In this document: piece by piece, positions 1-64,000 of the stretch
How positions within the stretch are numbered: the first letter of the stretch is position 1
Layout of the letters: the number at the start of each line of letters is the position of its first letter
Notes under the pieces: model-generated
What the model was told of the DNA's origin: nothing
The model's input: the letters and a program-made list of their open reading frames with translations, nothing else
Databases searched by the model: none
NCBI RefSeq assembly: GCF_965641715.1
Contig: NZ_OZ282453.1
Strand: one strand, 5' to 3'
DNA from: Escherichia coli
GTDB taxonomy: Bacteria; Pseudomonadota; Gammaproteobacteria; Enterobacterales; Enterobacteriaceae
Length of the DNA: 64,000 nt
Translations under genes and position numbers: made by a program

Positions 1-163
1 AGCCGAGATCATCCGCAGCATAGCCCAGTCGGGCACGCTCACGCGCTTCCCCCTTAAGGCGGGACAGAGCCAGTTCGCGCTTGCTGTTATTCAGTGCGGT
101 CTGCTGTTTATCATCCAGGGTTGCCTGTGGTAGCCGTAACGGTACATTCACCAGCCCCTGTCG

Positions 164-1990
164 CTATTGAAGTAATTCATTACCAAGCCCAAGAAGGCGA
201 TTAAACTCGGTATGCTGCCCATTCATGATCAACAGGGACTGATACGCTTTGTTTTGTTCCGCCGCCTGTTGACGGATCAACGCCACCCGTCGCTCCTCCA
301 GCCCGGCAAGCACATCCTGAATGGATTGCGCTTTACCCTGCATTTGAGTGAGGCGAGACTGTTCAACTGCCAGTTGATTTGTTGCTTCTGCAAGCCCTTC
401 TGTGACAGTTTTTACCGACGTCATGTGGTTAATCATAAAACCGTTATCGGTTGTCCAGCCCGGATTTGCCAGCACATACTGATAGCCAGCAATTTTTTCC
501 TGTAAGGATTTAATCTTACTTTTCTGCTCGTCAATTAACCTGTTCTGCTCCTTCAGTGCCTGTCGCGTCTTTTCCTCATTATCTGACGCTTCAGGAAGCG
601 ACATTGCCGACGTTTTCTGGCGAATTTCGTCGATTGTTGCGGCATACTGGCGTGCAGATTCTCTGGCCTGCTCCTGATTCTGATACATCGTGTACCAGGC
701 CGCAGCCCCCAGCATGACGAGTCCCGGCACACCACCAACCAGCCCCAGCGCGCCACTTAATAAACGACTCCCCACTGACGTAACATTATTCAGCGTTGTC
801 TGTGCCGCTGTTCTGGCCGCAATATTACGGGTAAGTGACGCCTGGGCAGCTGTCAGCTTCGCTTCTGCTGCGGCCTGCCTTTCGGTACCGCGAGCAGCAA
901 CAACCGCCTGTTGCGCACGATAAACCGCCGCACGCGCCCTGGCGGTTGCTATCTGTGTCCCCCGAAGTTGCACTTCAGCAAGAGCCACTTCGTTTCTGGC
1001 TGCAGTAATTAATCCGGCAGTTGCAGATCCAGCAGACGACGCCATATTGCCAAAATATCGGGCTACCCCGACGGCAACCAGAGCACCGGCAGCGGTTGCC
1101 ACGGTGTCAATATTGCCTGCAATACCATTCAGCACACCGGAGAGCGTCTTCGTCACTCCGCTTGCCTCGTTCGCACCACCGACCCAGGCCATAAAGGCGT
1201 TTTCAACTTTGGTTGCAGAGGATGAAACCGTATCAGGCATTGCCGCATATTCATCACGTAATGCCCCAAGCTGACTAATCAGTGCAGGAACAACCTTATC
1301 GGCGGTCAACTTTCCGTTATCCGCCATGGCCTTCAGATCCTTACGGGCAACCCCCATTCCCGCAGCCAGCGCACGAATAACACGATCGCCGTTCTCATTC
1401 ACCGAGTTAAACTCTTCACCGCGCAGCACTCCCTGCGCCAGTGCCTGACTGAACTGCGTGATCACCGAACTGGCTTCTGCTGTACTGGCACCGGATAATT
1501 TCAGGCCCGTGGAGATCGCCTCGGTGACTTTCAGTACCTCCTCAGAACTGTAACCATACTCCCGCATGGAAGCTGCAGAACGGGCAAAAAGGCTGGCGTT
1601 ATCAGAAAACGCCGTCCCCGTTCTCTGGCTGATCGCCATTAATTCACGCTGTGATGCCTGAAAATCATCACTGGACTGTGAGGCCTGCTTCAGACGGGCA
1701 TTTACTGAATTCCACTCATCGGCGAGAGAAATAAGATGACCGGTAGCAAAAGCCCCGGCAAATGCCCCCGCCATATTCAGTGCCGAAGATTTAGCTGTAT
1801 TTATCTGATCCGTCACTTCTGCCAGTGCACGCCGCATTTCACGGGATGCAGCAGCGGACTGCCGGCCCCCGTTCTGCATGGTACGGTAGTAATCCTGCCC
1901 CATACGCGAAGCCCGGGAGATCTCTGACTGGAATGACCGGGAATTTGCCGAGATTTTAATAATCAGTTCACGTAGTGTCGCCACACTCAT
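164..1990 (-). CDS. Tail tape measure protein
   Basis: Long Ala/Gln-rich protein directly downstream of G/T chaperone pair; internal ATG (MSVATLREL) preceded by GGAG; ORF track extends to 2110. Confidence 0.7.
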   Translation of the reverse strand: MSVATLRELIIKISANSRSFQSEISRASRMGQDYYRTMQNGGRQSAAASREMRRALAEVTDQINTAKSSALNMAGAFAGAFATGHLISLADEWNSVNARLKQASQSSDDFQASQRELMAISQRTGTAFSDNASLFARSAASMREYGYSSEEVLKVTEAISTGLKLSGASTAEASSVITQFSQALAQGVLRGEEFNSVNENGDRVIRALAAGMGVARKDLKAMADNGKLTADKVVPALISQLGALRDEYAAMPDTVSSSATKVENAFMAWVGGANEASGVTKTLSGVLNGIAGNIDTVATAAGALVAVGVARYFGNMASSAGSATAGLITAARNEVALAEVQLRGTQIATARARAAVYRAQQAVVAARGTERQAAAEAKLTAAQASLTRNIAARTAAQTTLNNVTSVGSRLLSGALGLVGGVPGLVMLGAAAWYTMYQNQEQARESARQYAATIDEIRQKTSAMSLPEASDNEEKTRQALKEQNRLIDEQKSKIKSLQEKIAGYQYVLANPGWTTDNGFMINHMTSVKTVTEGLAEATNQLAVEQSRLTQMQGKAQSIQDVLAGLEERRVALIRQQAAEQNKAYQSLLIMNGQHTEFNRLLGLGNELLQ

Positions 1991-2031
1991 TCTCCGGACG
2001 AAAAAAAAACCGCCGAAGCGGTTATATTGAC

Positions 2032-2322
2032 TCACTGAGACACTATTAAAAGCGCGTTTTCCAGTCCGGCAAATGGATCTGATACGCCTTCTGTCTGCTC
2101 TTGTCCCCACTGAAGAAGCGCATCATTCAGTGGTACTTTGACACCCTGTGCACCGTAAACCGCAGAAACTATCTGGGCAGCCCGGATATCAGCCCGCTCG
2201 TCACCCAGCGGGCTGAACCTGTCAAATTCTGCCCACATCATGATTTCTGATGCGGACATTTCCCTGCGTAACTCTGACAATGTGCGCCCCATCCTGAGCG
2301 CCAGCATCATCAGAAAACGCAT
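2032..2322 (-). CDS. Tail assembly chaperone, T-frame segment (made as G-T fusion by -1 frameshift)
   Basis: ORF in -1 frame relative to upstream G-like ORF, immediately after slippery site. Confidence 0.6.
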   Translation of the reverse strand: MRFLMMLALRMGRTLSELRREMSASEIMMWAEFDRFSPLGDERADIRAAQIVSAVYGAQGVKVPLNDALLQWGQEQTEGVSDPFAGLENALLIVSQ

Positions 2323-2333
2323 CCCCGGAAGCG

Positions 2334-2720
2334 CTACTTTTTTTTAACCTCGCCGGCATCACTGATCAGTTCCAGAGACTGCCGAAGAAGCCGCGCATGC
2401 ACCGGGCCATACACGGCAATCACCTGTTCACGATCATCCTCTGAAAATACAGGTTGCAGTCCGGTATCACACAGAACATCAATGAACAGTTCAACATCTG
2501 CCTCCAGATTTCGGCGGGCGCGCTCCGCTACGGATAACGGTGTCTCATCATCTTTTGCTTTAACGATCTCCTGCCAGCGCAACCAGGCTTCTGCAGAAGG
2601 TTCCCGTAACACAACCGTTGCTCCCTCCCATTCAGGCACATCAACGGTTTTATGGCGAAACCCCGACATCGTTGCCAGTGCCAGATTACGGATATTTTTA
2701 GTCATCACATCTATCCTCAT
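2334..2720 (-). CDS. Tail assembly chaperone, G-like
   Basis: Position between major tail and tape measure genes; ends ..GEVKKK-stop on A AAA AAG. Confidence 0.6.
   Translation of the reverse strand: MRIDVMTKNIRNLALATMSGFRHKTVDVPEWEGATVVLREPSAEAWLRWQEIVKAKDDETPLSVAERARRNLEADVELFIDVLCDTGLQPVFSEDDREQVIAVYGPVHARLLRQSLELISDAGEVKKK
2337..2345 (-). promoter_or_regulatory. Programmed -1 ribosomal frameshift site (A AAA AAG)
   Basis: mRNA reads gtt aaa aaa aag tag; -1 frame continues VALPGMRFLMM.. into the T ORF. Confidence 0.6.
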
Positions 2721-3424
2721 TAACTGACGGTAACAGTGCAGGAAGTGGAGGTCACCTTGTTAACAGGGCTTGCTGAATCAGAAATCTCGCAGGTATATGC
2801 ACCCGCATCACCGGATACTGCGGATGCCTTACTGAACGTTGCCGCCGTCTGTCCGGAAACAGGAGAACCACCTTTTTTCCAGGCATAAGAATAAGGCGGC
2901 ACACCACCCGCAGCCTCAACCGCCATTTCAAGTTTCGCTCCGGCAGAAATCTGCAGCGTGCTGTTTAAATCGACCTTCACTTTTAGCGGCTCTGTCGTCA
3001 GCACAGGTTTACCTTTCAGACGCAGGGAAAACGTTGCAGCCACAACACCATTGGTTCCTGCAGACCAAGTATGCTGACGCACCTCTGCCATAAAGGTAAA
3101 TCCGTTGCCTGACGGAAAAATAACTTTAAAGCCATACGTGGTGTCATTGTCATAGGCACTACGCAACGCGTTCTGGGCAGCATTGAGGTAAAAGTTGCCT
3201 GACATGGAAATCTCTGACGCGGCACCAAGACCGTTAATATTTTCCTGCTCAACAGAACACAGCGTGGTGACATCAATATCCTGCTTTTGTCCTGCGGTAA
3301 ACTGCACTTCTTTGATTGTACAGCTCAGCCCAAGAAAGCTGGCAGAATCCAGGGTTTCTGCTGTTACCGGTGCAGACGAAATCATAATTTTCGTCAGTTG
3401 CGAACGCTCAAAATTAGAGGACAT
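2720..3424 (-). CDS. Major tail protein with C-terminal Ig-like domain
   Basis: Lambda gpV-like position upstream of G/T; C-terminal Big_2-like segment (..VPPYSYAWKKGG..YTCEISD..). Confidence 0.7.
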   Translation of the reverse strand: MSSNFERSQLTKIMISSAPVTAETLDSASFLGLSCTIKEVQFTAGQKQDIDVTTLCSVEQENINGLGAASEISMSGNFYLNAAQNALRSAYDNDTTYGFKVIFPSGNGFTFMAEVRQHTWSAGTNGVVAATFSLRLKGKPVLTTEPLKVKVDLNSTLQISAGAKLEMAVEAAGGVPPYSYAWKKGGSPVSGQTAATFSKASAVSGDAGAYTCEISDSASPVNKVTSTSCTVTVS

Positions 3425-3485
3425 ACTCGTCTCCTGAAAATAAAAAAGCCCGCCAGCGGCGGGGGGGGTAAAATCATTAACGACC

Positions 3486-3830
3486 TCAGGCTATTACCTG
3501 AAATTCAAGCGTGGCTCTGCTCAGACGGGAATCAGGATCATAACCCTGCGTTTTAGAAATAACGGAGGGTGCCAGTTGCCTTACCGCATCAAGTGCCTGC
3601 TCACGGATATCATCTGCGTCATCAGGTACTGTTGCCCAGACATCGATCTGCACGGTAATTCTGGATTCAGCCTGACCATCAAGCACATCAGACGCAGTGT
3701 CAGAGACCACAGAAAATACCAGCCATGGCGGAGATACCGCAGGCTTTCCCTCCGTCAGCGGGACCACATAAGGATAAACCTGTCCTCCGGCCAGTTTAGA
3801 CAGCAGGGAATACAGTGTGGTCTCTCTCAT
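3486..3830 (-). CDS. Tail terminator/completion-like protein
   Basis: 114 aa ORF between head-tail joining genes and major tail gene. Confidence 0.4.
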   Translation of the reverse strand: MRETTLYSLLSKLAGGQVYPYVVPLTEGKPAVSPPWLVFSVVSDTASDVLDGQAESRITVQIDVWATVPDDADDIREQALDAVRQLAPSVISKTQGYDPDSRLSRATLEFQVIA

Positions 3831-4276
3831 TTGCTTAAGACCTCATCAATAGCCTGATTCATTCGCTGTATGGCAACCTGCGCCGCCAGTTCTTCTGTCG
3901 TATCAAACGCCGGACGAATGAACGGGTGAGCAGGCATGTTTACCGTTCCCAGTTCGACAAAGCGCCAGTAAAACGCATTTCGGGGATCGCTGGCTTTCAT
4001 GCTGTTATCACTGTTTCCGGTTCGCAGATTTCGTCCACGAATGTGGACACCCGAGATAATTTCCCCCCGACGTTTTGATCGCTGAGTGAGAACAACCACA
4101 TTTTTCTTCAGTTTTCCGGTTCGCTCCGGCGCTCGCTCAACAACCGCATCCCGCATAGCTTCAGCACCGGCACGGGTGGCATCGCGCAGTACCTTATTGT
4201 TTTCTGCCCTGCTGAGCGTCTCCAGATCCCGTGCAATATCCGCCAGACCTGAAAAATCAAGACTGAAATCCATCAC
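3827..4276 (-). CDS. HK97 gp10-like tail component
   Basis: Position and family-like sequence (..GKLKKNVVV..AHPFIRPAFD..). Confidence 0.5.
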   Translation of the reverse strand: MMDFSLDFSGLADIARDLETLSRAENNKVLRDATRAGAEAMRDAVVERAPERTGKLKKNVVVLTQRSKRRGEIISGVHIRGRNLRTGNSDNSMKASDPRNAFYWRFVELGTVNMPAHPFIRPAFDTTEELAAQVAIQRMNQAIDEVLSK

Positions 4277-4611
4277 ACATTCCCCTTCTGAGAACAGAGT
4301 ATCTCAAGCCGGGTAGCACGAGCATCCGGTATCGGCGGACCGTCTATACTCAGAATCGCGCCTTTGAATGCACCAGTCAGCACTTTCAGACATGAAGTTG
4401 CTGTCACATCTCGCCGGAATCTCATCCAGACCCTCACTGTAGCCTGAGCAGTTTCTGCACCTCCGGATATTCTCTCCCTGCCACTGATCCCCTTAACTTC
4501 TGCCCATATGGTTGCCCCCTCCGTCATTGTTTCCACAGGGTGCCCTGACGGAGACCGAACGGTGGTGGCATTCAGAATAACCACACGATCACGTAATCTT
4601 CCTGCCTGCAT
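4273..4611 (-). CDS. Head-tail adaptor / head closure protein
   Basis: 112 aa, overlapping stop/start with neighbours, downstream of connector. Confidence 0.5.
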   Translation of the reverse strand: MQAGRLRDRVVILNATTVRSPSGHPVETMTEGATIWAEVKGISGRERISGGAETAQATVRVWMRFRRDVTATSCLKVLTGAFKGAILSIDGPPIPDARATRLEILCSQKGNV

Positions 4612-4619
4612 GAATCCCC

Positions 4620-4925
4620 CTATGTTCCGGGATGAAACCGATACATCCGCAGTCCGGTGTAGAAAAAATCAGGCACTGCATCCTGCATTTCCCTGTTCTC
4701 GTACCAGTAGCCAACCAGTTGCATAAGACGCAGCTTTATCAGCGGTGTTATTACAAGCCCGGTCGTATCCTGCTCAGAAACAGTTTCATCGTAAAGCGTC
4801 CGGTTTAAAAACTTTTCAGCCTCTTCCCTGGCAGCAGCCAGATACATCATAAGAAGAGCATTCTCCTGTTCATTGTCATCATCAATCCGGCACTGAACAC
4901 GAAGCTCTTCCAGAGTGGGCATCAT
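4620..4925 (-). CDS. gp6-like head-tail connector protein
   Basis: N-terminal TLEELRVQCRIDDD motif typical of gp6-like connectors. Confidence 0.6.
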   Translation of the reverse strand: MMPTLEELRVQCRIDDDNEQENALLMMYLAAAREEAEKFLNRTLYDETVSEQDTTGLVITPLIKLRLMQLVGYWYENREMQDAVPDFFYTGLRMYRFHPGT

Positions 4926-4936
4926 TTGGGCAACCT

Positions 4937-5125
4937 CTATGAATGCTGTTTTTTAGACTTATCAGCCCCCCGCGCAACAGGTGTTCTCTTATCAGAGACA
5001 ATCCCAGCTGCAGTGGCAATTTCGCGTACCCGTTCGGGTAATTCTTTATCTTCATACTCACCGGCCCGAATAACCTCAACACGCATACCGTCCGGTGACC
5101 ATTTCAGATCTTGTTTCAGGATCAT
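4937..5125 (-). CDS. Small hypothetical protein between capsid and connector genes
   Basis: 62 aa ORF in operon phase; no recognised domain. Confidence 0.3.
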   Translation of the reverse strand: MILKQDLKWSPDGMRVEVIRAGEYEDKELPERVREIATAAGIVSDKRTPVARGADKSKKQHS

Positions 5126-5175
5126 GATTCTTTCACCTGTCAGAACAGGGGCGCACTTCTGCGCCCCCTGAATGA

Positions 5176-6381
5176 TTACGCCGCTGCAATCTTCAGCAGT
5201 TTAATGGCCTGCGAATCGACCAGCATGCCGCCGGTGCGCTTGGTGGTATAAAAACCGACAAACGGTTTATTGGTGTACGGGTCACGCAGAATGCGGGTGC
5301 CGATACGGTCAACGATGGTGTAACCCCGTTTGAAGTTACCAAATGCAATGGCTTTCGCATCAGCGGCGATATCCGGCATCTGTTCGTTTTCAGCGATACC
5401 GTAACCCGCCAGAGAGGACGGCTGCCCCAGCTCCAGCCCCGGACGCCACAGATAGTTACCCTCGCTGTCTTTCAGCAGACGGATGGCAAACAGGCTGTTG
5501 TTGTTCATCATGAACTTCGCGCCAGTGCGGTGTGCCTTACGCAGCGTGTAAATCAGTTTGATAATGGCGTCTGCGGTCACCGTCGTCGCTTCGCCGGATA
5601 CAATATGCTGAAGTTTGCCGAACGCCCGGACCTTATCGGTTTCATCGGTGGATTCATACGCCAGGAACCCTTTTGGCTTCTTGGTACCATCGCCGGAGGT
5701 AAAGGCAATTTCTTCCTGTTCGGCAAATTCGGTTGCCAGCTCGCTGTTGATCCAGGCCTCCACGTTGAAGAAAGCATCATCCAGCATTTTCTGGGTGGCC
5801 TGCGGGTTACCGTAGATTTCCCCCATGAAAGGTTCAATCAGTCCCAGTTTTGAGGTGGCAGTCTGGGAGCGCGCGTCAGTCTCGCCCACCCACCCGGAAG
5901 CCGTGCCGCCCAGATTCACCAGTTTTTTGTAGTCGGAACCGCCAACGGTGATCACCGTGGCTTCCTGGCGCATCACCACTTCATCTTTCAGCAGGGTGAG
6001 AATGTTGCGATCCAGTGCTTCCGGCACGGCATAGCCGCCGTCTTCATCGGTGCCCACCTGTAATGCCTTGCGCTCCAGATCGCGCAGACCATCTTCACGG
6101 CCTTTACGCAGGAAGCCCACAAACGCTTCTTTATGCTCGGTGGCCAGTTTATTTTGCGCACCACCTGCCGGACGTTTCAGCTCAAGCAGCTCTTTTTCAA
6201 GATCGCTTTTGAGATTTTCCAGCTCGCTGAGTTTCCCGTTCAGGGTTTCCACCTGCCCGGCAAGTTTGCCTTTTTCCTGCTCAATCGCATCCACGCGCTT
6301 GTCGTTCTTTGCTTTGAAGTCGTCAAACTTCTGCTGCAGCTCCTGCGCGACCTGTTCGACATCTTTAATATCTACCGCCAT
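5176..6381 (-). CDS. Major capsid protein (HK97 fold), helper prophage
   Basis: 401 aa with N-terminal coiled delta-like region, follows protease and portal. Confidence 0.85.
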   Translation of the reverse strand: MAVDIKDVEQVAQELQQKFDDFKAKNDKRVDAIEQEKGKLAGQVETLNGKLSELENLKSDLEKELLELKRPAGGAQNKLATEHKEAFVGFLRKGREDGLRDLERKALQVGTDEDGGYAVPEALDRNILTLLKDEVVMRQEATVITVGGSDYKKLVNLGGTASGWVGETDARSQTATSKLGLIEPFMGEIYGNPQATQKMLDDAFFNVEAWINSELATEFAEQEEIAFTSGDGTKKPKGFLAYESTDETDKVRAFGKLQHIVSGEATTVTADAIIKLIYTLRKAHRTGAKFMMNNNSLFAIRLLKDSEGNYLWRPGLELGQPSSLAGYGIAENEQMPDIAADAKAIAFGNFKRGYTIVDRIGTRILRDPYTNKPFVGFYTTKRTGGMLVDSQAIKLLKIAAA

Positions 6382-6395
6382 CGTATTTCTCCTGA

Positions 6396-7046
6396 TTAGA
6401 AGTTCAGATTTTTCAGTGCATTCAGTGCAGAGCCCACATCCTCAGCGTCGCGCAGGGACAGTGCGCCATAGCCCCCGGCCATGAATGCTTTGGCCTGGGT
6501 ACGGGAGAGTCCGACATCACGCAGGACTCTTTCGATTTTTTTCTGTTCGGGGATTTCCCCGCGGGCCAGCGCGTTCTTGACGTCGCTGATCCGCGCCTCG
6601 TCGTTAGACGGAAACGTCACCAGACTGACTTCCCAGAGGTCGATTTCTTTCAGCAGAAAGGCTTCTTTCGTCCGGTCGTATTCCCAGTCCTTCAGGACGT
6701 ACCCAATAGAAAGGCCGGTTAACGAACCGGCCTTCATGTGTGCATGTGCGCGTTTTGCCAGGGGATCATCATCAATGAGCAACCGCCCCCTGACGTAAAG
6801 CCCGACATCGTCTTCCTTCATTTCGGTGTAAACACCGATGGGCTCATCCATGCGGTGCTGCCAGAGCAGCGCAGGCAACGCTTTTCTGTCACTCCACGCC
6901 CGCAGGGAAGCAGCAAATGCCCCGGACATCACCACATCATCGTGACTGTCCTTTACACCAAAGACGGAGCCATATCCTTCAAACTCACCGGAGTCACTGA
7001 CAGATTTCAGACTCAGCGGTACATCAAGACGTTGTTTCGTCTGCAT
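6396..7046 (-). CDS. Prohead protease (HK97 family)
   Basis: ..GYGSVFG.. motif region; ORF track start 7082, internal ATG 7046 reduces overlap with portal. Confidence 0.8.
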   Translation of the reverse strand: MQTKQRLDVPLSLKSVSDSGEFEGYGSVFGVKDSHDDVVMSGAFAASLRAWSDRKALPALLWQHRMDEPIGVYTEMKEDDVGLYVRGRLLIDDDPLAKRAHAHMKAGSLTGLSIGYVLKDWEYDRTKEAFLLKEIDLWEVSLVTFPSNDEARISDVKNALARGEIPEQKKIERVLRDVGLSRTQAKAFMAGGYGALSLRDAEDVGSALNALKNLNF

Positions 7047-8265
7047 TGGCGTTATCCTTCTGCTTACCGGCTTTACTGCCATCGGAGGGTTTCGTGGTCA
7101 TGTTCATCGGTGTGAGATAGACATCACCACCGGGACGCGGATTCATATCTTCCAGGTCACGGCAGTCATTGGGAGAGTAAATTCCCCAGTTAATCCCGGT
7201 GGCGTAGGCTTCAAAACGGGACTTCATATCCCCGCGCAGTAACGCCCCGGCGTTAAATTTGGCGTAATAAACGCCCTGCTTACTTTTTCGTACCAGTCCG
7301 GTGTTGATCCGCTGTTCGATGCGGGTCAGATACGGCACCAGTGAATAGTTGATAAATCCGAGCCCCAGTTCTTCGATATTGTTGAAGGTGGCGCGATCGG
7401 TGTTCTGTACCATGTGCAACGGCACCCGGAACAAACGACAGATTTCTTCAAGCTGAAACTTGCGGGTTTCCAGGAACTGGCTGTCCTCGGCGTTCAGCGC
7501 CATCGACTTCCAGTCCAGCCCCATCTCAAGGATCATCGGGCGGTGAGCATTGCCAAGCCCGGTGTGGCGCTCCTCAAAATCTTTCTTCAGGCGCTCATAA
7601 GCCTGATCCGACAGCGTCTGCTCTGTACGCAATACACCCGACGTCACCGCGCCATTGCTGAACAGTCTGGCCCCGTGCTCTTCGGTCGCTGCCGCCAGCG
7701 ATATTGCCTCGCGGGCATAGGCGATGGGATTCAGTCCCACCAGGCCGTCCAGCGTCAGCGTGCGCACATGCCAGATATCCTCCTGGGTCAGCACATCCGT
7801 GGAGCCGTCCGGGAATGTGACCTGATAGACCGGCTCCCAGCTACTGTTAAGCTTCGGTACCACACAGCCAGGATCGACGGGCAGCAGTTCAGCCACTTCG
7901 CCAAATGCTTTCACTTTGTAGGCGTAAAAGTTCCCCCTCAGGCACAGACAGGTGACCACCAGCTCCCAGAACTCCTGCGGCGTCATATATCCATTGGGAT
8001 GCGTGGAGATCAGCTTATGCAGACGTTCGCCGGTGGCTCTCTGTTTCAGGCTGCCGTTCAGGTGATACAGATTGCAGGGCAACATCCCGACCGACTCTGC
8101 CAGCACCCTGACGCAGGAAAAAACCGCCGTCAGTCGCATGGCCCGCTGGCTGCTGATCTGCTTTCCGGTATAGGTGTCGTATGACAGCCCGATAGCATCT
8201 GCCAGCTCTGCTGGCGTGGTCACCGGCGCGTCACTTTTTCGTTGAAATAATCCCGAAAAGAACAC
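7024..8265 (-). CDS. Portal protein (HK97 family)
   Basis: 413 aa portal-like sequence directly upstream of protease and capsid. Confidence 0.85.
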   Translation of the reverse strand: MFFSGLFQRKSDAPVTTPAELADAIGLSYDTYTGKQISSQRAMRLTAVFSCVRVLAESVGMLPCNLYHLNGSLKQRATGERLHKLISTHPNGYMTPQEFWELVVTCLCLRGNFYAYKVKAFGEVAELLPVDPGCVVPKLNSSWEPVYQVTFPDGSTDVLTQEDIWHVRTLTLDGLVGLNPIAYAREAISLAAATEEHGARLFSNGAVTSGVLRTEQTLSDQAYERLKKDFEERHTGLGNAHRPMILEMGLDWKSMALNAEDSQFLETRKFQLEEICRLFRVPLHMVQNTDRATFNNIEELGLGFINYSLVPYLTRIEQRINTGLVRKSKQGVYYAKFNAGALLRGDMKSRFEAYATGINWGIYSPNDCRDLEDMNPRPGGDVYLTPMNMTTKPSDGSKAGKQKDNANADETTS

Positions 8266-8447
8266 TATTTACCTCCGCCGACAGACGGCTGTGTACGGTC
8301 GAGATATCGCGCCACCAGCCACGACCAGAACAGGCACAGCCCCCCGGCAACAACAAAACCCGCCGGGGGATAAATCAGCCAGGCACCATACGCCAGCAAA
8401 AGCGCACCCAGCACGCCCACCAGTGGTGCGAGAATTATCAGAAACAT
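8265..8447 (-). CDS. Small membrane protein
   Basis: 60 aa, two hydrophobic helices, sits between terL and portal. Confidence 0.35.
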
Positions 8448-8458
8448 AATGACCTCGG

Positions 8459-9184
8459 TTAAAGCGAGCGGATGCCCACGCTGACCAGATGTTCAGACAG
8501 ATCCGGCTCCGGTTCACCACCATTGACCAGCATCCGGCTCATTGCTGTAAACATCGCAACAGGGCCGTCGATTTTGGCTTCCAGCGTGGATTTATTCGGG
8601 AAGATATTGTCGTTTTTGTCCGGTTTTACCGTAACGTTAGACATCATCCAGTTCATGACCGGATGATTGCTGTGATGGAAACGCCCGGCATAGACCAGTG
8701 ATTCCGTTTCCTTCATGGCCTCTGACAGATTGCGAACCGTCTGCGGAACCTCCACCAGCGGTATCCCTTCTTCAGCCAGTGCCAGGCTGAACTGCATCGC
8801 GCTCCACGGGTCAAATCCCAGCTCCCTGAGGTTTTCACCACCAATCCATTCCAGTAAGTCACTTTTTATCTGAGCATGATCGATAACATCACCATCCGTC
8901 AGAATCAGCTTATCCATCTCCGCCCACTTCCGGTAAAGTTCTGCCTGCTGCCGCGAGCATCGTTCCAGCCGTCCTTCCGGAAGCCAGAATTTAAAATCGG
9001 CATGAACATGCCCGTTATCCGTTCGCCAGAGTTTTGCCGCCGCACAGATATCAATCTTATGAGCAAGGTCAACGCCGACCCACATGGGATACGTTTTCAG
9101 CTCATGTCGTGGGGCAATGTATTCGCACTTCTCCCACTTAATCATGTCCATCCAGGCAGACTCTGCTGTTACCCACACATTCAT
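8459..9184 (-). pseudogene. Terminase large subunit, C-terminal nuclease fragment (gene split by satellite)
   Basis: Aligns to C-terminal half of intact TerL 9715..11376; upstream in-frame sequence runs into the satellite junction. Confidence 0.8.
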
Positions 9185-9188
9185 GTGT

Positions 9189-9202
9189 TTTGTGAGAATA
9201 TT
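9189..9202. repeat. Satellite junction core, left copy (tttgtgagaatatt)
   Basis: First 7 bp identical to 24246..24252, 11/14 over 14 bp; same codon phase in terL. Confidence 0.55.
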
Positions 9203-9270
9203 TCAAGTTTTTTAAAATCACCTGTATATCAATCATTTAAAATGAAAAAACAGTCTTTATAAATCATCGA

Positions 9271-9291
9271 GCAATACACAGCGCAATACAC
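9271..9291. repeat. Tandem GCAATACAC motifs, candidate integrase arm-type sites (left arm)
   Basis: gcaatacacagcgcaatacac; near-identical copy at 24095..24115 beside int. Confidence 0.4.
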
Positions 9292-9480
9292 GTATCTGTA
9301 TTGTTTTAATGCTGATACACACCGTTTTTTGATACAGTGATTCGACCTACCATCGCGAAGCATTTTTTATTTCTTGTGTGTAACAATCTGACGAGGTGAG
9401 CACTCAAAGAGATAAGAGGCAGTAGAAATTTCGATCCCCCCCCTGAATGCAATTTTTCGTATATATATATACAAAACAGT

Positions 9481-9632
9481 GCGGGTTATGCGGGTTAGCG
9501 GGTTATCTTCGCGTGCTAAGTATTTTTTACTCTTTAATATCAATACGTTAAAAAACAACGTATCTAAATATCAGCCAGAATGTAACCCGCAAGACATTCA
9601 AAATAACCCGCAAACACCACTCAAATAACCCG
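9481..9632. repeat. Iteron cluster (3 direct GCGGGTTAT + 3 inverted copies around AT-rich spacer)
   Basis: Same 9-mer family as the cluster next to the primase gene. Confidence 0.55.
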
Positions 9633-9714
9633 CAAAAACATCCCTGAAAGTGGGTGCCGATAATACTGAAAATTTATTCCATTAAATGAGCATTGTCCTC
9701 TCTCATCCATTCCG

Positions 9715-11376
9715 TTACACACCATCAAACGTCGCAAGCCGCTCTTTGTGGCTGTCGCTCATATCGAATGCAAATTCCTCATGCTCTGCCTGGAATGTGC
9801 CAAACGCCATCAGCGCCGCAACGCTCGGGTCTATCTTGTTGGATGATTTTTTCTTGTTCGGCTTGATATTGGCGTTCGCGTCACTCTGCATCACAACATT
9901 ACTCATTGACCAGGCCAGCACCGGATCACCACGATGCACAATCACCTTCCGGTTAACAAAAACTTCGAACGATTTCGCCGCCGGACTGAAACGAAGGTAC
10001 GTTTGCGGGAACGGCTCCACCTCAAATCCCGCCCCCTGTAGCTGTGTTCTCAGGTGAGTGGCGTTCCATGTATCGAAGCCCACCAGCCTGATACTGAAAT
10101 TCTCTGCATCCACCATGATGTCATCACGGATACGGTCATAATCAATGCAGTCACCCGGTGTTGTGCGTATCCAGCCCGCCTTTACCCACTGGCGATAAAT
10201 GGCGCGGTTTTTATTGGCGGGGTTCTGTAACTGAAATTCCGGCAGATAGTGACGGGAAACCAGCATAATCTTTTTACCGACCGGAAAGGCATAGCACACG
10301 CTGGAAATATCGCTGGTTGATGATAAGTCCAGCCCCACGTAGCACTCCTGCCCGTATAAATCCGCCTCCGCGAACGTTCCGGCGCACTCCGCCCATGCAC
10401 CGTTACCCATCCACGGCGTAGCCCCCTGACACCAGATATTGAATCGCTTGGTGAGCATTTCCACCCACTGCGACGGAATACCCCGCGCTTTCTGGATGGT
10501 TGAGGCCAGTTTTTCACGATCGACGGAAACATCGATATTGGGATTCGCCTTTATCCACATCGCCGGATCGTCAACCTCGCTTTCATCATCCAGCTCGTAA
10601 ATCAGTACGAACATGGATTCGTTCACCTCTTCACCATCCAGTATCTGGCAGCAATAGTCGTAGTGTTGTTTACAGGCTGAAACAACGTTGCTCCCCGATG
10701 TGGTGATGGCAAATAATAACCCCTCCGGACGCGCCCCCATTCCCAGTTCAAGCGCGGAATAAACCCCGTTGTCAGGGTGCAGGTGATATTCATCTACAAT
10801 GGCAAGACTCGGGTTTGTACCTTCAATGGTTGCCGCTTTTGCTGCCAGTGGCTTTAACAGGCTGTTGGTTTTCGGGTGTATCACCTTGTGTGCCTGAATA
10901 TTTACCCGCTTTCGTAACGGTCGGGATAAAAGGCACATCTGACGCGCATCATCAAACACGATCCGCGCCTGATCACGACTCACGGCGGCGGTGTAAATAT
11001 CCTGCTGCCCGTTTTCCATAACCAGAAACCAGTTAGCCAGGATAGCGGCGACCGTGGATTTGGCATTTTTTCGCGGTACTTCAATGAATGCGCTGGTGTA
11101 TTTGCGCCGTCCGGTGGCCTTAACCTTAAAGCCCAGGATGCACGCAAAGGCGAACTGCTGCCACGGCTCCAGCTCAATGGGGCTACCGCGCATTGCGCCT
11201 TTTACGTGCGGACACACCCTGGAAAAGGCAATAAACTGCTCCACGACCTCCGGATCGAACGTGTAAAGGGGGTTTTCAAGGTCAGAAAAATACCGTTTAA
11301 CGGCCTGTTTCAGTCGTTTACAGGCCGTAATTTTGCCGTTTTTTACGCCTTCTGCGTACTCATGCCAGGCGGTCAA
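9715..11376 (-). CDS. Terminase large subunit (satellite, intact)
   Basis: 553 aa with ATPase motifs (VPRKNAKST, AIVDEYH) and C-terminal nuclease region. Confidence 0.85.
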   Translation of the reverse strand: MTAWHEYAEGVKNGKITACKRLKQAVKRYFSDLENPLYTFDPEVVEQFIAFSRVCPHVKGAMRGSPIELEPWQQFAFACILGFKVKATGRRKYTSAFIEVPRKNAKSTVAAILANWFLVMENGQQDIYTAAVSRDQARIVFDDARQMCLLSRPLRKRVNIQAHKVIHPKTNSLLKPLAAKAATIEGTNPSLAIVDEYHLHPDNGVYSALELGMGARPEGLLFAITTSGSNVVSACKQHYDYCCQILDGEEVNESMFVLIYELDDESEVDDPAMWIKANPNIDVSVDREKLASTIQKARGIPSQWVEMLTKRFNIWCQGATPWMGNGAWAECAGTFAEADLYGQECYVGLDLSSTSDISSVCYAFPVGKKIMLVSRHYLPEFQLQNPANKNRAIYRQWVKAGWIRTTPGDCIDYDRIRDDIMVDAENFSIRLVGFDTWNATHLRTQLQGAGFEVEPFPQTYLRFSPAAKSFEVFVNRKVIVHRGDPVLAWSMSNVVMQSDANANIKPNKKKSSNKIDPSVAALMAFGTFQAEHEEFAFDMSDSHKERLATFDGV

Positions 11377-11716
11377 GCTCGTCCTCTTCCTCTGTTTCCG
11401 GTGGATTTCTGCGGCGACTTACCGGGTCAAAACCCAGCAAAGAAGCCATTTTGATCATTATTCTTTCAGCGTCAGCCTTTGCGCTCAGGGCGGGGTTTCT
11501 GCTCTCGCTGCCCTGACTGTTAACAATGCTGAACCCGCGCGTGGCAAGGTCTTCGACGGCTTTGCGGTATATGGAGTAGTTAACGCAATACAGCTCCAGA
11601 TTGCTCCAGTCGGCGGGGGTAAGGTCTTCCCGTCCGGAAAGCTGGCGCGATTTTTCCTTCCACTGCCTGACCGCGATTTCATCCAGGTAAGCGGGGGCTT
11701 TTGGTGGTCTTGCCAT
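11360..11716 (-). CDS. Terminase small subunit (satellite)
   Basis: Starts MARPPKAPAYLDE..; overlaps terL start; ORF track extends to 11857. Confidence 0.7.
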   Translation of the reverse strand: MARPPKAPAYLDEIAVRQWKEKSRQLSGREDLTPADWSNLELYCVNYSIYRKAVEDLATRGFSIVNSQGSESRNPALSAKADAERIMIKMASLLGFDPVSRRRNPPETEEEDELDRLA

Positions 11717-12004
11717 GTTCTTTTTTCGCCCAATTATTTTCAAAAAAATTCCCGTGCACAAAAATTTGAGGAGGCGGTCGGTGTCCGGCAGGGACGGTTT
11801 TGTCCTGAAAACCTCCCCCCCCCCCTCTGACGGCCTCACCAGCGATTGCGAAAACATTCCATGACCTCGCGGTCACGGTCGGTTAATCGCTTCGCTGTGG
11901 TGCGTTCTGTGCGCCCTGTCCTGTTGGCTTTGTGCCCTGTCTCCTGTGTCTTCCATAAGTCACGCTGCCTTATCAGTCCACGTATCAGCCTGTTTTGCTC
12001 CTGT

Positions 12005-12445
12005 TCAGTCATCATCGCCATACATCCAGTCGTTACGGTGTGCCGCCCGTTCTTCCTGCTCGCGATACATACCCGCCTTACGGTTCGCTTTCGTGGCTGG
12101 ATCTTCCCGTGTTGTCTTACGGTTATGGCACGTCTGGCACAATGCCTGGTGGTTCCACTCAGGCCAGAAGAGAACATCACCGCCGCCATTGATGGGAATG
12201 ATGTGATCCACCACAAGAGCTGGCGTATAAATCCCCTTAGCCAGACAACGCACGCATAACGGATTTTTGCTCAGGTACAGGGCGCGGTATTTGTCCCACT
12301 GTCGGGAATACCCGCGCGCGCGGCGGTGTCCCCGTCTGGCATCCTCTGCACGCCATGCAGCCCGCCTGTGATCTTCGCACTTGCCGGACTTCACGCGCTT
12401 ATTACAGCCCGGCTCAGTGCATCGCCTTAATGGTTGCCACGGCAT
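12005..12445 (-). CDS. HNH endonuclease (packaging-associated)
   Basis: Cys-rich N-terminus and HNH motif (..DHIIPINGGG..H..C..CH). Confidence 0.8.
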   Translation of the reverse strand: MPWQPLRRCTEPGCNKRVKSGKCEDHRRAAWRAEDARRGHRRARGYSRQWDKYRALYLSKNPLCVRCLAKGIYTPALVVDHIIPINGGGDVLFWPEWNHQALCQTCHNRKTTREDPATKANRKAGMYREQEERAAHRNDWMYGDDD

Positions 12446-12744
12446 CAGTACACCCCTACATCACGATAAACCGACCAGAGCGCAGAAATAGCCATAGGCA
12501 GTTCAGACTGCTCCACAGGTGAAACCGCTTCCCTGTTCTCGTACAGGAAAGCGATGTACATCAGGCAACCAACACGTATTGCCGGGGTAAATTCCAGCCC
12601 GTCTTCAAAACGTTTCCCGATATGCTTCTGGCAGGCTTCCAGCGCCGCATCGGTATACATTTTCAGAAGTTCGCCCTCACCTGAGAAGTCATCAAGGCGA
12701 AGATGTGCCCTGACTTCATCAGGTGTAATTTTTTCTTCACTCAT
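12445..12744 (-). CDS. gp6-like head-tail connector (satellite)
   Basis: MSEEKITPDEVRAHLRLDD.. N-terminus; internal ATG, ORF track start 12825. Confidence 0.55.
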   Translation of the reverse strand: MSEEKITPDEVRAHLRLDDFSGEGELLKMYTDAALEACQKHIGKRFEDGLEFTPAIRVGCLMYIAFLYENREAVSPVEQSELPMAISALWSVYRDVGVY

Positions 12745-13951
12745 CTTTTTCACCTTTAATTTCCACCGTCTGCTTCCATGCCTGGCTGAACTCGTCACCA
12801 CCTTCACGCGGCGGCATCCCCTCACGTTCGCGGGCTTCGTTCGGATTCATGATCCCGTTCTTAATCCCTTTCTCATACGTGGCGTAACGCTCGGTTGGAG
12901 TAGCGCGCAGTAAATCGGCTGAATCAAACTCAACCAGATAACGGGTACCAGGTATGGGAGAAGCCACCAGCAAAGCGGCCTTAATTTGCTGTTCGAAGTT
13001 CGCCAGCCATGGGCGCATTGTCATGGTCAGAAACGCGCGGCTTGCCTCACTGAAATTGCTGTAGGTGCTGTTGCTGTATTCCTGAAGAAAAATCGGCGAC
13101 ACGTTGAACATCCGGGCGATGTCTTCAATGGAGAAGCGACGGGAGGCCAGCCATTCTGCATCCTGGTTACTCATCCCCAGTTGCTTGTAATCCATACCCC
13201 CTTCAAGGATTGGCGTTTTTCCGGCATTTTTCGCCCCCTTGTAGCGTTCCAGGGCGTCTAATGCCTGTTTACCTTTCACGCCGTCCAGCCATTCGCCTGA
13301 CGTGATAATCCCTGCCGCCATCATGCCATCTTTCATAATGCTGGCTCCGTGACGCTGTTGAGCAAGGCCAAGCCCCAGCGCCTCACGGCAAATCGTGACA
13401 GGGGAGCGCCCCAGAAAGCCATCATCCGAGGCATAGCGGAGATGCAGAACTTCTTCCTGCAAATACGTGCGCACCGTTCCTGTATAGGGTTCGGTGATGG
13501 TATAGCGGTATTTGTGTGCGCCAGTGCGTTCCGGTACAACACACCCCGGCGCATAAGGATGAAGTGATTTTGGCTGACCGTCCCGCCCCCACTCAATAAC
13601 CGCATAGGCGTTACCGTTCAGCAGGCAGTGACGCATCATTGTGCGTTTAAACTGGTAAGGTGTCTGGCACGAATTAGGCTGCTCATTCAGCAGAATATCG
13701 ACCGGGTGACTGTCCAGCCATTCCCGCGCCTCCCTGCCCTTGTCATTGCGTACCAGATACAGATAACACGGCATCGTGGCCACCGCCTCAGCGATGACAG
13801 AAACCGCGTTCATCACAGCAGGCAATGATTCAGCCGTCCCGGCAGAAACATATTCTCCGGATCCGGTATTCGGTACGCCGGACAGCGCCAGAAAATCATC
13901 AATGGACAGGTTACGCAGATCGCTTTTTTTACGACTAAAAGGCCACCACAT
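12737..13951 (-). CDS. Portal protein (satellite, HK97 family)
   Basis: Portal-like sequence; ATG at 13951 abuts protease stop; ORF track start 14041. Confidence 0.8.
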   Translation of the reverse strand: MWWPFSRKKSDLRNLSIDDFLALSGVPNTGSGEYVSAGTAESLPAVMNAVSVIAEAVATMPCYLYLVRNDKGREAREWLDSHPVDILLNEQPNSCQTPYQFKRTMMRHCLLNGNAYAVIEWGRDGQPKSLHPYAPGCVVPERTGAHKYRYTITEPYTGTVRTYLQEEVLHLRYASDDGFLGRSPVTICREALGLGLAQQRHGASIMKDGMMAAGIITSGEWLDGVKGKQALDALERYKGAKNAGKTPILEGGMDYKQLGMSNQDAEWLASRRFSIEDIARMFNVSPIFLQEYSNSTYSNFSEASRAFLTMTMRPWLANFEQQIKAALLVASPIPGTRYLVEFDSADLLRATPTERYATYEKGIKNGIMNPNEAREREGMPPREGGDEFSQAWKQTVEIKGEKDE

Positions 13952-13952
13952 A

Positions 13953-14513
13953 TCACAACCCCGCCAGTTCAGCCCAGCGATGACGATTATTTCCTGTCGG
14001 GCGTAATTCAGGGTGCTGTGCAAACAACGAACGGTGGGCAATCTCCACGCCGGATTCGGGATAAGCAGGCATCGACGTTATCGTGATTTCACGGAGTTCT
14101 GCGGCGGTAACAGTGCGCAGATACGGTTTTTGCGCGATATTCCACTCTTCGCATAATGCGCGAAAGCCAAAGCTCATTCCTGTAATGTCGCCACGCTCCA
14201 CCAGCGTAAGCACATCTTTTCCAAGCTGGGTATCAGGCGGTGTCAGTTCAAAACGTAGCCCGGTGTTGTCCTCAGTCAGTACCAGTGTTCCGGATTTGGT
14301 GCGCCCCAGCAGTCGGGTATAGTCATGCTCATACAGGCAGCGCACATCATTACCCGCCGCCAGATAGTCAGCAAAAGCCCCCGGCGTGAACTGTTCGCGG
14401 AATTCGTCCCAGATAATTTCTGAAAGGCTGTTCCAGCGAACGGCATACCCCACCAGCTTTTTATTGCTGGCGGTCAGTTCAGATGTGCGGATTTCAAAAT
14501 CGGTGTTTTTCAT
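13953..14513 (-). CDS. Prohead protease (satellite)
   Basis: 186 aa, ..GYAVRWNS.. region matching HK97 protease pattern. Confidence 0.8.
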   Translation of the reverse strand: MKNTDFEIRTSELTASNKKLVGYAVRWNSLSEIIWDEFREQFTPGAFADYLAAGNDVRCLYEHDYTRLLGRTKSGTLVLTEDNTGLRFELTPPDTQLGKDVLTLVERGDITGMSFGFRALCEEWNIAQKPYLRTVTAAELREITITSMPAYPESGVEIAHRSLFAQHPELRPTGNNRHRWAELAGL

Positions 14514-14567
14514 CGGTGTACTCCATAAAGCTGAAAAAGGAGGCCGCAGCCTCCTCCTTACTCATGA

Positions 14568-15737
14568 CTAGCCAGCTTTCATTTCCAGAATTTTGATGGC
14601 GTTTGAATCCACCACACCACCGCCCAGATATTTATCCGTGTGGACCTTGTAGAATCCGGGCTCAGTAATGTTGTCCGGTCGGGTGCGAATCCCTGTTACA
14701 TGATCAACGATGAAATAACCACGACTGAAATCGCCAACCGCTAGCGGTGCTTTTCCTGCGCCGATGTCCGGCATGGACTCCAGGCAGAAAACAGGACGAC
14801 CAAGCAACATATCCGGCGCACCTTCTTTAAGGCTGTCGCGCCAGATATAATCGCCATTCTCATTTTTCAGCTTCTGTAGTGTCCCTGCCGTGCCCGAGTT
14901 CATCACCCAGACGGCATTTTTGCGGTATTTCGCTTTCAGCTTGTAGAGAATGTCGATCAGTTCGTCCGCTGTAATGGCGGTTCCACTTGCCGCTACCACT
15001 TTTTCAATGGTGCCAAAAGCGCGGGTTTTGTCACTGGTCGCCGCACGGGTGTAAGCCATGAAGCCTTTCGGCTTGCCGTTACCGTCGCCATTAACAAAAT
15101 CATCCTCTTCGGTGCTGGCGAACGTGTCGGCAATTTCGGAGGATAACCAGCCCAGAATATCCACCTCTGAAAAATCCAGGATTTCCTGCGTGGTTTTCGG
15201 GTAGGCGTAGATCGGATTCAGCTTGATGGTTACACGTTCAATTTTCGGGGTGTTGGTTTCACTACGTGCGCAGCCTTCTGTGCCTCGTCCTACAGTTGCG
15301 CCGCCAGTGGAAACCAGTTTCTGAAACTCATTTGATTTTGCGGTCTTCACGGTCGCGATCACGCGCATAACACTGTCATCCTGTAGCTGGCGCATGACTT
15401 CGCGATCAAGCTCAGGAATTACGGTATATCCGCCATCCCTGCCGCTGTCAGTGCTGGTGGACAGTGATCGCACATCTCCGGTTACGATGTAGTTACGCAA
15501 TTCATCAGATGATAATTTCTGGATGCCCGTTCCTGGCTTGCTGCGTTCTTCATCAGCCACAGACTCGAGGCGGTAAATTTCTGTGTCGAGGGAATCGGCT
15601 TTTGCACGCAGTTCATCAAACTGTTTGCCCTCGTCATCGTTCAGGCTGCGGTTTTCACTGTCGGCTTTTTCCAGCAGGGATCGCATCTGGTTTTTCAGGG
15701 CGGTTTTTTGCTGGCGGAGTTCGATTAATTTCTTCAT
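14568..15737 (-). CDS. Major capsid protein (satellite, HK97 fold)
   Basis: 389 aa, coiled N-terminal segment, homologous architecture to 5176..6381. Confidence 0.85.
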   Translation of the reverse strand: MKKLIELRQQKTALKNQMRSLLEKADSENRSLNDDEGKQFDELRAKADSLDTEIYRLESVADEERSKPGTGIQKLSSDELRNYIVTGDVRSLSTSTDSGRDGGYTVIPELDREVMRQLQDDSVMRVIATVKTAKSNEFQKLVSTGGATVGRGTEGCARSETNTPKIERVTIKLNPIYAYPKTTQEILDFSEVDILGWLSSEIADTFASTEEDDFVNGDGNGKPKGFMAYTRAATSDKTRAFGTIEKVVAASGTAITADELIDILYKLKAKYRKNAVWVMNSGTAGTLQKLKNENGDYIWRDSLKEGAPDMLLGRPVFCLESMPDIGAGKAPLAVGDFSRGYFIVDHVTGIRTRPDNITEPGFYKVHTDKYLGGGVVDSNAIKILEMKAG

Positions 15738-15974
15738 GAAGGTTTTCTCGTATTGGTTAAGATTCAGGACGTGAAACCAACACGGAGGGAGCGCCGCCCG
15801 ACACTCTCGGCATCTCGCAGATCAACCCGGCATCGCGCAGGGGGTCAGGCGGCATTGTGGCGGCTCACGTCTGAGTGCCACACGCCAACATATACATAAA
15901 AATCAGTATGTAAACATCAGCCAGAATCACCGAACAACCTGGAACAACCACGAACAAATAATTTACAAAACCTG

Positions 15975-16000
15975 AAAAAAAGACCTGGAGAAAATCCAGG
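15975..16000 (-). terminator. Intrinsic terminator upstream of satellite capsid operon
   Basis: Hairpin cctgga/tccagg followed by T-run on minus strand, directly after ORF 16012..16260. Confidence 0.5.
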
Positions 16001-16011
16001 CCTTTATCGCT

Positions 16012-16260
16012 TTATTGTTTCACTGGATCCCGCATTCTGCGTCTTATTTTCCACAGATATTCGATCATCGCTTCCACCTGCTCACGATTGGTTGCGAAAA
16101 TTTCCCCGGTCAGTGAGCTGCGCAGAAAATCATGATGATCCACAACAAACAACGCATCGGAAGAAAGCAGACGGCGATATTTTTTTGCTGTCGTGGTTTC
16201 CAGATCATCAAAACCATGAAACTTTTTATGTTGCTGGACTTCTTCAAATGTCACTGGCAT
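16012..16260 (-). CDS. Hypothetical protein
   Basis: 82 aa ORF, 4-nt overlap with upstream ProQ-like gene. Confidence 0.4.
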   Translation of the reverse strand: MPVTFEEVQQHKKFHGFDDLETTTAKKYRRLLSSDALFVVDHHDFLRSSLTGEIFATNREQVEAMIEYLWKIRRRMRDPVKQ

Positions 16261-16793
16261 GTATCCCCCTTTGCCGCCCGGCGCTGGCGCTTGTGCTTCT
16301 CATTCAGCGCCATCAGCCGCGTTTCTGCCTCCTGCTGTTCCTGTGGTGTCACTTCCCCACATGGCTGGCCTTTCAGGTCGTATCGTACCCCACCAGCAAC
16401 CAGGGCGCGGTAATAGCGCGGAGACTGCGCATAAGATGCCAGCGTCGCACGTAATGCCCCCGGCCCGAATGCCAGCCCCCTGACGGCGAGATCCTGCATC
16501 AGGTCGTCGAATATCCCCACCTTAAGCGGCTTCGGTGCTTCCCTGTTGAATAAGTCAGGCCACATCTCAGTGAGGCGGTTAACGCGCCTGCGGTTTTTGC
16601 GCTGGCGTTTGGTCATATGCCGCCACGGTGTCACCCCTGTGGGCTGCCCTTTGCGGCTCTGCTGTGCGTTCTGATTGCCGGGTATCACTTTATGCGCCGA
16701 TGTGGTTTTATCCCGCTCTTGCGCCGCCTGCGTCGTTTTCTGCGGCGTGCCGTAAATGCCTTTCGGTTTTCGGTTAATGGTCAGCTTTGTCAT
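16251..16793 (-). CDS. ProQ/FinO-domain RNA-binding protein with basic N-terminal extension
   Basis: ..PLKVGIFDDL..RATLASYAQSPRYYRAL..RYDLKGQPCGEV.. parallels ProQ N-terminal domain. Confidence 0.6.
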   Translation of the reverse strand: MTKLTINRKPKGIYGTPQKTTQAAQERDKTTSAHKVIPGNQNAQQSRKGQPTGVTPWRHMTKRQRKNRRRVNRLTEMWPDLFNREAPKPLKVGIFDDLMQDLAVRGLAFGPGALRATLASYAQSPRYYRALVAGGVRYDLKGQPCGEVTPQEQQEAETRLMALNEKHKRQRRAAKGDTCQ

Positions 16794-16957
16794 GCCTTCC
16801 CCTGTAATTACTCTGTTCGCTGTTGTGAATTAAAACGGTATGTTATCCCCGTACAGGTCATCGTGCTGGCCTGTCTGTTGTTTTGCCCTGTTCAGTGCGT
16901 CAGTGGCCTGCCCCTGTTGGCCTTTTTTGCCGCCCGGTCGCGCCGTTCTCGCACTGA

Positions 16958-17254
16958 TTACGCTGTCTGCGATGACCTGCCAGCCCTGCCGCGTTTCGCC
17001 GTTCTGCCCTGTCCACTGCTTACCTGCATGTTACCCGCCACGCTCACCAGTTCGCCTTTGCGGTGTTTTGCCAGTGCGTCGGCCTGTCTGCCAAACGCCA
17101 GGACGGATAACCACATCGTCGCCGTTCCGTCATCTGCCTGGCTGCATGGCAGGGGAACCGCCATACTCGCCATCGCCATTTGTGTTCCCTTGCTGGTGGT
17201 CTTTAACTGCGGGTCAGCCACCAGCCGCCCGTAAGCCGCTATCTGTGCTGTCAT
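16958..17254 (-). CDS. SSB-like OB-fold protein (tentative)
   Basis: 98 aa, ..GRLVADPQLKTT..TATMWLSVLAFGRQA..KGELVSVAG.. resembles short phage SSBs. Confidence 0.35.
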   Translation of the reverse strand: MTAQIAAYGRLVADPQLKTTSKGTQMAMASMAVPLPCSQADDGTATMWLSVLAFGRQADALAKHRKGELVSVAGNMQVSSGQGRTAKRGRAGRSSQTA

Positions 17255-17318
17255 GCTGTCTGCTCTCCGGTTTTAACGTTGATGGTTACGCTTGTTTACA
17301 CCCTTACGGTGAAATTCT

Positions 17319-17441
17319 GCGGGTTATAATCGCACTTTTGCGGGTTATAACTGCCGTTTTGCGGGTTACGTGCGGGTTATTGATTTCCTTTTTATTCATA
17401 CAGTTAATGCACTTATATACATGATAACCCGCATAACCCGC
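17319..17441. repeat. Iteron cluster, candidate satellite origin (4 direct GCGGGTTAT + 2 inverted, AT-rich centre)
   Basis: Immediately downstream of primase/helicase gene. Confidence 0.6.
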
Positions 17442-17464
17442 AACTTTTCACCTCACACAGGGGG

Positions 17465-19588
17465 TTAATCTTCTGCCTCAGGCTGGAACATCAGCACGTA
17501 AAAAACATGCTGCTTCCCCCCAATTTTGCCGAGCGCCTTTTTCTTGTAACGGCGATCGTTACCCGCTTCCAGCATTCCGGCAGCACTCAACGCGCGGGCA
17601 AAGTGAGACGGATTAAATCCCTGTGCTATCTCACCCTCAAATACATGCGGGAACGTGTAAAAACGGAACTCGTCATCTTCGTTTCTGATACTCCCCTTTC
17701 TGTATCCGGCAAGTTCTTTAATCGATAAATCACGCTCGTCGGTATTGGGCCACGGAAGGTATCTGCTGAATCCGAACGACGCTAAAAAAGCTTCTGCCTG
17801 TTCAACCATCTGTTTAAATTCCCTGTTACCCGTGCCGAACTCCTTCACCCAGGCATTAAAATTATGCTGTATGGCATCGCGGCATTCCTGCTCATCCCAG
17901 CCAGTAACATGACCTGAAAGCACAAGCGCGGCCTCCAGTATGGCAAATCGCTCCCCCACACGGTGAACCTGTTCGCCGTAGCTCTCCGGTATCAGGTTGC
18001 GCCACCGCTCACGGCATGTCCTTACCGTGTCCTTTGCCTCCTGCTGGTGTTCTGCCAGCCATTTAACCCACTCACGACCCGCCGCCCCGTGATTTTCTGT
18101 CCAGGCATCCTTTAACGCGTCTGCGTGCGCCTTTCCGGTGCTGTATTCGTGAAATTGCGTGGCTTTTTCCATCGGAACGTTAAGCAGGCGGACAAGCTGC
18201 CCCGCTTTGACTTTTATCCCCTCCGTTTTGAGGAATGTCTCAACGTCCATTTCTCCGGTGCTGATTGCCACCGTGCGCCAGTGTTTGATCTCCCTGTTGC
18301 CGCCGTCCTTCGCCCCCTGTAATTTCCCCGAACCGTTAAACAGCGTATAGGCTGACGTGGACACCTCCCGCGCGTTTCCGGCCTGGCCTATTTCATCCAG
18401 GGGTAAAAGCCCGTCATTGTGTGCCTCTGCTTCGTTGGCGATACCTAACGCTGTGCCGTACCAGGTCAGCCGCTGCGCGTCCGGCTCTCCCCATAAACTT
18501 GATGCGATGTTCTGTGTGGTGGTTTTCCCTGCCGATGACTGTTCGAAAAGATGTACCCCGAAGCCGTCAGCGCCCACCAGCCCGATTAATGGTGCGGATA
18601 ACGATACCGCCACACCCAGCATCATGGACGGATTACCACCAGCCAGCCGCGCAACGGTATCGCGCCAGCCCTCCGCCGTTCCTGCCACGGAATAGCCATT
18701 AACAGCAGCCGTTTTTCCGGTAAACAGGACTGGCTTTTCGCAATCACCAATGACCGAACCGTCCGGCATGATGTACGCGCCAAAATGCCAGCCCGTTGTT
18801 GTGCTTAACTGCCATTCCTCATGGCTTCCGCTTAACTGCATCCAGTCAGCCAGGATAGCCCTGTATTTACCGTTGGTTGTTACGTTCAGTCCGTGGTCTT
18901 TCAGCAACCGCCAGCCGTCACGGTCGCCAATGCCACCGCACGGAACCGCCATTGTGATGACTTCATGGTTTGCTAATTTTTTCCAGCGCATCACGCGGTA
19001 ATGCTCTTTACCGATTGTCCCCGTTCCCAGTAGTTCAAGCGGGGAACATAACCACGTCTCAGGCCGGATAATTTCGCCTGACTGCTTATCCACTTTTGGC
19101 GTTACCCAGAAAACACCATCGGCGCGACTTTCAACGCGGGGCTTTAATTCATCATCGCCCTGGATTTCTGTGATTTTTTTCTTTAAGGGCAACACCAGAC
19201 TTTCCCCGCGCTCGTATTCGTCTTTGAGGCGAGGCAACTGGTCGGATAAATCCGCCGGGCTGATGTCAGTTATCCCCGCGTATTCGTATACGGTCTTCAC
19301 GCCAGCCACAGCCAGCAACGTGACGATCTGTGTAAGGCTACGTTCAGTGATGTGCCCTGCGCGGTAAACACGCACACACTGACGGCTATCATCAATAATT
19401 TGATAACCGGTAATATCTTTCAGGTGTTCATCTGACAGAACGACAGGCGGCACATTGTCGGCGGCAATATGCTTACCTGCCCATTCCTGCCACTCTTTCG
19501 CATGGCTCCACGCATCACTACCCGCAAAGATGATAACCTCCGTCATTTTGTCGGCTGGCTGGTGCTTTAAGTTTGGTGCGCGCTTCAT
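17465..19588 (-). CDS. Primase/helicase-type replication protein
   Basis: 707 aa with Walker A (SSAGKTT), P4-alpha/PICI pri-rep-like position next to iterons. Confidence 0.65.
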   Translation of the reverse strand: MKRAPNLKHQPADKMTEVIIFAGSDAWSHAKEWQEWAGKHIAADNVPPVVLSDEHLKDITGYQIIDDSRQCVRVYRAGHITERSLTQIVTLLAVAGVKTVYEYAGITDISPADLSDQLPRLKDEYERGESLVLPLKKKITEIQGDDELKPRVESRADGVFWVTPKVDKQSGEIIRPETWLCSPLELLGTGTIGKEHYRVMRWKKLANHEVITMAVPCGGIGDRDGWRLLKDHGLNVTTNGKYRAILADWMQLSGSHEEWQLSTTTGWHFGAYIMPDGSVIGDCEKPVLFTGKTAAVNGYSVAGTAEGWRDTVARLAGGNPSMMLGVAVSLSAPLIGLVGADGFGVHLFEQSSAGKTTTQNIASSLWGEPDAQRLTWYGTALGIANEAEAHNDGLLPLDEIGQAGNAREVSTSAYTLFNGSGKLQGAKDGGNREIKHWRTVAISTGEMDVETFLKTEGIKVKAGQLVRLLNVPMEKATQFHEYSTGKAHADALKDAWTENHGAAGREWVKWLAEHQQEAKDTVRTCRERWRNLIPESYGEQVHRVGERFAILEAALVLSGHVTGWDEQECRDAIQHNFNAWVKEFGTGNREFKQMVEQAEAFLASFGFSRYLPWPNTDERDLSIKELAGYRKGSIRNEDDEFRFYTFPHVFEGEIAQGFNPSHFARALSAAGMLEAGNDRRYKKKALGKIGGKQHVFYVLMFQPEAED

Positions 19589-19899
19589 TTTGCCTTTCCC
19601 CGTTCACGAATAATTTCACGTACTGCCTTAATGCGTTCCATTCCTGTAACGCGCATGATTCTGTCGATGTCGCTTAATTCTGCTGGTGGTGCTTTACTTA
19701 CCAAGGTGAACTCCCTGTCAAAGCGCATATGTGACGACACGCAGGGATGCGCATAACCTTCGCGGATATAGGTCACACGAAAATCATCGACGGTTTTGAT
19801 CGTTATCGTGCTGCCGTATTTATCCTGGAAAATATCGCCGGGGCGGATTTCAGGCCGAGCGGGGCCGCTGGCAGTAAAGCCAGAATTTTTCTTTTTCAT
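19585..19899 (-). CDS. Hypothetical protein
   Basis: 104 aa, 4-nt overlap with primase gene. Confidence 0.4.
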   Translation of the reverse strand: MKKKNSGFTASGPARPEIRPGDIFQDKYGSTITIKTVDDFRVTYIREGYAHPCVSSHMRFDREFTLVSKAPPAELSDIDRIMRVTGMERIKAVREIIRERGKAK

Positions 19900-19904
19900 G
19901 TTTT

Positions 19905-20153
19905 TTACTCCAGAGGCAGCTTTTTAGCGGCGAGCTCAATATCAGATGTCAGAGAAACCTGTGTATTTGCCAGGTCTAACAACAAAGAAATAAGAATTTC
20001 TTCTCTGCTATCGGATTTATCGGTGCTAAGGCTGTTCATCCACATATTGACGACTTCCCTGATTTTTTTCGCAGAGTGCAGGGCTTCAAATGCCAGGTCT
20101 TCAATATCATGTTTATTTCGCATAATCGCCCCCGCCATTTTCACAATCAGCAA
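19905..20153 (-). CDS. Hypothetical protein
   Basis: 82 aa ORF in early leftward operon. Confidence 0.3.
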   Translation of the reverse strand: MLIVKMAGAIMRNKHDIEDLAFEALHSAKKIREVVNMWMNSLSTDKSDSREEILISLLLDLANTQVSLTSDIELAAKKLPLE

Positions 20154-20358
20154 TCAGGATGGCTTTTGCCTCATTCAGCGCCATATCAGCACTAAATTGC
20201 ATAACAGCCAGTGAGTGAGGAACGAAAGCCCCGGCATATTCTGTTTCGCTGGTGGCGTGCTTATGCGCCTTGTCTGCGATAACAGAAATATCAATCAGCG
20301 CGTGCATCAGCGTTTTGATGGCTTCGGCGGCTGCGTCCGGACGGGTGTTATTGCACAT
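20113..20358 (-). CDS. Hypothetical protein
   Basis: 81 aa ORF, first gene of leftward operon. Confidence 0.3.
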   Translation of the reverse strand: MCNNTRPDAAAEAIKTLMHALIDISVIADKAHKHATSETEYAGAFVPHSLAVMQFSADMALNEAKAILIADCENGGGDYAK

Positions 20359-20651
20359 GGCGCACCTCCTGACGAATACGGGCAGCGAATACCATCACGC
20401 AGCCAGCCGGGGATTGCTGGCGTGCTTCCTGTTCGCTAGTGGCCTCAATGGTAATCACACGCGGTTGTGCCGTGCTCAGGGCGATAAAACGCCAGATGTA
20501 TTTATTCAGGTTGTGCGAGTCCCGCCCTTGCGGGTGTGTGGTATGATTTAACATAGCTACCTCGATAATCTTGCTATCGTTGGTGGTTAGAAGCCCGGTT
20601 AGTGTTAGCGCACTGCCGGGTTTCGTCGTTTGTATTTCAATAAAACCATTG

Positions 20652-20729
20652 GTGTGTTTCATGTTATTTTGGAGTGAAACACACGTCAAGCCTTTTTTGT
20701 ATTTCTTTTTTGTGTATACTGAAACACAC
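20652..20729. promoter_or_regulatory. Divergent promoter/operator region with three TGAAACACAC half-sites
   Basis: Perfect 10-bp inverted repeat GTGTGTTTCA..TGAAACACAC plus third copy overlapping a TATACT -10. Confidence 0.45.
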
Positions 20730-20750
20730 CAAATTTGAGGAGTTTCAGTT

Positions 20751-21056
20751 ATGGCGACTACCAACAAAAACGCTAAATCACAATTGACCACCGTCAGAGT
20801 CCCCCACGATGTTATGGAGGGCATGGAATCCGTAAAACTGGACGGCGAAAGCAACGCCGGATTCATAGTAACCGCCATGCGCGGTGAGATCGCCCGCCGC
20901 CAGGCAGAAGGAAGCGGAGAAAATCCCCTGGTTTCTTCGCTCGATGCACTGGCGCAGGTGGAAAAAATTGGAGTCAAGGCTGCCGAGGAGATCGGGCAAC
21001 TCGTCACCGTCGCGCGTGAAGAACTCCAGCGACGCAAGGTCAAAGAGCAGGAATAG
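20751..21056 (+). CDS. Ribbon-helix-helix-like regulator (tentative)
   Basis: GAGGAG RBS; N-terminal TTVRVPHDVMEGMESV..AGFIVTAMRGEI pattern. Confidence 0.45.
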   Translation: MATTNKNAKSQLTTVRVPHDVMEGMESVKLDGESNAGFIVTAMRGEIARRQAEGSGENPLVSSLDALAQVEKIGVKAAEEIGQLVTVAREELQRRKVKEQE

Positions 21057-21113
21057 CCACTATCAGCGCCATAGTTTGAGGAACGCAGGCGCATTGCTTT
21101 ACAGGACAGCACC

Positions 21114-21293
21114 ATGAGCGACACAGAATCAACCAAAACACCATCACCAACTCGTAAGAGACGACGCAAAAATATAGCGCATGAACATGAATCAGAAAGA
21201 TTCGCACCTTGTTCGTTTGCTCTTGAGAAATTCCTTAAAGAGCACAGGAAAAAGCTCTCGTTGCAAACCTTGGAACGAACCAAATCTGACTGA
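21114..21293 (+). CDS. Small basic protein (59 aa)
   Basis: ORF below track cutoff, followed by two intrinsic terminators. Confidence 0.25.
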   Translation: MSDTESTKTPSPTRKRRRKNIAHEHESERFAPCSFALEKFLKEHRKKLSLQTLERTKSD

Positions 21294-21359
21294 TCACATT
21301 GCCCACCAGCCGCAAATGTGGCATTGTTGGTGATGCTTTTGTTTTCCCTTGTTCCCACT

Positions 21360-21388
21360 GGCGACCCTTTTGCGGTCGCCTTTGTTTT
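21360..21388 (+). terminator. Intrinsic terminator
   Basis: ggcgaccc tttt gcggtcgcc followed by T-rich run. Confidence 0.45.
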
Positions 21389-21483
21389 GCCTGTTATCCG
21401 GCAATAGTGGCGCTTCGTCACCTGTCTGATATAATTCCACAGCTTATATTCATTTTTTGCGCAGTAGGTTAATTGTTCGCAAG

Positions 21484-21515
21484 GGCGCTCCGGCAACGGG
21501 GCGCTTTTTGTTTTT
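21484..21515 (+). terminator. Intrinsic terminator with GCAA tetraloop
   Basis: gcgctccg GCAA cggggcgc then tttttgttttt. Confidence 0.4.
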
Positions 21516-21673
21516 ACCCACCAGCACAATAAAAATCTTCATTTTCCATTTTTGTAAAATTTCATGCTTTCCGGACGACTGGTCATATGTCATTTTTTAG
21601 CAGAAGATTTTGCCTTGCTGGTGGGTAGCTTCCCGGTCAACACGATGTACCGTATAATCAACACCGCGTGTGG

Positions 21674-22252
21674 TTACTGAATACGCTCACCAAAGTAAAA
21701 CTCAGGCTGGTATTCACGTATCAGCCTTTTTTCTTCTTCCTCCAGCTCACGCTTTTTGCGCTTACATGCCTGTAGCTCCCTCCCCTTCTCACTGGCACTT
21801 ATCTGGTATTGCTCTTTGCGGCGGGAAAAATCCTGTAATGCGCCCCACGGGATACCATAAGCCCCCGTTTTTCTGATACCCGGTATCACATTTCTGAATA
21901 CCCAGTTACTGAAACGATGAGCAAATGTGCCAGGCGTCGTTGCTTTGCGGCTGCGGGCTATTAGTTTGTAGAAACCTGACTCGGAGATAATGCTCATATT
22001 CTGATTTCCTCCGGGGGTGTAAGTTAAATTTACTCCCTTTTCGTCATCATCAAGCATCTGCAACGCCGTACGCGAATTGGTCAATTCCAGCGCAGCACAA
22101 ACATCCTTTGCAACAAACCACGGATCGCCGTTTAGATACACCACACGAACATCCACGCCATCAAAGCGCAGAACGACCAGATCACGAATATCACAGAATT
22201 TTTTCACATGACGTGCGTCACCCTTGCCCGTCACGGCAATATTTTTATTCAT
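21674..22252 (-). CDS. Bro-N domain protein (antirepressor-like)
   Basis: ..FDGVDVRVVYLNGDPWFVAKDVCAALE.. matches Bro-N consensus. Confidence 0.7.
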   Translation of the reverse strand: MNKNIAVTGKGDARHVKKFCDIRDLVVLRFDGVDVRVVYLNGDPWFVAKDVCAALELTNSRTALQMLDDDEKGVNLTYTPGGNQNMSIISESGFYKLIARSRKATTPGTFAHRFSNWVFRNVIPGIRKTGAYGIPWGALQDFSRRKEQYQISASEKGRELQACKRKKRELEEEEKRLIREYQPEFYFGERIQ

Positions 22253-22309
22253 TGCTTTTTACCTCACATACAAAAAACCCCGCATTGCGTGGTGCGGGGT
22301 TGTCGGTAA

Positions 22310-22588
22310 TTACTTATTGGCGTTTTTGTATGGGCTGTTTACTTCCTTTACTCCTGGCGGATGCATAACCCACCAGAGCACATCAGAGAGCAACCAGGAA
22401 ACAGACACTTTCCCTAAATGAGCACGAGCAGGAAATGCTCCCTCCTGTTCAAGTACCCAACGTCTGCTTCTTGAAAGCCCGGTACGATTGGCACACTCAT
22501 GTTCGCGTATACGGCGATCATACGGTTCGCCATGATCTTTCAGAATCTGAATGCGTTCTTCGGGTGTAGGATAAATAAATTTTTGCAT
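22310..22588 (-). CDS. AlpA-family regulator / excisionase-like
   Basis: HECANRTGLSRSRRWVLEQEGAFP..VSWLLSDVLWWV; internal ATG, ORF track start 22618 is TTG. Confidence 0.6.
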   Translation of the reverse strand: MQKFIYPTPEERIQILKDHGEPYDRRIREHECANRTGLSRSRRWVLEQEGAFPARAHLGKVSVSWLLSDVLWWVMHPPGVKEVNSPYKNANK

Positions 22589-22651
22589 AAAAATATCACC
22601 TATAAAAAAACCCGCCAAAAGACGGGTTGATTATATCTCATTTAATTTAGC

Positions 22652-22873
22652 TCAGGGTTTCCATTCACCTTTTACCCATTCCAGCACCTCAGATAAGCGC
22701 CAGACTTTTGTTTGTGGGCCAATACATATTTTTCGTGGAAATTTTCCTTCCTTTTCAAGTAACGATCTGTGTCTCCTGCCAAGAGCGGTTAACCATGCAC
22801 ATTCATCCTCCTTAATCATCCTGTCGATTGTTTCATCATTTTCAAGTTCTTCACGCGTAACTATTTGAATCAT
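22652..22873 (-). CDS. AlpA-family regulator / excisionase-like
   Basis: DECAWLTALGRRHRSLLEKEGKFP..VWRLSEVLEWV; start uncertain (22885, 22873 or 22819). Confidence 0.6.
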   Translation of the reverse strand: MIQIVTREELENDETIDRMIKEDECAWLTALGRRHRSLLEKEGKFPRKICIGPQTKVWRLSEVLEWVKGEWKP

Positions 22874-24074
22874 TACTGTCACCACTAATTTGCTTATTCA
22901 GATAGTCGTACCACCAGTTCATAGCTTCTTTTTTTCTGTCCATATACTGGCTTCTGTTATAAACCCCGGCAACACCGCCTAATGTGTGCCCAAGCAACTG
23001 TTCAACCACATTATGTTCAAAACCATGATCACTTAGTTTTGTGGCAAACACTCTTCGCATATCATGCGCCGTCCATTTCTCCGAGTGTTTCATCCTTTTC
23101 CATGTCTTACCGATAGTTACGCTTGCCGTACACTGACGCATATCAAACCCAATCACATTTTCTTTGTTACCTGTTATTTTTTTTAACGTAACTAACCAGT
23201 TAAACATGCCATCAGGAATCGGTCTGATTATTTCCCTGCCATTTTTGCTATGATCAGCGGGAACGCGCCATAATTTCTTATCAAAATCCCACTCTACCCA
23301 GGACGACAGTAATACTTCTGACAGTCGACAACCAAAAACTACCAGGAAACGTAAAATAATTCGGTTTTCATATGATAATTCGTGATTGTCATAATCAGTA
23401 TTAATACTTCGCCATAAATCTCTGATTTCATCATCTGTTAAAACCCTGCTTCTTCGCGCAGACTTTTTTCCCACATCACAGACCTCAAGATCATCAATTT
23501 CATGACTAATCGCGTATTTTCTTACCCTACAAAATTTAAGCGCCTGTTTTGATATACGCAACAAAGCTCCGGCCTGTACAGGTGCTACTTTTTTTATTTT
23601 GTCAAAACACTTAATCCACATAGATATAGAGCAATCACTAAGTGGTACATGACCAATCACCGGATAAATATGTTTACCAAAGCACTGCCTGATATGTTCT
23701 GCTCCCCTACGCTTATCCATTGCATAATTATCAAGCCAGTATTCAAGTGCCTCACGAACGGTAACAGGTTGCAAGGTGGCTTCCCGTTCAATTTTTATCT
23801 GAATCCGTGGATCTCTGCCCTCCGCAAGCCAGGTTCGACACTGATCGCGCATCTCTCTCGCTGATTTGAGACTCAGATCAGGATATTTTCCAAGTGTCAG
23901 CCAGATGGGCGCGGTTCCCCTTCCCGCCAGTCTGTAAAAGAAAACAAAACTAACACATCCGTATTTACTGACCCGTACCGAAAGCCCGTTACCATCAGCG
24001 ATGGTTTCCTGCCTCTCACTCCTGCGCCCAAGCAGGGAACGAAGTTTTTTATCGCTCAGTTTGTTTAGCGCCAT
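22851..24074 (-). CDS. Tyrosine integrase, P4 type (satellite)
   Basis: MALNKLSDKKLRSL.. N-terminus, C-terminal HxxR..Y catalytic region; ORF track start 24110. Confidence 0.85.
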   Translation of the reverse strand: MALNKLSDKKLRSLLGRRSERQETIADGNGLSVRVSKYGCVSFVFFYRLAGRGTAPIWLTLGKYPDLSLKSAREMRDQCRTWLAEGRDPRIQIKIEREATLQPVTVREALEYWLDNYAMDKRRGAEHIRQCFGKHIYPVIGHVPLSDCSISMWIKCFDKIKKVAPVQAGALLRISKQALKFCRVRKYAISHEIDDLEVCDVGKKSARRSRVLTDDEIRDLWRSINTDYDNHELSYENRIILRFLVVFGCRLSEVLLSSWVEWDFDKKLWRVPADHSKNGREIIRPIPDGMFNWLVTLKKITGNKENVIGFDMRQCTASVTIGKTWKRMKHSEKWTAHDMRRVFATKLSDHGFEHNVVEQLLGHTLGGVAGVYNRSQYMDRKKEAMNWWYDYLNKQISGDSNDSNSYA

Positions 24075-24094
24075 GTGATTTATAACCCGTTTTT

Positions 24095-24115
24095 GCAATA
24101 CACAGTGCAATACAC
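24095..24115. repeat. Tandem GCAATACAC motifs, candidate integrase arm-type sites (right arm)
   Basis: gcaatacacagtgcaatacac just upstream of int; copy at 9271..9291. Confidence 0.4.
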
Positions 24116-24245
24116 AAATGATGAAAACAGCCAGAACCTTCCAGAAAAAACAAAAACGACGAACAAGAAAAAATCTTTTTCTTTCATTTGGTTACTAAAA
24201 AAATCAGGACAGGTCGCACTGTTGTTACGGCGTGATGTTACTTTC

Positions 24246-24259
24246 TTTGTGAAAAAATT
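24246..24259. repeat. Satellite junction core, right copy (tttgtgaaaaaatt)
   Basis: First 7 bp identical to 9189..9195; encodes ..FTK of the terL N-terminal fragment. Confidence 0.55.
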
Positions 24260-25273
24260 CACCCGCGCCGAGACCTGCTCCTTCGCCTTTTTCGCCAGAC
24301 GACGCAGATCATCCCAGCGTTTACAGATGCCCAGGCCGGGATTCGCTTTCTGCCAGACCGTTTCATCAAACGGATCATCTCCCTCATCGAGCGTGTAAAT
24401 GATCGCAAAGTAAGAGTCGTCTTTTACCGCGCCCTCCACGTCACTGTTATAGCCACGCAATACCTTAATGGCGTAATCACGCTGCTCGTAACAAATCCCT
24501 TCCTTGTTAAACCCTGCCGTGGTGATACCAAATAAAAGGGACTGCAGACGGGCACCGGTTGCCGTTTCCAGAACGTCCCACACGTCACGGGTTTTATGTG
24601 CATGCAGCTCATCAATAATGGCGCAGTGGATGTTCAGACCGTCCAGGTTGTTTGCATCCGAGGAAAGCGGTTCAAATTTTGATGCGCTCTGCTCCTGGTA
24701 GATCGCCAGCTTGTTGAAATCAAATAACCGCCCGAGTGTCGACCGGGCTTTTCTGACCATATTTTTGGCGTCTTCAAACACGATTCTGGCCTGGTCACGC
24801 GTGGTTGCGGCTGAATACACCTCAGCTCCACCTTCACCATCTGCCCCCGTCATATACAGGCCGATACCCGATGACAGAGTTGATTTTGCGTTTTTACGGG
24901 CGACTTCGTTGTACGCCGTCCGGAACCGGCGCACCATCACCGGACGTCCGCTGCCATCGCTGCGCATGACAACTTCCCCGGTCTCTTCATTCACCAGCGG
25001 AATGACAAAACCAAAAATATTAATGAGGATAAATACATGCCAGTCCATCAACTCAATGGGCTGGCCTGCCAGCGCCCCTTTTACATGAGGCACAAATTTG
25101 TAGAAATTCAGGATGTGCTGCGCACGGGGTTCACTGAAATAAATCCCCCGCTCTTCGCCGTACTTCAGATCATCAAGAAAACGCTGGCAGGCCAGACGGA
25201 CAAATTCCCCAGCAACAATTTCTCCTGCAACAACACGTTCGGCGTAGCGGATCCCGTCAGCCACTTTTGCCAT
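24253..25273 (-). pseudogene. Terminase large subunit, N-terminal ATPase fragment (gene split by satellite)
   Basis: ORF 24080..25273: first ~340 aa align to TerL N-terminus (VARKNAKST, AIIDELH), then 54 unrelated residues read into the satellite. Confidence 0.8.
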
Positions 25274-25755
25274 CAGTCTCTCGCTTTTAAAAGCTCTGCC
25301 AGCGGATCAACATCATCCGGTCCGGCGATATTTACTTTCGCCCGGCTTGCCGGTGACATACCAAACTCTGCAAGCATTGCCCGGATCCGCTTCCAGGCAT
25401 CCGCTTTCATTGCCGCCGCGGGGTGCGCCTTAATCAGTACATCACCGCTCTGCGTTTCCGTGCGGTAGGTATACCCCTCAACATCGAGTGTTTCGCAGTG
25501 ATGCCGATATTCGGTGTAGGCTTCCACCAGCAACTCGAGCGCACGCGCATCAAGCTGAGAAATGATCCCTTCCGCATTCAGCTCTTCCGCCATTCGCCTG
25601 AACCAGTACTTCCCCTGAGCCCCTAAATGCTGCGGAATTTTAGGAAGACCTTTTTCATCCTTTTTAGCGGTTTTTTTGGGGTCTTTAACGGGGCGCTTTG
25701 AGGGATTGCCTCGTATCAAATGCAGGCGTGGCGGGGTTTTCGGAGGTCCTGACAT
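25273..25755 (-). CDS. Terminase small subunit (helper prophage)
   Basis: 160 aa, MSGPPKTPPRL.. start, stop overlaps terL start. Confidence 0.7.
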   Translation of the reverse strand: MSGPPKTPPRLHLIRGNPSKRPVKDPKKTAKKDEKGLPKIPQHLGAQGKYWFRRMAEELNAEGIISQLDARALELLVEAYTEYRHHCETLDVEGYTYRTETQSGDVLIKAHPAAAMKADAWKRIRAMLAEFGMSPASRAKVNIAGPDDVDPLAELLKARD

Positions 25756-25903
25756 AATCGGTTTTACCTATCAATCATTTAATCACATTCCCAAAAAAAA
25801 GTTTTCGAACCTGCGGCGATGCGAGGAAAGGTCAGGCGGCGGTACTGAGCAGCCAGGGCTGCAGAGATTTGACCCGCCCCTCCCCTACAGATGGGAACTG
25901 TTA

Positions 25904-26254
25904 TCAATTGATGCGTTCGCGTGCTGTTTTTGCTTTATGACAGGGGCAGCACAGACTCTGCAGGTTACTGTCTGCATCCGTGCCACCATGAGCTTTCGGA
26001 ATGATGTGGTCCACAGTTCTGGCTTCAACGGCTCTCCCATTGCGCATGCAGTTCTGACACAGATGATTATCACGCTTCAGTATGCGCGCACGTATGGCAT
26101 CCCATTTCGAGCCATAGCCACGCTGGTGGCGGCTCAGTCCGCGCTGATGCTGTACCCATCCTTCGCCACGATGTTTATCGCAGTAACCAGAACTGTCTGT
26201 GGTTGTACCTGCACATCCACGCTTACGGCAGGCGCGGGGGATTTGTGATGGCAT
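25904..26254 (-). CDS. HNH endonuclease (helper prophage)
   Basis: Cys-rich N-terminus and ..DHIIPKAHGGTD..CCPCH motif; ORF track start 26290. Confidence 0.75.
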   Translation of the reverse strand: MPSQIPRACRKRGCAGTTTDSSGYCDKHRGEGWVQHQRGLSRHQRGYGSKWDAIRARILKRDNHLCQNCMRNGRAVEARTVDHIIPKAHGGTDADSNLQSLCCPCHKAKTARERIN

Positions 26255-26296
26255 AGAATTTCGCTCCGCTAAAAAATATTCTGCTCTCACCGTCGG

Positions 26297-26479
26297 TCAG
26301 TTCTGCAGACACTGCCGGACACTATCAACAATTTCGCAGACCTGAGAAGCTGTATCGAAAAGCTGACGCGCCTTATCCAGGCTGACGCATCCCGCCAAGA
26401 AAAAAGGCACCAGTATCGCTACCAGTGCCCATTTCGCCGCCACTCGTGGCATTCTGTGTGTCCAGTGTTTTCTGCTCAT
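26297..26479 (-). CDS. Lipoprotein, possible outer-membrane spanin
   Basis: Signal peptide with lipobox ..FFLAGC; last gene of lysis cassette; ORF track start 26551. Confidence 0.4.
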   Translation of the reverse strand: MSRKHWTHRMPRVAAKWALVAILVPFFLAGCVSLDKARQLFDTASQVCEIVDSVRQCLQN

Positions 26480-26493
26480 AACACACCTGGTTA

Positions 26494-26877
26494 TCAGCGT
26501 TTCAACTGAAAGTGAGGCCCGTCTTTCAGTGTTTTCCAGTCCCCGCCCCATTCGATGGCAGTTCCCAGCTCTGCGGCAGCCTGCTTAAATGCCTGCGCGA
26601 TTTTCTCGTACAGAGCCCAGTCCCATGACACCTGGCTGCCAACGTAAGCCACAACATCCACCGCATCACCGGTCAGGTGACGACTGTTCATGGTCTGGCT
26701 CTTGCCTTCTGCAACCAGCTGTTTCTGGCGTTCTTTCGTGCGCAGGCCTTCCGTAATACCGAAATCAACCTCCGTCAGCTCCAGCGCACGGCGAACCACG
26801 GCAACCAGCTGTGGTTTGACGCCCTCCAGATTCTTTTCGCTGCGACGACTAAATCTGAATTTACCCGACATATTCAC
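26494..26877 (-). CDS. Endolysin, M15-type peptidase
   Basis: SRHLTGDAVDV matches SxHxxGxAxD zinc-peptidase motif; follows membrane proteins. Confidence 0.65.
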   Translation of the reverse strand: MNMSGKFRFSRRSEKNLEGVKPQLVAVVRRALELTEVDFGITEGLRTKERQKQLVAEGKSQTMNSRHLTGDAVDVVAYVGSQVSWDWALYEKIAQAFKQAAAELGTAIEWGGDWKTLKDGPHFQLKR

Positions 26878-27149
26878 CTCAACAATGGAAAGATTTTTGT
26901 GACGTTCCCGCGTGCGCGTATTACCAGTACGCAGAACAACAGATTAAAAAACACGACCAGCCAGTTACCGGGAAGAATGGTGCCACAGAGAAAGGCAAGT
27001 GGCGGAAGCGCATATACCGTCATCAACAACCAGGCCAGCCATGACATCAGCGGTTTGTGTCTGGAGTCACGACGGCGATAAAAAAAGAGCGTCGGCACGA
27101 TAAACGAGCACAACGCCACATTCAGCAATCCGGGAAGGTTATTTAACAT
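26874..27149 (-). CDS. Membrane protein of lysis cassette (holin/antiholin-like)
   Basis: ~91 aa, three hydrophobic segments; ORF track start 27203. Confidence 0.4.
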   Translation of the reverse strand: MLNNLPGLLNVALCSFIVPTLFFYRRRDSRHKPLMSWLAWLLMTVYALPPLAFLCGTILPGNWLVVFFNLLFCVLVIRARGNVTKIFPLLR

Positions 27150-27531
27150 TGCCGCCTCCTCCGCCCCGCAGGCGGGAGAACAGGCCGGACACCAGTGATG
27201 CAATATCCTGCTGGTGGATGAACGACAGAATCTTTACCGACACCACTGACACCAGTACTGCACACAATGCGTCAACAGGTGCACCGTCAAACCCTGTATG
27301 CTTTACCAGCCAGGACGCCAGAACCTCTGCGCCCAGCACGCCGATAATGAACGACACAAGAAAATGCGCCACCACACGCCAGGCTGAAAGCGCCTGCGGC
27401 ATCGTTGCCACAAATAACGCCCCGGCGAACGCACCAAACACAATCCCGAAATCCGTTCCGGTAAACAGCCCGAAGACCGTCGCTCCACCGAGCGCCGCAG
27501 CCGTGCCGGAACCGGATAAGGGTTCAGACAT
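27139..27531 (-). CDS. Holin-like membrane protein
   Basis: Gly/Ala-rich TM helices, AGGAG RBS before ATG at 27531; ORF track start 27654. Confidence 0.45.
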   Translation of the reverse strand: MSEPLSGSGTAAALGGATVFGLFTGTDFGIVFGAFAGALFVATMPQALSAWRVVAHFLVSFIIGVLGAEVLASWLVKHTGFDGAPVDALCAVLVSVVSVKILSFIHQQDIASLVSGLFSRLRGGGGGNVK

Positions 27532-27898
27532 ACTTTTTCTCCTGTAAATAAAAAAGGGCCACCAGCGGCCCGTAAAAAACACCCCGTCAAAAGCACCGGC
27601 ATCCGCAGATGCCCTTTGTGTGGCGTTATTTGATGCGCACCAGATGTGGCGCAAAGAAATGAAATAAGACTTACCGAAAATTAAGGTTAATTTGAGGATT
27701 TAAACCACTTCTGAAGCTTAGTAGTATGAACATGTCCCCGGAAGGGGGCCAATACTTATTATTCTTCATGGACTTTGTCCCGCGGTCTTAATCCGACGAC
27801 CGCGCTACTTTTTACCCTCTCGCAAATTGCTATCTAAAGGACGTTGTCCCACGAGTATTCCTGGATGCTCGTGTCTTTTTTTGTCCTGAGAAAGGAAT

Positions 27899-27922
27899 AA
27901 AAAAAACCGCCAGATATGGCGG
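27899..27922 (-). terminator. Intrinsic terminator upstream of lysis genes
   Basis: ccgccatatctggcgg hairpin followed by T8 on minus strand. Confidence 0.45.
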
Positions 27923-28858
27923 TTGGTCAATGCAAGGGATGAATTTTTTAATTGTTATTAAACCGAGGCGCCGGGTGCCTCCCGAAGTATTCCGTGCTGT
28001 ATGGATACTGTGGTTTCCCGCTAAACCGACTCTATAAACCACCCTCGCGCTGAGGAACGCCCCAATTCATGTTTTTCAACACAGAGAAGCGCATCACTGG
28101 TTACTCAACGCTAAATCCGGCTTCCTGTCGTGGGCAATGCGCCATTTCTGTGTCATAAAAAAATACAGCACTGAATCCGTAACCGATCTCCATTACAGAA
28201 TGAGGCCCAACAAAGGAATTAACGAGATCTGTTCCTCACAAAAAACGCCAGTGCTGTAAAAACTCATCAAAGAACAATGAAGGTACGGAGAACAGGAATC
28301 GAACCAGTATCACTAACCTAAAAGGCTGAAGTAATAGCCACTGTACGATACCTGTATATAGAGCGGGCCTCCGTAACCACAGTAATGATACTATAACAAT
28401 ATGATTAAACGGATGCCAGCAATGACCCGCGAGGCAGCTGGTCATGCGCCAGTGAACACAGACTCGCTGCCTTTTGGGTCGGGAGTAATATTACCGATAA
28501 ATCATATGACATCAAAAAATAATTGGTTTTAAGATTTTAATATGTGTATAAATATGTATCAGATAAATACAAATTATTTTATTTCATCCAGAATTCTGAT
28601 TTTACGCAAGAGATTGCTAAAAAATAACACAAACATGATCAGTTTGGGAACAAACCAATTCCGTTGTCGCAATAAATAACAGGAAATACTCCGGGAACAA
28701 CGGAGCGCAAGAATTACATCAGCAGTGGTTTTTGTAACGTTTAACGTTAATTGTATCGTTGATAGAAAAGCTTTGACGCAATATAGTGAACTAACAGGGC
28801 CTGACGAATAGCCCTATTACGCCGAGCTAATAGCGCTGCCAGCTAAACTTGCATGGAA

Positions 28859-28935
28859 TGGTCCGCCACCGAGGACTCGAACCTCGCACCATCAACTTAG
28901 AAGGTTGATGCTCTATCCCGATGAGCTAGTGGCGG
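28859..28935 (-). tRNA. tRNA-Arg (anticodon UCU)
   Basis: Cloverleaf with acceptor CCGCCAC/GTGGCGG, anticodon loop CTTCTAA, TTCGAGT T-loop, encoded CCA. Confidence 0.8.
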
Positions 28936-28936
28936 T

Positions 28937-29012
28937 TGGTGGCCCTTGCTGGATTTGAACCAGCGACCTGGCGATTATGAGTCGCTCGCTCTCACCACTG
29001 AGCTAAAGGGCC
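28937..29012 (-). tRNA. tRNA-Ile2 (anticodon CAU, ileX/ileZ-like)
   Basis: GGCCCTTTAGCTCAGTGG..CTCATAA..GGTTCAAATCC..CCA, near-identical to E. coli ileX as recalled. Confidence 0.8.
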
Positions 29013-29131
29013 GGGCGCAGGATAATAACGTTACAAAATCAATGTTGCAAGCATTCAAAAATCACCTGGTTAAAAATCCCCCTTACTTCCTCCACCAGCG
29101 CATTCACCATGTCTATCCGAGATAAGTGGCA

Positions 29132-29154
29132 CAAAAAACCCGCATTTCGGCGGG
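29132..29154 (-). terminator. Candidate tR-prime terminator downstream of late promoter
   Basis: cccgccgaaatgcggg hairpin then T6 on minus strand (also reads as terminator on plus strand). Confidence 0.5.
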
Positions 29155-29204
29155 TTTTGTTTGCTTTTGCCATCACGTACAAAATCGGCAAAATATCAGA
29201 TTTG

Positions 29205-29240
29205 CGTGAAATATATGCCTTTCAATCTACTTTTGCAACA
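29205..29240 (-). promoter_or_regulatory. Candidate late promoter (pR-prime-like) overlapping 3' end of Q-like gene
   Basis: TTGCAA, 17-bp spacer, TATATT on minus strand, ~50 nt upstream of the terminator. Confidence 0.35.
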
Positions 29241-29917
29241 CTTTGCTTTGAAAATGCCGCCTTTTGTTTTGAACGCGTTCTCATTACAAACAATAAAGCC
29301 CCACTATCCAGTCGGTAAAAAATGTGTTTCATTGCAACCCAGTGACGAGTAAATGTTTTGGACCAGTTTTTAGTTGTCACTCCCGCCAGTAATGCCAGCT
29401 CCTGGTATTCATAACCTTCCCCACCAAAAAGTTCTGCTTTTACTGCCTGCGCCGCCAGCCAGATTAATTTTTTCAGGCGTTCCTGCGTTTTCCCTGCAAT
29501 TTTTCTGGTACCGGATTGAGTATTAAATTCATTCCACGCCCACTGTGTTATCGCGATCTGATATTCCCAACAAATACTCCCGCTGTAACACCACAACAAC
29601 CAGGCTTTATGATGTTCTTCAAGAGACAGAACAGCCCGCCGCCACGATGATGTCGAAAACTCAACCGGACTGACCAGAGGAATTGACGTCCCCTTCGCCA
29701 GCGATTGCTTTCCCGGAATTGGTGGATTATCCCGCGTTATCATTTTTCCAGTCACTTCATCGCGGTACCGGATTTTTTTTCGCCTGTAACGCCCTGTATC
29801 GAACATGGCATTCTCTTGCCAGGCTTCAAGCTGACCTTTTGTTGCCCCACTCAAATCAGCGGTGGCGATAATGAGCTGCTCACGCACAAACTGTAAATAC
29901 TGGTTATTCATGCGCAC
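29222..29917 (-). CDS. Putative late antiterminator Q-like protein
   Basis: Call by position only: between rusA and late promoter/tRNAs/lysis; 231 aa. Confidence 0.4.
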   Translation of the reverse strand: MRMNNQYLQFVREQLIIATADLSGATKGQLEAWQENAMFDTGRYRRKKIRYRDEVTGKMITRDNPPIPGKQSLAKGTSIPLVSPVEFSTSSWRRAVLSLEEHHKAWLLWCYSGSICWEYQIAITQWAWNEFNTQSGTRKIAGKTQERLKKLIWLAAQAVKAELFGGEGYEYQELALLAGVTTKNWSKTFTRHWVAMKHIFYRLDSGALLFVMRTRSKQKAAFSKQSVAKVD

Positions 29918-30273
29918 TCCAGTTCTGTGATTTTTATCCCCAGCCGCCCACCAGGAACGAGCTGACCGCGCACAATATTGATTTCATCAAACTGCTCGTC
30001 GTCTATAAGTAGTCCGGCATGCGTCAGCGCATCCAGTGGTGCCTTCAGGATATTGTCCAGGTCGCGGCGGCGCTTATCCGGTGGCTCTGCAATAATCTTT
30101 ATCGCCAGCCTTCCGGACAGGCTTAATTTCAGCCGCTGCTGGCGAACAATTAGCGCCACATCACGGCGATAACGCTTTCCGGCTTCCGAGATGAAATACG
30201 TATTGCCATGACGTCGCCAGTAGGTATTCACCGTCGGCGGGTAAGGCAAAACAAATTCTATGCGTTCAGTCAT
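29908..30273 (-). CDS. rusA: Holliday junction resolvase RusA
   Basis: 121 aa, ..YPPTVNTYWR..RRDLDNILKAPLDAL.. RusA signature. Confidence 0.85.
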   Translation of the reverse strand: MTERIEFVLPYPPTVNTYWRRHGNTYFISEAGKRYRRDVALIVRQQRLKLSLSGRLAIKIIAEPPDKRRRDLDNILKAPLDALTHAGLLIDDEQFDEINIVRGQLVPGGRLGIKITELECA

Positions 30274-31329
30274 TCATGCTTTCCACTTCAGGACACCCGA
30301 ATTTCTCGCGTGCATTAAAAAACGAATCAGCAACAACAGCTGGCTGCCGTGTTTTTCTTCAAAATCTTTTACCCCGGCGTGCAGTTCGTTATGACATTTA
30401 CGGCACAGCGGAATAACAAACAAATCATCAGCCTTTGTTCCCATCCCTCCCAGTCCATGACCAATGATGTGATGCGGATCATCTGCCTGATTACCGCACG
30501 TCATGCATTTCTGCGTTTTTACCCAACGCGTGTATACAGGCATCTCTTCCCGTTGTGGTTTCTGGCGCTGGAGATACTGAGCCGGTGACTCCGGATCAAC
30601 GGCAATGCTGACCACCGTCTTTTCCTGTGGCGGGTTTTGCTGGTGGGCGTGAGGCAGCGGCGCAAGATTTTTTGTGCACTGCTTCAGTATGCTGGTGGCG
30701 GTCTGCTCTCCCGGTACGATGTCGCTTTCACGGTACATTGGGCGGATTTTTTCCGCACGCAACCCCAGCGAACGACGTAATACCGCTTCCGGTAGCGCGT
30801 CCGCCACCTGATTGCGGACCGCCCACCAGGATAATTCAGCCAGCGATAATTCCCGCTCCTGTGTGCCATTCATTGCGTGACGGATGACGTCAATCATCCA
30901 TGCTGACAGGTTTTGTTGAGCAAGTTGCCCGAGTGACTCTGATGTCTGGTCGCGCAGCTGGTTGTCACAGTGCCAGCACAATACCATCGCGCCAGTACCG
31001 TAACGATGTATGACGGTTTCACTGTGATGGTAGTCACCATGAGGCCACTGGCAGGATTTAATATGACGCAGGAGCCAGTCAGACAATGCGCCTGCGCCGC
31101 CAGCAGCACGAATCACCCGTTCGTCGCTGAAAAATGGCAGTAATGATTTATCTTCCATCAGTGGCTGGCGAACGGCAGGAACAATCCCGGATGGCAGACC
31201 GCGCATGCTTTTCGGTTCCGGCTCCACCAGCACTCGAGGGTTATGAAATACCTGCATGGATTCACGGCCCGGCTTTAGCACCACCAGCCCAAGTTCCGGT
31301 ACCGGAACAGGTCGAAGTAATACCCGCAC
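30274..31329 (-). CDS. DUF968-type nin-region protein with C-terminal Cys/His cluster
   Basis: 351 aa; C-terminal CMTCGNQADDPHHIIGH..CRKCHNELH. Confidence 0.55.
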   Translation of the reverse strand: MRVLLRPVPVPELGLVVLKPGRESMQVFHNPRVLVEPEPKSMRGLPSGIVPAVRQPLMEDKSLLPFFSDERVIRAAGGAGALSDWLLRHIKSCQWPHGDYHHSETVIHRYGTGAMVLCWHCDNQLRDQTSESLGQLAQQNLSAWMIDVIRHAMNGTQERELSLAELSWWAVRNQVADALPEAVLRRSLGLRAEKIRPMYRESDIVPGEQTATSILKQCTKNLAPLPHAHQQNPPQEKTVVSIAVDPESPAQYLQRQKPQREEMPVYTRWVKTQKCMTCGNQADDPHHIIGHGLGGMGTKADDLFVIPLCRKCHNELHAGVKDFEEKHGSQLLLLIRFLMHARNSGVLKWKA

Positions 31330-31330
31330 G

Positions 31331-31609
31331 TTACCTCCAGATCCGTTGCTGGAATGTGCGGGACGGACGCGGTGGGCGTTCGGAGTAAGGAAGCCTGACG
31401 GAGATTATCCAGTGACGATAATCGAGGCTGAGGGCTTTCTTAATCTCGTATCCGTGTCTGCGGTAGCACTGAATTAGCCATTCAGCTTGTTCTTCAGTAC
31501 ATGGGGGATGCTGGTACCAATCAGATTTAAATGCGTGAGAGCGCCGCCCGTGCCTGCTGGCAAAGACGGCTGAATTATCAGAATTGTGTAATTTGGTATC
31601 GTGCGCCAT
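31331..31609 (-). CDS. Hypothetical protein
   Basis: Internal ATG (MAHDTKLH..); ORF track start 31738. Confidence 0.3.
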   Translation of the reverse strand: MAHDTKLHNSDNSAVFASRHGRRSHAFKSDWYQHPPCTEEQAEWLIQCYRRHGYEIKKALSLDYRHWIISVRLPYSERPPRPSRTFQQRIWR

Positions 31610-31776
31610 CGGTTGTCTCTGCTGGCGCAGCAGGTGCCAGTTGTTCAGGCTGGCGTGCGAATTGTAAACCAGAATGCCAGGAAAAAACAAAACCCGCCGA
31701 AGCGGGTTAAGTGCGGGTGCGTTGAGGATGCCTGACACATCAGAGGTGGCGAGGGATTTCTCCCCCGCCAGGTCTC

Positions 31777-31932
31777 TTACTCCTCAGGTTCGTAAGCTGT
31801 GAAGACAGCGACCCCCGTCTGGCCGGTTCGGATTCGTACCTCGCAGAGGTCTTTCCTCGTTACCAGTGCCGTCACAATGACGGTTAAACAGATGACGATC
31901 AGGGCGATTAACATCGCCTTTTGCTGCTTCAT
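31777..31932 (-). CDS. hokD: Hok-family type I toxin (HokD/RelF-like), 51 aa
   Basis: MKQQKAMLIALIVICLTVIVTALVTRKDLCEVRIRTGQT.. near-identical to HokD as recalled. Confidence 0.8.
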   Translation of the reverse strand: MKQQKAMLIALIVICLTVIVTALVTRKDLCEVRIRTGQTGVAVFTAYEPEE

Positions 31933-32185
31933 AGCCTGCTTCTCCTTGCCTTTCGGCACGTAAGAGGCTAACCTAGATTTGCCGTTCATAGATTGAGCCT
32001 CAGATTAATGTTAAGCGTCTTGCAGGACGCGTAATGTTAACTGGGGCTTTTCTCTATCTGCCTTTGGTGTTCATGCCTGAGGCAGATAGCCTCAAGCACC
32101 CGCAGCAATTCTACTTAAGTTAGATAAGCTTTTCTATGGTATTCTCTCAGCGTCCCGTAAATACAGTCTCGGCTCATCATTTTTA

Positions 32186-32449
32186 TCACAGGTGCGAGGA
32201 AAATATATAGCGCCCTCCATCAAGCATAACGAAATACATTTTCCATTCATCGCCATTCCTCAATTTAATACGAAGACTTTCCCCGCAAGTGTATTTATTA
32301 AACAACTGTTCCGATGTGCTAGTAAGAGGTATTTTTACCGTTATTACAACTACTGCCCCACCATTTAACTCTCGAAGTTCAGCATCCGCATCCACAAAAG
32401 ATGAATAAATGTTATGATCTGGGTAATCAACAATTAACTGCATATTCAC
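32186..32449 (-). CDS. Hypothetical protein
   Basis: 87 aa ORF in nin-like region. Confidence 0.35.
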   Translation of the reverse strand: MNMQLIVDYPDHNIYSSFVDADAELRELNGGAVVVITVKIPLTSTSEQLFNKYTCGESLRIKLRNGDEWKMYFVMLDGGRYIFSSHL

Positions 32450-32582
32450 TCCTTAAATATAGCAACTAAAACAAACAACGATTTAACAGTAGGAATTGTT
32501 TTTATAACATATGAACGGTGCAAGATCTATCCAGATGAAGCCTCCCCTCACCCCCCCCGTCTCATTACATGCATTTACTATC

Positions 32583-33098
32583 TCACCGTAAAACATCCTC
32601 CACGCTTATCAGTCCGTTTCGCTTCAGGTAGTCCATCGCCTTCTCCGGTAATTTGCAGTCCGGCTTGGCTTTTTTCAGTTGGCTGACCAGTCGTTTAACC
32701 CACATTGTTAATTCGCTAACCTGATTGCCGGAAGCTGGTGGGTTGTCGGCTTTACCCAGAATGACAGCACTGCAGGCCTCTTTGAGTACCCAATCAACAG
32801 CATCTTTCCATGCTCCTGTTTCGACTGGTGGATTCTCACGCTTTACCTGTTCATAAAAGCGCACGGCTTTAACCAGTCCTTCTGATGTCAGTGGCACAGG
32901 CGGGGCAGTGAATAACGCCTGAATTTCATAGCTCGGCCTGTCGTTGCAATCCTCTTTTGTCGGTACATATTTCCAGTCACCAACCCACGGCTCCCCCTGT
33001 GAGTCCGTAATGCCTTTTTTCACGTAGCGATATCGCCATGCAACTGGTTTTGCCTGCCCTGCCGTTTCATGTCCTTCCTGATAATTAATCTCGCTCAT
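32583..33098 (-). CDS. Hypothetical protein
   Basis: 171 aa ORF, operon phase with downstream small ORFs. Confidence 0.4.
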   Translation of the reverse strand: MSEINYQEGHETAGQAKPVAWRYRYVKKGITDSQGEPWVGDWKYVPTKEDCNDRPSYEIQALFTAPPVPLTSEGLVKAVRFYEQVKRENPPVETGAWKDAVDWVLKEACSAVILGKADNPPASGNQVSELTMWVKRLVSQLKKAKPDCKLPEKAMDYLKRNGLISVEDVLR

Positions 33099-33289
33099 TC
33101 ATCGCCCCACTCATCACAATATGCTTCGACCGGAGTTTTTCCTGCTTCGTAGTCATAACGCCATGCTTCAGCATCAGCGGCACTTCCACCGCGTAACTCT
33201 GCATAGTCCATTAACAGTTCATGCCATTCTTCAAAACTGACGTTGTATTTAGTTGAACCAAAATCAGCCATTTTGTTCTTCCTCCTCAT
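33095..33289 (-). CDS. Hypothetical small acidic protein
   Basis: 64 aa, start overlaps neighbour. Confidence 0.3.
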   Translation of the reverse strand: MRRKNKMADFGSTKYNVSFEEWHELLMDYAELRGGSAADAEAWRYDYEAGKTPVEAYCDEWGDE

Positions 33290-33446
33290 CTTTTATTTCG
33301 TGATATGAGTAATTGCAGTAGTTAAAGAAAATTTCTTTTGCTTCGTCCTGTATTTCATCTGGTGTCGCACCATCATCCACTTCGAATACATCCTCAAAAT
33401 CTCCACCAGCTATTCCCGTTTCAATAATTATTCTGAACTTTCGCAT
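33264..33446 (-). CDS. Hypothetical small acidic protein
   Basis: 60 aa ORF. Confidence 0.3.
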   Translation of the reverse strand: MRKFRIIIETGIAGGDFEDVFEVDDGATPDEIQDEAKEIFFNYCNYSYHEIKDEEEEQNG

Positions 33447-33541
33447 TTCATTACCGCCCTTTCGGGCGGCCTCCTGATGTTCTGAGGGTGCAGAAATCCC
33501 TCCGGTTAAGGATTAAATTTTATTTACAACACTAAATTTAA

Positions 33542-33742
33542 TTATTCAGGCGCGCGAATCTGTTCCGCACAATGCAACAATGCTTCTGTCACTTCCTTAA
33601 GCGTTACGGTATCGGCATCATCCAGTCCTGCAACTTTTGCGTGCCTGGCAAACGCCGCGCAAAGGTCGTTAAACGCCACCGCCCGTACATCAGCCAGGAA
33701 AGCGTTAGCAGCAGCCAATTCCTGGTAGTCAATCCTGCTCAC
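33542..33742 (-). CDS. Hypothetical protein
   Basis: 66 aa ORF with overlapping stop/start. Confidence 0.3.
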   Translation of the reverse strand: MSRIDYQELAAANAFLADVRAVAFNDLCAAFARHAKVAGLDDADTVTLKEVTEALLHCAEQIRAPE

Positions 33743-34164
33743 TGCGCCGCCTCCTGAAAATTCCCCTGATAGAAAGCCAGTACACGCTGCATAACTTCAC
33801 TATTCCGGCACTCGCGACAGATTATGTTCAGACGCCTGTCATAGCGGCGTATTTCTCCGTCTGGTAACGACCAGATAAGGTCCGGATCAACCACAGATGT
33901 TTTTTTCTTCAGCTTTGCCCTTGAGAGTTTTTTGCGGGCATTTTGCCAGTCCTTACGAGCCTGTTCAGACGGGAATAACCCGTAACCAGAGTTGTATACA
34001 TCGCCACTGGCAACCAGCTCTCTGGCAAGAACGCTCATCAGATATCTTGTTGCCCCAGTTTTAGCTTCCAGTTGTCGTAACGTCTCGCGCCCACTCTGGC
34101 GTACGAGTTCAACAACCTGCCCTTTAATTTTTTCCCGCTCTTCTTGTGTAAAAACTTTTGCCAC
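33739..34164 (-). CDS. Hypothetical protein downstream of replication initiator
   Basis: 141 aa, basic, CRECRN motif; too short for lambda P or DnaC. Confidence 0.35.
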   Translation of the reverse strand: MAKVFTQEEREKIKGQVVELVRQSGRETLRQLEAKTGATRYLMSVLARELVASGDVYNSGYGLFPSEQARKDWQNARKKLSRAKLKKKTSVVDPDLIWSLPDGEIRRYDRRLNIICRECRNSEVMQRVLAFYQGNFQEAAQ

Positions 34165-34204
34165 AAGCCCTCCTGAAAATTACCTCATGACCAGAAATTA
34201 ACAC

Positions 34205-35281
34205 TTACCCCCTGAAGCCCGGCGGAATTTCGTTATCCGGTTCAGAAATATGATTCACACAACGCTGGTTGTTCGTGCCGCTTACCGGGAGCAACCAGGG
34301 GTTCTCAAAATTCCGGTCCGGTCCAAAAAACGTCGTCGCTCGCTGAACAAATTCCGTTCCCGTTTTCCCGGTAGCCGCCAAGTATCTTGCGTAACGCCTC
34401 ACGCCATCCAGCATGGCCTCTGGTGGCACCCCCTCGCGTAATCTGGCCTTCCAGGCACTGAAAGCGGATTTCTTCGGGTTTGCTCCGGCACGCAACGGGT
34501 ACTCCCGCCAGACCTGTTCGAACGCATCCGGATAATCCACTCGTCCCACAGACAGCCCGGTGTTTTCCGGGACTACCCGATCGGCTTTCCGCTGAATGGC
34601 GGAATCGGCTTCAGGCTGCTGCAGTTGGTGTGATTGCTCCGGCCTTGGGGTCATCACCTGCTGCACAGCGCCCGAATCGGCTTTCAGCGCATACGCTGAA
34701 TCGGCTTCCGGTGTCGTGCCTGCTGGCTGACCAGGATTGACGGTCTGAACATCCCCTGCCTGGTTCGTGGCGTTTTTTACGCCATGGACCATAGTGTTTT
34801 GATCTTCTTGATCTGTATCTTTATCTGTATCTTTATCTGTCGTGACTCGTCGTGACATGTGCGTGACATTTCGTGACGCGCCGTGACAATCGCCATTTTG
34901 TTCCCGCTTTCTTTCCCTCTCTCGCTGCGCCCTCTTGCGCTCTGCAGGAGATTTTGCGGTTTGCGAAATATTGCCGTTGTCCTCTTTAAGCACCTGGCGT
35001 TTTTCCCATCCAGTGATTAAATCACCATCAAGTACCCGCCCCTGCATCGTCTGCAAAATTGAATCAATTACCTCTTCTGTCACGTCGAGCGCACTTGCCA
35101 AATCTTCTGTCGTGACATCAATGTGACCTCGCGTGACATTTCGTGACGCGCTCACCAGGAGGTGGATATACACTGCCATCACTGTTGCAATTGGCTGCCC
35201 TGACACCCTGGCAATTGTTCGCCACTTAGGGTCATTTGGCATGTCATGCCATAATCTGAGCCAGGCGTTAGCCATACTCAC
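34205..35281 (-). CDS. Replication initiator (O-like / replisome organiser) with internal iterons
   Basis: N-terminal replisome-organiser-like region; CGTGAC and ATCTGTATCTTT repeats inside the ORF. Confidence 0.55.
   Translation of the reverse strand: MSMANAWLRLWHDMPNDPKWRTIARVSGQPIATVMAVYIHLLVSASRNVTRGHIDVTTEDLASALDVTEEVIDSILQTMQGRVLDGDLITGWEKRQVLKEDNGNISQTAKSPAERKRAQRERERKREQNGDCHGASRNVTHMSRRVTTDKDTDKDTDQEDQNTMVHGVKNATNQAGDVQTVNPGQPAGTTPEADSAYALKADSGAVQQVMTPRPEQSHQLQQPEADSAIQRKADRVVPENTGLSVGRVDYPDAFEQVWREYPLRAGANPKKSAFSAWKARLREGVPPEAMLDGVRRYARYLAATGKTGTEFVQRATTFFGPDRNFENPWLLPVSGTNNQRCVNHISEPDNEIPPGFRG
34811..34892. repeat. Candidate prophage origin: 12-bp tandem repeats plus five CGTGAC iterons inside O-like gene
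   Basis: atctgtatcttt x2.5 then cgtgac x5; second CGTGAC cluster at ~35110..35150. Confidence 0.5.
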
Positions 35282-35346
35282 CTCTTCTGATACCGAATCT
35301 TTTTACTCACGAGTTGCCGGAAGCGATTCGATATGGCTATTATCAC

Positions 35347-35772
35347 TCAATGCACTGCCACAGCATTTCCTGCCGGGCCACCACGGTTCATCTGATTGAA
35401 ACCGGCGATTGCCACTGCGACAAAATCATCGGCGTCTCTCACCAGTCGCTCCCGCGTCTCCACCAGCTCCCGAAAATAAGCTGAACTGTGGCTACGCATT
35501 CTGGCCACCAGCAAAGGTGGCATTGCCTTTTCGATCGCTGGTAACAACGCCTGAATTTTTTCAACTGCATCAGGGGTGTCTTTCTCTACCCAGCGGAAAA
35601 TTTTCTGGGTATTGCGAGCCAGGGCTTCCGGATGGCTGTCGTCGTACAGTTCAGGAAACGTCATACCCAACTCAAAATAAGCCTGGGTTATTCCAGCTGC
35701 CGGAACTTTTTCGCCATCAGGACGCGCCCAGGCATTCATCGCCATGCGGATGTGTTCATGCTTGATTTTCAT
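35347..35772 (-). CDS. CII-like regulatory protein (tentative)
   Basis: Position immediately downstream of cro-like gene; ORF track start 35844. Confidence 0.35.
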   Translation of the reverse strand: MKIKHEHIRMAMNAWARPDGEKVPAAGITQAYFELGMTFPELYDDSHPEALARNTQKIFRWVEKDTPDAVEKIQALLPAIEKAMPPLLVARMRSHSSAYFRELVETRERLVRDADDFVAVAIAGFNQMNRGGPAGNAVAVH

Positions 35773-35998
35773 GAATCCCCCCTTGGTTAGAAGGCGGATT
35801 ATGATCAGAACCGGGAATGACAACCGTCGGTATGTGTAACTCATATTTGAGCGCCCCGGCAGTGACTGCCTGAATTAGCAACGCCCATTTCCACGGAACC
35901 TCTTCCCCCCACATGCTGACTGTGGTTTTTGACGTTCCTAGAGCTGCGGCTGTTTTAACAACTCCGCCAAAATAGCCTAATACTTCTGATTTTTTCAT
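35756..35998 (-). CDS. Cro-like HTH regulator
   Basis: Small HTH protein (..TAAALGTSKTTVSMW..) divergent from cI. Confidence 0.5.
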   Translation of the reverse strand: MKKSEVLGYFGGVVKTAAALGTSKTTVSMWGEEVPWKWALLIQAVTAGALKYELHIPTVVIPGSDHNPPSNQGGIHENQA

Positions 35999-36089
35999 GA
36001 GTCGCTCCATAAAACTGAACGCCAAAAGTTTAATAATCAAAACCAAAGAAAGTCAAGAAACAAAACCATCTGTGTTTTAAAATCAAAAC

Positions 36090-36728
36090 ATGAGCAAGCA
36101 AACAATATCTGAACGCATAACCCAACGTATGCATGCGCTAAACCTGAAAGGCAAAGACCTTGTCAATGCCACTGGCGCATCAAAAGGCTCCGTAAGTCAA
36201 TGGATGAACGGTGGAGGAGCGCCGTCCTCGCGTTACATAAGTTCACTGGCAAAAATATTGAAAGTAAACGAAAATTGGCTTCTTAATGGAGGAGAGTTAA
36301 ATACAGGTGATTCGCTTGATCTATCTTTACCGCCGATAAAAACGGTTCCGCTACTATCACTTCAGCAGGCAGCAAGCTGGAGTGATTATATGAAAAATTC
36401 CTCAATAACCTCTTGTGTGCAGCTTGTCGGAGAAATCCCGGCCAATACCTTTGCAGTTGTTCTAGAGAGTGACAGTATGTCAACATCTGGTGGGGGAGTT
36501 TCCATCCCAAATGGTTCAACAGTTTTTGTTGATCCCGATCGAACCGTACAACCAGGAAATATTGTCCTTGCCTTACCCAAAGGGACCACAACACCTGTCA
36601 TTCGTAAACTGGAGATAGAAGGGCCGGATATTCTTTTAGTCCCCACGAATCCTCGCTACCCTTCAATTATGCTGGATGATCTATCTTGCATATTGGGCGT
36701 ATGCTTTAAAATTCAACAAGATATTTAA
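36090..36728 (+). CDS. CI-type repressor (HTH + S24 LexA-like peptidase)
   Basis: N-terminal HTH (..KGKDLVNATGASKGSVSQW..), C-terminal S24 domain. Confidence 0.8.
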   Translation: MSKQTISERITQRMHALNLKGKDLVNATGASKGSVSQWMNGGGAPSSRYISSLAKILKVNENWLLNGGELNTGDSLDLSLPPIKTVPLLSLQQAASWSDYMKNSSITSCVQLVGEIPANTFAVVLESDSMSTSGGGVSIPNGSTVFVDPDRTVQPGNIVLALPKGTTTPVIRKLEIEGPDILLVPTNPRYPSIMLDDLSCILGVCFKIQQDI

Positions 36729-37159
36729 CCGACCTCATCTATTTGATTAACTGTATGCCATCGTGGTGATGGCTTAACAGCTGCCTGCTTAAAATGTTTT
36801 GATAAAAAAACATTGACCTGAAAAGTTCATTTTTCTAAACTTCATTCATTCCCTCTCCCCACCCCACAGAATGCAGGGCAATACTTCGAGTTACCAGGCA
36901 GTGGTCAGGGGTTAAGTAGCCAGCCTGAGGCGTAAGAACATGACGGCAGGGTCCAACTTTAATAACTATGCAGCAGGTTTTTGTTCCGCTACCCCGGCGT
37001 TAAGGGGAAACAGAGGATTTCTCAGTGGGCGAAGTCAAACATCAGAATGGAAGGCATCACGGGATCGGCAAAGAAGCAGCAATGGCGCTTTATATTGACA
37101 TCAGCGCCATTGCCGGACAGGTAAGAGTTATCAGAGCGGTAACTAAGCGGTATGCGTCT

Positions 37160-37366
37160 TTATTTCAGAAAGTCTCTGGTGAGTGCACCGAAGATATTGT
37201 CAACGATTTCGTCATCGAACTGCGAGGACTCATCTTCAGTTACAAGGTGACCACAATTTTTGCAGATGGCTCCCGCGAAACTGTCAGAGCCCTGCGGCTT
37301 AAAGGATGTGTCAAAGACTTCGCCACCACATTCTGGGCAAGAAAACTTGATTGTATTCATAACCAA
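37160..37366 (-). CDS. Zinc-ribbon small protein (tentative)
   Basis: CPECGG..CKNCGH; overlaps an alternative plus-strand ORF 37025..37381. Confidence 0.3.
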   Translation of the reverse strand: MVMNTIKFSCPECGGEVFDTSFKPQGSDSFAGAICKNCGHLVTEDESSQFDDEIVDNIFGALTRDFLK

Positions 37367-37452
37367 TTTCCTCTCGAGTAACAGACCCCTCAGAGGATAC
37401 CACCTCGCCTGACGTGGTTAAAAGCAGGCAATGCGAACCACAAGGAGCTGAC

Positions 37453-37671
37453 ATGCAGAAACGAGAACCTGTCATCATCGCGCCAGACTATACCGATGAT
37501 GAACTTTATGAGTGGATGCGCCAGAAAATTAATGCAGCGCAGGATCTGAAATGGGCTAATGAAGCCAGGGCTAAGCAGGCTGAAAATCTGTTCTCTCTGG
37601 AGCAGGATATCACCAATCTGGAAAAAGCAGCGGCATTAAGCATTGCCAGAATGATTACATACCCACGTTAA
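37453..37671 (+). CDS. YdfC-like protein (72 aa)
   Basis: AAGGAG RBS before ATG; size and position as in Qin dicB operon; ORF track start 37414. Confidence 0.4.
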   Translation: MQKREPVIIAPDYTDDELYEWMRQKINAAQDLKWANEARAKQAENLFSLEQDITNLEKAAALSIARMITYPR

Positions 37672-37693
37672 TAGCTAACCAACGAGGCTAATA

Positions 37694-38101
37694 ATGGAAT
37701 TTAAAGATTTACCAAAAGAAATCCAGACAATTGCTGCAACGACTCTCGGTGATAGTCTGGTGAAAATTGACCCGGCATACACCAAAAAAGAAACCATCGA
37801 TAATATGGTTCGTAATGTGCGCAATGCTTTTTCTGGGCTATATGGTTCTGATAATCAAAAGCAGGAAAGCGATGTTAATGAACGGGTAATTTCTGTTTGC
37901 GTGAATGGCCATGTTCTTTCATCAATCAAAACAGAAACAGCGACAGTCTTCGATTGCCTTTGCATTGTACAGAGCCTTGTTGATGCCCTGTTTCGTTCAG
38001 TGAATTTAGAAAATGATGCAAATCTGCGAGGGCGCACAATAGCACATCCATATGCACATACTTTAGGCTCTGTGGATATCAAAGATCCCACAAATCTTTA
38101 A
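37694..38101 (+). CDS. Hypothetical protein
   Basis: 135 aa ORF in pL-type operon. Confidence 0.4.
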   Translation: MEFKDLPKEIQTIAATTLGDSLVKIDPAYTKKETIDNMVRNVRNAFSGLYGSDNQKQESDVNERVISVCVNGHVLSSIKTETATVFDCLCIVQSLVDALFRSVNLENDANLRGRTIAHPYAHTLGSVDIKDPTNL

Positions 38102-38645
38102 TGAAATAGTTAACGCGAATTGTACTTGCTCTTTCAGTTGCTTTCAGAATACGCGTTGAAACTGCTGGCGGTAATTTGGTATTCCATTTATTAAAATCAT
38201 GCCCGGGGAAGTACTCTTCGAAAATACTTTTAACTGCAGACTCGCCTATTGAAATGCTGCTTACCATGCGATTTTGATAAAGGCATTTAGCAATAAGAGT
38301 TGATTTTAACATTCACCCTCCTGAGGGTTGGTAATTAAGGAGTTCTCCACGGGTGAGGTGGAGTGCGTGCGCCGGACACGGGTGAACATCCGGCACTGAC
38401 AGTTTACTGAAAGGATATTTCCCTGAAAAGTCAGACCATAACGCGAAAGCGCACGGCGAGGTAGCTGGTTCATAGATAGCCTGTCGTTAAATTTTCGTCG
38501 ACCGTGCGCTTCCGGTTGTGGCAACCCGCGAAATGGCGCGGCGGTAAGTATGGCGGGGTTATTCCTTCCCCGTTGAGGACACCGGGTTGTCAGGTTGACC
38601 ATACGCTTAAGTGACAACCCCGCTGCAACGCCCTCTGTTATCAAT

Positions 38646-38698
38646 TTTCTGGTGACGTTTGGCGGTATCAGTTTTACTCCGTGACTGCTCTGCCGCCC
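38646..38698 (+). ncRNA. dicF: DicF small RNA (cell-division inhibitor sRNA)
   Basis: tttctggtgacgtttggcggtatcagttttactccgtgactgctctgccgccc + T-run matches DicF as recalled. Confidence 0.65.
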
Positions 38699-38872
38699 TT
38701 TTTAAAGTGAATTTTGTGATGCGGTGAATGCGGCTAAGCGCACGCGGAACAGTTAAAACCAAAAACAGTGTTATGGGTGGATTCTCTGTATCCGGCGTTA
38801 ATTGTTAACTGGTTAACGTCACCTGGAGGCACCAGGCACTGCATCACAAAATTCATTGTTGAGGACGCGATA

Positions 38873-39061
38873 ATGAAAACGTTATTACCAAACGTTAATA
38901 CGTCTGAAGGTTGTTTTGAAATTGGTGTCACTATCAGTAACCCTGTATTTACTGAAGATGCCATTAACAAGAGAAAACAAGAACGGGAGCTATTAAATAA
39001 AATATGCATTGTTTCAATGCTGGCTCGTTTACGTCTGATGCCAAAAGGATGTGCACAATGA
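38873..39061 (+). CDS. dicB: Cell division inhibitor DicB (62 aa)
   Basis: MKTLLPNVNTSEGCFEIGVT.. directly downstream of DicF; ORF track start 38768. Confidence 0.7.
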   Translation: MKTLLPNVNTSEGCFEIGVTISNPVFTEDAINKRKQERELLNKICIVSMLARLRLMPKGCAQ

Positions 39062-39249
39062 ATTCAGCATTTGCGCTTGTTCTGACAGTTTTTCTTGTTT
39101 CCGGAGAGCCAGTTGATATTGCAGTCAGTGTTCACAGGACAATGCAGGAGTGTATGACTGCAGCAACCGAACAGAAAATTCCCGGTAACTGTTACCCGGT
39201 CGATAAAGTTATTCACCAGGATAATATCGAAATCCCGGCAGGTCTTTAA
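39058..39249 (+). CDS. ydfD: YdfD-like protein (63 aa)
   Basis: MNSAFALVLTVFLVSGEPV.. follows dicB with ATGA overlap. Confidence 0.55.
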   Translation: MNSAFALVLTVFLVSGEPVDIAVSVHRTMQECMTAATEQKIPGNCYPVDKVIHQDNIEIPAGL

Positions 39250-39342
39250 AACAGTTCCGTAATAAATATCCGGTTTCATTCTTATATGCCAGCAATGGCA
39301 GGGATTTGTTCATCCTTAAATCTGTCATGAGGTTAAAACAAA

Positions 39343-41814
39343 ATGAGTAAAGTCTTTATTTGCGCCGCTATTCCTGACGAACTGGCAACAAGGGAAGAAG
39401 GCGCTGTGGCTGTAGCCACAGCCATTGAAGCTGGCGACGAACGCCGTGCTCGAGCAAAATTTCACTGGCAGTTCCTGGAACATTATCCGGCTGCTCAGGA
39501 CTGCGCTTATAAATTTATTGTCTGCGAGGATAAACCTGGCATACCCCGCCATGCCCTCGATTCATGGGATGCTGAATATATGCAGGAAAACCGCTGGGAT
39601 GAGGAGTCTGCTTCTTTTGTCCCGGTTGAGACTGAATCCGATCCGATGAACGTCACTTTTGACAAGCTGGCCCCTGAAGTACAGAACGCTGTCATGGTTA
39701 AGTTCGACACATGTGAAAACATCACCGTTGATATGGTTATTAGCGCACAGGAATTGTTGCAGGAAGACATGGCAACATTCGACGGACATATCGTTGAAGC
39801 GTTGATGAAAATGCCAGAAGTTAACGCCATGTATCCGGAGCTTAAGTTGCACGCCATTGGGTGGGTTAAGCATAAATGTATTCCTGGTGCTAAATGGCCC
39901 GAAATTCAGGCAGAGATGCGCATCTGGAAAAAACGTCGCGAAGGTGAACGCAAGGAAACCGGAAAATACACGTCTGTTGTTGATCTCGCCCGCGCCAGAG
40001 CCAATCAACAGAACACTGAAAATTCAACAGGAAAAATCAGCCCGGTCATTGCTGCCACTCATCGCGAATACAAGCAGACATGGAAAACACTGGATGACGA
40101 ACTGGCCTACGCTCTCTGGCCTGGTGATGTGGATGCCGGAAACATTGACGGCAGCATCCATCGCTGGGCAAAAAAAGAAGTTATCGACAACGACCGCGAA
40201 GACTGGAAGCGTATCTCGGCATCAATGCGCAAACAGCCTGATGCCCTTCGCTACGACCGCCAGACTATTTTTGGCCTTGTCCGTGAACGTCCGATCGACA
40301 TTCACAAAGACCCTGTGGCACTGAACAAATACATTACTGAATACCTGACTACAAAGGGCGTGTTTGAAGATGAAGGAAGAAATCAGAGCGCAACTGATAC
40401 TCTCTCGTCGCCAGTACCAGAAACTGATGCAGTGGAAACGGCAATTCCGGACAACGAAAAAACCGAATGCAAAGTGGAAGTCGAACCATCTGTAGAGCGT
40501 GAAGGGCCGTTCTACTTCCTCTTCACCGACAAGGATAGCGAAAAATACGGTCGCGCAAACAAACTTTCTGGTCTGGATAAGGCACTGGCTGCAGGGGCTA
40601 CTGAAATCACGAAAGAAGAATATTTCGCCCGCAAAAACGGTACATACTCAGGTTCACAACAAAATACTGGTGCATCTGACACGACCGCACAACCAGGGCC
40701 GGTAAAAGTTACCGCTGACGAAGTAAACAAAATTATGCAGGCAGCCAATATCAGCCAGCCTGACGCCGATGAACTGCTTGCAGTATCACGTGGTGAATTT
40801 GTTGCAGGGATTAGCGATCCGAATGATCCGAAATGGGTGAAGGGGATTGAAACCCGCGATTCTGTGAACCAGAACCAGCAAGAAACGGAACAGAACGACC
40901 AGAAAGCGGAACAAAACAGCCCAAATACGCCACAAAACGAGCCAGAAACGAAACTACCTGAACCAGTAGTGCAACAGGAAGTGGAAAAAGTCTGCACCGC
41001 CTGCGGTCAGACCGGCGGCGGCAACTGCCCTGATTGTGGTGCGGTGATGGGCGACGCAACATACCAAGAAACATTCGATGAAGAGTATCAGGTTGAAGTT
41101 CAGGAAGATGATCCGGAGGAAATGGAAGGCGCTGAACATCCACACAAGGAGAACACTGGCGGCAATCAGCATCACAATAGCGATAATGAGACTGGCGAGA
41201 CGGCAGATCACTCAATTAAGGTGAACGGTCATCACGAAATCACATCCACCAGCAGGACGTGTGACCATCTAATGATCGACCTTGAAACCATGGGAAAAAA
41301 TCCTGATGCCCCGATCATCTCAATAGGTGCAATATTTTTCGATCCGCAAACCGGAGATATGGGACCGGAATTTAGTAAGACTATCGATCTGGAAACTGCT
41401 GGCGGAGTCATTGATCGGGACACCATTAAATGGTGGCTTAAGCAATCACGCGAAGCGCAATCTGCCATTATGACCGATGAAATCCCGTTAGATGATGCAC
41501 TGTTACAATTGCGGGAATTTATCGACGAAAACTCCGGTGAATTTTTTGTTCAGGTTTGGGGAAATGGAGCCAACTTCGACAACACGATTTTGCGCCGTTC
41601 ATACGAACGGCAGGGGATCCCCTGCCCGTGGCGTTACTACAACGATCGCGATGTACGCACAATCGTTGAGCTGGGGAAAGCCATAGACTTCGATGCCAGA
41701 ACGGCTATTCCATTCGAAGGTGAGCGCCATAATGCACTTGATGACGCTCGTTACCAGGCAAAATACGTTTCAGCTATCTGGCAAAAACTGATCCCGAGTC
41801 AGGCTGATTTTTAA
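39343..41814 (+). CDS. RecE-like exonuclease with C-terminal DnaQ-type 3'-5' exonuclease domain
   Basis: 823 aa; ..SRGEFVAGISDPNDPKWVKGIETRD.. RecE-like segment, CxxC..CxxC ribbon, C-terminal DLETMG..H..D. Confidence 0.5.
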   Translation: MSKVFICAAIPDELATREEGAVAVATAIEAGDERRARAKFHWQFLEHYPAAQDCAYKFIVCEDKPGIPRHALDSWDAEYMQENRWDEESASFVPVETESDPMNVTFDKLAPEVQNAVMVKFDTCENITVDMVISAQELLQEDMATFDGHIVEALMKMPEVNAMYPELKLHAIGWVKHKCIPGAKWPEIQAEMRIWKKRREGERKETGKYTSVVDLARARANQQNTENSTGKISPVIAATHREYKQTWKTLDDELAYALWPGDVDAGNIDGSIHRWAKKEVIDNDREDWKRISASMRKQPDALRYDRQTIFGLVRERPIDIHKDPVALNKYITEYLTTKGVFEDEGRNQSATDTLSSPVPETDAVETAIPDNEKTECKVEVEPSVEREGPFYFLFTDKDSEKYGRANKLSGLDKALAAGATEITKEEYFARKNGTYSGSQQNTGASDTTAQPGPVKVTADEVNKIMQAANISQPDADELLAVSRGEFVAGISDPNDPKWVKGIETRDSVNQNQQETEQNDQKAEQNSPNTPQNEPETKLPEPVVQQEVEKVCTACGQTGGGNCPDCGAVMGDATYQETFDEEYQVEVQEDDPEEMEGAEHPHKENTGGNQHHNSDNETGETADHSIKVNGHHEITSTSRTCDHLMIDLETMGKNPDAPIISIGAIFFDPQTGDMGPEFSKTIDLETAGGVIDRDTIKWWLKQSREAQSAIMTDEIPLDDALLQLREFIDENSGEFFVQVWGNGANFDNTILRRSYERQGIPCPWRYYNDRDVRTIVELGKAIDFDARTAIPFEGERHNALDDARYQAKYVSAIWQKLIPSQADF

Positions 41815-41875
41815 TGTTCAACTGTCGCCAGTTGTCGTTGGTATTCTGCAACTGGCGCGTTCCGGAGTGATAGCC

Positions 41876-42145
41876 ATGAGCGAACAGTACCTGATAACGC
41901 TCGATGAGTGGAAGCCAAAACGGTTCAGTCTCCCAATAACAAACACTACCCTGGTGAAATACGGAAAACTAGGATACATCGTTCCAAGACCACAAAAAAT
42001 TCGTGGGCGTTGGCTGATAGATCGCCGGGCAGTATTTGTTGGACCTGGTGAAACGGGAATTGCGCCGGAAATTCATACTGGCGATGATGATGCACTGAAG
42101 GAGATTTTAACTCATGTCACCGAGGCCACGAAAAAACAGCACTGA
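41876..42145 (+). CDS. Excisionase-like protein
   Basis: Call by position only: small ORF immediately upstream of and overlapping int. Confidence 0.4.
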   Translation: MSEQYLITLDEWKPKRFSLPITNTTLVKYGKLGYIVPRPQKIRGRWLIDRRAVFVGPGETGIAPEIHTGDDDALKEILTHVTEATKKQH

Positions 42146-43232
42146 CGTAACCGGTCTTTACGAAAAGTTTGATCGCAGAACTGGCAGGGTTTACTACCAG
42201 TATAAAAACCCTGTGACTGGAAAATTTCACGGTCTCGGAACAGACAAAGGCAAAGCAGAAAAAATCGCTTCCACAGCCAATCAGCGAATAGCTGCAGCAG
42301 AAGCTGAATATTTCATGCGCAAAATTGATGAAAGTCCGTCAGCAACAAAACGTCGGGGTATCAGATTAAAGGCATGGGTTGATCGATATCTGAAAATACA
42401 GGACGCGCGACTGAAAAATGGAGATATTGCAGCTACAACTCACAAAGAAAAAGCCCGAATGGCTGCATACCTGGTTTCCCGTCTGGGAAACCACCCATTG
42501 AAAGAACTGGAAGTAAGAGACTTTGCATTAATACTGGATGAGTGGCTGGATAAAGACATGGTCAGCACAGCGAGAGTAAATCGTGGATTATGGGTTGATA
42601 TTTATAAAGAAGCACAGCATGCAGGGGAAGTTCCTCCTGGATGGAATCCTCCGGAGGCTACCCGTAAACCGATCCCTAAAGTAACCAGAGCCAGACTCAC
42701 CCTAGAGGACTGGCAAAAAATTTACAATTCAACACCAGAAAAACACTTTATCCGTAACGCAATGCTTCTTGCGATTGTTACTGGTCAGCGCCGTGATGAC
42801 ATTTGCCACATGCGTTTTTCAGATGTGTGGAACGAACACTTGCATATCACCCAGGGAAAAACCGGAATGCGTCTGGCGTTACCGCTTACGCTACGCTGTG
42901 ATGCCATTGGAATATCGCTAAAAGAAGTGATTGATGGATGCAAGGACAGAATATTGAGTCCATACCTGATTCATAGTCGGCACCAGAAACAACCAAAACC
43001 AATGAGTAAAGATAACCTGAGCGACTACTTTGCTAAAGCGCGGGATCTGGCAGGAATAACTCCACCAGCAGGAAAAACACCACCAACATTTCATGAACAA
43101 CGCTCCCTGTCAGAACGACTGTACCGCGCACAGGGTATCGATACAAAAACATTACTGGGACATAAAGTCCAAGCAACCACCGATCGTTATAACGATACTC
43201 GTGGTCAGGAATGGGTTAAATTGGTTGTTTGA
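42114..43232 (+). CDS. Tyrosine integrase (helper prophage)
   Basis: 372 aa lambda-family integrase at prophage end. Confidence 0.85.
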   Translation: MSPRPRKNSTDVTGLYEKFDRRTGRVYYQYKNPVTGKFHGLGTDKGKAEKIASTANQRIAAAEAEYFMRKIDESPSATKRRGIRLKAWVDRYLKIQDARLKNGDIAATTHKEKARMAAYLVSRLGNHPLKELEVRDFALILDEWLDKDMVSTARVNRGLWVDIYKEAQHAGEVPPGWNPPEATRKPIPKVTRARLTLEDWQKIYNSTPEKHFIRNAMLLAIVTGQRRDDICHMRFSDVWNEHLHITQGKTGMRLALPLTLRCDAIGISLKEVIDGCKDRILSPYLIHSRHQKQPKPMSKDNLSDYFAKARDLAGITPPAGKTPPTFHEQRSLSERLYRAQGIDTKTLLGHKVQATTDRYNDTRGQEWVKLVV

Positions 43233-43335
43233 CGAAATAAATACAGCTGTAACGTTGCCAGTAATTAACAACCGATAAAAATGTTGATATTGCTTTACTG
43301 ATGTAAAAACCCCGGCTGATGCCGGGGTTTGGAGA

Positions 43336-43803
43336 CTAATCTTGATCAGGTTCCTGCTTAGAATAATGTTTTCCAACAATAAATGCCGTAACCAATGCAA
43401 CAAGATCTATTGAAACGAGAGCTCCAGCAAGAACAGTCTCCCCCATGACACCAAAGACAGCAGCAACGAAGATAATCAATATCGCCAGCCAAAAAGCCTT
43501 TGTTTGACCATCTCTGGCAATATCAATGGTATCAGCCACCGTTTTGTGGCGATGAGCCTGCTCCTTTTCAGTCAACTCAACAAGCCTATTTGCAAGCCCT
43601 GGCATCAGTTGATCATACTTTTTAAGCATTGATGGCGGAGGAACCGGCCCCTGAAAATGCTGGCAAACAATAGCTCGCACCTGCGGGCTCTCCAAAACCC
43701 TGTTTAAGACTTCTGGATTTTCGATTACTCGAGAAACCAGTTCATTGTCCTTTTGTTCTTCACAAGTGAGTTTGGTGTTCTCACTTTCTTTTTGATCTGG
43801 CAT
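43336..43803 (-). CDS. Membrane protein (soluble N-domain + two C-terminal TM helices), possibly YmfA-like
   Basis: 155 aa cargo gene between int and chromosomal potC. Confidence 0.4.
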   Translation of the reverse strand: MPDQKESENTKLTCEEQKDNELVSRVIENPEVLNRVLESPQVRAIVCQHFQGPVPPPSMLKKYDQLMPGLANRLVELTEKEQAHRHKTVADTIDIARDGQTKAFWLAILIIFVAAVFGVMGETVLAGALVSIDLVALVTAFIVGKHYSKQEPDQD

Positions 43804-43984
43804 TGTTCAGCTTTTCAACGTTAACGGATACCATTGCTCTTTGGAAATCGCCTCTGATAGCCGCAGCATCCTGACGCAAAGCGGCAACTGGATTCGCTGG
43901 CATACCATTTGCTGAAACGACCGCTGGGCTCAGGGCTATAACCGAGCCAATGGCTTGCAACAAAGCCACTCTTTTACGCTTCAT
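43781..43984 (-). CDS. Small secreted protein
   Basis: Signal peptide MKRKRVALLQAIGSVIALSPAVVSA; ORF track start 44023. Confidence 0.3.
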   Translation of the reverse strand: MKRKRVALLQAIGSVIALSPAVVSANGMPANPVAALRQDAAAIRGDFQRAMVSVNVEKLNNARSKRK

Positions 43985-44291
43985 AGTCACTCCTGAGTTC
44001 AATGAGATTTCAAACGGATTCAAAGTGAATCATGTTAGGTAATTCTAATACCACATTATGTGTTTTTTCAACACGAAGAAATCGCATCAAAAATCTCATT
44101 CGGAAAGTGATATGGGTAAACAAACTGGAATACTTTTCTGTCCTAGTGTGCTCGCCATGTATAAAAATGCTGTAAAATGCGTGGTCCTGTTTTGGGGAAA
44201 AGTTTTGGAGAGATTTTGGAGAAAGGAAAAAATTGAATAAATTCAAAATCCTGAAAGTGCTCCACCTTATGAATAAGAAGGTAGAACTCGA

Positions 44292-45086
44292 ATGATCGGT
44301 CGACTGCTTCGCGGCGGTTTTATGACCGCTATCTACGCGTACCTGTATATCCCAATCATTATTTTGATTGTGAACTCTTTCAACAGCTCGCGCTTTGGCA
44401 TCAACTGGCAGGGTTTTACCACTAAATGGTATAGCCTGCTGATGAACAACGACAGTCTGTTGCAGGCAGCTCAGCATTCATTGACGATGGCGGTGTTTTC
44501 AGCGACGTTTGCTACGCTTATCGGTTCACTGACTGCAGTTGCGCTGTACCGTTATCGCTTTCGCGGTAAGCCGTTCGTTAGCGGAATGCTGTTTGTGGTG
44601 ATGATGTCGCCAGATATTGTGATGGCGATTTCGCTGCTGGTGCTGTTTATGCTGCTGGGTATTCAGCTTGGCTTCTGGTCGCTGCTGTTCTCGCATATCA
44701 CCTTCTGCCTGCCATTTGTGGTGGTGACGGTGTATTCGCGCCTGAAAGGTTTTGACGTGCGAATGCTGGAAGCGGCGAAAGATCTCGGTGCCAGCGAATT
44801 TACCATTCTGCGAAAAATCATTCTGCCACTGGCAATGCCAGCGGTGGCGGCGGGCTGGGTGTTAAGCTTTACCCTGTCGATGGACGATGTGGTGGTTTCT
44901 TCGTTCGTCACTGGGCCGAGTTATGAAATTCTGCCGTTAAAAATTTATTCGATGGTCAAAGTCGGCGTATCGCCGGAAGTTAACGCGCTGGCAACCATAT
45001 TACTGGTGCTGTCGCTGGTGATGGTTATTGCCAGCCAGCTTATTGCTCGTGATAAAACGAAAGGTAACACAGGGGACGTTAAATGA
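44292..45086 (+). CDS. potC: Spermidine/putrescine ABC transporter permease PotC
   Basis: 264 aa, sequence and length match PotC; overlaps potD start. Confidence 0.95.
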   Translation: MIGRLLRGGFMTAIYAYLYIPIIILIVNSFNSSRFGINWQGFTTKWYSLLMNNDSLLQAAQHSLTMAVFSATFATLIGSLTAVALYRYRFRGKPFVSGMLFVVMMSPDIVMAISLLVLFMLLGIQLGFWSLLFSHITFCLPFVVVTVYSRLKGFDVRMLEAAKDLGASEFTILRKIILPLAMPAVAAGWVLSFTLSMDDVVVSSFVTGPSYEILPLKIYSMVKVGVSPEVNALATILLVLSLVMVIASQLIARDKTKGNTGDVK

Positions 45087-46129
45087 AAAAATGGTCACGC
45101 CACCTGCTCGCGGCGGGTGCTCTGGCACTGGGCATGAGCGCCGCTCACGCCGATGACAACAATACGCTGTATTTCTACAACTGGACCGAGTACGTGCCGC
45201 CAGGACTGCTTGAACAGTTCACCAAAGAAACCGGTATTAAGGTTATCTATTCGACTTACGAGTCGAACGAAACCATGTACGCCAAGCTGAAAACGTACAA
45301 AGACGGTGCCTACGACCTGGTGGTTCCTTCAACCTATTACGTCGATAAAATGCGTAAAGAAGGGATGATCCAGAAGATCGACAAATCGAAGTTAAGCAAT
45401 TTCAGCAACCTCGATCCAGACATGCTCAACAAGCCGTTTGACCCAAATAACGACTACTCCATTCCGTATATCTGGGGGGCGACGGCGATTGGCGTTAACG
45501 GTGATGCGGTAGATCCGAAATCCGTTACCAGCTGGGCCGATCTGTGGAAGCCTGAGTACAAAGGCAGCCTGCTGCTGACCGACGATGCCCGTGAAGTGTT
45601 CCAGATGGCGCTGCGTAAGCTGGGCTACTCCGGTAACACCACCGATCCGAAAGAGATTGAAGCTGCATATAACGAGCTGAAAAAACTGATGCCAAACGTG
45701 GCAGCCTTTAACTCCGATAACCCGGCTAACCCGTACATGGAAGGCGAAGTTAACCTCGGCATGATCTGGAACGGTTCTGCTTTCGTTGCACGCCAGGCGG
45801 GTACGCCTATTGACGTGGTGTGGCCGAAAGAAGGCGGTATATTCTGGATGGACAGCCTGGCGATCCCGGCAAATGCCAAAAACAAAGAAGGCGCGCTGAA
45901 ATTGATCAACTTCCTGCTGCGCCCGGATGTGGCAAAACAGGTTGCTGAAACTATCGGTTATCCAACGCCAAACCTTGCGGCGCGTAAGCTGTTAAGTCCA
46001 GAAGTGGCGAACGATAAGACGCTCTACCCGGATGCTGAAACCATTAAAAATGGCGAATGGCAGAATGACGTTGGCGCAGCCAGCAGCATTTATGAAGAGT
46101 ATTATCAGAAGCTGAAAGCAGGACGTTAA
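45083..46129 (+). CDS. potD: Spermidine/putrescine-binding periplasmic protein PotD
   Basis: 348 aa with signal peptide, matches PotD. Confidence 0.95.
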   Translation: MKKWSRHLLAAGALALGMSAAHADDNNTLYFYNWTEYVPPGLLEQFTKETGIKVIYSTYESNETMYAKLKTYKDGAYDLVVPSTYYVDKMRKEGMIQKIDKSKLSNFSNLDPDMLNKPFDPNNDYSIPYIWGATAIGVNGDAVDPKSVTSWADLWKPEYKGSLLLTDDAREVFQMALRKLGYSGNTTDPKEIEAAYNELKKLMPNVAAFNSDNPANPYMEGEVNLGMIWNGSAFVARQAGTPIDVVWPKEGGIFWMDSLAIPANAKNKEGALKLINFLLRPDVAKQVAETIGYPTPNLAARKLLSPEVANDKTLYPDAETIKNGEWQNDVGAASSIYEEYYQKLKAGR

Positions 46130-46135
46130 TTCAGC

Positions 46136-46168
46136 AAACGGGCGGTGGTATTACCGCCCGTTTTTTAT
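46136..46168 (+). terminator. Intrinsic terminator after potD
   Basis: aacgggcggtggtattaccgcccgtt hairpin followed by tttttt. Confidence 0.6.
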
Positions 46169-46240
46169 TTAGCAAGGATGTGGTTAATGAGTCAGGACAG
46201 TAGAGTTTTATCCCGCTCTTTCGTCGGTATTGTGGTCCGC

Positions 46241-46275
46241 TTGTAGACCTGATAAGCGTAGCGCATCAGGCAATG
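46241..46275. repeat. REP element
   Basis: ttgtagacctgataagcgtagcgcatcaggc palindromic REP consensus overlapping cobB 3' end. Confidence 0.6.
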
Positions 46276-46284
46276 CTTCCTGCT

Positions 46285-47106
46285 TTATAATCCCTTCAGC
46301 AACTTTTCAACAAATTCTGGCACCACCTGGCTTGCCGGGCCGTAATATTTCTCGGCAAATTCATTACCAACCTGACTCGGTTCAAGATTCAGTTCCACGG
46401 TGTGCGCGCCATGCAGTTTCGCTTCGTGAACAAACCCAGCCGCCGGATAAACATGCCCCGAAGTACCAATGGCAATGAAAATATCGGCCATCGACAACGC
46501 CATATAAATTTCATCCATGCCGAGTGGCATTTCGCCAAACCACACTACATGCGGGCGCAAGGGTGCCGGGAACTGGCAGCAATGGCATTTATCTTCTGGG
46601 GTAACGTCTCCGGTCCAGTCGAGAACCTGACCACTTTGTGAACAACGAACTTTCAGCAGTTCCCCATGCATATGAATCACATTGGTATTACCTGCGCGTT
46701 CATGCAGGTTGTCTATATTCTGCGTCACCAGCAAAAAGCGATCGCCGAGAGCATCTTGCAGTTTAGCCAGCGCAAGATGCGCGGCGTTAGGCTGAATTTC
46801 TGGCTGCTGCAGCTGTCGACGACGGGCGTTATAAAACGCTTGCACCAGTTCAGGATCGCGATCGAAACCTTCCGGCGTTGCCACATCTTCAACCCGATGT
46901 TCTTCCCACAGGCCATCTGCGGCGCGAAAGGTACGAATACCTGATTCCGCAGAAATTCCTGCCCCTGTCAGTACGAGTACTCTTGGTTTTTCCATTGCTT
47001 CCGGCACCACTTTATCTCTGAAAAAAATACGCTGACGCAAACGCTCGCGCAGGCGGCGTTTATTTTTACGAAAACGACTTAACCGATGACCCCGACGCGA
47101 CAGCAT
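46285..47106 (-). CDS. cobB: NAD-dependent protein deacylase CobB (long isoform)
   Basis: [19 protein letters not shown].. N-terminus, sirtuin core; 273 aa. Confidence 0.9.
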
Positions 47107-47121
47107 AGCAACCTCTGTTGT

Positions 47122-48033
47122 TTAATCGGTTAGATGTAGGAAGGCCGCACCACGCATTCCTCCCGCATCACCGTGGCGCGCGCGTTCAATGCGCGGAACA
47201 CGAGCTACAGGTAAGAGATGACGAGGCAGCCTGTCCGCCAGTTGCGTTGTGATTGCCGGGAAATTCGATAAGCCACCACCAATGACGACCAGGTCAGGGT
47301 CAACAATGGTCAGGATATTTCCCAGACAAACCGCTAATAAATCCAGATAACGCTCAACGTGCGCCCTTGCCTGCTCATCGCCTTGATCATAAAGCGCAAT
47401 AATTTCGGGAGCCTGCAACGGTTGATGATAATAGTGTTGATACAGCCACGCAAAACCGCGACCAGACAGATAATTTTCAATGCAGCCATGCTGACCACAG
47501 CCGCAGCGGCGTAACGGGAAATCCAACACCATCATGGTTAACGCATCAACCGGCAGACGCATATGGCCAAACTCGCCGGTAATGTAGCTTTTACCGGTAA
47601 TCGGTTTGCCGTTGAAAATCAGCCCGCCGCCAACGCCGGTGCCGAGAATCAACCCCATCACCAACGGATATTGCGTAAATTCGTCATCCCAGGCTTCTGA
47701 AAGGGCAAAACAGTTGGCATCGTTATCAAGGCGTACATCGCGATCAAGACGTGCGCTCAGGTCGGCACGCAGCGGTTTGCCGCTGGCAGCGGGGACATTA
47801 GCGGCATACAGCGTACCATCTTCTGTTTCCGGCATTCCCGGAATACCGATGCCGACAGAACCTTTACAGCCAAAACGTTGATCAGCTTCAGCTACCAGCT
47901 CACACACTGCATCTAAAAATGCGTCATAGCTGTCACGCGGTGTCGGCAGCCGCTTTTCCCACTGCAACTGCCGACCGCTATCAAACACGCCAAGCGCAAT
48001 TTTTGTTCCACCAATATCAAACCCGTAATACAT
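47122..48033 (-). CDS. nagK: N-acetyl-D-glucosamine kinase NagK
   Basis: [17 protein letters not shown].. start; 303 aa; ORF track start 48093. Confidence 0.9.
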
Positions 48034-48061
48034 TGCCGCTCCTTGTTTTAATGTACTGCCT

Positions 48062-51310
<3,249 letters not shown>

Positions 51311-51460
51311 TCAATCGGCTAAATTGCCATGTTTTATCATCAATCTTGCCGCCTGATCTTAATCTGAAAAATCATCCAATACAGACAGATACCCATTACA
51401 CCTCGGGTCATAACCCGCAGGATCAACCGCATGTAAATTAAAAAAGAGCGTGTTGTCCTG

Positions 51461-52534
51461 ATGAAACAAAAAGAGCTATGGATTAACCAGATCAAAGGGT
51501 TATGTATTTGTCTGGTGGTGATTTATCACTCGGTCATTACCTTTTATCCGCATATGACCACTTTTCAGCATCCGTTATCGGAAGTCCTGAGCAAATGCTG
51601 GATCTATTTCAATCTTTACCTTTCACCCTTTCGTATGCCGGTTTTTTTCTTTATATCCGGCTATTTGATTCGCCGCTATATCGACAGCGTACCGTGGGGA
51701 AATTGTCTCGATAAACGGATCTGGAACATCTTCTGGGTGCTGGCGCTTTGGGGCGTGGTGCAGTGGCTGGCGTTAAGTGCGCTGAACCAGTGGCTGGCAC
51801 CTGAGCGCGATTTAAGCAATGCCTCCAATGCCGCTTATGCCGATTCCACCGGTGAGTTCCTGCACGGGATGATCACCGCCAGCACCAGCTTGTGGTATCT
51901 GTATGCGTTAATTGTCTATTTCGTGGTATGTAAAATTTTTAGCCGTCTGGCGCTGCCACTATTCGCCTTGTTTGTACTGCTGAGTGTGGCGGTTAATTTC
52001 GTTCCCACGCCGTGGTGGGGAATGAACAGTGTGATCCGCAATTTGCCTTATTACAGCCTTGGCGCATGGTTTGGCGCAACAATAATGACCTGTGTTAAAG
52101 AGGTGCCGTTGCGCCGCCATCTGCTGATGGCTTCTTTGCTTACCGTTCTGGCGGTCGGTGCCTGGTTGTTTACTATCTCGCTGCTGTTGTCGCTGGTATC
52201 GATTGTGGTGATCATGAAGCTGTTTTATCAATACGAGCAACGATTCGGTATGCGCTCCACCAGCCTGCTGAATGTGATTGGCTCCAACACCATTGCTATC
52301 TACACCACCCATCGCATTCTGGTTGAAATATTCAGCTTAACTCTACTTGCGCAAATGAACGCAGCACGCTGGTCGCCGCAAGTCGAACTGACACTCCTGC
52401 TGGTTTATCCCTTTGTCAGTTTGTTCATCTGTACTGTTGCGGGCTTGCTGGTAAGAAAACTTTCACAGCGTGCATTCAGCGATCTGTTGTTCTCCCCGCC
52501 TTCACTGCCCGCTGCCGTCAGTTACTCCCGCTAA
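51461..52534 (+). CDS. ycfT: Inner membrane acyltransferase-family protein YcfT
   Basis: 357 aa polytopic membrane protein between lolC and mfd. Confidence 0.85.
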   Translation: MKQKELWINQIKGLCICLVVIYHSVITFYPHMTTFQHPLSEVLSKCWIYFNLYLSPFRMPVFFFISGYLIRRYIDSVPWGNCLDKRIWNIFWVLALWGVVQWLALSALNQWLAPERDLSNASNAAYADSTGEFLHGMITASTSLWYLYALIVYFVVCKIFSRLALPLFALFVLLSVAVNFVPTPWWGMNSVIRNLPYYSLGAWFGATIMTCVKEVPLRRHLLMASLLTVLAVGAWLFTISLLLSLVSIVVIMKLFYQYEQRFGMRSTSLLNVIGSNTIAIYTTHRILVEIFSLTLLAQMNAARWSPQVELTLLLVYPFVSLFICTVAGLLVRKLSQRAFSDLLFSPPSLPAAVSYSR

Positions 52535-52661
52535 GCCATCGCCCCAGCCGGGGCGATTCAATTTGCTAAACCATGTCGATTACGGATAATGAACAGCATT
52601 GCTTATCAGAGATATGCCCCCATATGTTGAGGCATATCCTAACGAGAATCTGACAACCGTT

Positions 52662-55600
52662 ATGCCTGAACAATATCGTTATACGCTGCCCGTCAAAGCG
52701 GGTGAGCAGCGTCTGCTGGGCGAGTTAACCGGCGCTGCCTGCGCGACGCTGGTGGCGGAAATTGCCGAACGTCACGCCGGTCCGGTGGTACTCATTGCAC
52801 CAGATATGCAAAATGCTCTGCGTTTGCATGATGAAATCAGCCAGTTCACCGATCAGATGGTGATGAATCTGGCGGACTGGGAAACCCTCCCTTACGACAG
52901 TTTTTCGCCTCATCAGGACATTATCTCCTCGCGCCTTTCCACCCTTTACCAGCTACCGACGATGCAGCGTGGCGTACTGATTGTTCCGGTGAATACGCTT
53001 ATGCAGCGCGTTTGCCCACACAGTTTTCTCCACGGTCATGCGCTGGTGATGAAAAAAGGTCAGCGCCTGTCACGAGATGCATTACGAACCCAACTGGACA
53101 GCGCCGGTTATCGCCATGTTGACCAGGTGATGGAGCACGGCGAATACGCCACGCGCGGCGCGTTGCTGGATCTCTTCCCGATGGGGAGTGAGCTGCCTTA
53201 TCGTCTTGATTTCTTTGATGATGAAATCGACAGCCTGCGGGTGTTTGACGTCGACAGCCAGCGCACTCTGGAGGAAGTAGAAGCGATCAATCTGCTGCCC
53301 GCGCACGAATTTCCGACCGATAAAGCGGCAATTGAACTGTTCCGCAGCCAGTGGCGCGATACCTTCGAAGTGAAGCGCGATCCGGAACATATTTACCAGC
53401 AAGTGAGTAAAGGTACATTGCCTGCCGGGATCGAGTACTGGCAGCCGCTATTCTTCAGCGAACCGCTGCCGCCACTGTTCAGTTATTTCCCTGCCAATAC
53501 CTTGCTGGTGAATACTGGCGATCTGGAAAACAGTGCCGAACGTTTCCAGGCTGATACACTGGCGCGTTTTGAGAATCGCGGCGTCGATCCGATGCGCCCA
53601 CTGTTGCCACCACAATCGCTCTGGCTGCGGGTGGACGAGCTCTTCTCAGAGCTGAAAAACTGGCCCCGAGTGCAGCTAAAAACTGAACATTTACCGACAA
53701 AAGCCGCGAATGCCAATTTAGGTTTCCAGAAACTGCCAGACCTGGCCGTTCAGGCACAACAAAAAGCGCCGCTGGATGCGCTGCGTAAGTTCCTCGAGAC
53801 TTTCGACGGTCCGGTGGTGTTCTCGGTAGAAAGTGAAGGTCGCCGTGAAGCGCTGGGTGAACTGCTCGCACGAATTAAAATTGCTCCGCAACGCATTATG
53901 CGTCTTGATGAAGCCAGCGACCGTGGGCGTTATCTGATGATTGGCGCTGCCGAACATGGTTTTGTCGATACGGTGCGTAACCTGGCGCTGATTTGCGAAA
54001 GCGATCTGCTCGGTGAACGTGTTGCCCGCCGTCGTCAGGATTCTCGCCGCACCATCAACCCCGATACACTGATCCGCAACCTCGCGGAGCTGCATATTGG
54101 CCAGCCGGTGGTCCATCTGGAGCACGGCGTCGGTCGCTATGCCGGAATGACCACGCTGGAAGCTGGCGGCATTACTGGCGAGTACCTGATGCTCACCTAT
54201 GCCAACGACGCCAAACTGTATGTTCCGGTGTCGTCACTGCATCTGATTAGCCGTTACGCAGGTGGCGCGGAAGAAAACGCCCCGCTGCATAAACTTGGCG
54301 GCGATGCGTGGTCACGCGCGCGGCAGAAAGCGGCGGAAAAAGTGCGTGATGTGGCGGCGGAATTGCTGGATATCTACGCGCAACGCGCCGCCAAAGAGGG
54401 CTTCGCGTTTAAACACGATCGTGAGCAGTATCAGTTGTTCTGCGACAGCTTCCCGTTTGAAACCACGCCGGATCAGGCGCAGGCCATTAATGCGGTACTT
54501 AGCGACATGTGTCAGCCGCTGGCAATGGATCGTCTGGTGTGCGGCGATGTTGGCTTTGGTAAAACAGAAGTGGCGATGCGCGCCGCTTTCCTGGCAGTAG
54601 ATAACCACAAGCAGGTGGCGGTGCTGGTGCCTACCACCCTTCTCGCGCAGCAGCATTACGACAACTTCCGCGACCGTTTCGCCAACTGGCCGGTACGTAT
54701 CGAAATGATCTCCCGTTTCCGCAGCGCTAAAGAGCAGACGCAAATCCTTGCGGAAGTGGCGGAAGGGAAAATCGATATTCTGATCGGTACGCACAAACTG
54801 CTGCAAAGTGACGTCAAGTTTAAAGATTTAGGCCTGCTGATTGTCGATGAAGAACACCGCTTCGGGGTGCGTCATAAAGAGCGCATTAAAGCGATGCGCG
54901 CGAACGTGGATATTCTGACGCTTACTGCAACGCCGATCCCACGTACGCTGAATATGGCAATGAGCGGAATGCGTGACCTGTCGATTATCGCCACGCCGCC
55001 CGCCCGTCGTCTGGCAGTTAAAACCTTTGTCCGTGAGTATGACAGCCTGGTGGTCCGGGAGGCGATCCTGCGTGAAATTTTGCGCGGAGGACAGGTTTAT
55101 TATCTCTACAATGATGTGGAAAACATTCAGAAAGCCGCCGAACGGCTGGCAGAACTGGTGCCAGAAGCGCGGATCGCCATCGGTCACGGGCAGATGCGCG
55201 AGCGCGAACTGGAACGGGTGATGAATGATTTCCATCATCAACGTTTCAACGTGCTGGTTTGTACAACCATTATCGAAACCGGGATCGACATCCCGACAGC
55301 CAACACCATTATCATTGAACGCGCGGATCACTTCGGTCTGGCGCAACTGCACCAGTTACGCGGTCGCGTCGGACGTTCGCATCATCAGGCATATGCATGG
55401 CTGCTGACGCCGCATCCAAAAGCGATGACTACCGATGCACAAAAACGTCTTGAAGCGATTGCCTCGCTGGAAGATCTCGGGGCAGGTTTTGCGCTGGCAA
55501 CGCACGATCTGGAGATTCGCGGCGCGGGTGAACTGCTTGGCGAAGAACAAAGCGGCTCAATGGAAACCATCGGTTTCTCGCTGTATATGGAGTTGCTGGA

Positions 55601-56108
55601 AAACGCCGTCGATGCACTGAAAGCCGGACGCGAGCCGTCGCTGGAAGATCTCACCAGCCAGCAAACAGAAGTCGAGCTACGGATGCCGTCGCTATTGCCA
55701 GATGATTTCATTCCTGACGTGAATACGCGTTTGTCGTTCTATAAACGTATTGCCAGCGCCAAAACGGAAAACGAACTGGAAGAGATCAAAGTCGAGCTTA
55801 TCGATCGCTTCGGCCTGCTGCCGGATCCGGCGCGTACCCTGCTGGATATTGCCCGTCTACGCCAGCAAGCGCAGAAACTGGGGATCAGGAAGCTGGAAGG
55901 TAATGAGAAAGGCGGCGTGATCGAATTTGCCGAGAAGAATCACGTTAATCCGGCCTGGTTGATTGGTTTGCTGCAAAAACAGCCGCAGCATTACCGCCTT
56001 GATGGTCCGACGCGCCTGAAATTTATTCAGGATTTGAGTGAGCGGAAAACGCGTATCGAATGGGTACGCCAGTTTATGCGTGAACTGGAAGAGAACGCGA
56101 TCGCTTAA
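52662..56108 (+). CDS. mfd: Transcription-repair coupling factor Mfd
   Basis: 1148 aa from MPEQYRYTLPVK.., helicase motifs GFGKTEVA, DEEHRFG. Confidence 0.95.
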   Translation: MPEQYRYTLPVKAGEQRLLGELTGAACATLVAEIAERHAGPVVLIAPDMQNALRLHDEISQFTDQMVMNLADWETLPYDSFSPHQDIISSRLSTLYQLPTMQRGVLIVPVNTLMQRVCPHSFLHGHALVMKKGQRLSRDALRTQLDSAGYRHVDQVMEHGEYATRGALLDLFPMGSELPYRLDFFDDEIDSLRVFDVDSQRTLEEVEAINLLPAHEFPTDKAAIELFRSQWRDTFEVKRDPEHIYQQVSKGTLPAGIEYWQPLFFSEPLPPLFSYFPANTLLVNTGDLENSAERFQADTLARFENRGVDPMRPLLPPQSLWLRVDELFSELKNWPRVQLKTEHLPTKAANANLGFQKLPDLAVQAQQKAPLDALRKFLETFDGPVVFSVESEGRREALGELLARIKIAPQRIMRLDEASDRGRYLMIGAAEHGFVDTVRNLALICESDLLGERVARRRQDSRRTINPDTLIRNLAELHIGQPVVHLEHGVGRYAGMTTLEAGGITGEYLMLTYANDAKLYVPVSSLHLISRYAGGAEENAPLHKLGGDAWSRARQKAAEKVRDVAAELLDIYAQRAAKEGFAFKHDREQYQLFCDSFPFETTPDQAQAINAVLSDMCQPLAMDRLVCGDVGFGKTEVAMRAAFLAVDNHKQVAVLVPTTLLAQQHYDNFRDRFANWPVRIEMISRFRSAKEQTQILAEVAEGKIDILIGTHKLLQSDVKFKDLGLLIVDEEHRFGVRHKERIKAMRANVDILTLTATPIPRTLNMAMSGMRDLSIIATPPARRLAVKTFVREYDSLVVREAILREILRGGQVYYLYNDVENIQKAAERLAELVPEARIAIGHGQMRERELERVMNDFHHQRFNVLVCTTIIETGIDIPTANTIIIERADHFGLAQLHQLRGRVGRSHHQAYAWLLTPHPKAMTTDAQKRLEAIASLEDLGAGFALATHDLEIRGAGELLGEEQSGSMETIGFSLYMELLENAVDALKAGREPSLEDLTSQQTEVELRMPSLLPDDFIPDVNTRLSFYKRIASAKTENELEEIKVELIDRFGLLPDPARTLLDIARLRQQAQKLGIRKLEGNEKGGVIEFAEKNHVNPAWLIGLLQKQPQHYRLDGPTRLKFIQDLSERKTRIEWVRQFMRELEENAIA

Positions 56109-56248
56109 TGGTAAATCGGGGGCGTTTCTGCGCCCCCATCTGCAACATTTACAAATTCTTTGCACTTCCCTGCACTATCCGACACTGTCACCATCCATAA
56201 TTCAGGCTTATCTGTTTATTACAATAACCTTATATTTATTATGGATTT

Positions 56249-57214
56249 TTGGTGATGATCAAAACGCGTTTTTCTCGCTGGCTAACGTTTTTTACGTTCG
56301 CCGCTGCCGTGGCGCTGGCGCTACCGGCAAAAGCCAACACCTGGCCGCTGCCGCCAGCGGGCAGTCGTCTGGTTGGCGAAAACAAATTTCATGTGGTGGA
56401 AAATGACGGTGGTTCTCTGGAAGCCATCGCCAAAAAATATAACGTCGGCTTTCTCGCTCTGTTACAGGCTAACCCCGGCGTTGATCCTTACGTACCGCGC
56501 GCGGGTAGCGTGTTAACGATCCCGTTGCAAACCCTACTTCCAGATGCGCCGCGCGAAGGCATTGTGATCAATATTGCGGAGCTGCGTCTCTATTACTACC
56601 CGCCGGGTAAAAATTCGGTAACCGTGTATCCCATCGGCATTGGTCAGTTGGGTGGTGACACGCTGACACCGACAATGGTGACCACCGTTTCTGACAAGCG
56701 TGCAAACCCAACCTGGACGCCAACGGCAAACATCCGCGCCCGTTATAAAGCACAGGGAATTGAGTTGCCTGCGGTAGTGCCGGCTGGACCGGATAACCCA
56801 ATGGGCCATCATGCGATTCGTCTGGCGGCCTATGGCGGCGTTTATTTGCTTCATGGTACGAACGCCGATTTCGGCATTGGCATGCGGGTAAGTTCTGGCT
56901 GTATTCGTCTGCGGGATGACGATATCAAAACACTCTTTAGCCAGGTCACCCCAGGCACCAAAGTGAATATCATCAACACTCCGATAAAAGTCTCTGCCGA
57001 ACCAAACGGTGCGCGTCTGGTTGAAGTACATCAGCCGCTGTCAGAGAAGATTGATGACGATCCGCAGCTGCTGCCAATTACGCTGAATAGCGCAATGCAA
57101 TCATTTAAAAATGCAGCACAAACTGACGCTGAAGTGATGCAACATGTGATGGATGTCCGTTCCGGGATGCCGGTGGATGTTCGCCGTCATCAAGTGAGCC
57201 CACAAACCCTGTAA
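56249..57214 (+). CDS. ldtC: L,D-transpeptidase LdtC (YcfS)
   Basis: Signal peptide, LysM-like region, catalytic ..HGTN..SSGCIRL; start may be 56255. Confidence 0.85.
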   Translation: MVMIKTRFSRWLTFFTFAAAVALALPAKANTWPLPPAGSRLVGENKFHVVENDGGSLEAIAKKYNVGFLALLQANPGVDPYVPRAGSVLTIPLQTLLPDAPREGIVINIAELRLYYYPPGKNSVTVYPIGIGQLGGDTLTPTMVTTVSDKRANPTWTPTANIRARYKAQGIELPAVVPAGPDNPMGHHAIRLAAYGGVYLLHGTNADFGIGMRVSSGCIRLRDDDIKTLFSQVTPGTKVNIINTPIKVSAEPNGARLVEVHQPLSEKIDDDPQLLPITLNSAMQSFKNAAQTDAEVMQHVMDVRSGMPVDVRRHQVSPQTL

Positions 57215-57296
57215 AGCACGGATAAAAAAAATCCCCGCGACACGGCATGTCGCGGGGAAAAAATCAGCAGTAGCAGGCATTAATGAGGGTTAATGC

Positions 57297-57554
57297 TTAT
57301 TTATAAATTACTGCTGTTCCATGGAGGGTATTCGGACCGGTTACAGAAGTAATACGGAAAGATTTTGCGCCCATCTCATCCGCTTTTTGCGCCAGCTGCT
57401 CTTCCAGCGATCCCAGATTTGTCCCCGCGTTAGCACTGATTGTACCGACTTTTTGTTGGCCTTCTGGCGTTGACTGAACTTCGACAGCCGCAAAGCTGGC
57501 AAATGACATGGAGCTTAAAATCGCCGCAGCGATGAGGGTTTTTACGTTTTTCAT
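57297..57554 (-). CDS. bhsA: Multiple stress resistance protein BhsA (YcfR)
   Basis: 85 aa with signal peptide, DUF1471-like. Confidence 0.85.
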   Translation of the reverse strand: MKNVKTLIAAAILSSMSFASFAAVEVQSTPEGQQKVGTISANAGTNLGSLEEQLAQKADEMGAKSFRITSVTGPNTLHGTAVIYK

Positions 57555-57794
57555 AATAGTGGCCTTATGCAGATGAATGACGTCGCAAGAAATTACTTAA
57601 CGATCGATAACTAAATGATAGATGTGATCTGGATCACATACAAGATATTTTTTATAACAATCATTAATTAATTTAAAAATCTTTAAATTTCAGTTAAATA
57701 GAAAGCAATTATTTTTATGGGATCTGGACTGGTGAACGGAGGTGATTATTTTTATAATAACCTTTCATTCACAGTCACCAGGTATAACGGCATC

Positions 57795-58427
57795 ATGGCA
57801 ACTGACTCAACACAATGTGTAAAAAAAAGCCGTGGCCGCCCAAAAGTGTTCGACAGGGATGCCGCGCTTGATAAGGCCATGAAATTGTTCTGGCAACACG
57901 GTTATGAAGCGACTTCTCTTGCGGACCTCGTCGAAGCGACCGGAGCCAAAGCGCCCACGCTATACGCGGAATTTACCAACAAAGAGGGGTTATTTCGTGC
58001 CGTTCTCGACCGCTATATCGATCGTTTTGCCGCTAAGCATGAAGCACAGCTGTTTTGTGAAGAGAAAAGCGTGGAGTCTGCGCTGGCTGACTATTTTGCT
58101 GCCATCGCCAACTGCTTTACCAGCAAAGACACCCCGGCAGGCTGCTTCATGATCAACAACTGCACCACCCTCTCCCCAGATTCTGGAGATATCGCCAATA
58201 CGTTGAAATCACGCCATGCGATGCAAGAGCGCACTTTGCAGCAGTTTTTATGTCAACGACAAGCGCGCGGGGAAATCCCGACCCACTGTGACGTGACACA
58301 TCTGGCAGAATTCCTTAATTGTATTATTCAGGGGATGTCGATCAGCGCACGCGAAGGTGCATCGCTGGAAAAACTGATGCAGATTGCCGGAACGACTTTG
58401 CGTTTATGGCCCGAACTGGTGAAATAA
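57795..58427 (+). CDS. comR: TetR-family repressor ComR (YcfQ)
   Basis: 210 aa from MATDSTQCVKKSRGRPKV.., TetR N-terminal HTH. Confidence 0.8.
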   Translation: MATDSTQCVKKSRGRPKVFDRDAALDKAMKLFWQHGYEATSLADLVEATGAKAPTLYAEFTNKEGLFRAVLDRYIDRFAAKHEAQLFCEEKSVESALADYFAAIANCFTSKDTPAGCFMINNCTTLSPDSGDIANTLKSRHAMQERTLQQFLCQRQARGEIPTHCDVTHLAEFLNCIIQGMSISAREGASLEKLMQIAGTTLRLWPELVK

Positions 58428-58488
58428 GTCGCAAAAAAAGCCCCTCAGCCTGAGCGAATGAGGGGCCAAATTGCAGAGTACAGCCTTG

Positions 58489-59028
58489 TTATACTTTGTT
58501 ATTCAAAATCAGTTGCCCGTTACTATCTAGCGGGATCTGCGTACCCGGATCGCGGTCCATGCGGATTTTGCCCTGCTGATCGCCAATCTTATAGGTCACA
58601 TCATAACCGAGCATTTTTTCTGACTTGTCATACACCGTTTTACAACGCTGTTGCGTAGTCGTGTAAGTATCGCTTTCCTGGAGAGAGCCCTGGATCTGGT
58701 TACCGGCATATCCACCACCCAGCGCCCCCACAACAGTGGCGACATCTTTACCACGACCACCACCAAACTGATGCCCTATCACGCCGCCAGCAACAGCGCC
58801 GAGCACCGACCCGGTAATGCGATTTTCATCCTGCACCGGTCGACGATGGGTCACTGTGACGTTGCGACACTCCTGACGCGGTGTTTTAACCGTTTCCTTG
58901 ATTGGGATTGCAGAAACAACCTGAGCGTATTGCGGGCCACGTTCAAACACGTTCAGACTGGCCACTGCCGCTACGCCCAGCGCAGCTGCGACACCAATCC
59001 CGATACCCGCCAACATTGATTTATTCAC
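58489..59028 (-). CDS. ycfJ: Outer-membrane-associated protein YcfJ
   Basis: 179 aa; apparent GTG start (MNKSMLAGIGIG..), Gly-zipper region. Confidence 0.8.
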   Translation of the reverse strand: MNKSMLAGIGIGVAAALGVAAVASLNVFERGPQYAQVVSAIPIKETVKTPRQECRNVTVTHRRPVQDENRITGSVLGAVAGGVIGHQFGGGRGKDVATVVGALGGGYAGNQIQGSLQESDTYTTTQQRCKTVYDKSEKMLGYDVTYKIGDQQGKIRMDRDPGTQIPLDSNGQLILNNKV

Positions 59029-59155
59029 GGGAACACCTCCTTCTTTGCAGTTATGCCAATCATGCAAGCGAAGGAGAAAAGCAGCTATCAGACAGAAGAT
59101 GAAAAGCGCGGGAATGGCTGGAAATACTTAATGATTCGGAGGAGTCTGAAGGAAT

Positions 59156-59242
59156 GCCTGATGCGACGCTTAACGCGTCTTATCAGGCCTACCGCTCATA
59201 CCATTTGTCCAGGGCGGACATGGCGTTTATGCCACATCCGCC
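59156..59242. repeat. REP element region
   Basis: gcctgatgcgacgcttaacgcgtcttatcaggcctac palindrome between ycfJ and ndh. Confidence 0.5.
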
Positions 59243-59254
59243 AGTGTACGTCGA

Positions 59255-60559
59255 TTAATGCAACTTCAAACGTGGACGGATAACGCGGTTAATACTCCCC
59301 ACCAGCATCATTAATCCGGTTTTAAAGTAACCATGCAGCGCAATCTGATGCATTCGGTATAGCGAGATATATACAAAGCGCGCAATTCGTCCTTCAATCA
59401 TCATTGAGCCGCGCGTCAGGTTACCCATCAGGCTACCAACGGTGGAGAAGTTCGACAGCGATACCAGCGAACCATGATCTTTATACTGATAATTTTTCAG
59501 CGGCTTACCGTTCATCTGCGCCAGAATGTTGTTCATTGCGCAAGTCGCCATCTGGTGTGCAGCCTGAGCACGCGGCGGAACAAAGCCCCCTTCCGGACGC
59601 GGGCATGACGCGCAGTCGCCAATAGCGTAAATGTCTGGATCGCGGGTGGTTTGCAGCGTCGGTTCCACCACCAGCTGGTTGATACGGTTAGTTTCAAGAC
59701 CACCGATATCTTTCAGGAAGTCTGGCGCTTTGATCCCAGCTGCCCATACCATCAGATCAGCCTCAATATATTCGCCATCTTTAGTGTGCAGGCCGCCTTC
59801 ATCAGCACTGGTGACCATGGTTTGCGTCAGCACGCGAACGCCAAGTTTCGTTAGCTCGTTGTGGGCCGCAGCAGAGATACGTGGCGGTAATGCAGGCAAA
59901 ATACGTTCTCCCGCTTCTACCAGCGTTACGTTCAGGGCTTCGTTGGTCAGGCCTTTGTAACCGTAGCTGTGCAGTTGCTTGACCGCGTTGTGCAATTCAG
60001 CGGAGAGTTCTACACCCGTCGCGCCGCCGCCGACAATCGCAATGTTCACTTTGCCATTCGCGCCCAGGTTGGCGGAGTATTTCAGGAACAGATTCAGCAT
60101 CTCCTGGTGGAAGCGACGCGCCTGGTGCGGGTTATCGAGGAAAATGCAGTTCTCTTTGACACCTGGCGTATTGAAATCGTTAGAGGTGCTACCCAGCGCC
60201 ATTACCAGGGTGTCATAGGCGATTTTACGTTCCGGAACCAGCAGTTCACCTTTCTCATCGCGCAGTTCTGCAATAGTGATTGTTTTCGCTTCACGATCAA
60301 TATCAATGACGGAACCCAGCTGGAACTGGAAACCATGATTGCGCGCATGGGCCAGATAGCTCAACGCATCGACGCCTTCATCAAGCGAGCCAGTCGCCAC
60401 TTCGTGCAGCAGCGGTTTCCACAGGTGGCTGTGGTTACGATCGACCAGCGTAATTTTGGCTTTTTTCTTGCGTCCCAGCTTATGCCCCAGCTGTGTTGCC
60501 ATTTCCAGCCCACCAGCACCGCCGCCGACAATCACAATTTTTTTCAATGGCGTAGTCAA
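59255..60559 (-). CDS. ndh: NADH dehydrogenase II (Ndh)
   Basis: 434 aa from [16 protein letters not shown]..; apparent TTG start with AAGGGGG RBS. Confidence 0.9.
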
Positions 60560-60820
60560 CGTGACCCCCTTAAATTTATTAACCAATTGTTAATTAATGG
60601 TTATTAACATAGCTATTAATTAACAACAGGTTACAGCAATGAAAATGTTCTTCGCTATTGAGAATAACATGAATGGTGCATTGGTCATACCAAAATTGAT
60701 GTTAATCAAGTTTTGTTGCTGAAAAGATAGGCGACTTTACCGGGTGAGATCAAAAAACAGAGTTTATTGTTTATTATTTGAGCGTATTTGTGAGAGTGAT
60801 ATAGAGTGAGGGGCGTTCGG

Positions 60821-60940
<120 letters not shown>

Positions 60941-60947
60941 AGGGCAT

Positions 60948-61490
60948 TTACCCGAGGGTTTTGAACGCTTTAATGCGCTGCAAATGCGGGGAGATATTCT
61001 TGAATTTGTGCGTCTGCTCTTCGTCCCAGACAATCTCGTAATAATGATGCAACTCTTCAGATGTCCGCTGGCTGTTAAGCGCTTCATCATTACGCGACAA
61101 AATCACCAGGCAACGATCGCGATTCTTCTCGCGGAAGTTGGTCACACACTTAGTGGCAATATCGGCATACTCTTCCGGGCGATCAATCTTGCCTTCCATG
61201 TTCTCATAAGGGAACAAATTAGGGTTGAAGATCACCTGGCGGATATCGCAAAGAAAACCAATCCGTTCAGCCCAGTATCCGCCCAGGCCAACGCCGCAAA
61301 TTAGCGGACGCTCGTCAACGTTCAGTTGCAACATTTTGTCCACTTCTTTAAGCAGATGCTGCATATCATGTTTCGGATGCCGCGTACTGTAGCTTATCAA
61401 GCGTACATCCGGGTCAATAAACTGCAATTGTAAGACTTTCTCGTGGTTACCCGGACTGTTAGAGTCAAAACCGTGTAAATAGATAATCAT
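60948..61490 (-). CDS. ycfP: UPF0227 esterase-like protein YcfP
   Basis: 180 aa from [18 protein letters not shown].. Confidence 0.8.
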
Positions 61491-61512
61491 CGCTTCCTCA
61501 CATAAGCCAGGG

Positions 61513-63353
<1,841 letters not shown>

Positions 63354-63373
<20 letters not shown>

Positions 63374-63995
63374 CTTTACCTGACCAGATAATTTCGCCCG
63401 TCTGCACCAGCATCAGCTGCATTTGTAGGGTCGGAGCGTTAACGTTGCCAGAGGCGCTGGAGTACAGCACGTAATGAGCGCCGACATTACGGGCAATGCC
63501 TATGGCTTTACTACGGGTACCTAAACTGTCCTGCGGCGACAAACCTAACTGTTGCTTAGCCATCGACAGCTGCTGGGCGGAAACCAGGGTAAATTTACCG
63601 TTATTAGCCAGCGCATTTCGCAGCGTTTCGGTCGCTTCTGCGGCATTCAGCGAACCGTTAGTACGGTTGTTAACGCTATCAACCAGCAGGACGCTACCCG
63701 CAGTCACACCGTCAGCCCCAAGCATCTTACTGACCATCGGCTGCATTGCGCCATTCCAGTCATAATGGCGAATATGCGGCGCAGGCGGTGCAGTTTGATC
63801 TTCGTGCTCAATTGGGCCTGGCTGCTGCGGGATCGTCGGCACCGAGGGCACTGTGGGGACAGGCTGTTGTGGCTCGGCTGGTTGTTCCGGCGCTGGTTTC
63901 ACTTCTTCTACCGGTGCAGGTTCACGTTGCCCCACACACCCGGCGAGAAACATCGCCAGCGCGGTAATCAAGGCGTAGCGACTCATTTTTGTCAT
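63354..63995 (-). CDS. lpoB: Penicillin-binding protein activator LpoB (YcfM)
   Basis: 213 aa lipoprotein from [20 protein letters not shown]; Pro-rich linker. Confidence 0.85.
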
Positions 63996-64000
63996 CAAGA

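Follow-up and report, generated by a model that had tools for sequence, protein, structure and literature searches.

A tRNA pair, non-coding mosaic DNA, and a candidate convergent small RNA between Q and the lysis genes of a lambdoid Escherichia coli prophage

We analyzed a 64,000-nucleotide stretch of Escherichia coli DNA (contig NZ_OZ282453.1 of assembly GCF_965641715.1; hereafter, the window). The locus described here is probably part of a lambdoid E. coli prophage, namely the 5′ end of its Q-dependent late operon, with a tRNA pair, a non-coding mosaic, predicted terminators, and a candidate convergent small RNA (sRNA) gene (Table 1). Its tRNA and holin genes are separated by 1.3 kb of non-coding mosaic DNA, made up of AT-rich filler, a tRNA-Gly pseudogene, and a pre-holin leader. 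Textbook accounts of lambdoid and Stx phages already include tRNA genes and cargo slots downstream of Q and PR′, and the locus layout itself teaches little new. The overall arrangement is ordinary save for one conserved, structured block, and its novelty is modest. The pre-holin leader is structured, conserved, and unannotated, and a new family of prophage sRNAs for this slot could come from it.

Table 1. Features of the locus, in the order of the late operon. Positions are those of the window; the minus strand is the phage sense strand.
Feature	Positions	Strand	Basis and remarks
Late-gene antiterminator Q	29222-29917	-	Pfam PF06323 (Phage_antiter_Q), E=1.8e-91; PGAP "bacteriophage antitermination protein Q" in the ETEC1749 locus
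PR′-like promoter, TTGCAA-17-TATATT	29238-29210	-	Promoter scan and sequence
tR′ hairpin and U-run	about 29160-29131	-	Terminator scan and sequence
Second promoter-like site, TTGCAA-17-TATTAT	29022-29050	-	Promoter scan; ends 9 nt ahead of tRNA-Ile2
tRNA-Ile2, anticodon CAT, encoded CCA	28937-29012	-	ARAGORN; Rfam tRNA; PGAP tRNA-Ile
tRNA-Arg, anticodon TCT, encoded CCA	28859-28935	-	ARAGORN; Rfam tRNA; PGAP tRNA-Arg
Rare AT-rich non-coding segment, 38.7% GC	28360-28858		Part of rare filler 28062-28858
tRNA-Gly(UCC) pseudogene	28284-28355	-	Rfam tRNA, below gathering score; mismatches in every stem
Second rare spacer	28062-28283		Local BLAST map; common only to the RM11911 lineage
Pre-holin leader	27532-28061		Strong sense terminators and hairpins with compensatory changes
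Multi-hairpin structure, sense strand	27965-28063	-	7-bp closing stem enclosing four hairpins; upstream of T1
T1, sense intrinsic terminator, AACCGCC-ATATCT-GGCGGTT + T8	27924-27899	-	Terminator scan and sequence
Hairpin H2 + T7, antisense-strand terminator facing T1	27850-27883	+	Terminator scan
Candidate convergent sRNA gene	27699-27813	+	-35 TTTAAA at 27699-27704, 17 nt, -10 TAGTAT at 27722-27727
32-codon sense ORF, MKNNKYWPPSGDMFILLSFRSGLNPQINLNFR	27671-27769	-	Overlaps the candidate sRNA
Hairpin H5	about 27635-27652	-	Scan and sequence
Hairpin T3	27613-27598	-	Scan and sequence
Terminator T4, GGGCC-GCTGGT-GGCCC + T6	27571-27550	-	Scan and sequence; directly ahead of the holin ribosome-binding site
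Holin, first lysis-cassette gene	27139-27531	-	Pfam and PGAP
Second holin	26877-27149	-	Pfam and PGAP
M15 endolysin	26497-26877	-	Pfam and PGAP

Late-operon layout and the tRNA pair

Along the phage sense strand, Q is followed by the PR′-like promoter and tR′, tRNA-Ile2, tRNA-Arg, the 1.3-kb gap, and the holin gene. The corresponding locus of E. coli ETEC1749 is 99.9% identical, and the PGAP annotation was taken from there. A first-pass annotation of the window had placed two adjacent tRNA genes with encoded CCA just downstream of a candidate late promoter and terminator. Both elements were recovered, with a PR′-like site and a hairpin plus U-run lying between Q and the tRNAs, and both tRNA genes were called by ARAGORN, were named by PGAP, and scored 72.5 (tRNA-Ile2) and 59.4 bits (tRNA-Arg) against the Rfam tRNA model (RF00005; gathering score, 29 bits). 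The leader RNA from the PR′-like promoter is predicted to be short (about 70 nt), and Rfam matches to isrJ and isrK at 29133-29212 reached 27.8 and 23.3 bits, both under the gathering score. The tRNA-proximal site (TTGCAA-17-TATTAT) may be the tRNAs’ own promoter; the motif TTGCA-17-TATTAT also occurs upstream of the tRNA in four other loci and in the Stx2a phage phiXuzhou21-Stx2a.

The pair may act as a “moron” with its own promoter, easing the translation of phage genes. tRNA-Ile2 serves the rare codon AUA and tRNA-Arg(UCU) serves the rare codons AGA and AGG, and these codons are 3 to 7 times as frequent in the prophage ORFs as in neighboring chromosomal ORFs. Per 1,000 codons, the prophage ORFs contain 7.3 to 10.5 ATA (chromosomal flank, 2.4), 5.9 to 7.0 AGA (0.9), and 5.6 to 6.5 AGG (1.5). 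GGA and ACA are likewise enriched, in line with the presence of Gly(UCC) and Thr(UGU) genes in the intact arrays of relatives. A perfect 12-nt inverted repeat surrounds the tRNA pair; its arms do not covary in relatives, and it was therefore taken as chance.

The layout had also been described as that of a Stx phage without stx, and this likeness turned out to be homology rather than mere resemblance: the Stx2a phage carries Q, ileZ, argN, argO, stx2AB, and an esterase gene in that order. As in the ileZ-argN-argO cluster of phiXuzhou21-Stx2a and of Stx2 converting phage I, the tRNAs of the window follow Q and the PR′/tR′ leader, precede cargo or lysis genes, and have a promoter-like site upstream. 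tRNA-Ile2 is identical to ileZ of the Stx2a phage phiXuzhou21 at 76/76 positions, and tRNA-Arg matches the argN(TCG) gene of the same phage at 63/77 positions (82%) and its argO(TCT) gene at 47/77. Judged by this comparison, tRNA-Arg(UCU) is an argN-type scaffold with a UCU anticodon. Unlike the Stx-phage cluster, the window has only two tRNAs, with a single Arg tRNA and no argO; the argN-type anticodon is UCU instead of UCG, and non-coding DNA and the tRNA-Gly pseudogene stand downstream in place of stxAB or the esterase gene. The presence of an ileZ identical to the Stx2a-phage copy in a non-toxigenic, pig-associated E. coli prophage shows that the module upstream of stx is freely exchanged.

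Non-Stx lambdoid prophages (UTAK-18, 14EC029, M9, and vB_EcoM-606R7) with Ile-Arg/Lys-Thr-Gly arrays share the Q type, the pre-holin leader, and the holin-holin-endolysin cassette, and their tRNA slots are homologous to those of the window. They differ from the window, which has lost the Thr gene, retains only a decayed Gly gene, and carries ∼500 bp of rare AT-rich DNA between Arg and the Gly remnant. Mean column identity is 94% among six homologs of the tRNA-Arg slot, a set in which two relatives contribute tRNA-Lys(TTT) genes. One tRNA scaffold with a UCU, UUU, or UCG anticodon in related phages is a neat case of anticodon switching.

A non-coding mosaic between the tRNAs and the holin

The first-pass annotation had called the gap AT-rich and devoid of credible ORFs. 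Its GC content is indeed low but uneven, at 41.6% for 27655-28858 versus 50.5% for the whole window and down to 27% at 28500-28700. No CDS was called by PGAP between tRNA-Arg and the holin in the ETEC1749 locus, none of seven gap ORFs matched a PHROG, and the 32-codon ORF had no Pfam match, all in agreement with the lack of credible coding sequence. The longest gap ORFs (70 and 69 aa) overlie a terminator or the tRNA pseudogene. PGAP calls a 137-aa “hypothetical protein” in UTAK-18; we judged this call spurious because its tblastn matches hop between frames, with 35 to 70% amino acid identity even though the DNA is ∼77% identical, and because the ORF runs through terminator T1.

The gap had been proposed to be either a decayed moron slot or a source of non-coding RNA. 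We regard an eroded toxin or other protein-coding cargo gene as very improbable. Cargo does occupy this position in relatives (stx2AB, TerB with DUF3927, MazF, and an IS1 insertion), and AT-rich composition is typical of imported DNA. However, beyond tRNA-like sequence, BLAST matched the gap neither to Stx phages nor to any gene of a phage or plasmid, and the absence of a stx-like coding sequence stated earlier is upheld by this result and by the lack of an ORF. Furthermore, three ∼85%-identical lineages have no common ORF in 28062-28858 and differ by indels of 1, 2, 4, 6, and 15 nt that are not confined to multiples of three. The AT-rich segment occurs in 15/5,426 complete E. coli genomes, in all 15 without annotation. 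The decayed-moron reading is thus largely refuted for recognizable genes. The decayed gene in the gap is a tRNA-Gly, and the non-coding RNA part of the proposal appears to stand in part, based on the conserved hairpins and the promoter- and terminator-like signals of the holin-proximal third.

The AT-rich segment always follows the tRNA pair and is found in three phage backbones; IMG/VR yielded no lineages of it beyond the same three. Most likely, this filler has no independent function. The tRNA-Gly pseudogene scored 27.1 bits with Rfam, below the gathering score of 29, and was not called by ARAGORN, its cloverleaf not being intact. Its acceptor stem is broken, its anticodon is altered, and CCA is absent, and it is 75 to 80% identical over 65 nt to the tRNA-Gly of relatives. 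We filed it as a pseudogene because it is below threshold yet homologous to tRNA-Gly(UCC). Intact arrays in relatives read Ile-Arg-Thr-Gly and Ile-Lys-Thr-Gly, and by sequence homology the pseudogene is a remnant of an ancestral Ile-Arg/Lys-Thr-Gly array. No tRNA-Thr remnant was found next to tRNA-Arg. With a permissive Rfam threshold, the gap matched only this subthreshold tRNA.

Terminators and hairpins of the pre-holin leader

The pre-holin leader is present in about 7 to 8% of complete E. coli genomes (n = 5,426). RNAalifold analysis of its multi-hairpin structure in 7 relatives gave 37 pairs, 2 of which changed on both sides (U-A/C-G and G-C/A-U). The strong intrinsic terminator noted at 27899-27922 in the first-pass annotation was confirmed as T1 on the minus (sense) strand, where it spans 27899-27924; every one of the 9 aligned relatives keeps it, with no changes other than in the loop and a single deletion of 2 bases, as do all 7 sequences of the RNAalifold set. 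The pairing of H2 is kept across the stem variants CACGAG/CTCGTG, CACGGG/CCCGTG, and CACGGAC/GTCCGTG. T4 is kept in 9 relatives with at most 1 to 2 substitutions, even where the holin is of a different type, and the final ∼100 nt of the leader recurs before holins located downstream of DUF3927 genes. The lysis cassette that follows (holin, holin, and endolysin) matched Pfam families PF16931, PF05449, and PF13539. Based on this layout, T1 and T4 would stop RNA polymerase that Q has not modified, also when it reads through from the tRNA promoter, and the holin would be made only once Q acts at PR′.

The core module and its candidate antisense RNA

Within the leader, a ∼150-bp core (27660-27813) was found in 370/5,426 complete E. 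coli genomes (about 7%). Its carriers include ETEC1749, rl0044, mouse strain M9, E. coli 042, ATCC 8739, and SE11, and it is missing from both Rfam and genome annotation. We treat it as a discrete unit because many genome matches end exactly at these borders. Tentatively, we read the core as an undescribed prophage sRNA gene, antisense to the late operon and transcribed from a conserved TTTAAA-17-TA[A/G]TAT promoter. The RNA would be about 80 nt long, end at H3 or H2, and run head-on to T1. As predicted for 27734-27813 (∼80 nt), it comprises a 5′ hairpin (H4), a 20-nt AU-rich single strand, a mini-hairpin, and hairpin H3 followed by U5.

Among 45 distinct copies of the core, the −35 element TTTAAA is present in 43, the 17-nt spacer in 44, a −10 element of TAATAT or TAGTAT in 44, and a run of at least 4 T’s after H3 in 42. 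In the window itself, the antisense TAGTAT and TTTAAA each match the consensus at 4/6 positions, which falls under the reporting rule of the scan. The plus strand folds at −26.4 kcal/mol (z = −2.85). Covariation is also consistent with a structured RNA: 96% of pair cells are standard, 3 pairs changed on both sides, and the score was reached by 0/500 shuffles, in controls that ignore the relatedness of the 45 sequences. The strand that the pairing favors differs between hairpins. H4 pairs in 98.1% of cases on the antisense strand versus 87.9% on the sense strand, favoring antisense; H3 shows a slight sense preference (94.6% versus 92.1%), and the counts of G-U versus C-A conflict between the two. 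The invariant “promoter” bases also fall within the 32-codon sense ORF, which has some coding-like signal.

It is unlikely that the core is instead a small protein gene. In that reading, the late transcript would direct translation of this ORF just before the lysis genes, and its coding sequence would give rise to the hairpins and “promoter” as by-products. The ORF is intact at its exact length in 84/104 copies, its start varies only between ATG and GTG, and its TAA stop is invariant. Its C-terminal Arg is encoded by four synonymous codons (CGA, CGG, AGA, and AGG), variation at several other codons is purely synonymous, and none of the five other frames has a pN/pS as low as its value of 0.41. 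Yet the contrast with the other frames (0.55 to 0.90) is weak, the variable sites are distributed 17:11:16 over codon positions 1, 2, and 3, and the peptide undergoes radical replacements (W/Q/R/L and L/N/H). The ORF is frameshifted or truncated in about 20% of copies, in at least 3 backgrounds, while H4 is kept; in one lineage with a disrupted ORF, an insertion in one arm of H4 is matched by changes in the other. The ORF also lacks a strong ribosome-binding site and any Pfam or PHROG match, and the peptide has no hydrophobic helix. We found no relation between it and DUF3927 proteins. The 32-aa peptide does not fit the hydrophobic, membrane-spanning toxin of a type I toxin-antitoxin system: by inspection, its hydrophobic stretches do not exceed about 6 residues, and it is disrupted in about 20% of copies. 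The candidate sRNA and the overlapping ORF could also form a sense/antisense pair.

We consider it doubtful that the hairpins function in cis, within the sense (late) transcript, perhaps as elements for processing or stabilizing the leader of the lysis mRNA, with no separate antisense RNA being made. The UTAK-18 lineage speaks for such a role: three of its H3 pairs read G-U on the sense strand but C-A on the other, and its antisense U-run has disappeared. The motif GGGACAA[A/C]GTCC, repeated after H2 and H3 on the sense strand, and the covarying multi-hairpin fold upstream of T1, which is also on the sense strand, point the same way. Against this, the sense-strand fold of the core is no better than shuffles (z = −0.78), and 26/45 distinct sequences have a C-A mismatch in H4 on the sense strand, a pair that becomes U-G when read as antisense. 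The A-runs 5′ of H2 and H3 serve no evident purpose in a sense transcript, but on the opposite strand they form the U-runs of terminators.

If the core does encode an antisense sRNA, it would have counterparts in known systems. AsxR and AgvB (EcOnc01-03) are convergent “anti-sRNAs” in the PR′ moron slot of enterohemorrhagic E. coli (EHEC) prophages (Tree et al. 2014, PMC4104026). The predicted plus-strand sRNA of the window likewise would lie downstream of PR′, against the late operon and head-on to T1, but at about 80 nt it would be longer than their 51 to 60 nt; Rfam AgvB and AsxR (RF02702 and RF02703) had no match at E up to 1 on either strand of 26500-30500. The PasA and PasC sRNAs of enteropathogenic E. 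coli (EPEC) E2348/69 are encoded opposite the late genes (Pearl Mizrahi et al. 2021, PMC8550237, table S6; Zhu, Shabalina, and Storz, 2026 preprint, bioRxiv 10.64898/2026.05.13.724894) and, like AsxR and AgvB, are published precedents for convergent or antisense sRNAs at this position.

With PasA and PasC, the candidate shares position and architecture only: a predicted RNA of ∼80 nt that would be encoded antisense to late genes, within a few hundred bp of the holin on its upstream side, and would carry a stem-loop and U tract at its 3′ end. Unlike them, it belongs to a phage with a Phage_holin_8 or EssD cassette preceded by tRNAs instead of an esterase context. In blastn-short comparisons, E2348/69 PasA, PasC, and PasD2 gave only chance 10- to 15-nt matches to the window, and the PasA and PasC probe sequences were absent from it even with 3 mismatches allowed. 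Exact-pattern scans of 100,044 species-representative genomes did not find the core, and a literature search with core sequence strings returned no papers. Duplex predictions between the candidate sRNA and the start regions of the holin, endolysin, and Q genes gave nothing beyond shuffles. If real, the core sRNA could dampen leaky lysis-gene expression in lysogens, or, in the manner of AsxR, AgvB, and the Pas sRNAs, it could act in trans to regulate host mRNAs.

Late-operon start and the tRNA pair

The minus strand of the window carries a prophage late region (see the table), which ETEC1749 and similar pig E. coli chromosomes match at 99.9% identity throughout. In the ETEC1749-type locus, PGAP annotates Q, tRNA-Ile, and tRNA-Arg and then, after a 1.3-kb blank, two holins in succession (the first as "putative holin"), followed by genes for an M15 peptidase, HNH endonuclease, and P27-type terminase. 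Judged by sequence, the promoter-like site and hairpin downstream of Q probably constitute the expected PR′/tR′ leader. The arrangement as a whole is familiar, being the start of a lambdoid late operon that bears a tRNA moron. The predicted short PR′-to-tR′ RNA (29133-29212, minus strand) matches two Salmonella prophage sRNAs below their Rfam gathering thresholds, isrJ at 27.8 bits (threshold 37) and isrK at 23.3 bits (threshold 50), chiefly in its terminator and 5′ end.

Features of the late region and the tRNA-holin gap
Feature	Coordinates	Strand	Details
RusA, DUF968	upstream		Pfam
Q		minus	Pfam PF06323, E=1.8e-91
Promoter-like site	29238-29210	minus	between Q and tRNAs
Hairpin + U-run	~29160-29131	minus	between Q and tRNAs
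tRNA-Ile(cat)	28937-29012	minus	ARAGORN; Rfam 72.5 bits (gathering 29); CCA encoded
tRNA-Arg(tct)	28859-28935	minus	ARAGORN; Rfam 59.4 bits (gathering 29); CCA encoded
Piece (a), AT-rich	28360-28858		38.7% GC, 27% at centre
Piece (b), tRNA-like	28284-28355
Piece (c), second rare spacer	28062-28283
Piece (d), pre-holin leader	27532-28061
Terminator T1	27924-27899	sense
Hairpin H2	27850-27873		between T1 and T4
Hairpin H3	27781-27804		between T1 and T4
Hairpin H4	27734-27749		between T1 and T4
Hairpin H5	~27635-27652		between T1 and T4
Terminator T4	27571-27550	sense	GC hairpin + T6
Holins			Pfam PF16931, PF05449
Endolysin			Pfam PF13539

The first-pass annotation had described two adjacent CCA-encoding tRNA genes placed like ileZ-argN/argO of Stx phages, followed by a gap with a strong intrinsic terminator and no credible ORF, and this description held in every particular. 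The two tRNA genes, one base apart, are the only ones that ARAGORN called within the 64 kb. The pair and 48 nt upstream (28859-29060) are 85.5% identical to Stx2 phages. In phiXuzhou21-Stx2a, ordered Q-ileZ-argN-argO-stx2A-stx2B-esterase, ileZ is identical to the window tRNA-Ile (76/76), whereas argN (anticodon TCG) matches the tRNA-Arg at 63/77 positions and argO (TCT) at only 47/77. A promoter-like site, TTGCA-17-TATTAT, ending 9 nt ahead of tRNA-Ile, is common to the window, several relatives, and the Stx2a phage. These alignments indicate that the Stx-phage likeness of the tRNA region is homology.

Codons read by the pair are enriched in prophage ORFs relative to chromosomal ORFs right of ~43.3 kb (per 1000 codons: ATA, 7.3-10.5 versus 2.4; AGA, 5.9-7.0 versus 0.9; AGG, 5.6-6.5 versus 1.5). 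Such phage tRNAs are usually explained as aiding translation of phage genes, and the enrichment fits a putative translation-support role here. Related phages share a single tRNA scaffold at this position but with three different anticodons (window, 28859-28935, minus; relatives L005, 2801-2877, and L007, 1817-1893; Stx2a phage, 4624-4700). The anticodon is TCT (Arg) in the window, RM11911, ETEC1730, and UTAK-18 and TTT (Lys) in 14EC029 and M9, with 94% mean column identity over the six slot homologs; it is TCG in the Stx2a-phage argN, which has 82% identity to the window tRNA-Arg. The pattern suggests that a mobile tRNA gene has switched anticodons.

Mosaic composition of the gap

Local BLAST against fetched relatives split the gap into four pieces, (a) to (d). 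It contains no PGAP gene and no ORF of >70 aa, and searches of seven gap ORFs against PHROG and of a 32-aa ORF against Pfam returned no matches. Pieces (a) and (c) occur in only 15 of 5,426 complete E. coli genomes and are annotated in none. The Ile-Arg pair precedes the AT-rich piece in every case, on three phage backbones (window, RM11911, and ETEC1730 types); the three lineages are ~85% identical, have no ORF in common, and differ by indels whose lengths are not multiples of three. Phage and plasmid records yielded no homologs of this segment beyond the tRNA-like part. The human isolate E. coli LR-21-1 carries an IS1A in it (L006 3143-3840, equivalent to window ~28690); its Q and tRNA genes are separated by two additional genes resembling regulators, one TrmB-like and one HTH.

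Piece (b) scores 27.1 bits as an Rfam tRNA, slightly below threshold, with mismatches in every stem. It is 75 to 80% identical across 65 nt to tRNA-Gly(UCC) genes of related phages, but its acceptor stem is disrupted, its anticodon has changed, and CCA is missing. Because relatives hold intact arrays (Ile-Arg-Thr-Gly in UTAK-18; Ile-Lys-Thr-Gly in 14EC029 and M9), we read it as a decayed member of an Ile-Arg/Lys-Thr-Gly array. The earlier suggestion of a decayed moron thus stands for this tRNA gene and for recombination filler only; we found no remnant of a protein-coding cargo gene in the gap.

Terminators and hairpins of the pre-holin leader

The leader, piece (d), occurs in 432 genomes (at ≥80% coverage in 214), upstream of two different holin types. 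Among nine aligned leaders (75 to 97% identity), both sense terminators are kept in all nine, T1 barring loop differences and one 2-base deletion and T4 with no more than one or two base changes. T4 ends ~8 nt ahead of the holin ribosome-binding site and is present even upstream of a holin gene from another family. Together, T1, T4, and tR′ would bar Q-unmodified polymerase from the lysis genes, including polymerase initiating at the tRNA promoter. The T4 stem (GGGCCGCTGGTGGCCC, 27554-27570) shows 88% complementarity across 17 nt to 28931-28947, the junction of the tRNA-Ile2 3′ end (CCA included) with the tRNA-Arg 5′ end, probably by chance between GC-rich stems.

Lineage differences in the H2-H5 stems are paired substitutions. 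On the sense strand, H2 and H3 are each followed by the motif GGGACAA[C/A]GTCC (27830-27841 and 27770-27781, minus), which makes a 4-bp mini-hairpin of its own; the first copy is GGCAA[T/G]GCC in other lineages, which suggests a partly duplicated unit. Upstream of T1, 27965-28063 (minus) forms a sense-strand multi-hairpin fold in which a 7-bp stem encloses four hairpins; two pairs covary in 7 relatives. No promoter was found for this structure, which with the AU-rich spacer and T1 might make up the sense half of a pair of convergent sRNAs.

PGAP "hypothetical proteins" of 137, 106, and 41 aa over homologous leaders (UTAK-18, L015 1404-1817; ATCC 8739, L110 1597-1917; L011 1897-2022) look spurious as genes: they differ by genome, lie on either strand, read through terminator hairpins, and are not conserved between genomes. 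The LT-IIb-converting phage SerU-LTIIb has two copies of the tRNA-leader-holin module (L001 1122-2456 and 3028-4127), the first of which retains part of holin2 and has a frameshift in the core ORF; in this phage the PR′ slot does not hold the enterotoxin genes, which are found downstream of the lysis genes.

A candidate antisense sRNA in the leader core

BLAST placed a core of the leader in 370 of 5,426 genomes, many matches stopping exactly at 27660-27813. In IMG/VR, 94 contigs matched a pattern taken from its best-conserved stretch; an exact-pattern search of species-representative genomes found it in none. We aligned 45 distinct copies on the window plus strand, antisense to the late operon. 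A −35 TTTAAA (43/45), 17-nt spacer (44/45), and −10 TAATAT or TAGTAT (44/45) accompany, in order, 5′ hairpin H4, a nearly invariant 20-nt AU-rich single strand, a 4-bp mini-hairpin, and H3, with a run of 4 to 9 T after H3 in 42/45. H2 with T7 forms a second plus-strand terminator 70 nt farther along, facing T1. Across the 45 copies, the 17 pairs of this structure show standard pairing in 96% of cells, with both-side changes in three pairs; none of 500 column shuffles reached the covariation score, and slid controls paired at ~40 to 54%. The 81-nt plus-strand RNA is predicted to fold into the H4/mini-hairpin/H3 shape (−26.4 kcal/mol; z = −2.85; 45% of ensemble); the sense strand folds no better than shuffles (z = −0.78).

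The core has the predicted anatomy of a candidate terminator-ended, Hfq-type sRNA gene, and we tentatively give its encoding an antisense sRNA somewhat less than an even chance. The earlier proposal of non-coding RNA in the gap is plausible for its holin-proximal third. That the hairpins act purely in cis on the sense strand is unlikely. Counts of G-U versus C-A pairing, drawn from few independent events, favor antisense for H4 (98.1% versus 87.9%) and slightly favor sense for H3 (94.6% versus 92.1%) and do not settle the strand.

It is more doubtful still that the core encodes a real small protein, through the 32-codon sense ORF 27769-27671. Of 104 copies, 84 keep that ORF intact; it starts with ATG or GTG, uses four synonymous codons for its terminal Arg, and has the lowest pN/pS of six frames (0.41; others, 0.55 to 0.90). 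However, it is frameshifted in a fifth of copies, in several independent backgrounds that retain H4, and in one such lineage an insertion in an H4 arm is offset by changes in the opposite arm. Its variable sites are distributed 17:11:16 across codon positions, and the peptide has neither a family match nor a hydrophobic helix. Because the ORF evidence is mixed and the strand counts are unsettled, we divide our confidence among the sRNA, cis-acting, and protein readings, which are not wholly exclusive of each other.

No sequence kinship was found between the core and AsxR/AgvB of EHEC prophages (PMC4104026) or PasA/PasC of EPEC E2348/69. These two published cases nevertheless have the place and orientation of the candidate sRNA; PasA and PasC are encoded antisense, within a few hundred bp upstream of the holin (PMC8550237, table S6; bioRxiv 10.64898/2026.05.13.724894). 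The antisense sRNA, as a possible new member of the PR′-slot prophage sRNA class, is the sole candidate novelty of the locus.

What the first reader, a model, noticed from the sequence alone, without database searches (positions are those of the whole stretch)
31777..32100. Hok/Sok-type type I toxin locus in the prophage nin region
A 51-aa ORF essentially matches HokD/RelF as recalled (MKQQKAMLIALIVICLTVIVTALVTRKDLCEVRIRTGQT..). The upstream leader contains an extended inverted repeat (tatctgcct..aggcagata) consistent with hok mRNA fold-back and antisense control elements. It is a likely addiction or abortive-infection module carried by the helper.
Basis: partly seen in the sequence, partly recalled or inferred. 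Interest (0 to 1): 0.4.

Follow-up and report, generated by a model that had tools for sequence, protein, structure and literature searches.

The report
Intact prophage mok/hok/sok toxin-antitoxin locus
This is an ordinary, complete copy of the well-known hok/sok RNA-controlled toxin-antitoxin module: the full-length version of E. coli K-12's truncated hokD and a close relative of the tested hokW-sokW of Shiga-toxin phages.

Summary
A 51-aa ORF on the minus strand (31777-31932) is 50/51 identical to K-12 HokD, and a perfect 10-bp inverted repeat lies in its leader.

[quoted passage not shown] Every canonical element is present:
- a hok promoter
- a 418-nt mRNA whose 5' tac element pairs with a 3' fbi element
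- ucb and dcb switch boxes
- an in-frame 70-aa mok frame
- a convergent 71-nt Sok antisense RNA (31981-32051, + strand) with its own promoter and terminator

Rfam RF01794 scores 111.7 bits against a cut-off of 59. The locus is 93% identical to mokW/hokW/sokW, annotated in phage 933W. The same hokW-sokW locus in prophage Sp5 was shown experimentally in 2021 to be a working toxin-antitoxin pair. At least 80% of the locus occurs in 3825 of 5426 complete E. coli genomes.

It lies in the nin-equivalent region of a lambdoid, DicF-carrying prophage. It is already known, so interest is low.

Side notes: the Sok 5' tail (mok codons 2-6) is the most variable stretch and falls into discrete classes. This copy carries an unusual Hok E40G substitution. 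A capsid-encoding satellite-like element interrupts the prophage's terminase gene.

The parts
32108..32136 (-). hok/mok promoter-like site: -35 TAGAAA (32136-32131), 17-bp spacer, -10 TAGAAT (32113-32108). The predicted start is G at 32101.
   Evidence: Consensus scan. The -10 is conserved across related loci, while sequence upstream of about 32118 differs between copies. The Rfam model begins at 32101.
31684..32101 (-). Predicted full-length mok/hok mRNA, 418 nt (nt 1 = 32101).
   Evidence: Fold of -177.4 kcal/mol, z = -6.95 against shuffles. The conserved block across 56-90 unique loci ends sharply at about 32118 and about 31684.
32090..32101 (-). tac (translational activator) element, mRNA nt 1-12, GGGUGCUUGAGG.
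   Evidence: Pairs with fbi in the full-length fold and with ucb in the 3'-trimmed fold. Invariant in related loci.
32054..32089 (-). In the nascent 52-nt RNA an alternative hairpin (nt 3-13 / 19-29) that sequesters tac is preferred.
   Evidence: Compensatory pair 15-46 (A-U in 68, G-C in 13). First helix of the Rfam model.
32041..32049 (-). ucb (upstream complementary box), nt 53-61.
   Evidence: Pairs with the mok SD region (nt 99-106) in the full-length fold and with tac (nt 1-8) after 3' trimming.
31981..32051 (+). Sok antisense RNA gene, 71 nt: a 14-nt single-stranded 5' tail, a long hairpin and a U tail. Complementary to mRNA nt 51-121, so it covers ucb, the mok SD and the mok start.
   Evidence: Maps onto the sokW misc_RNA annotated in phage 933W. 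Folds at -30 kcal/mol, z = -5.6. Takada's sokW probe YO-592 maps here. Three compensatory pairs in the hairpin.
31946..31974 (+). Sok promoter: -35 TTGCCT (31946-31951), 17-bp spacer, -10 TAACCT (31969-31974).
   Evidence: Takada et al.'s mutagenic primer YO-421, used for the sokW promoter-less construct, changes exactly this hexamer. Primer YO-597, which spans the -35 and most of the -10, matches the window 30/30 (PMC8621323). The simple consensus scan did not report it.
31777..31989 (-). mok reading frame, 70 codons, in frame with hok. Its SD is GAGG at 32000-31997.
   Evidence: ORF list. PHROG_251 'MokW-like host killing' at E=9.6e-32. Same layout as K-12 mokC/hokC and 933W mokW/hokW.
31964..31969 (-). 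dcb (downstream complementary box), nt 133-138, AGCCUC.
   Evidence: Pairs with the mok SD region (nt 101-106) only in the 3'-trimmed fold, forming the Sok-target hairpin.
31777..31932 (-). hok toxin gene, 51 aa (HokD-type, E40G allele). Its SD is GGAG at 31945-31942.
   Evidence: Pfam PF01848 at E=3.9e-22. 50/51 identical to K-12-type HokD and 40% to R1 Hok. The exact sequence is on 156 public contigs named HokD.
31715..31727 (-). fbi (fold-back inhibition) element, nt 375-387, CCUCAACGCACCC.
   Evidence: Pairs with tac in the full-length fold. Duplex of -21.5 kcal/mol, reached by 3 of 200 shuffles. Conserved even where the toxin ORF is replaced; hokC-type loci use a different sequence that is still complementary to tac.
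31684..31712 (-). Rho-independent terminator of the hok mRNA (stem 31708-31691 plus a U tract).
   Evidence: Terminator scan and fold.

Best explanation
[quoted passage not shown] It is the intact form of the locus that survives in E. coli K-12 only as the leaderless hokD (relF), and it is an allele of the mokW/hokW/sokW locus of phages 933W and Sp5.

Proposed mechanism (steps seen in sequence or folding are marked 'shown in silico'; the rest are inferred from the R1 and hokW literature):
1. A constitutive promoter makes a 418-nt mRNA from the minus strand.
2. While the RNA is being made, a 5' hairpin sequesters tac (shown in silico).
3. In the finished RNA, tac (nt 1-12) pairs with fbi (nt 375-387). 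This closes the molecule, so ucb masks the mok ribosome-binding site and the hok site is also paired. The full-length RNA is then neither translated nor bound by Sok (shown in silico).
4. Slow 3' trimming removes fbi. tac then switches to ucb, the mok site pairs with dcb to form the Sok-target hairpin with the mok start at its top, and the hok site is freed (shown in silico).
5. The short-lived 71-nt Sok RNA is made from the opposite strand and is complementary to nt 51-121. It binds this form through its single-stranded 5' tail, blocks mok translation and therefore the coupled hok translation, and the duplex is degraded (inferred).
6. When Sok synthesis stops, the stable mRNA pool yields Hok, a small inner-membrane peptide that collapses the membrane potential (inferred). 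Sok synthesis could stop on prophage induction, on loss of the prophage, or on transcription shut-off by an infecting phage.

The best-documented biological role for the closest relative is help with lysis and phage release after induction. Prophage retention and phage exclusion remain possible.
For: Toxin: Pfam HOK_GEF at E=3.9e-22; 98% identical to HokD.

Leader: Rfam RF01794 at 111.7 bits against a cut-off of 59, full model 1-157. The same model hits K-12 hokC and 933W hokW on the toxin strand and misses K-12's truncated hokD.

Layout: in-frame mok with Sok overlapping the mok start by 9 nt, exactly as annotated for mokC/hokC/sokC and mokW/hokW/sokW. The window is 93% identical to 933W over 406 bp.

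Sok promoter: identical to the sokW promoter that Takada et al. mutated experimentally.

Folding: full-length z = -6.95 with tac/fbi closure; metastable 5' hairpin; the tac/ucb and mok-SD/dcb switch after 3' trimming. This matches the published model summarised in PMC9841398.

Covariation: compensatory pairs in the 5' hairpin and in the Sok hairpin. The fbi element is retained in loci with a different toxin ORF, and hokC-type loci use an alternative fbi.

Experiments on the relative: HokW is toxic, sokW neutralises it, and the locus roughly doubles Sp5 release (PMC8621323).
Against: Nothing was measured for this copy. Transcription starts, 3' processing, Sok expression and toxicity are all inferred.

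The toxin carries E40G at a position that is Glu in every other copy I collected. Its effect is unknown.

The tac/fbi helix is almost invariant in the close set, so its covariation support is indirect.

The simple promoter scan did not call the Sok promoter; its -10 matches the consensus at only 3 of 6 positions.

Chromosomal hok loci tested in the past did not mediate post-segregational killing (cited in preprint 10.1101/2025.08.07.668861).
Confidence: 0.9

Rival explanations
1. The cassette looks intact but is functionally attenuated or silent in this genome. The E40G change weakens the toxin, and like the other chromosomal hok loci it no longer kills.
For: E40G occurs only in the window's copy among 56 and about 90 unique related loci. 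Glu is kept at this position in HokD, HokW, HokC and R1 Hok. Tested chromosomal hokA/B/C loci did not mediate post-segregational killing. The carrier prophage is already damaged by an insertion in its terminase gene.
Against: All RNA control elements are intact and conserved. Keeping a working antitoxin circuit suggests there is a toxin worth repressing. The exact E40G protein is on 156 public contigs, so it is a persisting allele rather than a one-off lesion. From memory (not checked here), toxic relatives PndA and SrnB have Val at this position.
Confidence: 0.15
2. The mechanism is the same, but the main role is abortive infection or exclusion of other phages. Host transcription shut-off by an invading lytic phage depletes Sok and triggers Hok.
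For: [quoted passage not shown]
Against: The same preprint found no enrichment of hok near defence systems. The only direct test of a prophage copy showed a benefit to the carrier phage, not defence. Nothing was tested for this copy.
Confidence: 0.2
3. The mechanism is the same, but the main role is prophage addiction: post-segregational killing of cells that lose the prophage.
For: This is the classical role of plasmid hok/sok. The 933W annotation calls mokW/hokW 'prophage maintenance'. The cassette has sharp borders and sits in varied flanks, as a selfish module would.
Against: Many genomes carry several near-identical copies (median 2, up to 11), often with an identical Sok tail (8 of 19 within-genome pairs). 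Those copies would cross-protect and defeat addiction. Chromosomal loci failed post-segregational killing tests.
Confidence: 0.25

Closest known systems
mokW/hokW/sokW of Stx2 phages 933W and Sp5 (Plunkett 1999 annotation, AF125520; Takada et al. 2021, PMC8621323)
   Same: 93% nucleotide identity over 406 bp. The gene sizes are the same (hok 51 aa, mok 70 aa in frame, sok 71 nt) and so are the relative positions. The tac, ucb, dcb and fbi elements and the Sok promoter are identical.
   Different: The Sok 5' tail and mok codons 2-6 differ (MNGKSR here, MLNTCR in hokW). The toxin C-terminus differs (FTAYEPEE versus FVDYESEK). The sequence after fbi, including the terminator, differs. The genomic position also differs: the nin region here, but near the right end of 933W.
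hokD (relF) of the E. coli K-12 Qin prophage
   Same: The toxin is the same (50/51). The 3' UTR with fbi and terminator is the same. The neighbourhood is the same: upstream of DUF968 (ydfU) and Q in a DicF-carrying lambdoid prophage.
   Different: In the K-12-type locus, homology stops about 14 nt upstream of the hok ATG, where relBE lies. The promoter, tac, ucb, mok start and sok are therefore all missing there, and RF01794 gives no hit. The window has the complete version.
mokC/hokC(gef)/sokC of the E. coli K-12 chromosome
   Same: Same architecture, including the in-frame mok and a Sok that overlaps the mok start by 9 nt. Same tac sequence and same Rfam family (118 bits).
   Different: About 70% identity overall. 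It has a shorter Sok hairpin and a different fbi sequence. It is not prophage-borne.
hok/sok (parB) of plasmid R1, the founding member
   Same: The toxin family is the same (40% identity). The mRNA element order and spacing are the same: mok start at nt 116 and hok start at nt 174 in R1 versus nt 113 and nt 170 here. The full-length to truncated refolding logic is the same.
   Different: In R1, mok is out of frame with hok; here it is in frame. The sequences are too divergent for DNA alignment. The R1-type plasmid copy I fetched had an IS150 transposase gene ending about 110 nt upstream of hok and gave no RF01794 hit, so no direct RNA comparison was possible.

Membership tests
[quoted passage not shown] | Small (about 50 aa) Hok/Gef membrane toxin | tested here: met
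   PF01848 at E=3.9e-22, 78 bits against a cut-off of 22. 98% identical to HokD and 40% to R1 Hok.
[quoted passage not shown] | Overlapping upstream mok frame to which hok translation is coupled | tested here: met
   A 70-codon ORF at 31777-31989 starts 57 nt upstream of hok. PHROG_251 MokW-like at E=9.6e-32. Same layout as mokC and mokW. The coupling itself was not testable.
[quoted passage not shown] | cis-encoded antisense Sok RNA across the mok translation start, with its own promoter and terminator | tested here: met
   31981-32051 on the + strand corresponds to the annotated sokW. The promoter hexamers are identical to the experimentally mutated sokW promoter. It has a tail-hairpin-U-tract fold, z = -5.6. 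Expression was not testable.
[quoted passage not shown] | Conserved structured hok mRNA leader (Rfam RF01794) | tested here: met
   111.7 bits against a cut-off of 59, E=1.4e-24, full-length match. The model is in the hok-sense orientation, as shown on the annotated K-12 hokC/sokC locus.
[quoted passage not shown] | Long-range 5' tac / 3' fbi pairing that locks the full-length mRNA | tested here: met
   12 bp in the minimum-energy fold. Duplex of -21.5 kcal/mol, reached by 3 of 200 shuffles. Conserved in 81 loci with only G-C to G-U changes, and retained in toxin-swapped loci.
[quoted passage not shown] | Refolding after 3' trimming: tac/ucb and mok-SD/dcb helices | tested here: met
   Predicted folds of nt 1-372, 1-365 and 1-360 all show tac(1-8)/ucb(53-59) and nt 101-106 paired with nt 133-138, with the hok SD freed. 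This is in silico only.
[quoted passage not shown] | Toxin kills or arrests the cell and Sok neutralises it | not testable with these tools
   Shown for the hokW-sokW relative, which is 93% identical at the DNA level (PMC8621323). Not shown for this E40G allele.
K-12-type hokD (relF) locus | hok ORF directly downstream of relBE, lacking its own leader, mok and sok | tested here: not met
   The window has the full leader and no relBE. It shares the toxin gene name used by NCBI annotation but not the truncated K-12 organisation.

The most novel reading that the evidence does not exclude
The 15-20 nt that encode the Sok 5' recognition tail (also mok codons 2-6, window about 31992-31973) are by far the most variable part of an otherwise highly conserved cassette. 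They fall into at least eight discrete sequence classes. These classes could be orthogonal 'specificity groups', in which each Sok silences only its own hok mRNA and the many prophage-borne copies in one cell act independently. My one test did not support selection for this: co-resident copies did not avoid sharing a class. The sample was small, though, and orthogonality itself was not tested.
Probability: 0.25. Interest if true: 0.35.

Novelty: already known. Interest (0 to 1): 0.1.

Why it matters
It matters little beyond correct annotation. Reference genomes label only the toxin ('hokD') and omit mok, the Sok RNA and the 3' control elements, so the locus can look like an orphan toxin.

The result shows that the widespread prophage 'hokD' is a complete hok/sok module, and that K-12's leaderless hokD is the exception: at least 80% of the locus is present in 3825 of 5426 genomes.

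For this prophage, it predicts a membrane-damaging peptide released when Sok transcription stops. This may affect lysis timing on induction, as shown for hokW-sokW.

Tried and rejected
1. Cross-talk avoidance. I tested whether copies in one genome avoid sharing a Sok-tail class. Of 19 within-genome pairs, 8 had identical tails, against 11.8% of between-genome pairs. There is no support for avoidance. Draft-assembly duplicates and the biased first locus set limit this test.

2. Effect of E40G. The FASTBAC-Seq paper's mutation table is not held, and its main text does not mention the equivalent R1 residue E41. The question stays unresolved.

3. R1 RNA comparison. The R1-type plasmid locus I fetched (L208) has an IS150 transposase gene ending about 110 nt upstream of hok. 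It gave no RF01794 hit and did not match my tac motif, so I made no RNA-level comparison with R1.

4. The first locus search returned only relatives 94-99% identical at the protein level, too close for covariation. A degenerate tac-motif scan gave a better set, but tac is then fixed by construction.

5. The 135-aa ORF at 31331-31738, which overlaps the hok terminator, is probably over-extended. Only its last 66 residues match a phage family, and reference genomes annotate a 279-nt gene there.

6. Coordinate slip. In one search my extract began at 32102, so the window coordinates printed there are 1 too low. The values in this report are corrected.

Full report
**What is in the sequence.** On the minus strand, 31777-31932 encodes a 51-aa peptide, MKQQKAMLIALIVICLTVIVTALVTRKDLCEVRIRTGQTGVAVFTAYEPEE. 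It matches Pfam Hok/Gef (PF01848) at E=3.9e-22. It is 50/51 identical to K-12-type HokD, the single difference being E40G, and 40% identical to plasmid R1 Hok. Repeats of this size are about ten times more frequent in the window than in Markov simulations (16 hits against 1.7), and most look like terminators. The repeat is therefore meaningful only together with the other evidence below.

**The whole cassette.** I number the mRNA from nt 1 = 32101.

- *Promoter and terminator.* A promoter-like site (TAGAAA, 17 bp, TAGAAT; 32136-32108) and a terminator (stem 31708-31691 plus U tract) bracket a predicted 418-nt transcript.
- *Rfam match.* Rfam RF01794 matches 32101-31927 at 111.7 bits (cut-off 59), covering the full model. 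That family is named 'sok', but it matches the toxin strand. On K-12 it hits the hokC/mokC strand, opposite the annotated sokC. It therefore describes the hok leader that Sok targets.
- *mok.* An in-frame 70-codon ORF (31777-31989) is the mok frame. K-12 mokC/hokC and 933W mokW/hokW have the same in-frame layout. In R1, mok is out of frame (nt 116 versus nt 174).
- *Sok.* Phage 933W carries explicit mokW, hokW and sokW annotations and is 93% identical to the window over 406 bp. The annotated sokW maps to 31981-32051 on the + strand. That 71-nt RNA folds into a 14-nt free 5' tail, a long hairpin and a U tail (-30 kcal/mol, z = -5.6).
- *Sok promoter.* The primers of Takada et al. (PMC8621323) map almost exactly onto the window. 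The primer used to destroy the sokW promoter changes the hexamer TAACCT at 31969-31974, which is identical here. TTGCCT lies 17 bp upstream, at 31946-31951.

**RNA switch.**

- *Full-length mRNA.* It folds to -177.4 kcal/mol (z = -6.95). Nt 1-12 (tac) pair with nt 375-387 (fbi) just before the terminator. Nt 54-61 (ucb) pair with the mok Shine-Dalgarno region, and the hok Shine-Dalgarno is also paired.
- *Nascent RNA.* The first 52 nt alone prefer a different hairpin (nt 3-13 with nt 19-29) that hides tac.
- *After 3' trimming.* RNAs trimmed to 372, 365 or 360 nt all refold the same way. tac pairs with ucb, and the mok Shine-Dalgarno region pairs with nt 133-138 (dcb), forming a hairpin that carries the mok start. 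The hok Shine-Dalgarno becomes free.

This is the published hok model step by step: metastable hairpin, tac/fbi lock, then tac/ucb and SD/dcb in the truncated active form (PMC9841398).

**Comparative support.** The Sok hairpin has three compensatory pairs (nt 61-99, 63-96 and 64-95). The tac/fbi helix shows only G-C to G-U changes. The fbi element is kept in loci whose toxin ORF has been replaced by a PndA-like one (L093, L115). hokC-type loci use a different fbi sequence that still pairs with the same tac. Loci that retain only the 5' leader (L145, L153, L206) have no toxin ORF and no fbi partner.

**How common, and where.** At least 80% of the 501-bp query is present in 3825 of 5426 complete E. 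coli genomes, with a median of 2 places per genome and up to 11. It is annotated only as 'hokD'. K-12-type genomes match only from about 14 nt upstream of the hok ATG onward, because relBE replaces the leader. The conserved block has sharp edges at about 32118 and about 31684, and the flanks differ between copies, so the locus behaves as a portable cassette.

In the window it sits on the same strand as the cro-like, CII-like, O-like and Ren-like genes (36046-33739), upstream of DUF968, RusA and Q (31329-29222) and two tRNAs. A cI-like repressor gene and DicF lie on the other side. That is the nin-equivalent region of a Qin/DicF-type lambdoid prophage.

**Function.** For the close relative hokW-sokW, HokW is toxic and sokW neutralises it from its own promoter. 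Mitomycin C depletes sokW and raises HokW in a RecA-dependent way, and the locus roughly doubles phage release (PMC8621323). R1 hok/sok partly excludes T4. Tested chromosomal loci did not mediate post-segregational killing. I therefore hold the RNA-level mechanism with high confidence and leave the biological role open, with induction-linked membrane damage the best documented.

One inference specific to this copy: because hok points the same way as the early rightward operon, read-through transcription on induction would run head-on into the Sok promoter. That could lower Sok. This was not tested.

**Side observations.**

- *Variable Sok tail.* Nucleotide diversity along the mRNA peaks at nt 111-130 (pi of 0.34 and 0.21), against a mean of 0.074 and 0.00-0.04 in the hok coding region (the coordinates printed there are 1 too low). 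This stretch is the Sok 5' tail and mok codons 2-6. It falls into discrete classes: MNGKSR here, and MSHKCR, MLNTCR, MLDTCR, MLYTRR, MRHIEI and others elsewhere. A test for avoidance of shared classes within genomes was negative (8 of 19 pairs identical, against 12% between genomes).
- *E40G.* The allele is unique in my locus sets, but the exact protein is on 156 public contigs.
- *Possible editing site.* A TACGAA motif lies exactly on the Tyr47 codon. A recent preprint reports A-to-I recoding of hokD at the codon aligned with HokB Cys46.

**Verdict.** The system is already known, so interest is low.

Noticed in passing
window ~9200-24100 (flanked by 8459-9184 and 24080-25273): An element of about 15 kb splits the prophage's large terminase gene. 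The N-terminal part (24080-25273) matches profile positions 169-448, and the C-terminal part (8459-9184) matches positions 449-673. The element carries an integrase (22851-24110), a BRO-N anti-repressor (21674-22252), a repressor-like gene and a P4-type primase (17465-19588). It also carries its own head module: major head protein, protease, portal, terS and terL (9715-15737). It resembles a capsid-forming PICI-type satellite inserted into the terminase gene of its potential helper.
   Followed up: partly
window 31973-31992 (mRNA nt 110-129): The Sok 5' tail (mok codons 2-6) is the diversity hotspot of the cassette (pi up to 0.34 against a mean of 0.074). It occurs in at least 8 discrete sequence classes across prophage copies. 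Copies in the same genome do not avoid sharing a class.
   Followed up: partly
window 31814 (hok codon 40): An A-to-G change gives Hok E40G. It is unique among the roughly 90 related loci I collected, yet the exact protein is on 156 public contigs. Its effect on toxicity is unknown.
   Followed up: partly
window 31789-31794: A TACGAA motif, which from memory resembles the tRNA-Arg anticodon loop recognised by TadA (not checked here), sits in frame on the Hok Tyr47 codon. A second copy lies at 31833-31838. A preprint reports A-to-I editing of hokD at the codon aligned with HokB Cys46, which would recode Tyr to Cys.
   Followed up: no
window 38647-38698 (+): A DicF small RNA matches the full Rfam model at 76.7 bits. 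In related genomes dicB and ydfABC are annotated nearby. The prophage is of the Qin/dicBF type.
   Followed up: no
window 28862-29012 (-): Two tandem tRNA genes lie just downstream of the Q antiterminator gene. The related genome EC416 annotates them as tRNA-Arg and tRNA-Ile.
   Followed up: no
L093 and L115 (IMG/VR contigs): These loci have the same hok leader (tac, 5' hairpin, Sok region) and the same fbi element. The toxin ORF, however, is replaced by a PndA-like Hok with an out-of-frame mok. This shows mosaic exchange within the cassette.
   Followed up: partly
L208 (IncF plasmid NZ_CP135459.1): An R1-identical hok gene has an IS150 transposase gene ending about 110 nt upstream, and the locus gives no RF01794 hit. 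Its leader and sok may be disrupted.
   Followed up: no

Follow-up and report, generated by a model that had tools for sequence, protein, structure and literature searches.

Iteron plasmids combine Rep proteins with tandem winged-helix domains (RepA, pi, TrfA) and iterons of 17-22 bp spaced by about 22 bp, and they keep extra arrays for control. Satellite phage P4 carries two clusters, ori and crr, of short octamers (TGTTCACC) placed approximately one helical turn apart. Both are bound by alpha, a fusion of primase, helicase and origin-binding functions, and they lie kilobases apart, neither of them within the sequence that encodes the DNA-binding domain. The replisome organizers of Bacillus phage SPP1 (G38P/oriL) and of lactococcal TP901-1-type phages bind repeats that their own genes contain, after which a helicase or loader takes over. 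In phage lambda, an O dimer binds each of the four dyad-symmetric iterons of about 18-19 bp that the origin contains, and these iterons are followed by a high-AT region (PMC6022878). These elements are contained in the initiator gene, in the stretch that separates the N-terminal part, which binds DNA, from the C-terminal part, which binds the partner, and the gene of a P-type loader contacted by this C-terminal part is located immediately downstream. A palindrome comes after the high-AT region.

We analysed a 64-kb stretch of Escherichia coli DNA (the window) in which an initiator gene sits in the cI/cro/ydaT early-right module of a lambdoid prophage. No description of the origin of this phage initiator family was found in the searchable literature. 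Downstream of the gene are a DUF977/LygF gene and small ORFs, and the interval from 29.9 to 34.2 kb of the window contains no P, DnaC or DnaB gene. The ORF list, and with it the initial annotation, starts the initiator ORF at a GTG at 35281 (358 aa); the likely start is instead the ATG at 35275, which makes the protein as long as the NCBI cluster representative (356 aa). The features of the locus are the following:

34205..35275, minus strand: gene of the initiator ('phage replisome organizer'; 356 aa, start codon ATG at 35275)
34991..35275, minus strand: N-terminal winged-helix domain, aa 1-95
35111..35147, minus strand (gene orientation): iteron cluster A, four direct (t)GTCACG units, one of them degenerate (GTCACA)
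35079..35084, plus strand: single inverted iteron copy, CGTGAC in gene orientation, in the loop that connects helices 4 and 5
34898..34948, minus strand: basic helix, aa 110-126 (AERKRAQRERERKRE), an AlphaFold2 helix and the proposed iteron-reading helix
34841..34887, minus strand: iteron cluster B, five direct GTCACG units (CGTGAC on the plus strand), at the start of the disordered linker
34797..34840, minus strand (gene orientation): AT- and purine-rich tract (GATAAAGATACA)n, the proposed DNA-unwinding element
34761..34791, no strand assigned: imperfect palindrome with 13-nt arms, 11 of 13 positions paired, and a 5-nt loop
34328..34528, minus strand: C-terminal helical domain, aa 250-316 (AlphaFold2; PHROG 1701 match)
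34208..34279, minus strand: last 24 aa (GTNNQRCVNHISEPDNEIPPGFRG), DnaT-tail-like (NCBIfam NF002770, PDB)

The two CGTGAC clusters (34841 onwards and about 35110 to 35150) and the 12-bp tandem repeat reported in the initial annotation were all recovered. Cluster B comprises five copies, which start at 34841, 34851, 34862, 34872 and 34882 on the plus strand and are therefore spaced by 10, 11, 10 and 10 bp. Cluster A, which falls in the codons for the last part of helix 3 and for the loop at aa 46-55, comprises three exact CGTGAC copies (35111, 35132 and 35142) and a degenerate TGTGAC (35122). Nine out of the 36 CGTGAC sites of the 64-kb window fall inside 310 bp. Apart from the five-copy run, the window has no series of at least four identical hexamers spaced by 9-12 bp, while the longest run in 50 shuffled controls was three, a length that only three of the 50 reached. 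Tandem Repeats Finder (TRF) returned a 10-bp array at 34839-34888 and a 12-bp unit, TCTTTATCTGTA, repeated 2.9 times at 34806-34840.

The AT-rich tract, which represents the GC minimum of the initiator gene (0.30 over 40 bp) and contains two GATC sites (34801 and 34810), is followed 5-15 bp further on by the palindrome. A function of the palindrome as a terminator was considered and rejected, as no upstream antisense promoter was predicted. Promoter-like and terminator-like matches in the region did not exceed shuffle expectation, and Rfam yielded no RNA family within 33500-36200. Among 66 non-redundant homologous genes, the purine-richest 30-nt window lies at a median position of nt 423, and in 55 of them it surpasses all other parts of the locus. 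Distant relatives carry near-identical (CAGATA/CAGATAAAGATA)n tracts. A stem of at least 7 paired bases is present within 70 nt past the tract in 62% of the 66 genes versus 13.7% of 2169 control windows (Mann-Whitney p = 3e-17 for the palindrome enrichment). These family-wide purine-window and hairpin scans picked basic-helix codons in the window's own gene, whose tract and palindrome rest instead on the repeat and inverted-repeat, TRF and GC scans. For both elements it is the position that is conserved and not the sequence.

The initiator matches PHROG 3729 ('replication initiation protein') over its full length (E = 4.2e-255; residues 3-358 of the ORF against positions 1-356 of the 356 of the profile) and is 98% identical to the NCBI cluster 'phage replisome organizer' (n=5786 sequences). 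A Pfam scan of the 358-aa ORF gave no family at E <= 0.01, including Phage_rep_O and Phage_rep_org_N (PF09681). The N-terminal domain is a DnaD-N-like winged helix, and the AlphaFold2 model predicts a single winged helix followed by the basic helix. In the latter, K114 (codon 34934-34936) and Q117 (codon 34925-34927) are accompanied by R113 and R118, which are invariant or nearly so among homologues. A disordered linker of approximately 120 aa, carrying a further peptide-level duplication (EADSA...) farther along, joins this N-terminal part to the C-terminal domain. The latter is matched by PHROG 1701 ('DnaD-like helicase loader', E = 2e-62) and presumably contacts the helicase-loading machinery. 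The protein ends in 24 residues (..SEPDNEIPPGFRG) that match the tail at the C-terminus of DnaT, the primosomal protein I of E. coli, which is why some databases give relatives the name 'primosomal protein I'. The DnaT model NF002770 covers only residues 335-358, at 19.2 bits against a cut-off of 201, and PDB sequence matches to 6aep, 2ru8 and 9zbt are confined to the same tail; neither the N-domain of DnaT nor the three-helix domain with which DnaT binds ssDNA was detected in the initiator. Neither the restart review nor the 2026 preprimosome paper discusses the DnaT C-terminal tail. Another PDB match of the initiator, to a designed repeat protein, was discarded as chance.

Compared with lambda, the locus has the same plan made of different parts. 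In both cases the origin lies, or here probably lies, inside the initiator gene, between the DNA-binding and the partner-binding parts, and iterons precede the high-AT region, and this in turn a palindrome, in the direction of transcription. As in lambda, the N-terminal domain and the probable origin form a specificity module while the C-terminal domain would pair with the loader, and, as in replicons of the lambda O/P22 gene 18 type, the flexible linker tolerates in-frame changes. In contrast, the initiator has no sequence homology to lambda O, so that the initial annotation's term 'O-like' applies by analogy, to the tripartite plan, and not to the protein, which has a DnaD-N-like winged helix and no Phage_rep_O or other Pfam match. 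Likewise, the parallel it drew with lambdoid origins inside O extends to the position within the gene and to the AT region beside the iterons, but not to the iteron type, O homology or a downstream P gene, which this prophage lacks. The units here are short and asymmetric (five plus four, with a 6-8 bp core and a spacing of about 10.2 bp, in two arrays) whereas those of lambda are dyad-symmetric, and the proposed reader is, unlike in lambda O, a basic helix placed after a DnaD-N-like winged helix.

The SPP1 and TP901-1-type organizers share with the initiator a DnaD-like N-domain and the NCBI name. The initiator differs from them in its proteobacterial hosts and in having no match to Pfam Phage_rep_org_N, and for these systems we did not find descriptions of the repeat type, the two-array layout, the purine tract or the relation between residues and core presented below. 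The P4 repeats would be similar to those found here in length, in spacing and in forming two separated clusters, but alpha is unrelated in sequence to the initiator, and the arrays of the latter, unlike ori and crr, lie within the coding sequence. Compared to the iteron-plasmid Rep proteins, the initiator has a single winged helix plus a basic helix, and its repeats have a 10.24-bp period and a 6-8 bp core.

To place the locus in its family, relatives were gathered with alignments from which the E. coli sequence had been left out or in which it had been moved down; with the protein of the window in the lead, 80 copies identical to the window were obtained. The sample, drawn from metagenomic viral contigs and phages, consisted of the 66 non-redundant homologous genes and 67 new non-redundant loci. 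The initial annotation had named absence of the repeats from homologous initiator genes as what would speak against it; on the contrary, about 130 diverse homologous genes show this layout again, with its elements at unchanged gene offsets. It consists of a (t)G-NN-ACG(c) array, an AT/purine-rich tract and a GC-rich palindrome, often with a second array in the loop-coding segment. Periodic repeats at matching offsets were found in Pseudomonas, Aeromonas and Ralstonia phages and in about 130 metagenomic viral contigs. In 44 out of the 66 genes, the exact-hexamer arrays, at nt ~128-200 and/or ~340-440, were stronger than any control window of their own locus. Array B is present at nt 340-440 in most of the 66; no clear array was seen in a few homologues (e.g., L005, L122, L133 and L161). 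Spacing was most often 10 bp (100 cases), followed by 11 (40), 9 (18) and 12 bp (9), with a mean of 10.24 bp. The cores differ by clade (GTCACG, GCAACG, GTGACG, GAAACG, GTAACG, CGAACG and GGAACG), and arrays A and B of one gene always have a matching core. At the array A position, Pseudomonas phage phita81A and Aeromonas phage pAEv1818 carry the same core as the window and Ralstonia phage Hennie a different one. An inverted copy also occurs at the equivalent place, as CGTGAC in locus L001 and as CGTTGC in Hennie, the latter matching Hennie's own core.

From these comparisons, we consider it quite probable that 34761-35147 is the replication origin of a lambdoid prophage, located inside the gene of its own initiator, lambda-like and tripartite, and bound by the gene product. 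This was the proposal of the initial annotation, which also gave the origin a putative helper role, and it gains support from repeats, tract and palindrome standing at matching offsets in homologues. We infer binding, unwinding, helicase recruitment and origin firing in the following form. Derepression would lead to rightward early transcription of the cro-like, ydaT/cII-like and initiator genes and to the 356-aa protein, whose DnaD-N-like winged helix and basic helix (ER-K114-RA-Q117-RER) would bind the (t)GTCACG(c) units. With units one helical turn apart, successive protomers would occupy one face of the DNA; array B offers five units and array A, about 265 bp away, four plus the inverted one. 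The oligomer would stress and open the neighbouring tract at 34797-34840, just past which the palindrome at 34761-34791 would be the third conserved element. The C-terminal domain, through the linker of about 120 aa, would bring in the helicase; since there is no phage loader or helicase gene downstream in this prophage, host DnaB-DnaC would be needed.

The arrays could alternatively be initiator sites serving mainly for control, that is, autorepression, copy-number handcuffing, or incompatibility with or exclusion of related phages, with initiation taking place elsewhere or only one of the arrays belonging to the origin. The existence of two separate arrays is consistent with this, as is the absence of array A from the whole clade of Cy-LDV1-like genes, which makes it dispensable for the basic plan; besides, the residue-core relation described below argues for protein binding and not for what this binding does. 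However, array B is nearly universal and is then always accompanied by the AT/purine tract and the palindrome, an origin-type arrangement as in ori-lambda (PMC6022878), and the prophage part of the window has no other iteron-like array. A mainly regulatory role is thus unlikely, and an origin bound by its initiator remains the preferred reading.

Further analyses related the core of the repeats to two residues of the basic helix. Genes with K/Q at positions 114/117 carry GTCACG, those with S/H GCAACG, those with T/Y GTGACG, those with V G(A/T)AACG and those with A/W CGAACG. Residue 114 paired with the core in 49 out of 51 training genes, and none of 20000 within-cluster permutations, which remove phylogeny only partly, reached the observed mutual information between residue and core. 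The core types are polyphyletic among homologues. V114 had been predicted to go with G(T/A)AACG, as was then seen on one locus (L171), and among the 67 new loci K/Q was found with GTCACG in 6 out of 6 and V with G(T/A)AACG in 12 out of 12, while every A/W gene had a (C)GAACGC-type core. In the GGAACG clade, the iterons begin early and the regular expression took iteron-encoded peptides, so the residues were re-read by eye. That residues 114/117 are themselves encoded by iteron copies was rejected, as the codons concerned do not resemble iterons in the training set. The relation could partly reflect physical linkage, since the helix codons lie about 10-50 bp from array B and a recombined cassette would carry both. 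We put at about even the chance that, in this very large family of proteobacterial phage initiators, these two positions, located between conserved arginines, specify the variable bases of the G-NN-ACG iteron and constitute a simple, evolvable code. If so, one or two substitutions, together with a concerted change of about 9-25 repeats in the coding sequence of the protein itself, would suffice to re-set replicon specificity and with it the compatibility of co-resident prophages and satellites. Origin specificity would then be predictable from the sequence alone, and orthogonal origins could be engineered.

The modules of the gene are inherited in blocks: mosaic junctions lie just beyond the AT tract, and the N-domain, the arrays and the tract move as one, while the C-domains and partner genes (P-like, DnaC-like or none) differ behind them. 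For example, locus L169 has the same N-domain and arrays with a different C-domain, followed by a lambda-P-like gene, and O157 strain SS52 has the same C-domain on an unrelated N-domain, followed by a DnaC-like ATPase gene. Relatives with another C-domain carry the DnaT-like ssDNA-binding domain PF17948. Both sets of results lend indirect support to binding of the repeats by the product of their own gene, and they bear on whether another factor (a host protein, the YdaT-like protein, the DUF977 protein or the repressor) might bind them instead; the neighbouring ydaT-like and DUF977 genes, with no assigned function, would be candidates. Against this, the core switches together with residues 114/117 of the basic helix that the gene itself encodes, in different clades as well as in an independent test set, and the N-domain and arrays stay joined while the DUF977, P-like, DnaC-like and DnaB-like downstream genes vary, which makes recognition by a factor other than the initiator very improbable.

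The initial annotation had also pointed to SRNVT and DKDTD peptide motifs mirroring the repeats. The translation does contain SASRNVTRG, GASRNVTHMSRRVTT and DKDTDKDTD, but these are by-products of the DNA repeats and not a feature in their own right. Because a unit of 10-11 bp is not a multiple of three, the repeats occupy all three reading frames, and the peptide repeat 'ASRNVT' arises solely because two units make 21 bp, that is, seven codons. E. coli alleles vary by whole units: +21 bp in array A (+7 aa, two units), +33 bp in array B and -12 bp in the tandem tract. Comparison of sequences across the family showed that selection acts on the DNA and not on the peptide, since the copies span all frames, sit in a loop and a disordered linker, and differ among alleles by whole units. 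That the peptide repeats were selected for a role in the protein, with the DNA periodicity as a by-product, or arose by neutral slippage in a tolerant linker is hardly credible: the motifs are real, disordered linkers accumulate low-complexity repeats and the EADSA... duplication lies in this one, but the hexamer core is invariant and the flanks are variable in units that occupy all three frames in the homologues too, different cores stand at the same positions in different clades with A and B always matching, the DNA sequence of the purine tract is kept although its frame differs (40, 19 and 7 genes), and the arrays are far stronger than control windows.

The putative binding sites of the protein are written in its own loop and linker codons, and this dual coding implies that iteron number changes only in frame-preserving steps. 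An origin within an initiator gene is a layout already known; here it appears in an unstudied and very widespread phage family. The comparison yields a base-level map of the probable origin, with two iteron arrays, an unwinding tract and a palindrome, as well as a specific hypothesis of which helix reads the iterons and how. On the practical side, it predicts which prophages have a common replicon specificity and provides candidate parts for orthogonal replicons. Even if the origin proved ordinary in function, it would be a clean new example of the lambda plan assembled from non-homologous parts.

The initiator is present at a coverage of at least 80% in 1646 out of 5426 complete E. coli genomes (about 30%), and strain 2009C-3133 is 100% identical over the gene. 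Isolated E. coli phages, Tritos and Evi among them, carry near-identical modules. The prophage of the window also carries a satellite-like island, inserted in its terL gene.

Two clusters of the hexamer CGTGAC lie inside the initiator gene, as the initial annotation had claimed. In array B, the hexamer occurred on the plus strand at 34841, 34851, 34862, 34872 and 34882 (spacing of 10, 11, 10 and 10 bp), and in array A at 35111, 35132 and 35142, where a further, degenerate copy (TGTGAC) lay at 35122; a single inverted copy was found at 35079-35084. Nine of the 36 CGTGAC sites of the 64-kb window were packed within 310 bp, and the five-copy run was the only one in the whole window exceeding three copies of any hexamer at 9-12 bp spacing; runs of three were seen in 3 of 50 shuffled windows. 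The 12-bp tandem repeat of the initial annotation was recovered by Tandem Repeats Finder (TCTTTATCTGTA, 2.9 copies, 34806-34840); it adjoins array B and constitutes the GC minimum of the gene (0.30 in 40 bp). The peptide motifs quoted with these repeats were also found in the translation. Units are present in every one of the three reading frames, and two of them make 21 bp, or seven codons; the peptide repeats thus follow from the DNA repeats as a by-product. The gene itself, previously given as ORF 34205..35281, was retained with a different start, most likely the ATG at 35275, which yields 356 aa and matches the length of the database representative.

The arrays recurred in homologous initiator genes, whose lack of them would have spoken against an origin. 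By tblastn, the relatives of the initiator's N-terminal 130 aa differed from those of its C-terminal half. Pseudomonas phage phita81A, with an N-domain 70% identical, carried GTCACG arrays (the core in gene orientation) at both window positions, followed by gataaagatacagaagaagagaaagag, and Ralstonia phage Hennie (38% identical) presented the same layout with the core GCAACG, followed by agagaagagaagagtagagaagagg. We compared 80 diverse viral contigs, and later 80 more; the first set gave 66 non-redundant genes, and in 44 of these, periodic arrays of exact hexamers outscored all 600-nt control windows from the same locus (control maximum of 1-2). Array B was nearly universal at nt ~340-440 of the gene, array A was found at nt ~128-200 in some clades only, and the core was always identical between the two arrays of one gene. 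Units followed the consensus (a)(t)G-NN-ACG(c) and were spaced by 10 bp in 100 cases, 11 in 40, 9 in 18 and 12 in 9 (mean of 10.24 bp, one helical turn).

Directly after array B, the purine-richest 30-nt window of the 66 genes had its median at nt 423 (interquartile range 411-440). It contained at least 27 purines in 44 genes, surpassed everything else in the locus in 55, was 59% AT versus 38% for the gene and was found in all three frames. Its commonest form was CTAGAGAAGAGAAGAGTAGAGAAGA, while the clades nearest the window had (CAGATA)n or (CAGATAAAGATA)n, almost the window's own tract. Just past the tract lay a GC-rich palindrome that varied in sequence from gene to gene: a stem of at least seven paired bases within 70 nt was present in 62% of genes versus 13.7% of 2169 control windows (p = 3e-17). 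In lambda, too, a palindrome follows the AT-rich region. In the window, the palindrome was as follows:

34761-34773 / 34779-34791: two arms, 11 of 13 bases paired

Within the AT tract (34801-34813), there were also two GATC (Dam) sites at a distance of 9 bp, as GATCTTCTT and GATCTGTATCTTT, the latter resembling the GATCTnTTnTTTT 13-mers of oriC. A GATC pair was also present in the tract of homologous locus L171 and absent from that of L169, so its conservation is partial.

In an AlphaFold2 model of the initiator, a confident N-domain (aa 1-95) was followed by a basic helix (aa 110-126, AERKRAQRERERKRE), a disordered region (aa 127-248), a helical C-domain (aa 250-316) and a disordered tail. 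Array A falls in the codons for the end of helix 3 and a loop (aa 46-55), the inverted copy in those for the following loop, and array B with the AT tract at the beginning of the disordered linker. Among the alignment columns, those of residues 114 and 117 in the basic helix, flanked by the conserved R113 and R118, stood out by their mutual information with core type:

Residues 114/117 and iteron core of the same gene
K/Q: GTCACG, K114 in 18 of 19 training genes
S / H, R, F or Y: GCAACG, 14 of 14 training genes
T/Y: GTGACG, 8 of 9 training genes
V / F or Y: GAAACG, 6 of 6 training genes
V / H, W or S: GTAACG, 3 of 3 genes, including the prediction test L171
A/W: CGAACG, one training gene (L167) and all A/W genes of the test set

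Each core type was present in two or more of four N-domain clusters, and none of 20,000 within-cluster permutations, which remove phylogeny only coarsely, attained the observed association. Because the helix codons are 10-50 bp from array B, linkage adds to this association. The possibility that codons 114 and 117 are themselves iteron copies was rejected, as they are not iteron-like in the training genes. From V114 of the initiator protein P0102 alone, a G(T/A)AACG core was predicted, and the DNA carried GTAACGC in both arrays. In an independent test set (67 non-redundant genes), all six K/Q genes had GTCACG, all 12 V genes had G(T/A)AACG, every A114/W117 gene had a (C)GAACGC-type core, and a further K-W-K118 variant had GGAACG. 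The core of the repeats co-varies with residues 114 and 117, and the N-domain is co-inherited with the repeats. We found no description of the origin of this initiator family, or of the residue-to-core relationship, in the open-access literature, a silence that does not prove novelty. The single locus of the window is a fairly ordinary result, and the family-wide code is the more interesting part.

Mosaic genes pointed to the same module. In E. coli, the junctions fell at ~34800-34818, just beyond the AT tract. In strain NCTC86, a DnaT-like ssDNA-binding C-domain was fused to the window N-domain, together with both arrays and the tract, and a lambda-P-like gene followed; the O157:H7 strain SS52 (L170, NZ_CP010304.1, gene 1499-2590, minus strand) carried the window C-domain behind an unrelated N-domain. 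The SS52 gene had three copies of AAGGGGCTT in the N-domain coding region and three in the linker, then a purine-rich (GAACAG)n tract and a DnaC-like ATPase gene. An origin-in-gene layout with two arrays may be a general feature of initiators from enterobacterial prophages. Among relatives sharing the N-domain plan (L001, L003, L004, L166, L169, L170 and L171), the gene following the initiator varied widely. Ralstonia phage Hennie, Cy-LDV1 and Aeromonas phage pAEv1818 had a gene for a DnaB-type helicase there, SS52 and L171 one for a DnaC/IstB-like ATPase, and phita81A one for a large 609-aa protein, labelled primosomal protein I/DNA primase/helicase in a related record (P7869); the window had none of these partners. 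A single origin-recognition module appears to have been combined with many helicase-delivery solutions. That reader and sites travel together while the partner module varies is the pattern expected if the initiator's own N-terminal part, the candidate reader, binds the repeats.

E. coli alleles differed in array A by +7 aa (21 bp; four to six copies), in array B by +11 aa (33 bp) and in the tandem tract by -4 aa (12 bp). These iteron and tract changes always preserved the frame, in steps of 21, 33 or 12 bp (P0002, P0003, P0004, P0020 and P0022; L169). In allele P0020 (302 aa), the AT tract, some of the linker and the greater part of array B were missing, and its origin may be defective. Another direct repeat (34580-34615 / 34676-34711; 96-bp spacing, 78% identical), each copy with two (A/G)ATCGGCTT(T/C) motifs, codes for the EADSA...KADS peptide repeats of the disordered linker, where alleles showed deletions of 8 and 32 aa. 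This repeat is likely to be a duplication at the peptide level, with a DNA-level role also possible.

The initiator gene was located in a lambdoid or Rac-like early-right module:

36090-36728, plus strand: S24/HTH repressor
35756-36046, minus strand: P22-Cro-like gene
35347-35844, minus strand: YdaT/CII-like gene
34205-35275, minus strand: initiator gene
33739-34164, minus strand: DUF977/LygF gene

Of 5426 complete E. coli genomes, 1646 had the initiator gene at a coverage of at least 80%, and the copy in strain 2009C-3133 was 100% identical. Isolated phages such as vB_EcoS-813R8, Tritos and Evi carried the same module at 95-98% DNA identity. The product, named 'phage replisome organizer' by NCBI (cluster of 5786 sequences), aligned along its entire length with PHROG 3729 ('replication initiation protein', E = 4e-255), and a Pfam scan matched no family. 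The lambda paradigm invoked by the initial annotation applied to the plan, with iterons, AT-rich tract and palindrome within the initiator gene and an N-domain/origin specificity module joined to an exchangeable C-domain, but not to the protein, which has no Pfam family, is thus not a lambda O homologue, and uses iterons of another type. The protein can be placed among the loosely defined 'replisome organizer' proteins that have DnaD-N-like domains. In ori-lambda, the iterons are likewise followed by a high-AT region (PMC6022878).

These analyses establish the anatomy of the locus, its conservation and its constraint at the DNA level. In the mechanism that we propose, the initiator would bind one DNA face at ~10.2-bp intervals via the basic helix, and oligomers formed on array B, with a possible bridge to array A ~265 bp away, would open the AT/purine tract. 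Helicase-loading proteins would then be recruited by the C-domain at the end of its long flexible linker, and theta replication would follow. No P, DnaC or DnaB gene was found between the initiator gene and the Q antiterminator gene (29222-29917); as no phage loader is encoded, helicase loading would here have to use host DnaB-DnaC. The last 24 aa of the initiator (34208-34279; tail GTNNQRCVNHISEPDNEIPPGFRG) closely resemble the extreme C-terminus of host DnaT (..SEPDNHIPPGFRG), which hints at mimicry of a host primosome contact. The remainder of DnaT is absent and, with the likeness confined to these residues, identification of the initiator as DnaT was rejected. Neither the restart review nor the 2026 preprimosome structure paper addresses what this DnaT tail does.

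The 'helper' wording of the initial annotation, which names a putative role, is accounted for by a satellite-like island (~9200-24110) lying between two halves of the prophage terL gene, which appears split by it. The island is of a capsid-forming, PICI-like kind, with these genes in it and on either side:

24080-25273: prophage terL, N-part
22851-24110: island integrase
21674-22252: island Bro-N protein
17465-19588: island DUF927 primase-like protein
16251-16793: island ProQ/FinO-like protein
14568-15737: island HK97-type capsid
13953-14513: island prohead protease
12737-14041: island portal
9715-11376: island's own large terminase
8459-9184: prophage terL, nuclease part

Between the island capsid and ProQ/FinO-like genes, GAACAA occurred three times at 10-bp spacing (15932-15952). 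Outside the probable origin, with its 12-bp tandem tract, no other hexamers of the window recurred periodically. This run could be due to chance, in line with the three-copy runs that arose in 3 of 50 shuffles, or the island may have a small iteron array here.

Follow-up and report, generated by a model that had tools for sequence, protein, structure and literature searches.

The dicF-dicB-ydfD division-inhibition module in the early-left operon of a lambdoid Escherichia coli prophage, and a conserved RNA domain upstream of DicF

Work on DicF goes back to the 1980s and has treated it as a 53-nt sRNA that is cut out of a "long untranslated region". The prophage locus analyzed here, which lies within a window of 64,000 nt of E. 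coli DNA, raises two questions, namely, whether its early operon carries a genuine division-inhibition module around dicF, and what the long stretch upstream of DicF is. Our answer to the first question, to which we assign a probability of about 90%, is that a dicF-dicB-ydfD module is present in the early-left operon of a lambdoid prophage, where it is under repressor control, and acts by the mechanism proposed below. No finding contradicts the identity of the module. The module itself is nothing new; the prophage carries a standard cassette for division inhibition and phage exclusion that has already been annotated. It has to be regarded as known, because a RefSeq annotation exists and matches to some part of it occur in 4756 of 5426 complete E. 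coli genomes. The answer to the second question is possibly weightier, as the stretch between the two known DicF processing sites is a conserved folded domain with covariation support.

Identity of the module and of an insert within it

The module comprises the following genes:

37453-37671, plus strand: ydfC (72 aa; PHROG 1744, comparison with K-12, RefSeq name)
38646-38703, plus strand: DicF sRNA with terminator hairpin and U-run (Rfam RF00039); the sRNA proper has 53 nt, 38646-38698
38873-39061, plus strand: dicB (62 aa), cell-division inhibitor (Pfam PF05358, NCBIfam NF049927, identity with K-12)
39058-39249, plus strand: ydfD (63 aa, DUF1482, "lysis protein YdfD"; Pfam PF07358, comparison with K-12, RefSeq name)

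A preliminary description of the locus had assigned a 53-nt segment followed by a T-run to DicF, and this was borne out. The K-12 dicF sequence is found exactly (53/53 nt) at 38646-38698 with UUUUU directly 3' of it, and the RF00039 covariance model matches in full length (model positions 1-52) at 38647-38698, with 76.7 bits (gathering score 48; E = 3.6e-15 over the entire 64 kb). The segment has the DicF architecture of 53 nt, in which the 5' seed is single-stranded and a Rho-independent terminator hairpin with U-run forms the 3' end. The 62-aa and 63-aa ORFs that follow, which had been described as DicB-like and YdfD-like, proved to be just that. DicB matches PF05358 with E = 1.9e-40 (136.8 bits, cut-off 27) and NF049927 with 132.8 bits (cut-off 100), and all 62 residues are identical to K-12 DicB. 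YdfD matches PF07358 with E = 2.1e-26 (92 bits, gathering score 25) and shares 62 of its 63 residues with the K-12 protein, the sole substitution being V6A; its start codon overlaps the dicB stop codon by 4 nt. Leader, dicF, and spacer together differ from K-12 at 7 of 544 positions, and most E. coli copies are at least 95% identical. From the identity with the characterized K-12 products it can be predicted that the module is able to block host division, and the 100% identical DicB would be expected to inhibit FtsZ-ring assembly in a MinC-dependent manner and thereby to cause filamentation.

For the 72-aa ORF that precedes the module both the YdfC identity (PHROG 1744, E = 1.7e-38; 70/72 residues identical to K-12 YdfC) and the coordinates stand, but it does not directly adjoin the leader. 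An insert of 637 bp (about 37692-38328), which is absent from K-12 Qin according to an alignment to K-12, lies in between and contains two ORFs:

37694-38101, plus strand: 135-aa ORF (alignment to K-12; PHROG 1363, 2.4e-46)
38079-38312, minus strand: 77-aa ORF, convergent with the 135-aa ORF, with an overlap of 23 nt

The insert is a conserved convergent gene pair that the preliminary description had overlooked. Residues 58-135 (approximately) of the 135-aa protein are homologous to convergent partner genes of 77-79 aa in Serratia and Dickeya prophages. Neither protein matched Pfam, NCBIfam, PADLOC, or PDB sequences; for the 77-aa protein the predicted fold is confident, yet no structural neighbor was found.

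Operon context and proposed mechanism

Four further features define the surroundings of the module:

36090-36728, plus strand: CI-type repressor with HTH and S24 peptidase domains (Pfam Peptidase_S24 2e-13, HTH_3; weak NCBIfam DicA/LexA-type matches)
36794-36841, plus strand: candidate pL-type promoter with abutting operator-like palindrome (promoter scan, consensus-level matches only)
37160-37366, minus strand: ECs_2282-family zinc-ribbon gene, antisense to the operon, upstream of ydfC (NCBIfam NF047912, 57.2 bits, cut-off 37; RefSeq annotation)
39343-41814, plus strand: 823-aa exonuclease gene, next in the operon (Pfam Rv2179c-like 3'-5' exoribonuclease domain, 1.5e-67; partial NCBIfam match to exodeoxyribonuclease VIII)

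The earlier placement in a pL-type operon is in agreement with the position relative to the CI-type repressor and the divergent cro, with the candidate promoter and its operator-like palindrome, and with the distal end of the operon, where the exonuclease is followed by xis and int. The genes are thus arranged as in an early-left operon, co-oriented and downstream of a CI-type repressor facing a divergent cro, with recombination, xis, and int genes at the end; exonuclease and integrase are full-length ORFs. In a related RefSeq prophage a "LexA family protein" is annotated at the position of the repressor, beside a divergent Cro/CI regulator on the opposite strand. The candidate promoter consists of a -35 box TTGACC (36813-36818) and a -10 box TAAACT (36836-36841) in the promoter scan, and the palindrome at 36794-36813 abuts the -35 box. 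The motif ATGTTTT-N6-AAAACAT has related copies, 74-84% similar, in the cro/cI region, at 36027-36045 and 36073-36091. At the position of the Ala-Gly of CI and LexA the repressor carries Ala-Ala, and its SOS inducibility is therefore uncertain. This locus lacks the ydfA and ydfB genes found in the Qin operon. The genes at 37160-37366 and 38079-38312, located within the operon or adjacent to it, are antisense. Neither among the ORFs that separate the promoter from ydfC nor in the RefSeq annotation of related prophages was an N-like antiterminator gene recognized. The terminase gene terL of the prophage is split by a satellite-like element with its own integrase, a primase-like gene, and capsid genes, and therefore the term "helper", which had been used for the prophage, is a fair label. 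Direct repeats of at least 14 nt, which might represent attachment sites, were not found at the junctions of the element in terL.

The following mechanism is proposed, largely by transfer of the processing and function of the dicF operon in K-12 (PMC10448788, PMC5069750), the promoter of which, dicBp, has been termed lambda-PL-like (PMC10448788). Upon inactivation of the CI-type repressor, the leftward promoter at about 36813-36841 would transcribe ydfC, the 135-aa ORF, and the leader. RNase III would cut the long leader hairpin and yield a species of about 190 nt, which RNase E would trim to the 53-nt DicF; both steps have been shown for the near-identical K-12 sequence. DicF, together with Hfq, would base-pair with the ftsZ mRNA and block its translation, and would also repress the xylR, pykA, and manX mRNAs. 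Synthesis of DicB would require read-through of the DicF terminator. DicB would then recruit MinC to the septum, where FtsZ rings would be taken apart, and would also block phages that inject their DNA through ManYZ; YdfD would be co-translated with DicB. The predicted outcome is filamentation of the host on derepression or induction, analogous to the effect of lambda Kil.

The RNA between the DicF processing sites

The region upstream of DicF can be dissected as follows:

38329-38514, plus strand: 5' part of the dicF leader including a long hairpin (about 99% identical to K-12; predicted hairpin)
38515-38629, plus strand: conserved structured RNA core of "long DicF", 115 nt (covariation, covariance model, fold prediction)
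38515-38521/38623-38629, plus strand: closing helix of the core (covariation)
38526-38530/38537-38541, plus strand: hairpin H1 of the core (covariation model)
38554-38558/38568-38572, plus strand: hairpin H2 of the core (covariation model)
38584-38592/38612-38620, plus strand: hairpin H3 of the core (covariation model)
38543-38553 with 38599-38607, plus strand: likely pseudoknot of the core (mostly invariant columns)

It had been stated that 38320-38645 contains no convincing ORF and is probably a processed leader. The first statement is correct; homologues differ by indels of 1 nt and of 4-6 nt as well as by compensatory base changes, and the leader is therefore non-coding on both strands, which rules out a 36-aa ORF on the plus strand and a 112-aa ORF on the minus strand. 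The second one is justified insofar as the tract shares about 99% identity with its K-12 counterpart, for which processing has been demonstrated, but it understates the case, as a conserved structured domain lies inside. In K-12, RNase III and RNase E process the dicF RNA (PMC10448788, PMC5069750), and the 190-nt species depends on RNase III and is stable in stationary phase (PMC10448788). In view of the sequence identity across the K-12 processing sites, DicF of this prophage would be expected to be processed likewise. The long leader hairpin is predicted to form between 38436-38456 and 38502-38521. Counting 190 nt back from the 3' end of DicF leads to 38509-38514, in the 3' arm of this hairpin, and the RNase III cut that gives rise to long DicF would thus be located within it. 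The start of the core coincides with this mapped cut.

The covariation analysis argues for an RNA domain at 38515-38629, closed by a helix and composed of three hairpins and a likely pseudoknot, and against a plain spacer. In the core alignment 96.4% of the cells are paired, compared to 36-48% when the partners are slid, and the respective values for the closing helix are 94.3% and 29-50% (at offsets). Nine pairs are changed on both sides versus 2.7 +/- 1.0 in shuffles, and the observed value was reached by 0 of 500 shuffles on any of five measures. The minimum-energy fold of the isolated core contains the same helices as the covariation model, and the core covariance model scores 159.7 bits at 38509-38638 in the window. 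Stems covary, while loops and junctions are nearly invariant across the E. coli, Salmonella, Citrobacter, and P1 copies. The pseudoknot is suggested mostly by invariant columns, part of which were fixed by the search pattern, and a two-sided change was seen in one pair only, in the P1 clade. A contig scan with GGCGCGGCNGNAAGNATGG used a pattern that is too GC-rich; nearly all matches were chance matches in unrelated genomes, the real ones being confined to E. albertii and Citrobacter, and the scan therefore does not provide an unbiased test of the pseudoknot loop.

A scan of the leader against Rfam with E up to 10 yielded no family for 38313-38645, but only DicF and a sub-threshold match to STnc100. 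A published description of a folded RNA domain upstream of DicF was not found, and a 2026 preprint on Pas-sRNAs mentions neither DicF nor the dicF leader. The core is present in 4416 of 5426 complete E. coli genomes (about 81%) and also in lambdoid phages, Citrobacter, and P1. No E. coli record annotates it; the sole annotation is that in P1, as a "dicF-like region". It may be, with a chance that we put slightly below even, that the core, with its closing helix, three hairpins, and a loop-to-junction pseudoknot, represents an undescribed RNA family, which forms the conserved 5' body of the 190-nt "long DicF" and which Qin-like prophages have in common with P1 and with other lambdoid phages of Escherichia, Salmonella, and Citrobacter. 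DicF would then be just one terminator variant, that is, one 3' version of a broader modular phage RNA, the conserved domain of which would have a cis-regulatory or factor-binding role in early-left transcription.

The distribution of the core also bears on the view that the module is an inert, barely expressed relic in a defective prophage, and that conservation of the leader reflects nothing but recent common descent. The split terminase gene and the high identity of most E. coli copies, which is consistent with a recent spread, would fit this view, as would the K-12 operon, which is tightly repressed and toxic when expressed (PMC10448788). However, all ORFs are intact, DicF is unchanged, and the exonuclease and integrase ORFs that come next in the operon have their full length. 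Moreover, the homologues in P1, cdtI, Salmonella phage F1055, and Citrobacter, at 77-89% identity, retain the core pairing by compensatory changes, which drift would not achieve, and K-12 DicB confers a measurable benefit, phage exclusion (PMC10448788). We thus regard a mere relic as very improbable.

Our best guess is that the 115-nt core, located between the RNase III and RNase E sites, is a cis-acting element. It would make up the structured 5' portion of the 190-nt RNA and control either the processing and stability of this RNA or read-through of the terminator behind it. If true, this would explain how expression of the toxic dicB or kil is gated in prophages without N, and it would offer an experimental handle on the unexplained 190-nt isoform of DicF.

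A more specific variant would be a cis-acting antiterminator or attenuator, resembling HK022 put or a riboswitch aptamer, that sets transcription into dicB or into kil, exo, xis, and int in phages without N. In its folded state it would modify the response of RNA polymerase to the intrinsic terminator behind it. The core is found in sense orientation within early operons under repressor control. Its P1 copy begins about 20-35 nt past the -10 box of Pban, and that of cdtI lies about 280 nt past a near-consensus pL, ahead of the first early-left gene. A hairpin with U-run follows in 72/72 dereplicated copies, with more than 10 different hairpins; a conserved domain with a variable terminator behind it is an arrangement known from riboswitches. 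The core has been lost from two Stx-type phages that have kept the flanking leader and a DicF-like RNA, and one of them, phiSTEC1589, has an annotated N gene, while no N-like gene was recognized in the prophage studied here; this link to N rests on two phages, however. In addition, a search of the complete HK022 genome with the core covariance model (R1) yielded no match with an E value of 1 or less, and the core is therefore not a detectable homologue of putL or putR. No conserved alternative pairing between core and terminator was found either. Furthermore, termination is efficient in K-12 despite the core, since the predominant RNA ends at the DicF terminator and a longer transcript builds up solely upon inactivation of RNase E (PMC10448788). 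An antiterminator of this kind therefore appears unlikely.

The core might also be a functional RNA itself, i.e., the body of a 190-nt regulatory RNA or an RNase E fragment of about 137 nt that binds a host or phage protein or sponges another RNA, with the variable 3' hairpin providing the terminator and the Hfq-binding part. A specific binding surface would predict nearly invariant loops and junctions together with covarying stems, as were seen. The stability of the 190-nt species in K-12 would fit as well, and in P1 a primary transcript that runs from the promoter through the core to the terminator would measure about 190 nt, like long DicF in K-12. A CA-rich CYRCAAC motif follows H3 and could be taken for a GcvB sponge like AgvB. 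It is better explained, however, as the 3' strand of the closing helix, and AgvB (RF02702) was not detected at E up to 10 in 37300-39400 or at E up to 0.01 in six related loci, nor was any other Rfam family matched. Published interactome evidence for such an RNA was not found, and no partner is on record. A functional RNA of this kind appears rather unlikely, and a cis role remains our preferred reading of the core.

Comparison with known systems

Behind DicF lies one further element that invites comparison:

38704-38872, plus strand: dicF-dicB spacer, 5' UTR of dicB (STnc100-like, below threshold)

The STnc100 model (RF02076) scores 34.8 bits at 38696-38905, below its gathering score of 47. 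The whole model, including the CACCUGGAGGCACCAGG hairpin, aligns with the spacer in this window, in phage Evi, and in two Stx-type phages, while P1 gives only a partial match. The spacers score 31-35 bits and are thus below the threshold of the STnc100/PasD prophage sRNAs. In addition, STnc100/PasD is a stand-alone sRNA gene, whereas here the spacer is the 5' UTR directly before dicB. In phages Evi and Shigella 75/02 Stx, kil instead of dicB is located behind the same spacer, and the annotated Kil fills exactly the dicB-ydfD slot after the same dicF-type RNA. Lambda Kil is likewise a small, FtsZ-directed division inhibitor that is encoded in the early-left operon and expressed on induction. 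However, it is a protein unrelated to DicB, which acts via MinC, and lambda lacks the sRNA arm that DicF supplies in this module.

The closest known system is dicBF of K-12 Qin (ydfABC-dicF-dicB-ydfD); Qin had also been named in the preliminary description. Order and orientation of ydfC, the leader of about 320 nt, dicF, spacer, dicB, and ydfD are shared at about 99% nucleotide identity, and DicF and DicB are identical. The two prophages differ in that ydfA and ydfB are found in Qin only and the 637-bp insert with its two convergent ORFs, between ydfC and the leader, only here. In addition, the immunity region encodes a CI-type repressor with an S24 peptidase domain instead of the uncleavable DicA of Qin, and the downstream exonuclease and integrase genes, full-length here, are pseudogenes in Qin.

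In P1, the "dicF-like region" behind the ban promoter, which C1 controls, harbors this core as well (103 bits with the core covariance model), and an intrinsic terminator follows. A DicF sequence is missing there, and the terminator hairpin (GCCCAUCUUCGGGUGGGC) is a different, unrelated one. Because of the short distance between the -10 box and the core, the P1 RNA would be a primary transcript and not a product of RNase III. By analogy only, the core can be compared with the put RNAs of HK022 and with riboswitch leaders, which are likewise structured, belong to the early transcript, and precede terminators, in phages that are independent of an N-type protein. The combination of a conserved folded domain with a variable terminator, as seen for the core, would correspond to the layout of a riboswitch.

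The division inhibition module and its prophage

The dicF-dicB-ydfD module is real, far above chance, and was annotated before, because, besides its matches to Rfam, Pfam, NCBIfam and K-12, ydfC, dicB, and ydfD are named here in the RefSeq records of identical or near-identical genomes. It is situated in a lambdoid E. coli prophage adjoining potC, potD, and lolE, with the following order on the + strand:

36090-36728, +: CI-type repressor with HTH and S24 peptidase domains
36794-36813: operator-like palindrome ATGTTTT-N6-AAAACAT, abutting the -35 box
36813-36841, +: promoter-like site TTGACC-17-TAAACT
37160-37366, antisense to the operon: zinc-ribbon gene
37453-37671, +: ydfC (PHROG 1744; 70 of 72 residues identical to K-12 YdfC)
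37694-38312, + and -: two ORFs, followed by the leader
38646-38698, +: dicF
38873-39061, +: dicB (Pfam DicB, 1.9e-40; NCBIfam NF049927, 132.8 bits, cut-off 100)
39058-39249, +: ydfD (DUF1482/YdfD, 2.1e-26; one substitution compared to K-12)
after ydfD, +: exonuclease of 823 aa
42114-43229, +: lambda-type integrase

In a related RefSeq prophage an excisionase lies between exonuclease and integrase. An Rfam search of the whole 64-kb window yielded a full-length DicF match (RF00039, 38647-38698, + strand, 76.7 bits, gathering score 48, E = 3.6e-15), and the 53-nt K-12 dicF sequence is present exactly, followed by UUUUU. DicB is identical to its K-12 counterpart in 62 of 62 residues. The DicF, DicB-like and YdfD-like assignments of the preliminary description were therefore correct, and its YdfC-like ORF was rightly identified, but the two ORFs between ydfC and the leader had gone unmentioned. 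Some part of a 1.9-kb module query was matched in 4756 of 5426 complete E. coli genomes, and at least 80% of it was covered in 644. The finding of dicF-dicB-ydfD is thus correct and already known; only the structured core of long DicF and a conserved convergent gene pair go beyond existing annotation.

Two related copies of the operator-like palindrome (36027-36045 and 36073-36091) are found where cro and cI diverge. Promoter and operator-like motifs support a classical OL/OR layout as judged from the sequence, which, together with the position of the genes, backs the earlier designation as a pL-type operon; the K-12 promoter dicBp has likewise been termed PL-like (PMC10448788). The repressor has kept the active site serine (DSM) and the downstream lysine, but its residues 94-95 are Ala-Ala (LQQAASW) in place of the Ala-Gly cleavage site of CI and LexA, which makes RecA-dependent induction uncertain, and with it the SOS inducibility of the entire early-left operon including dicF and dicB.

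The prophage also contains a full-length sok antitoxin RNA (31927-32101, - strand, RF01794, 111.7 bits versus 59), implying a putative hok/sok-type toxin-antitoxin locus. Downstream of the Q antiterminator region there are two adjoining tRNA genes (28862-29012, - strand, 72.5 and 59.4 bits), compared to four tRNAs at the equivalent place of a related RefSeq prophage.

On the - strand, the large terminase gene of the prophage is split: its N-terminal part lies at 24083-25273 and its C-terminal nuclease part at 8462-9184, and between them is an element of about 15 kb, which contains:

22854-24110: P4-type integrase
within the element: Bro-N gene
17468-19588: DUF927 primase-like gene
16254-16793: ProQ/FinO protein
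9718-15737: the element's own capsid, S78 protease, portal, terS, and terL

Direct repeats of at least 14 nt flanking the element were not found. Its gene content suggests a satellite that forms capsids and has integrated in the terL of its helper, so that the word "helper", which had been used for the prophage, is apt.

A structured core in the long form of DicF

In K-12, DicF is cut out of a polycistronic RNA, RNase III generating a 190-nt species and RNase E the 53-nt form; an internal promoter was not found, and the transcript ending at the DicF terminator is the main one (PMC10448788). Counting 190 nt back from the DicF 3' end leads to 38509-38514, on the 3' side of a long hairpin predicted at 38436-38456/38502-38521, where we infer the RNase III cut from the length of the species. 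This location and the K-12 processing support the former view of the region as a processed leader. The DicF literature calls it "a long untranslated region" (PMC5069750). The 190-nt RNA is treated in the literature as a processing form of DicF.

A piece of this leader (38515-38637) was found by phage genome searches at 77-89% identity in phages without DicF itself, including cdtI, Stx2c phages, 2H10, Ayreon, and Salmonella phage F1055. It is also carried by P1, the record of which annotates a "dicF-like region" just 3' of the C1-controlled ban promoter. Scanning IMG/VR for the invariant loop yielded 60 distinct 130-nt versions, from which the following structure was derived:

38515-38521 with 38623-38629: closing helix GUUGUGG/CYRCAAC
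38526-38530 with 38537-38541: hairpin H1
38554-38558 with 38568-38572: hairpin H2
38584-38592 with 38612-38620: hairpin H3
38543-38553 (H1-H2 junction) with 38599-38607 (H3 loop): likely pseudoknot

Once realigned to a covariance model, these versions have 96.4% of cells paired, compared to 36-48% with partners slid by 1-3 columns. The closing helix is 94.3% paired, versus 29-50% at offsets. Nine pairs are changed on both sides (2.7 +/- 1.0 in shuffles), and on each of five measures the observed value was reached by none of 500 shuffles, a control that ignores phylogeny. H2 occurs as CGGGG/CCCCG, CUGGG/CCCAG, CCAGGG/CCCUG, and GGGGG/CCCCC, and H3 as GUUGUCA/UGACAAC, GUUGCCA/UGGCAAC, and GUAACCA/UGGUUAC. 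The minimum free energy fold of the isolated core (-45.1 kcal/mol) consists of exactly these helices. Because most of the H3 loop was specified in the search pattern, its invariance is partly by construction. In the likely pseudoknot one pair is changed on both sides (U-A to C-G, in the P1 clade only) and two further pairs alternate between wobble and Watson-Crick. Because H2 has indels of 1 nt and of 4-6 nt, neither strand can be coding, in agreement with the earlier statement that the leader has no convincing ORF.

The core matches no Rfam family, and no published description of the domain was found, the DicF literature included. We rate the probability that it represents a functional RNA family without earlier description at about 0.45, slightly below even odds.

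Of 5426 complete E. coli genomes, 4416 carry the core (median two copies, maximum eight), which is unannotated in the E. coli records among the matches listed. It also occurs on about 500 plasmids, mostly P1-like, and in E. albertii and Citrobacter. In all 72 dereplicated copies a stable hairpin with a U-run follows, typically after about 36-100 nt (142 nt in one copy, for which a later hairpin was picked). More than ten different hairpins are used, and canonical DicF is merely the commonest. In P1 the model match begins about 25 nt past the Pban -10 box, and the predicted primary transcript to the terminator, at about 190 nt, would equal K-12 long DicF in length.

Three roles are possible for the core, in falling order of preference: a cis-acting domain for processing or stability of the 190-nt RNA, a cis-acting antiterminator or attenuator, and an independent RNA that binds a protein or another RNA. 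In cdtI the core lies about 280 nt beyond a near-consensus pL and is followed by a terminator and the first early-left gene. No N-like gene was recognised in the window prophage among the ORFs between promoter and ydfC, the profile matches and the annotation of related RefSeq prophages. The core model finds nothing in the HK022 genome. Two Stx-type phages, phiSTEC1589-Stx1c (L007) and Shigella phage 75/02 Stx (L008), have kept the flanking leader with its upstream hairpin and lost the core, cleanly in L007 (1300-1930) and incompletely in L008, where part of H3 is left. Both retain a diverged DicF-like RNA (35.6 bits in L007, below threshold), and an N gene is annotated in L007; in this sample of two phages, absence of the core may go with presence of N.

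Several distinct DicF-like 3' units follow the core in the IMG/VR loci L011, L037, and L116, and L029, L032, L049, L107, L062, and L110. One is a shortened DicF with the UUUCUGGUGA seed kept and a different hairpin (GGCGGAAAUGGAUAUCCGCC), and others differ in the single-stranded 5' segment, suggesting a family of sRNA variants that may have different targets.

Exchangeable genes around the RNA cassette

Phage Evi is about 98% identical from ydfC through the two following ORFs, the leader and dicF, which has one substitution, to the dicF-dicB spacer. It contains a gene annotated Kil in place of dicB-ydfD, and the switch point coincides exactly with the dicB ribosome-binding site. In Shigella phage 75/02 Stx, kil is likewise preceded by this spacer. 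Therefore, the division inhibitor slot is exchangeable behind a conserved RNA cassette. The spacer has sub-threshold STnc100 matches (31-35 bits versus 47) in the window and four other loci, and precedes dicB or kil depending on the phage (window 38704-38872; comparison locus L003 5009-5194; L008 1589-1787), which points to a common control element in the 5' UTR of alternative division inhibitors.

The two ORFs between ydfC and the leader encode proteins of 135 aa (+ strand) and 77 aa (- strand), both belonging to PHROG families with unassigned function, and converge with a 3' overlap of 23 nt. Neither had a match in Pfam, NCBIfam, PADLOC or PDB sequences. The pair is kept at the same position and with the overlap in lambdoid prophages of Serratia and Dickeya, where the + strand partner consists of the C-terminal domain only (77-79 aa). 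The 77-aa protein has a confident predicted fold (pLDDT 97.3), for which neither a structural nor a family match was found. Possibly the pair is a moron that is expressed in the lysogen and controlled through antisense transcription.

Comparison with the Qin prophage of K-12

By direct alignment, ydfC and the region from about 38329 through ydfD are about 99% identical to K-12 Qin, with seven mismatches in the 544 nt of 38329-38872. Qin has the same leader of about 320 nt, with 340 nt between the ydfC stop and dicF, therefore the leader tract is ancestral. In contrast, the 637-bp insert with the convergent pair (about 37692-38328) distinguishes the window prophage from Qin, ydfA and ydfB of Qin are missing, and the immunity regions differ. 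In K-12 the operon is kept off by the prophage repressor, DicF with Hfq represses ftsZ, xylR, pykA, and manX, DicB-MinC inhibits FtsZ rings, and ManYZ-dependent phages are excluded (PMC10448788, PMC5069750). The K-12 sequences behind this mechanism are identical or near-identical to those of the window, and derepression of the promoter at about 36813-36841 would be expected to lead to the same events as in K-12.
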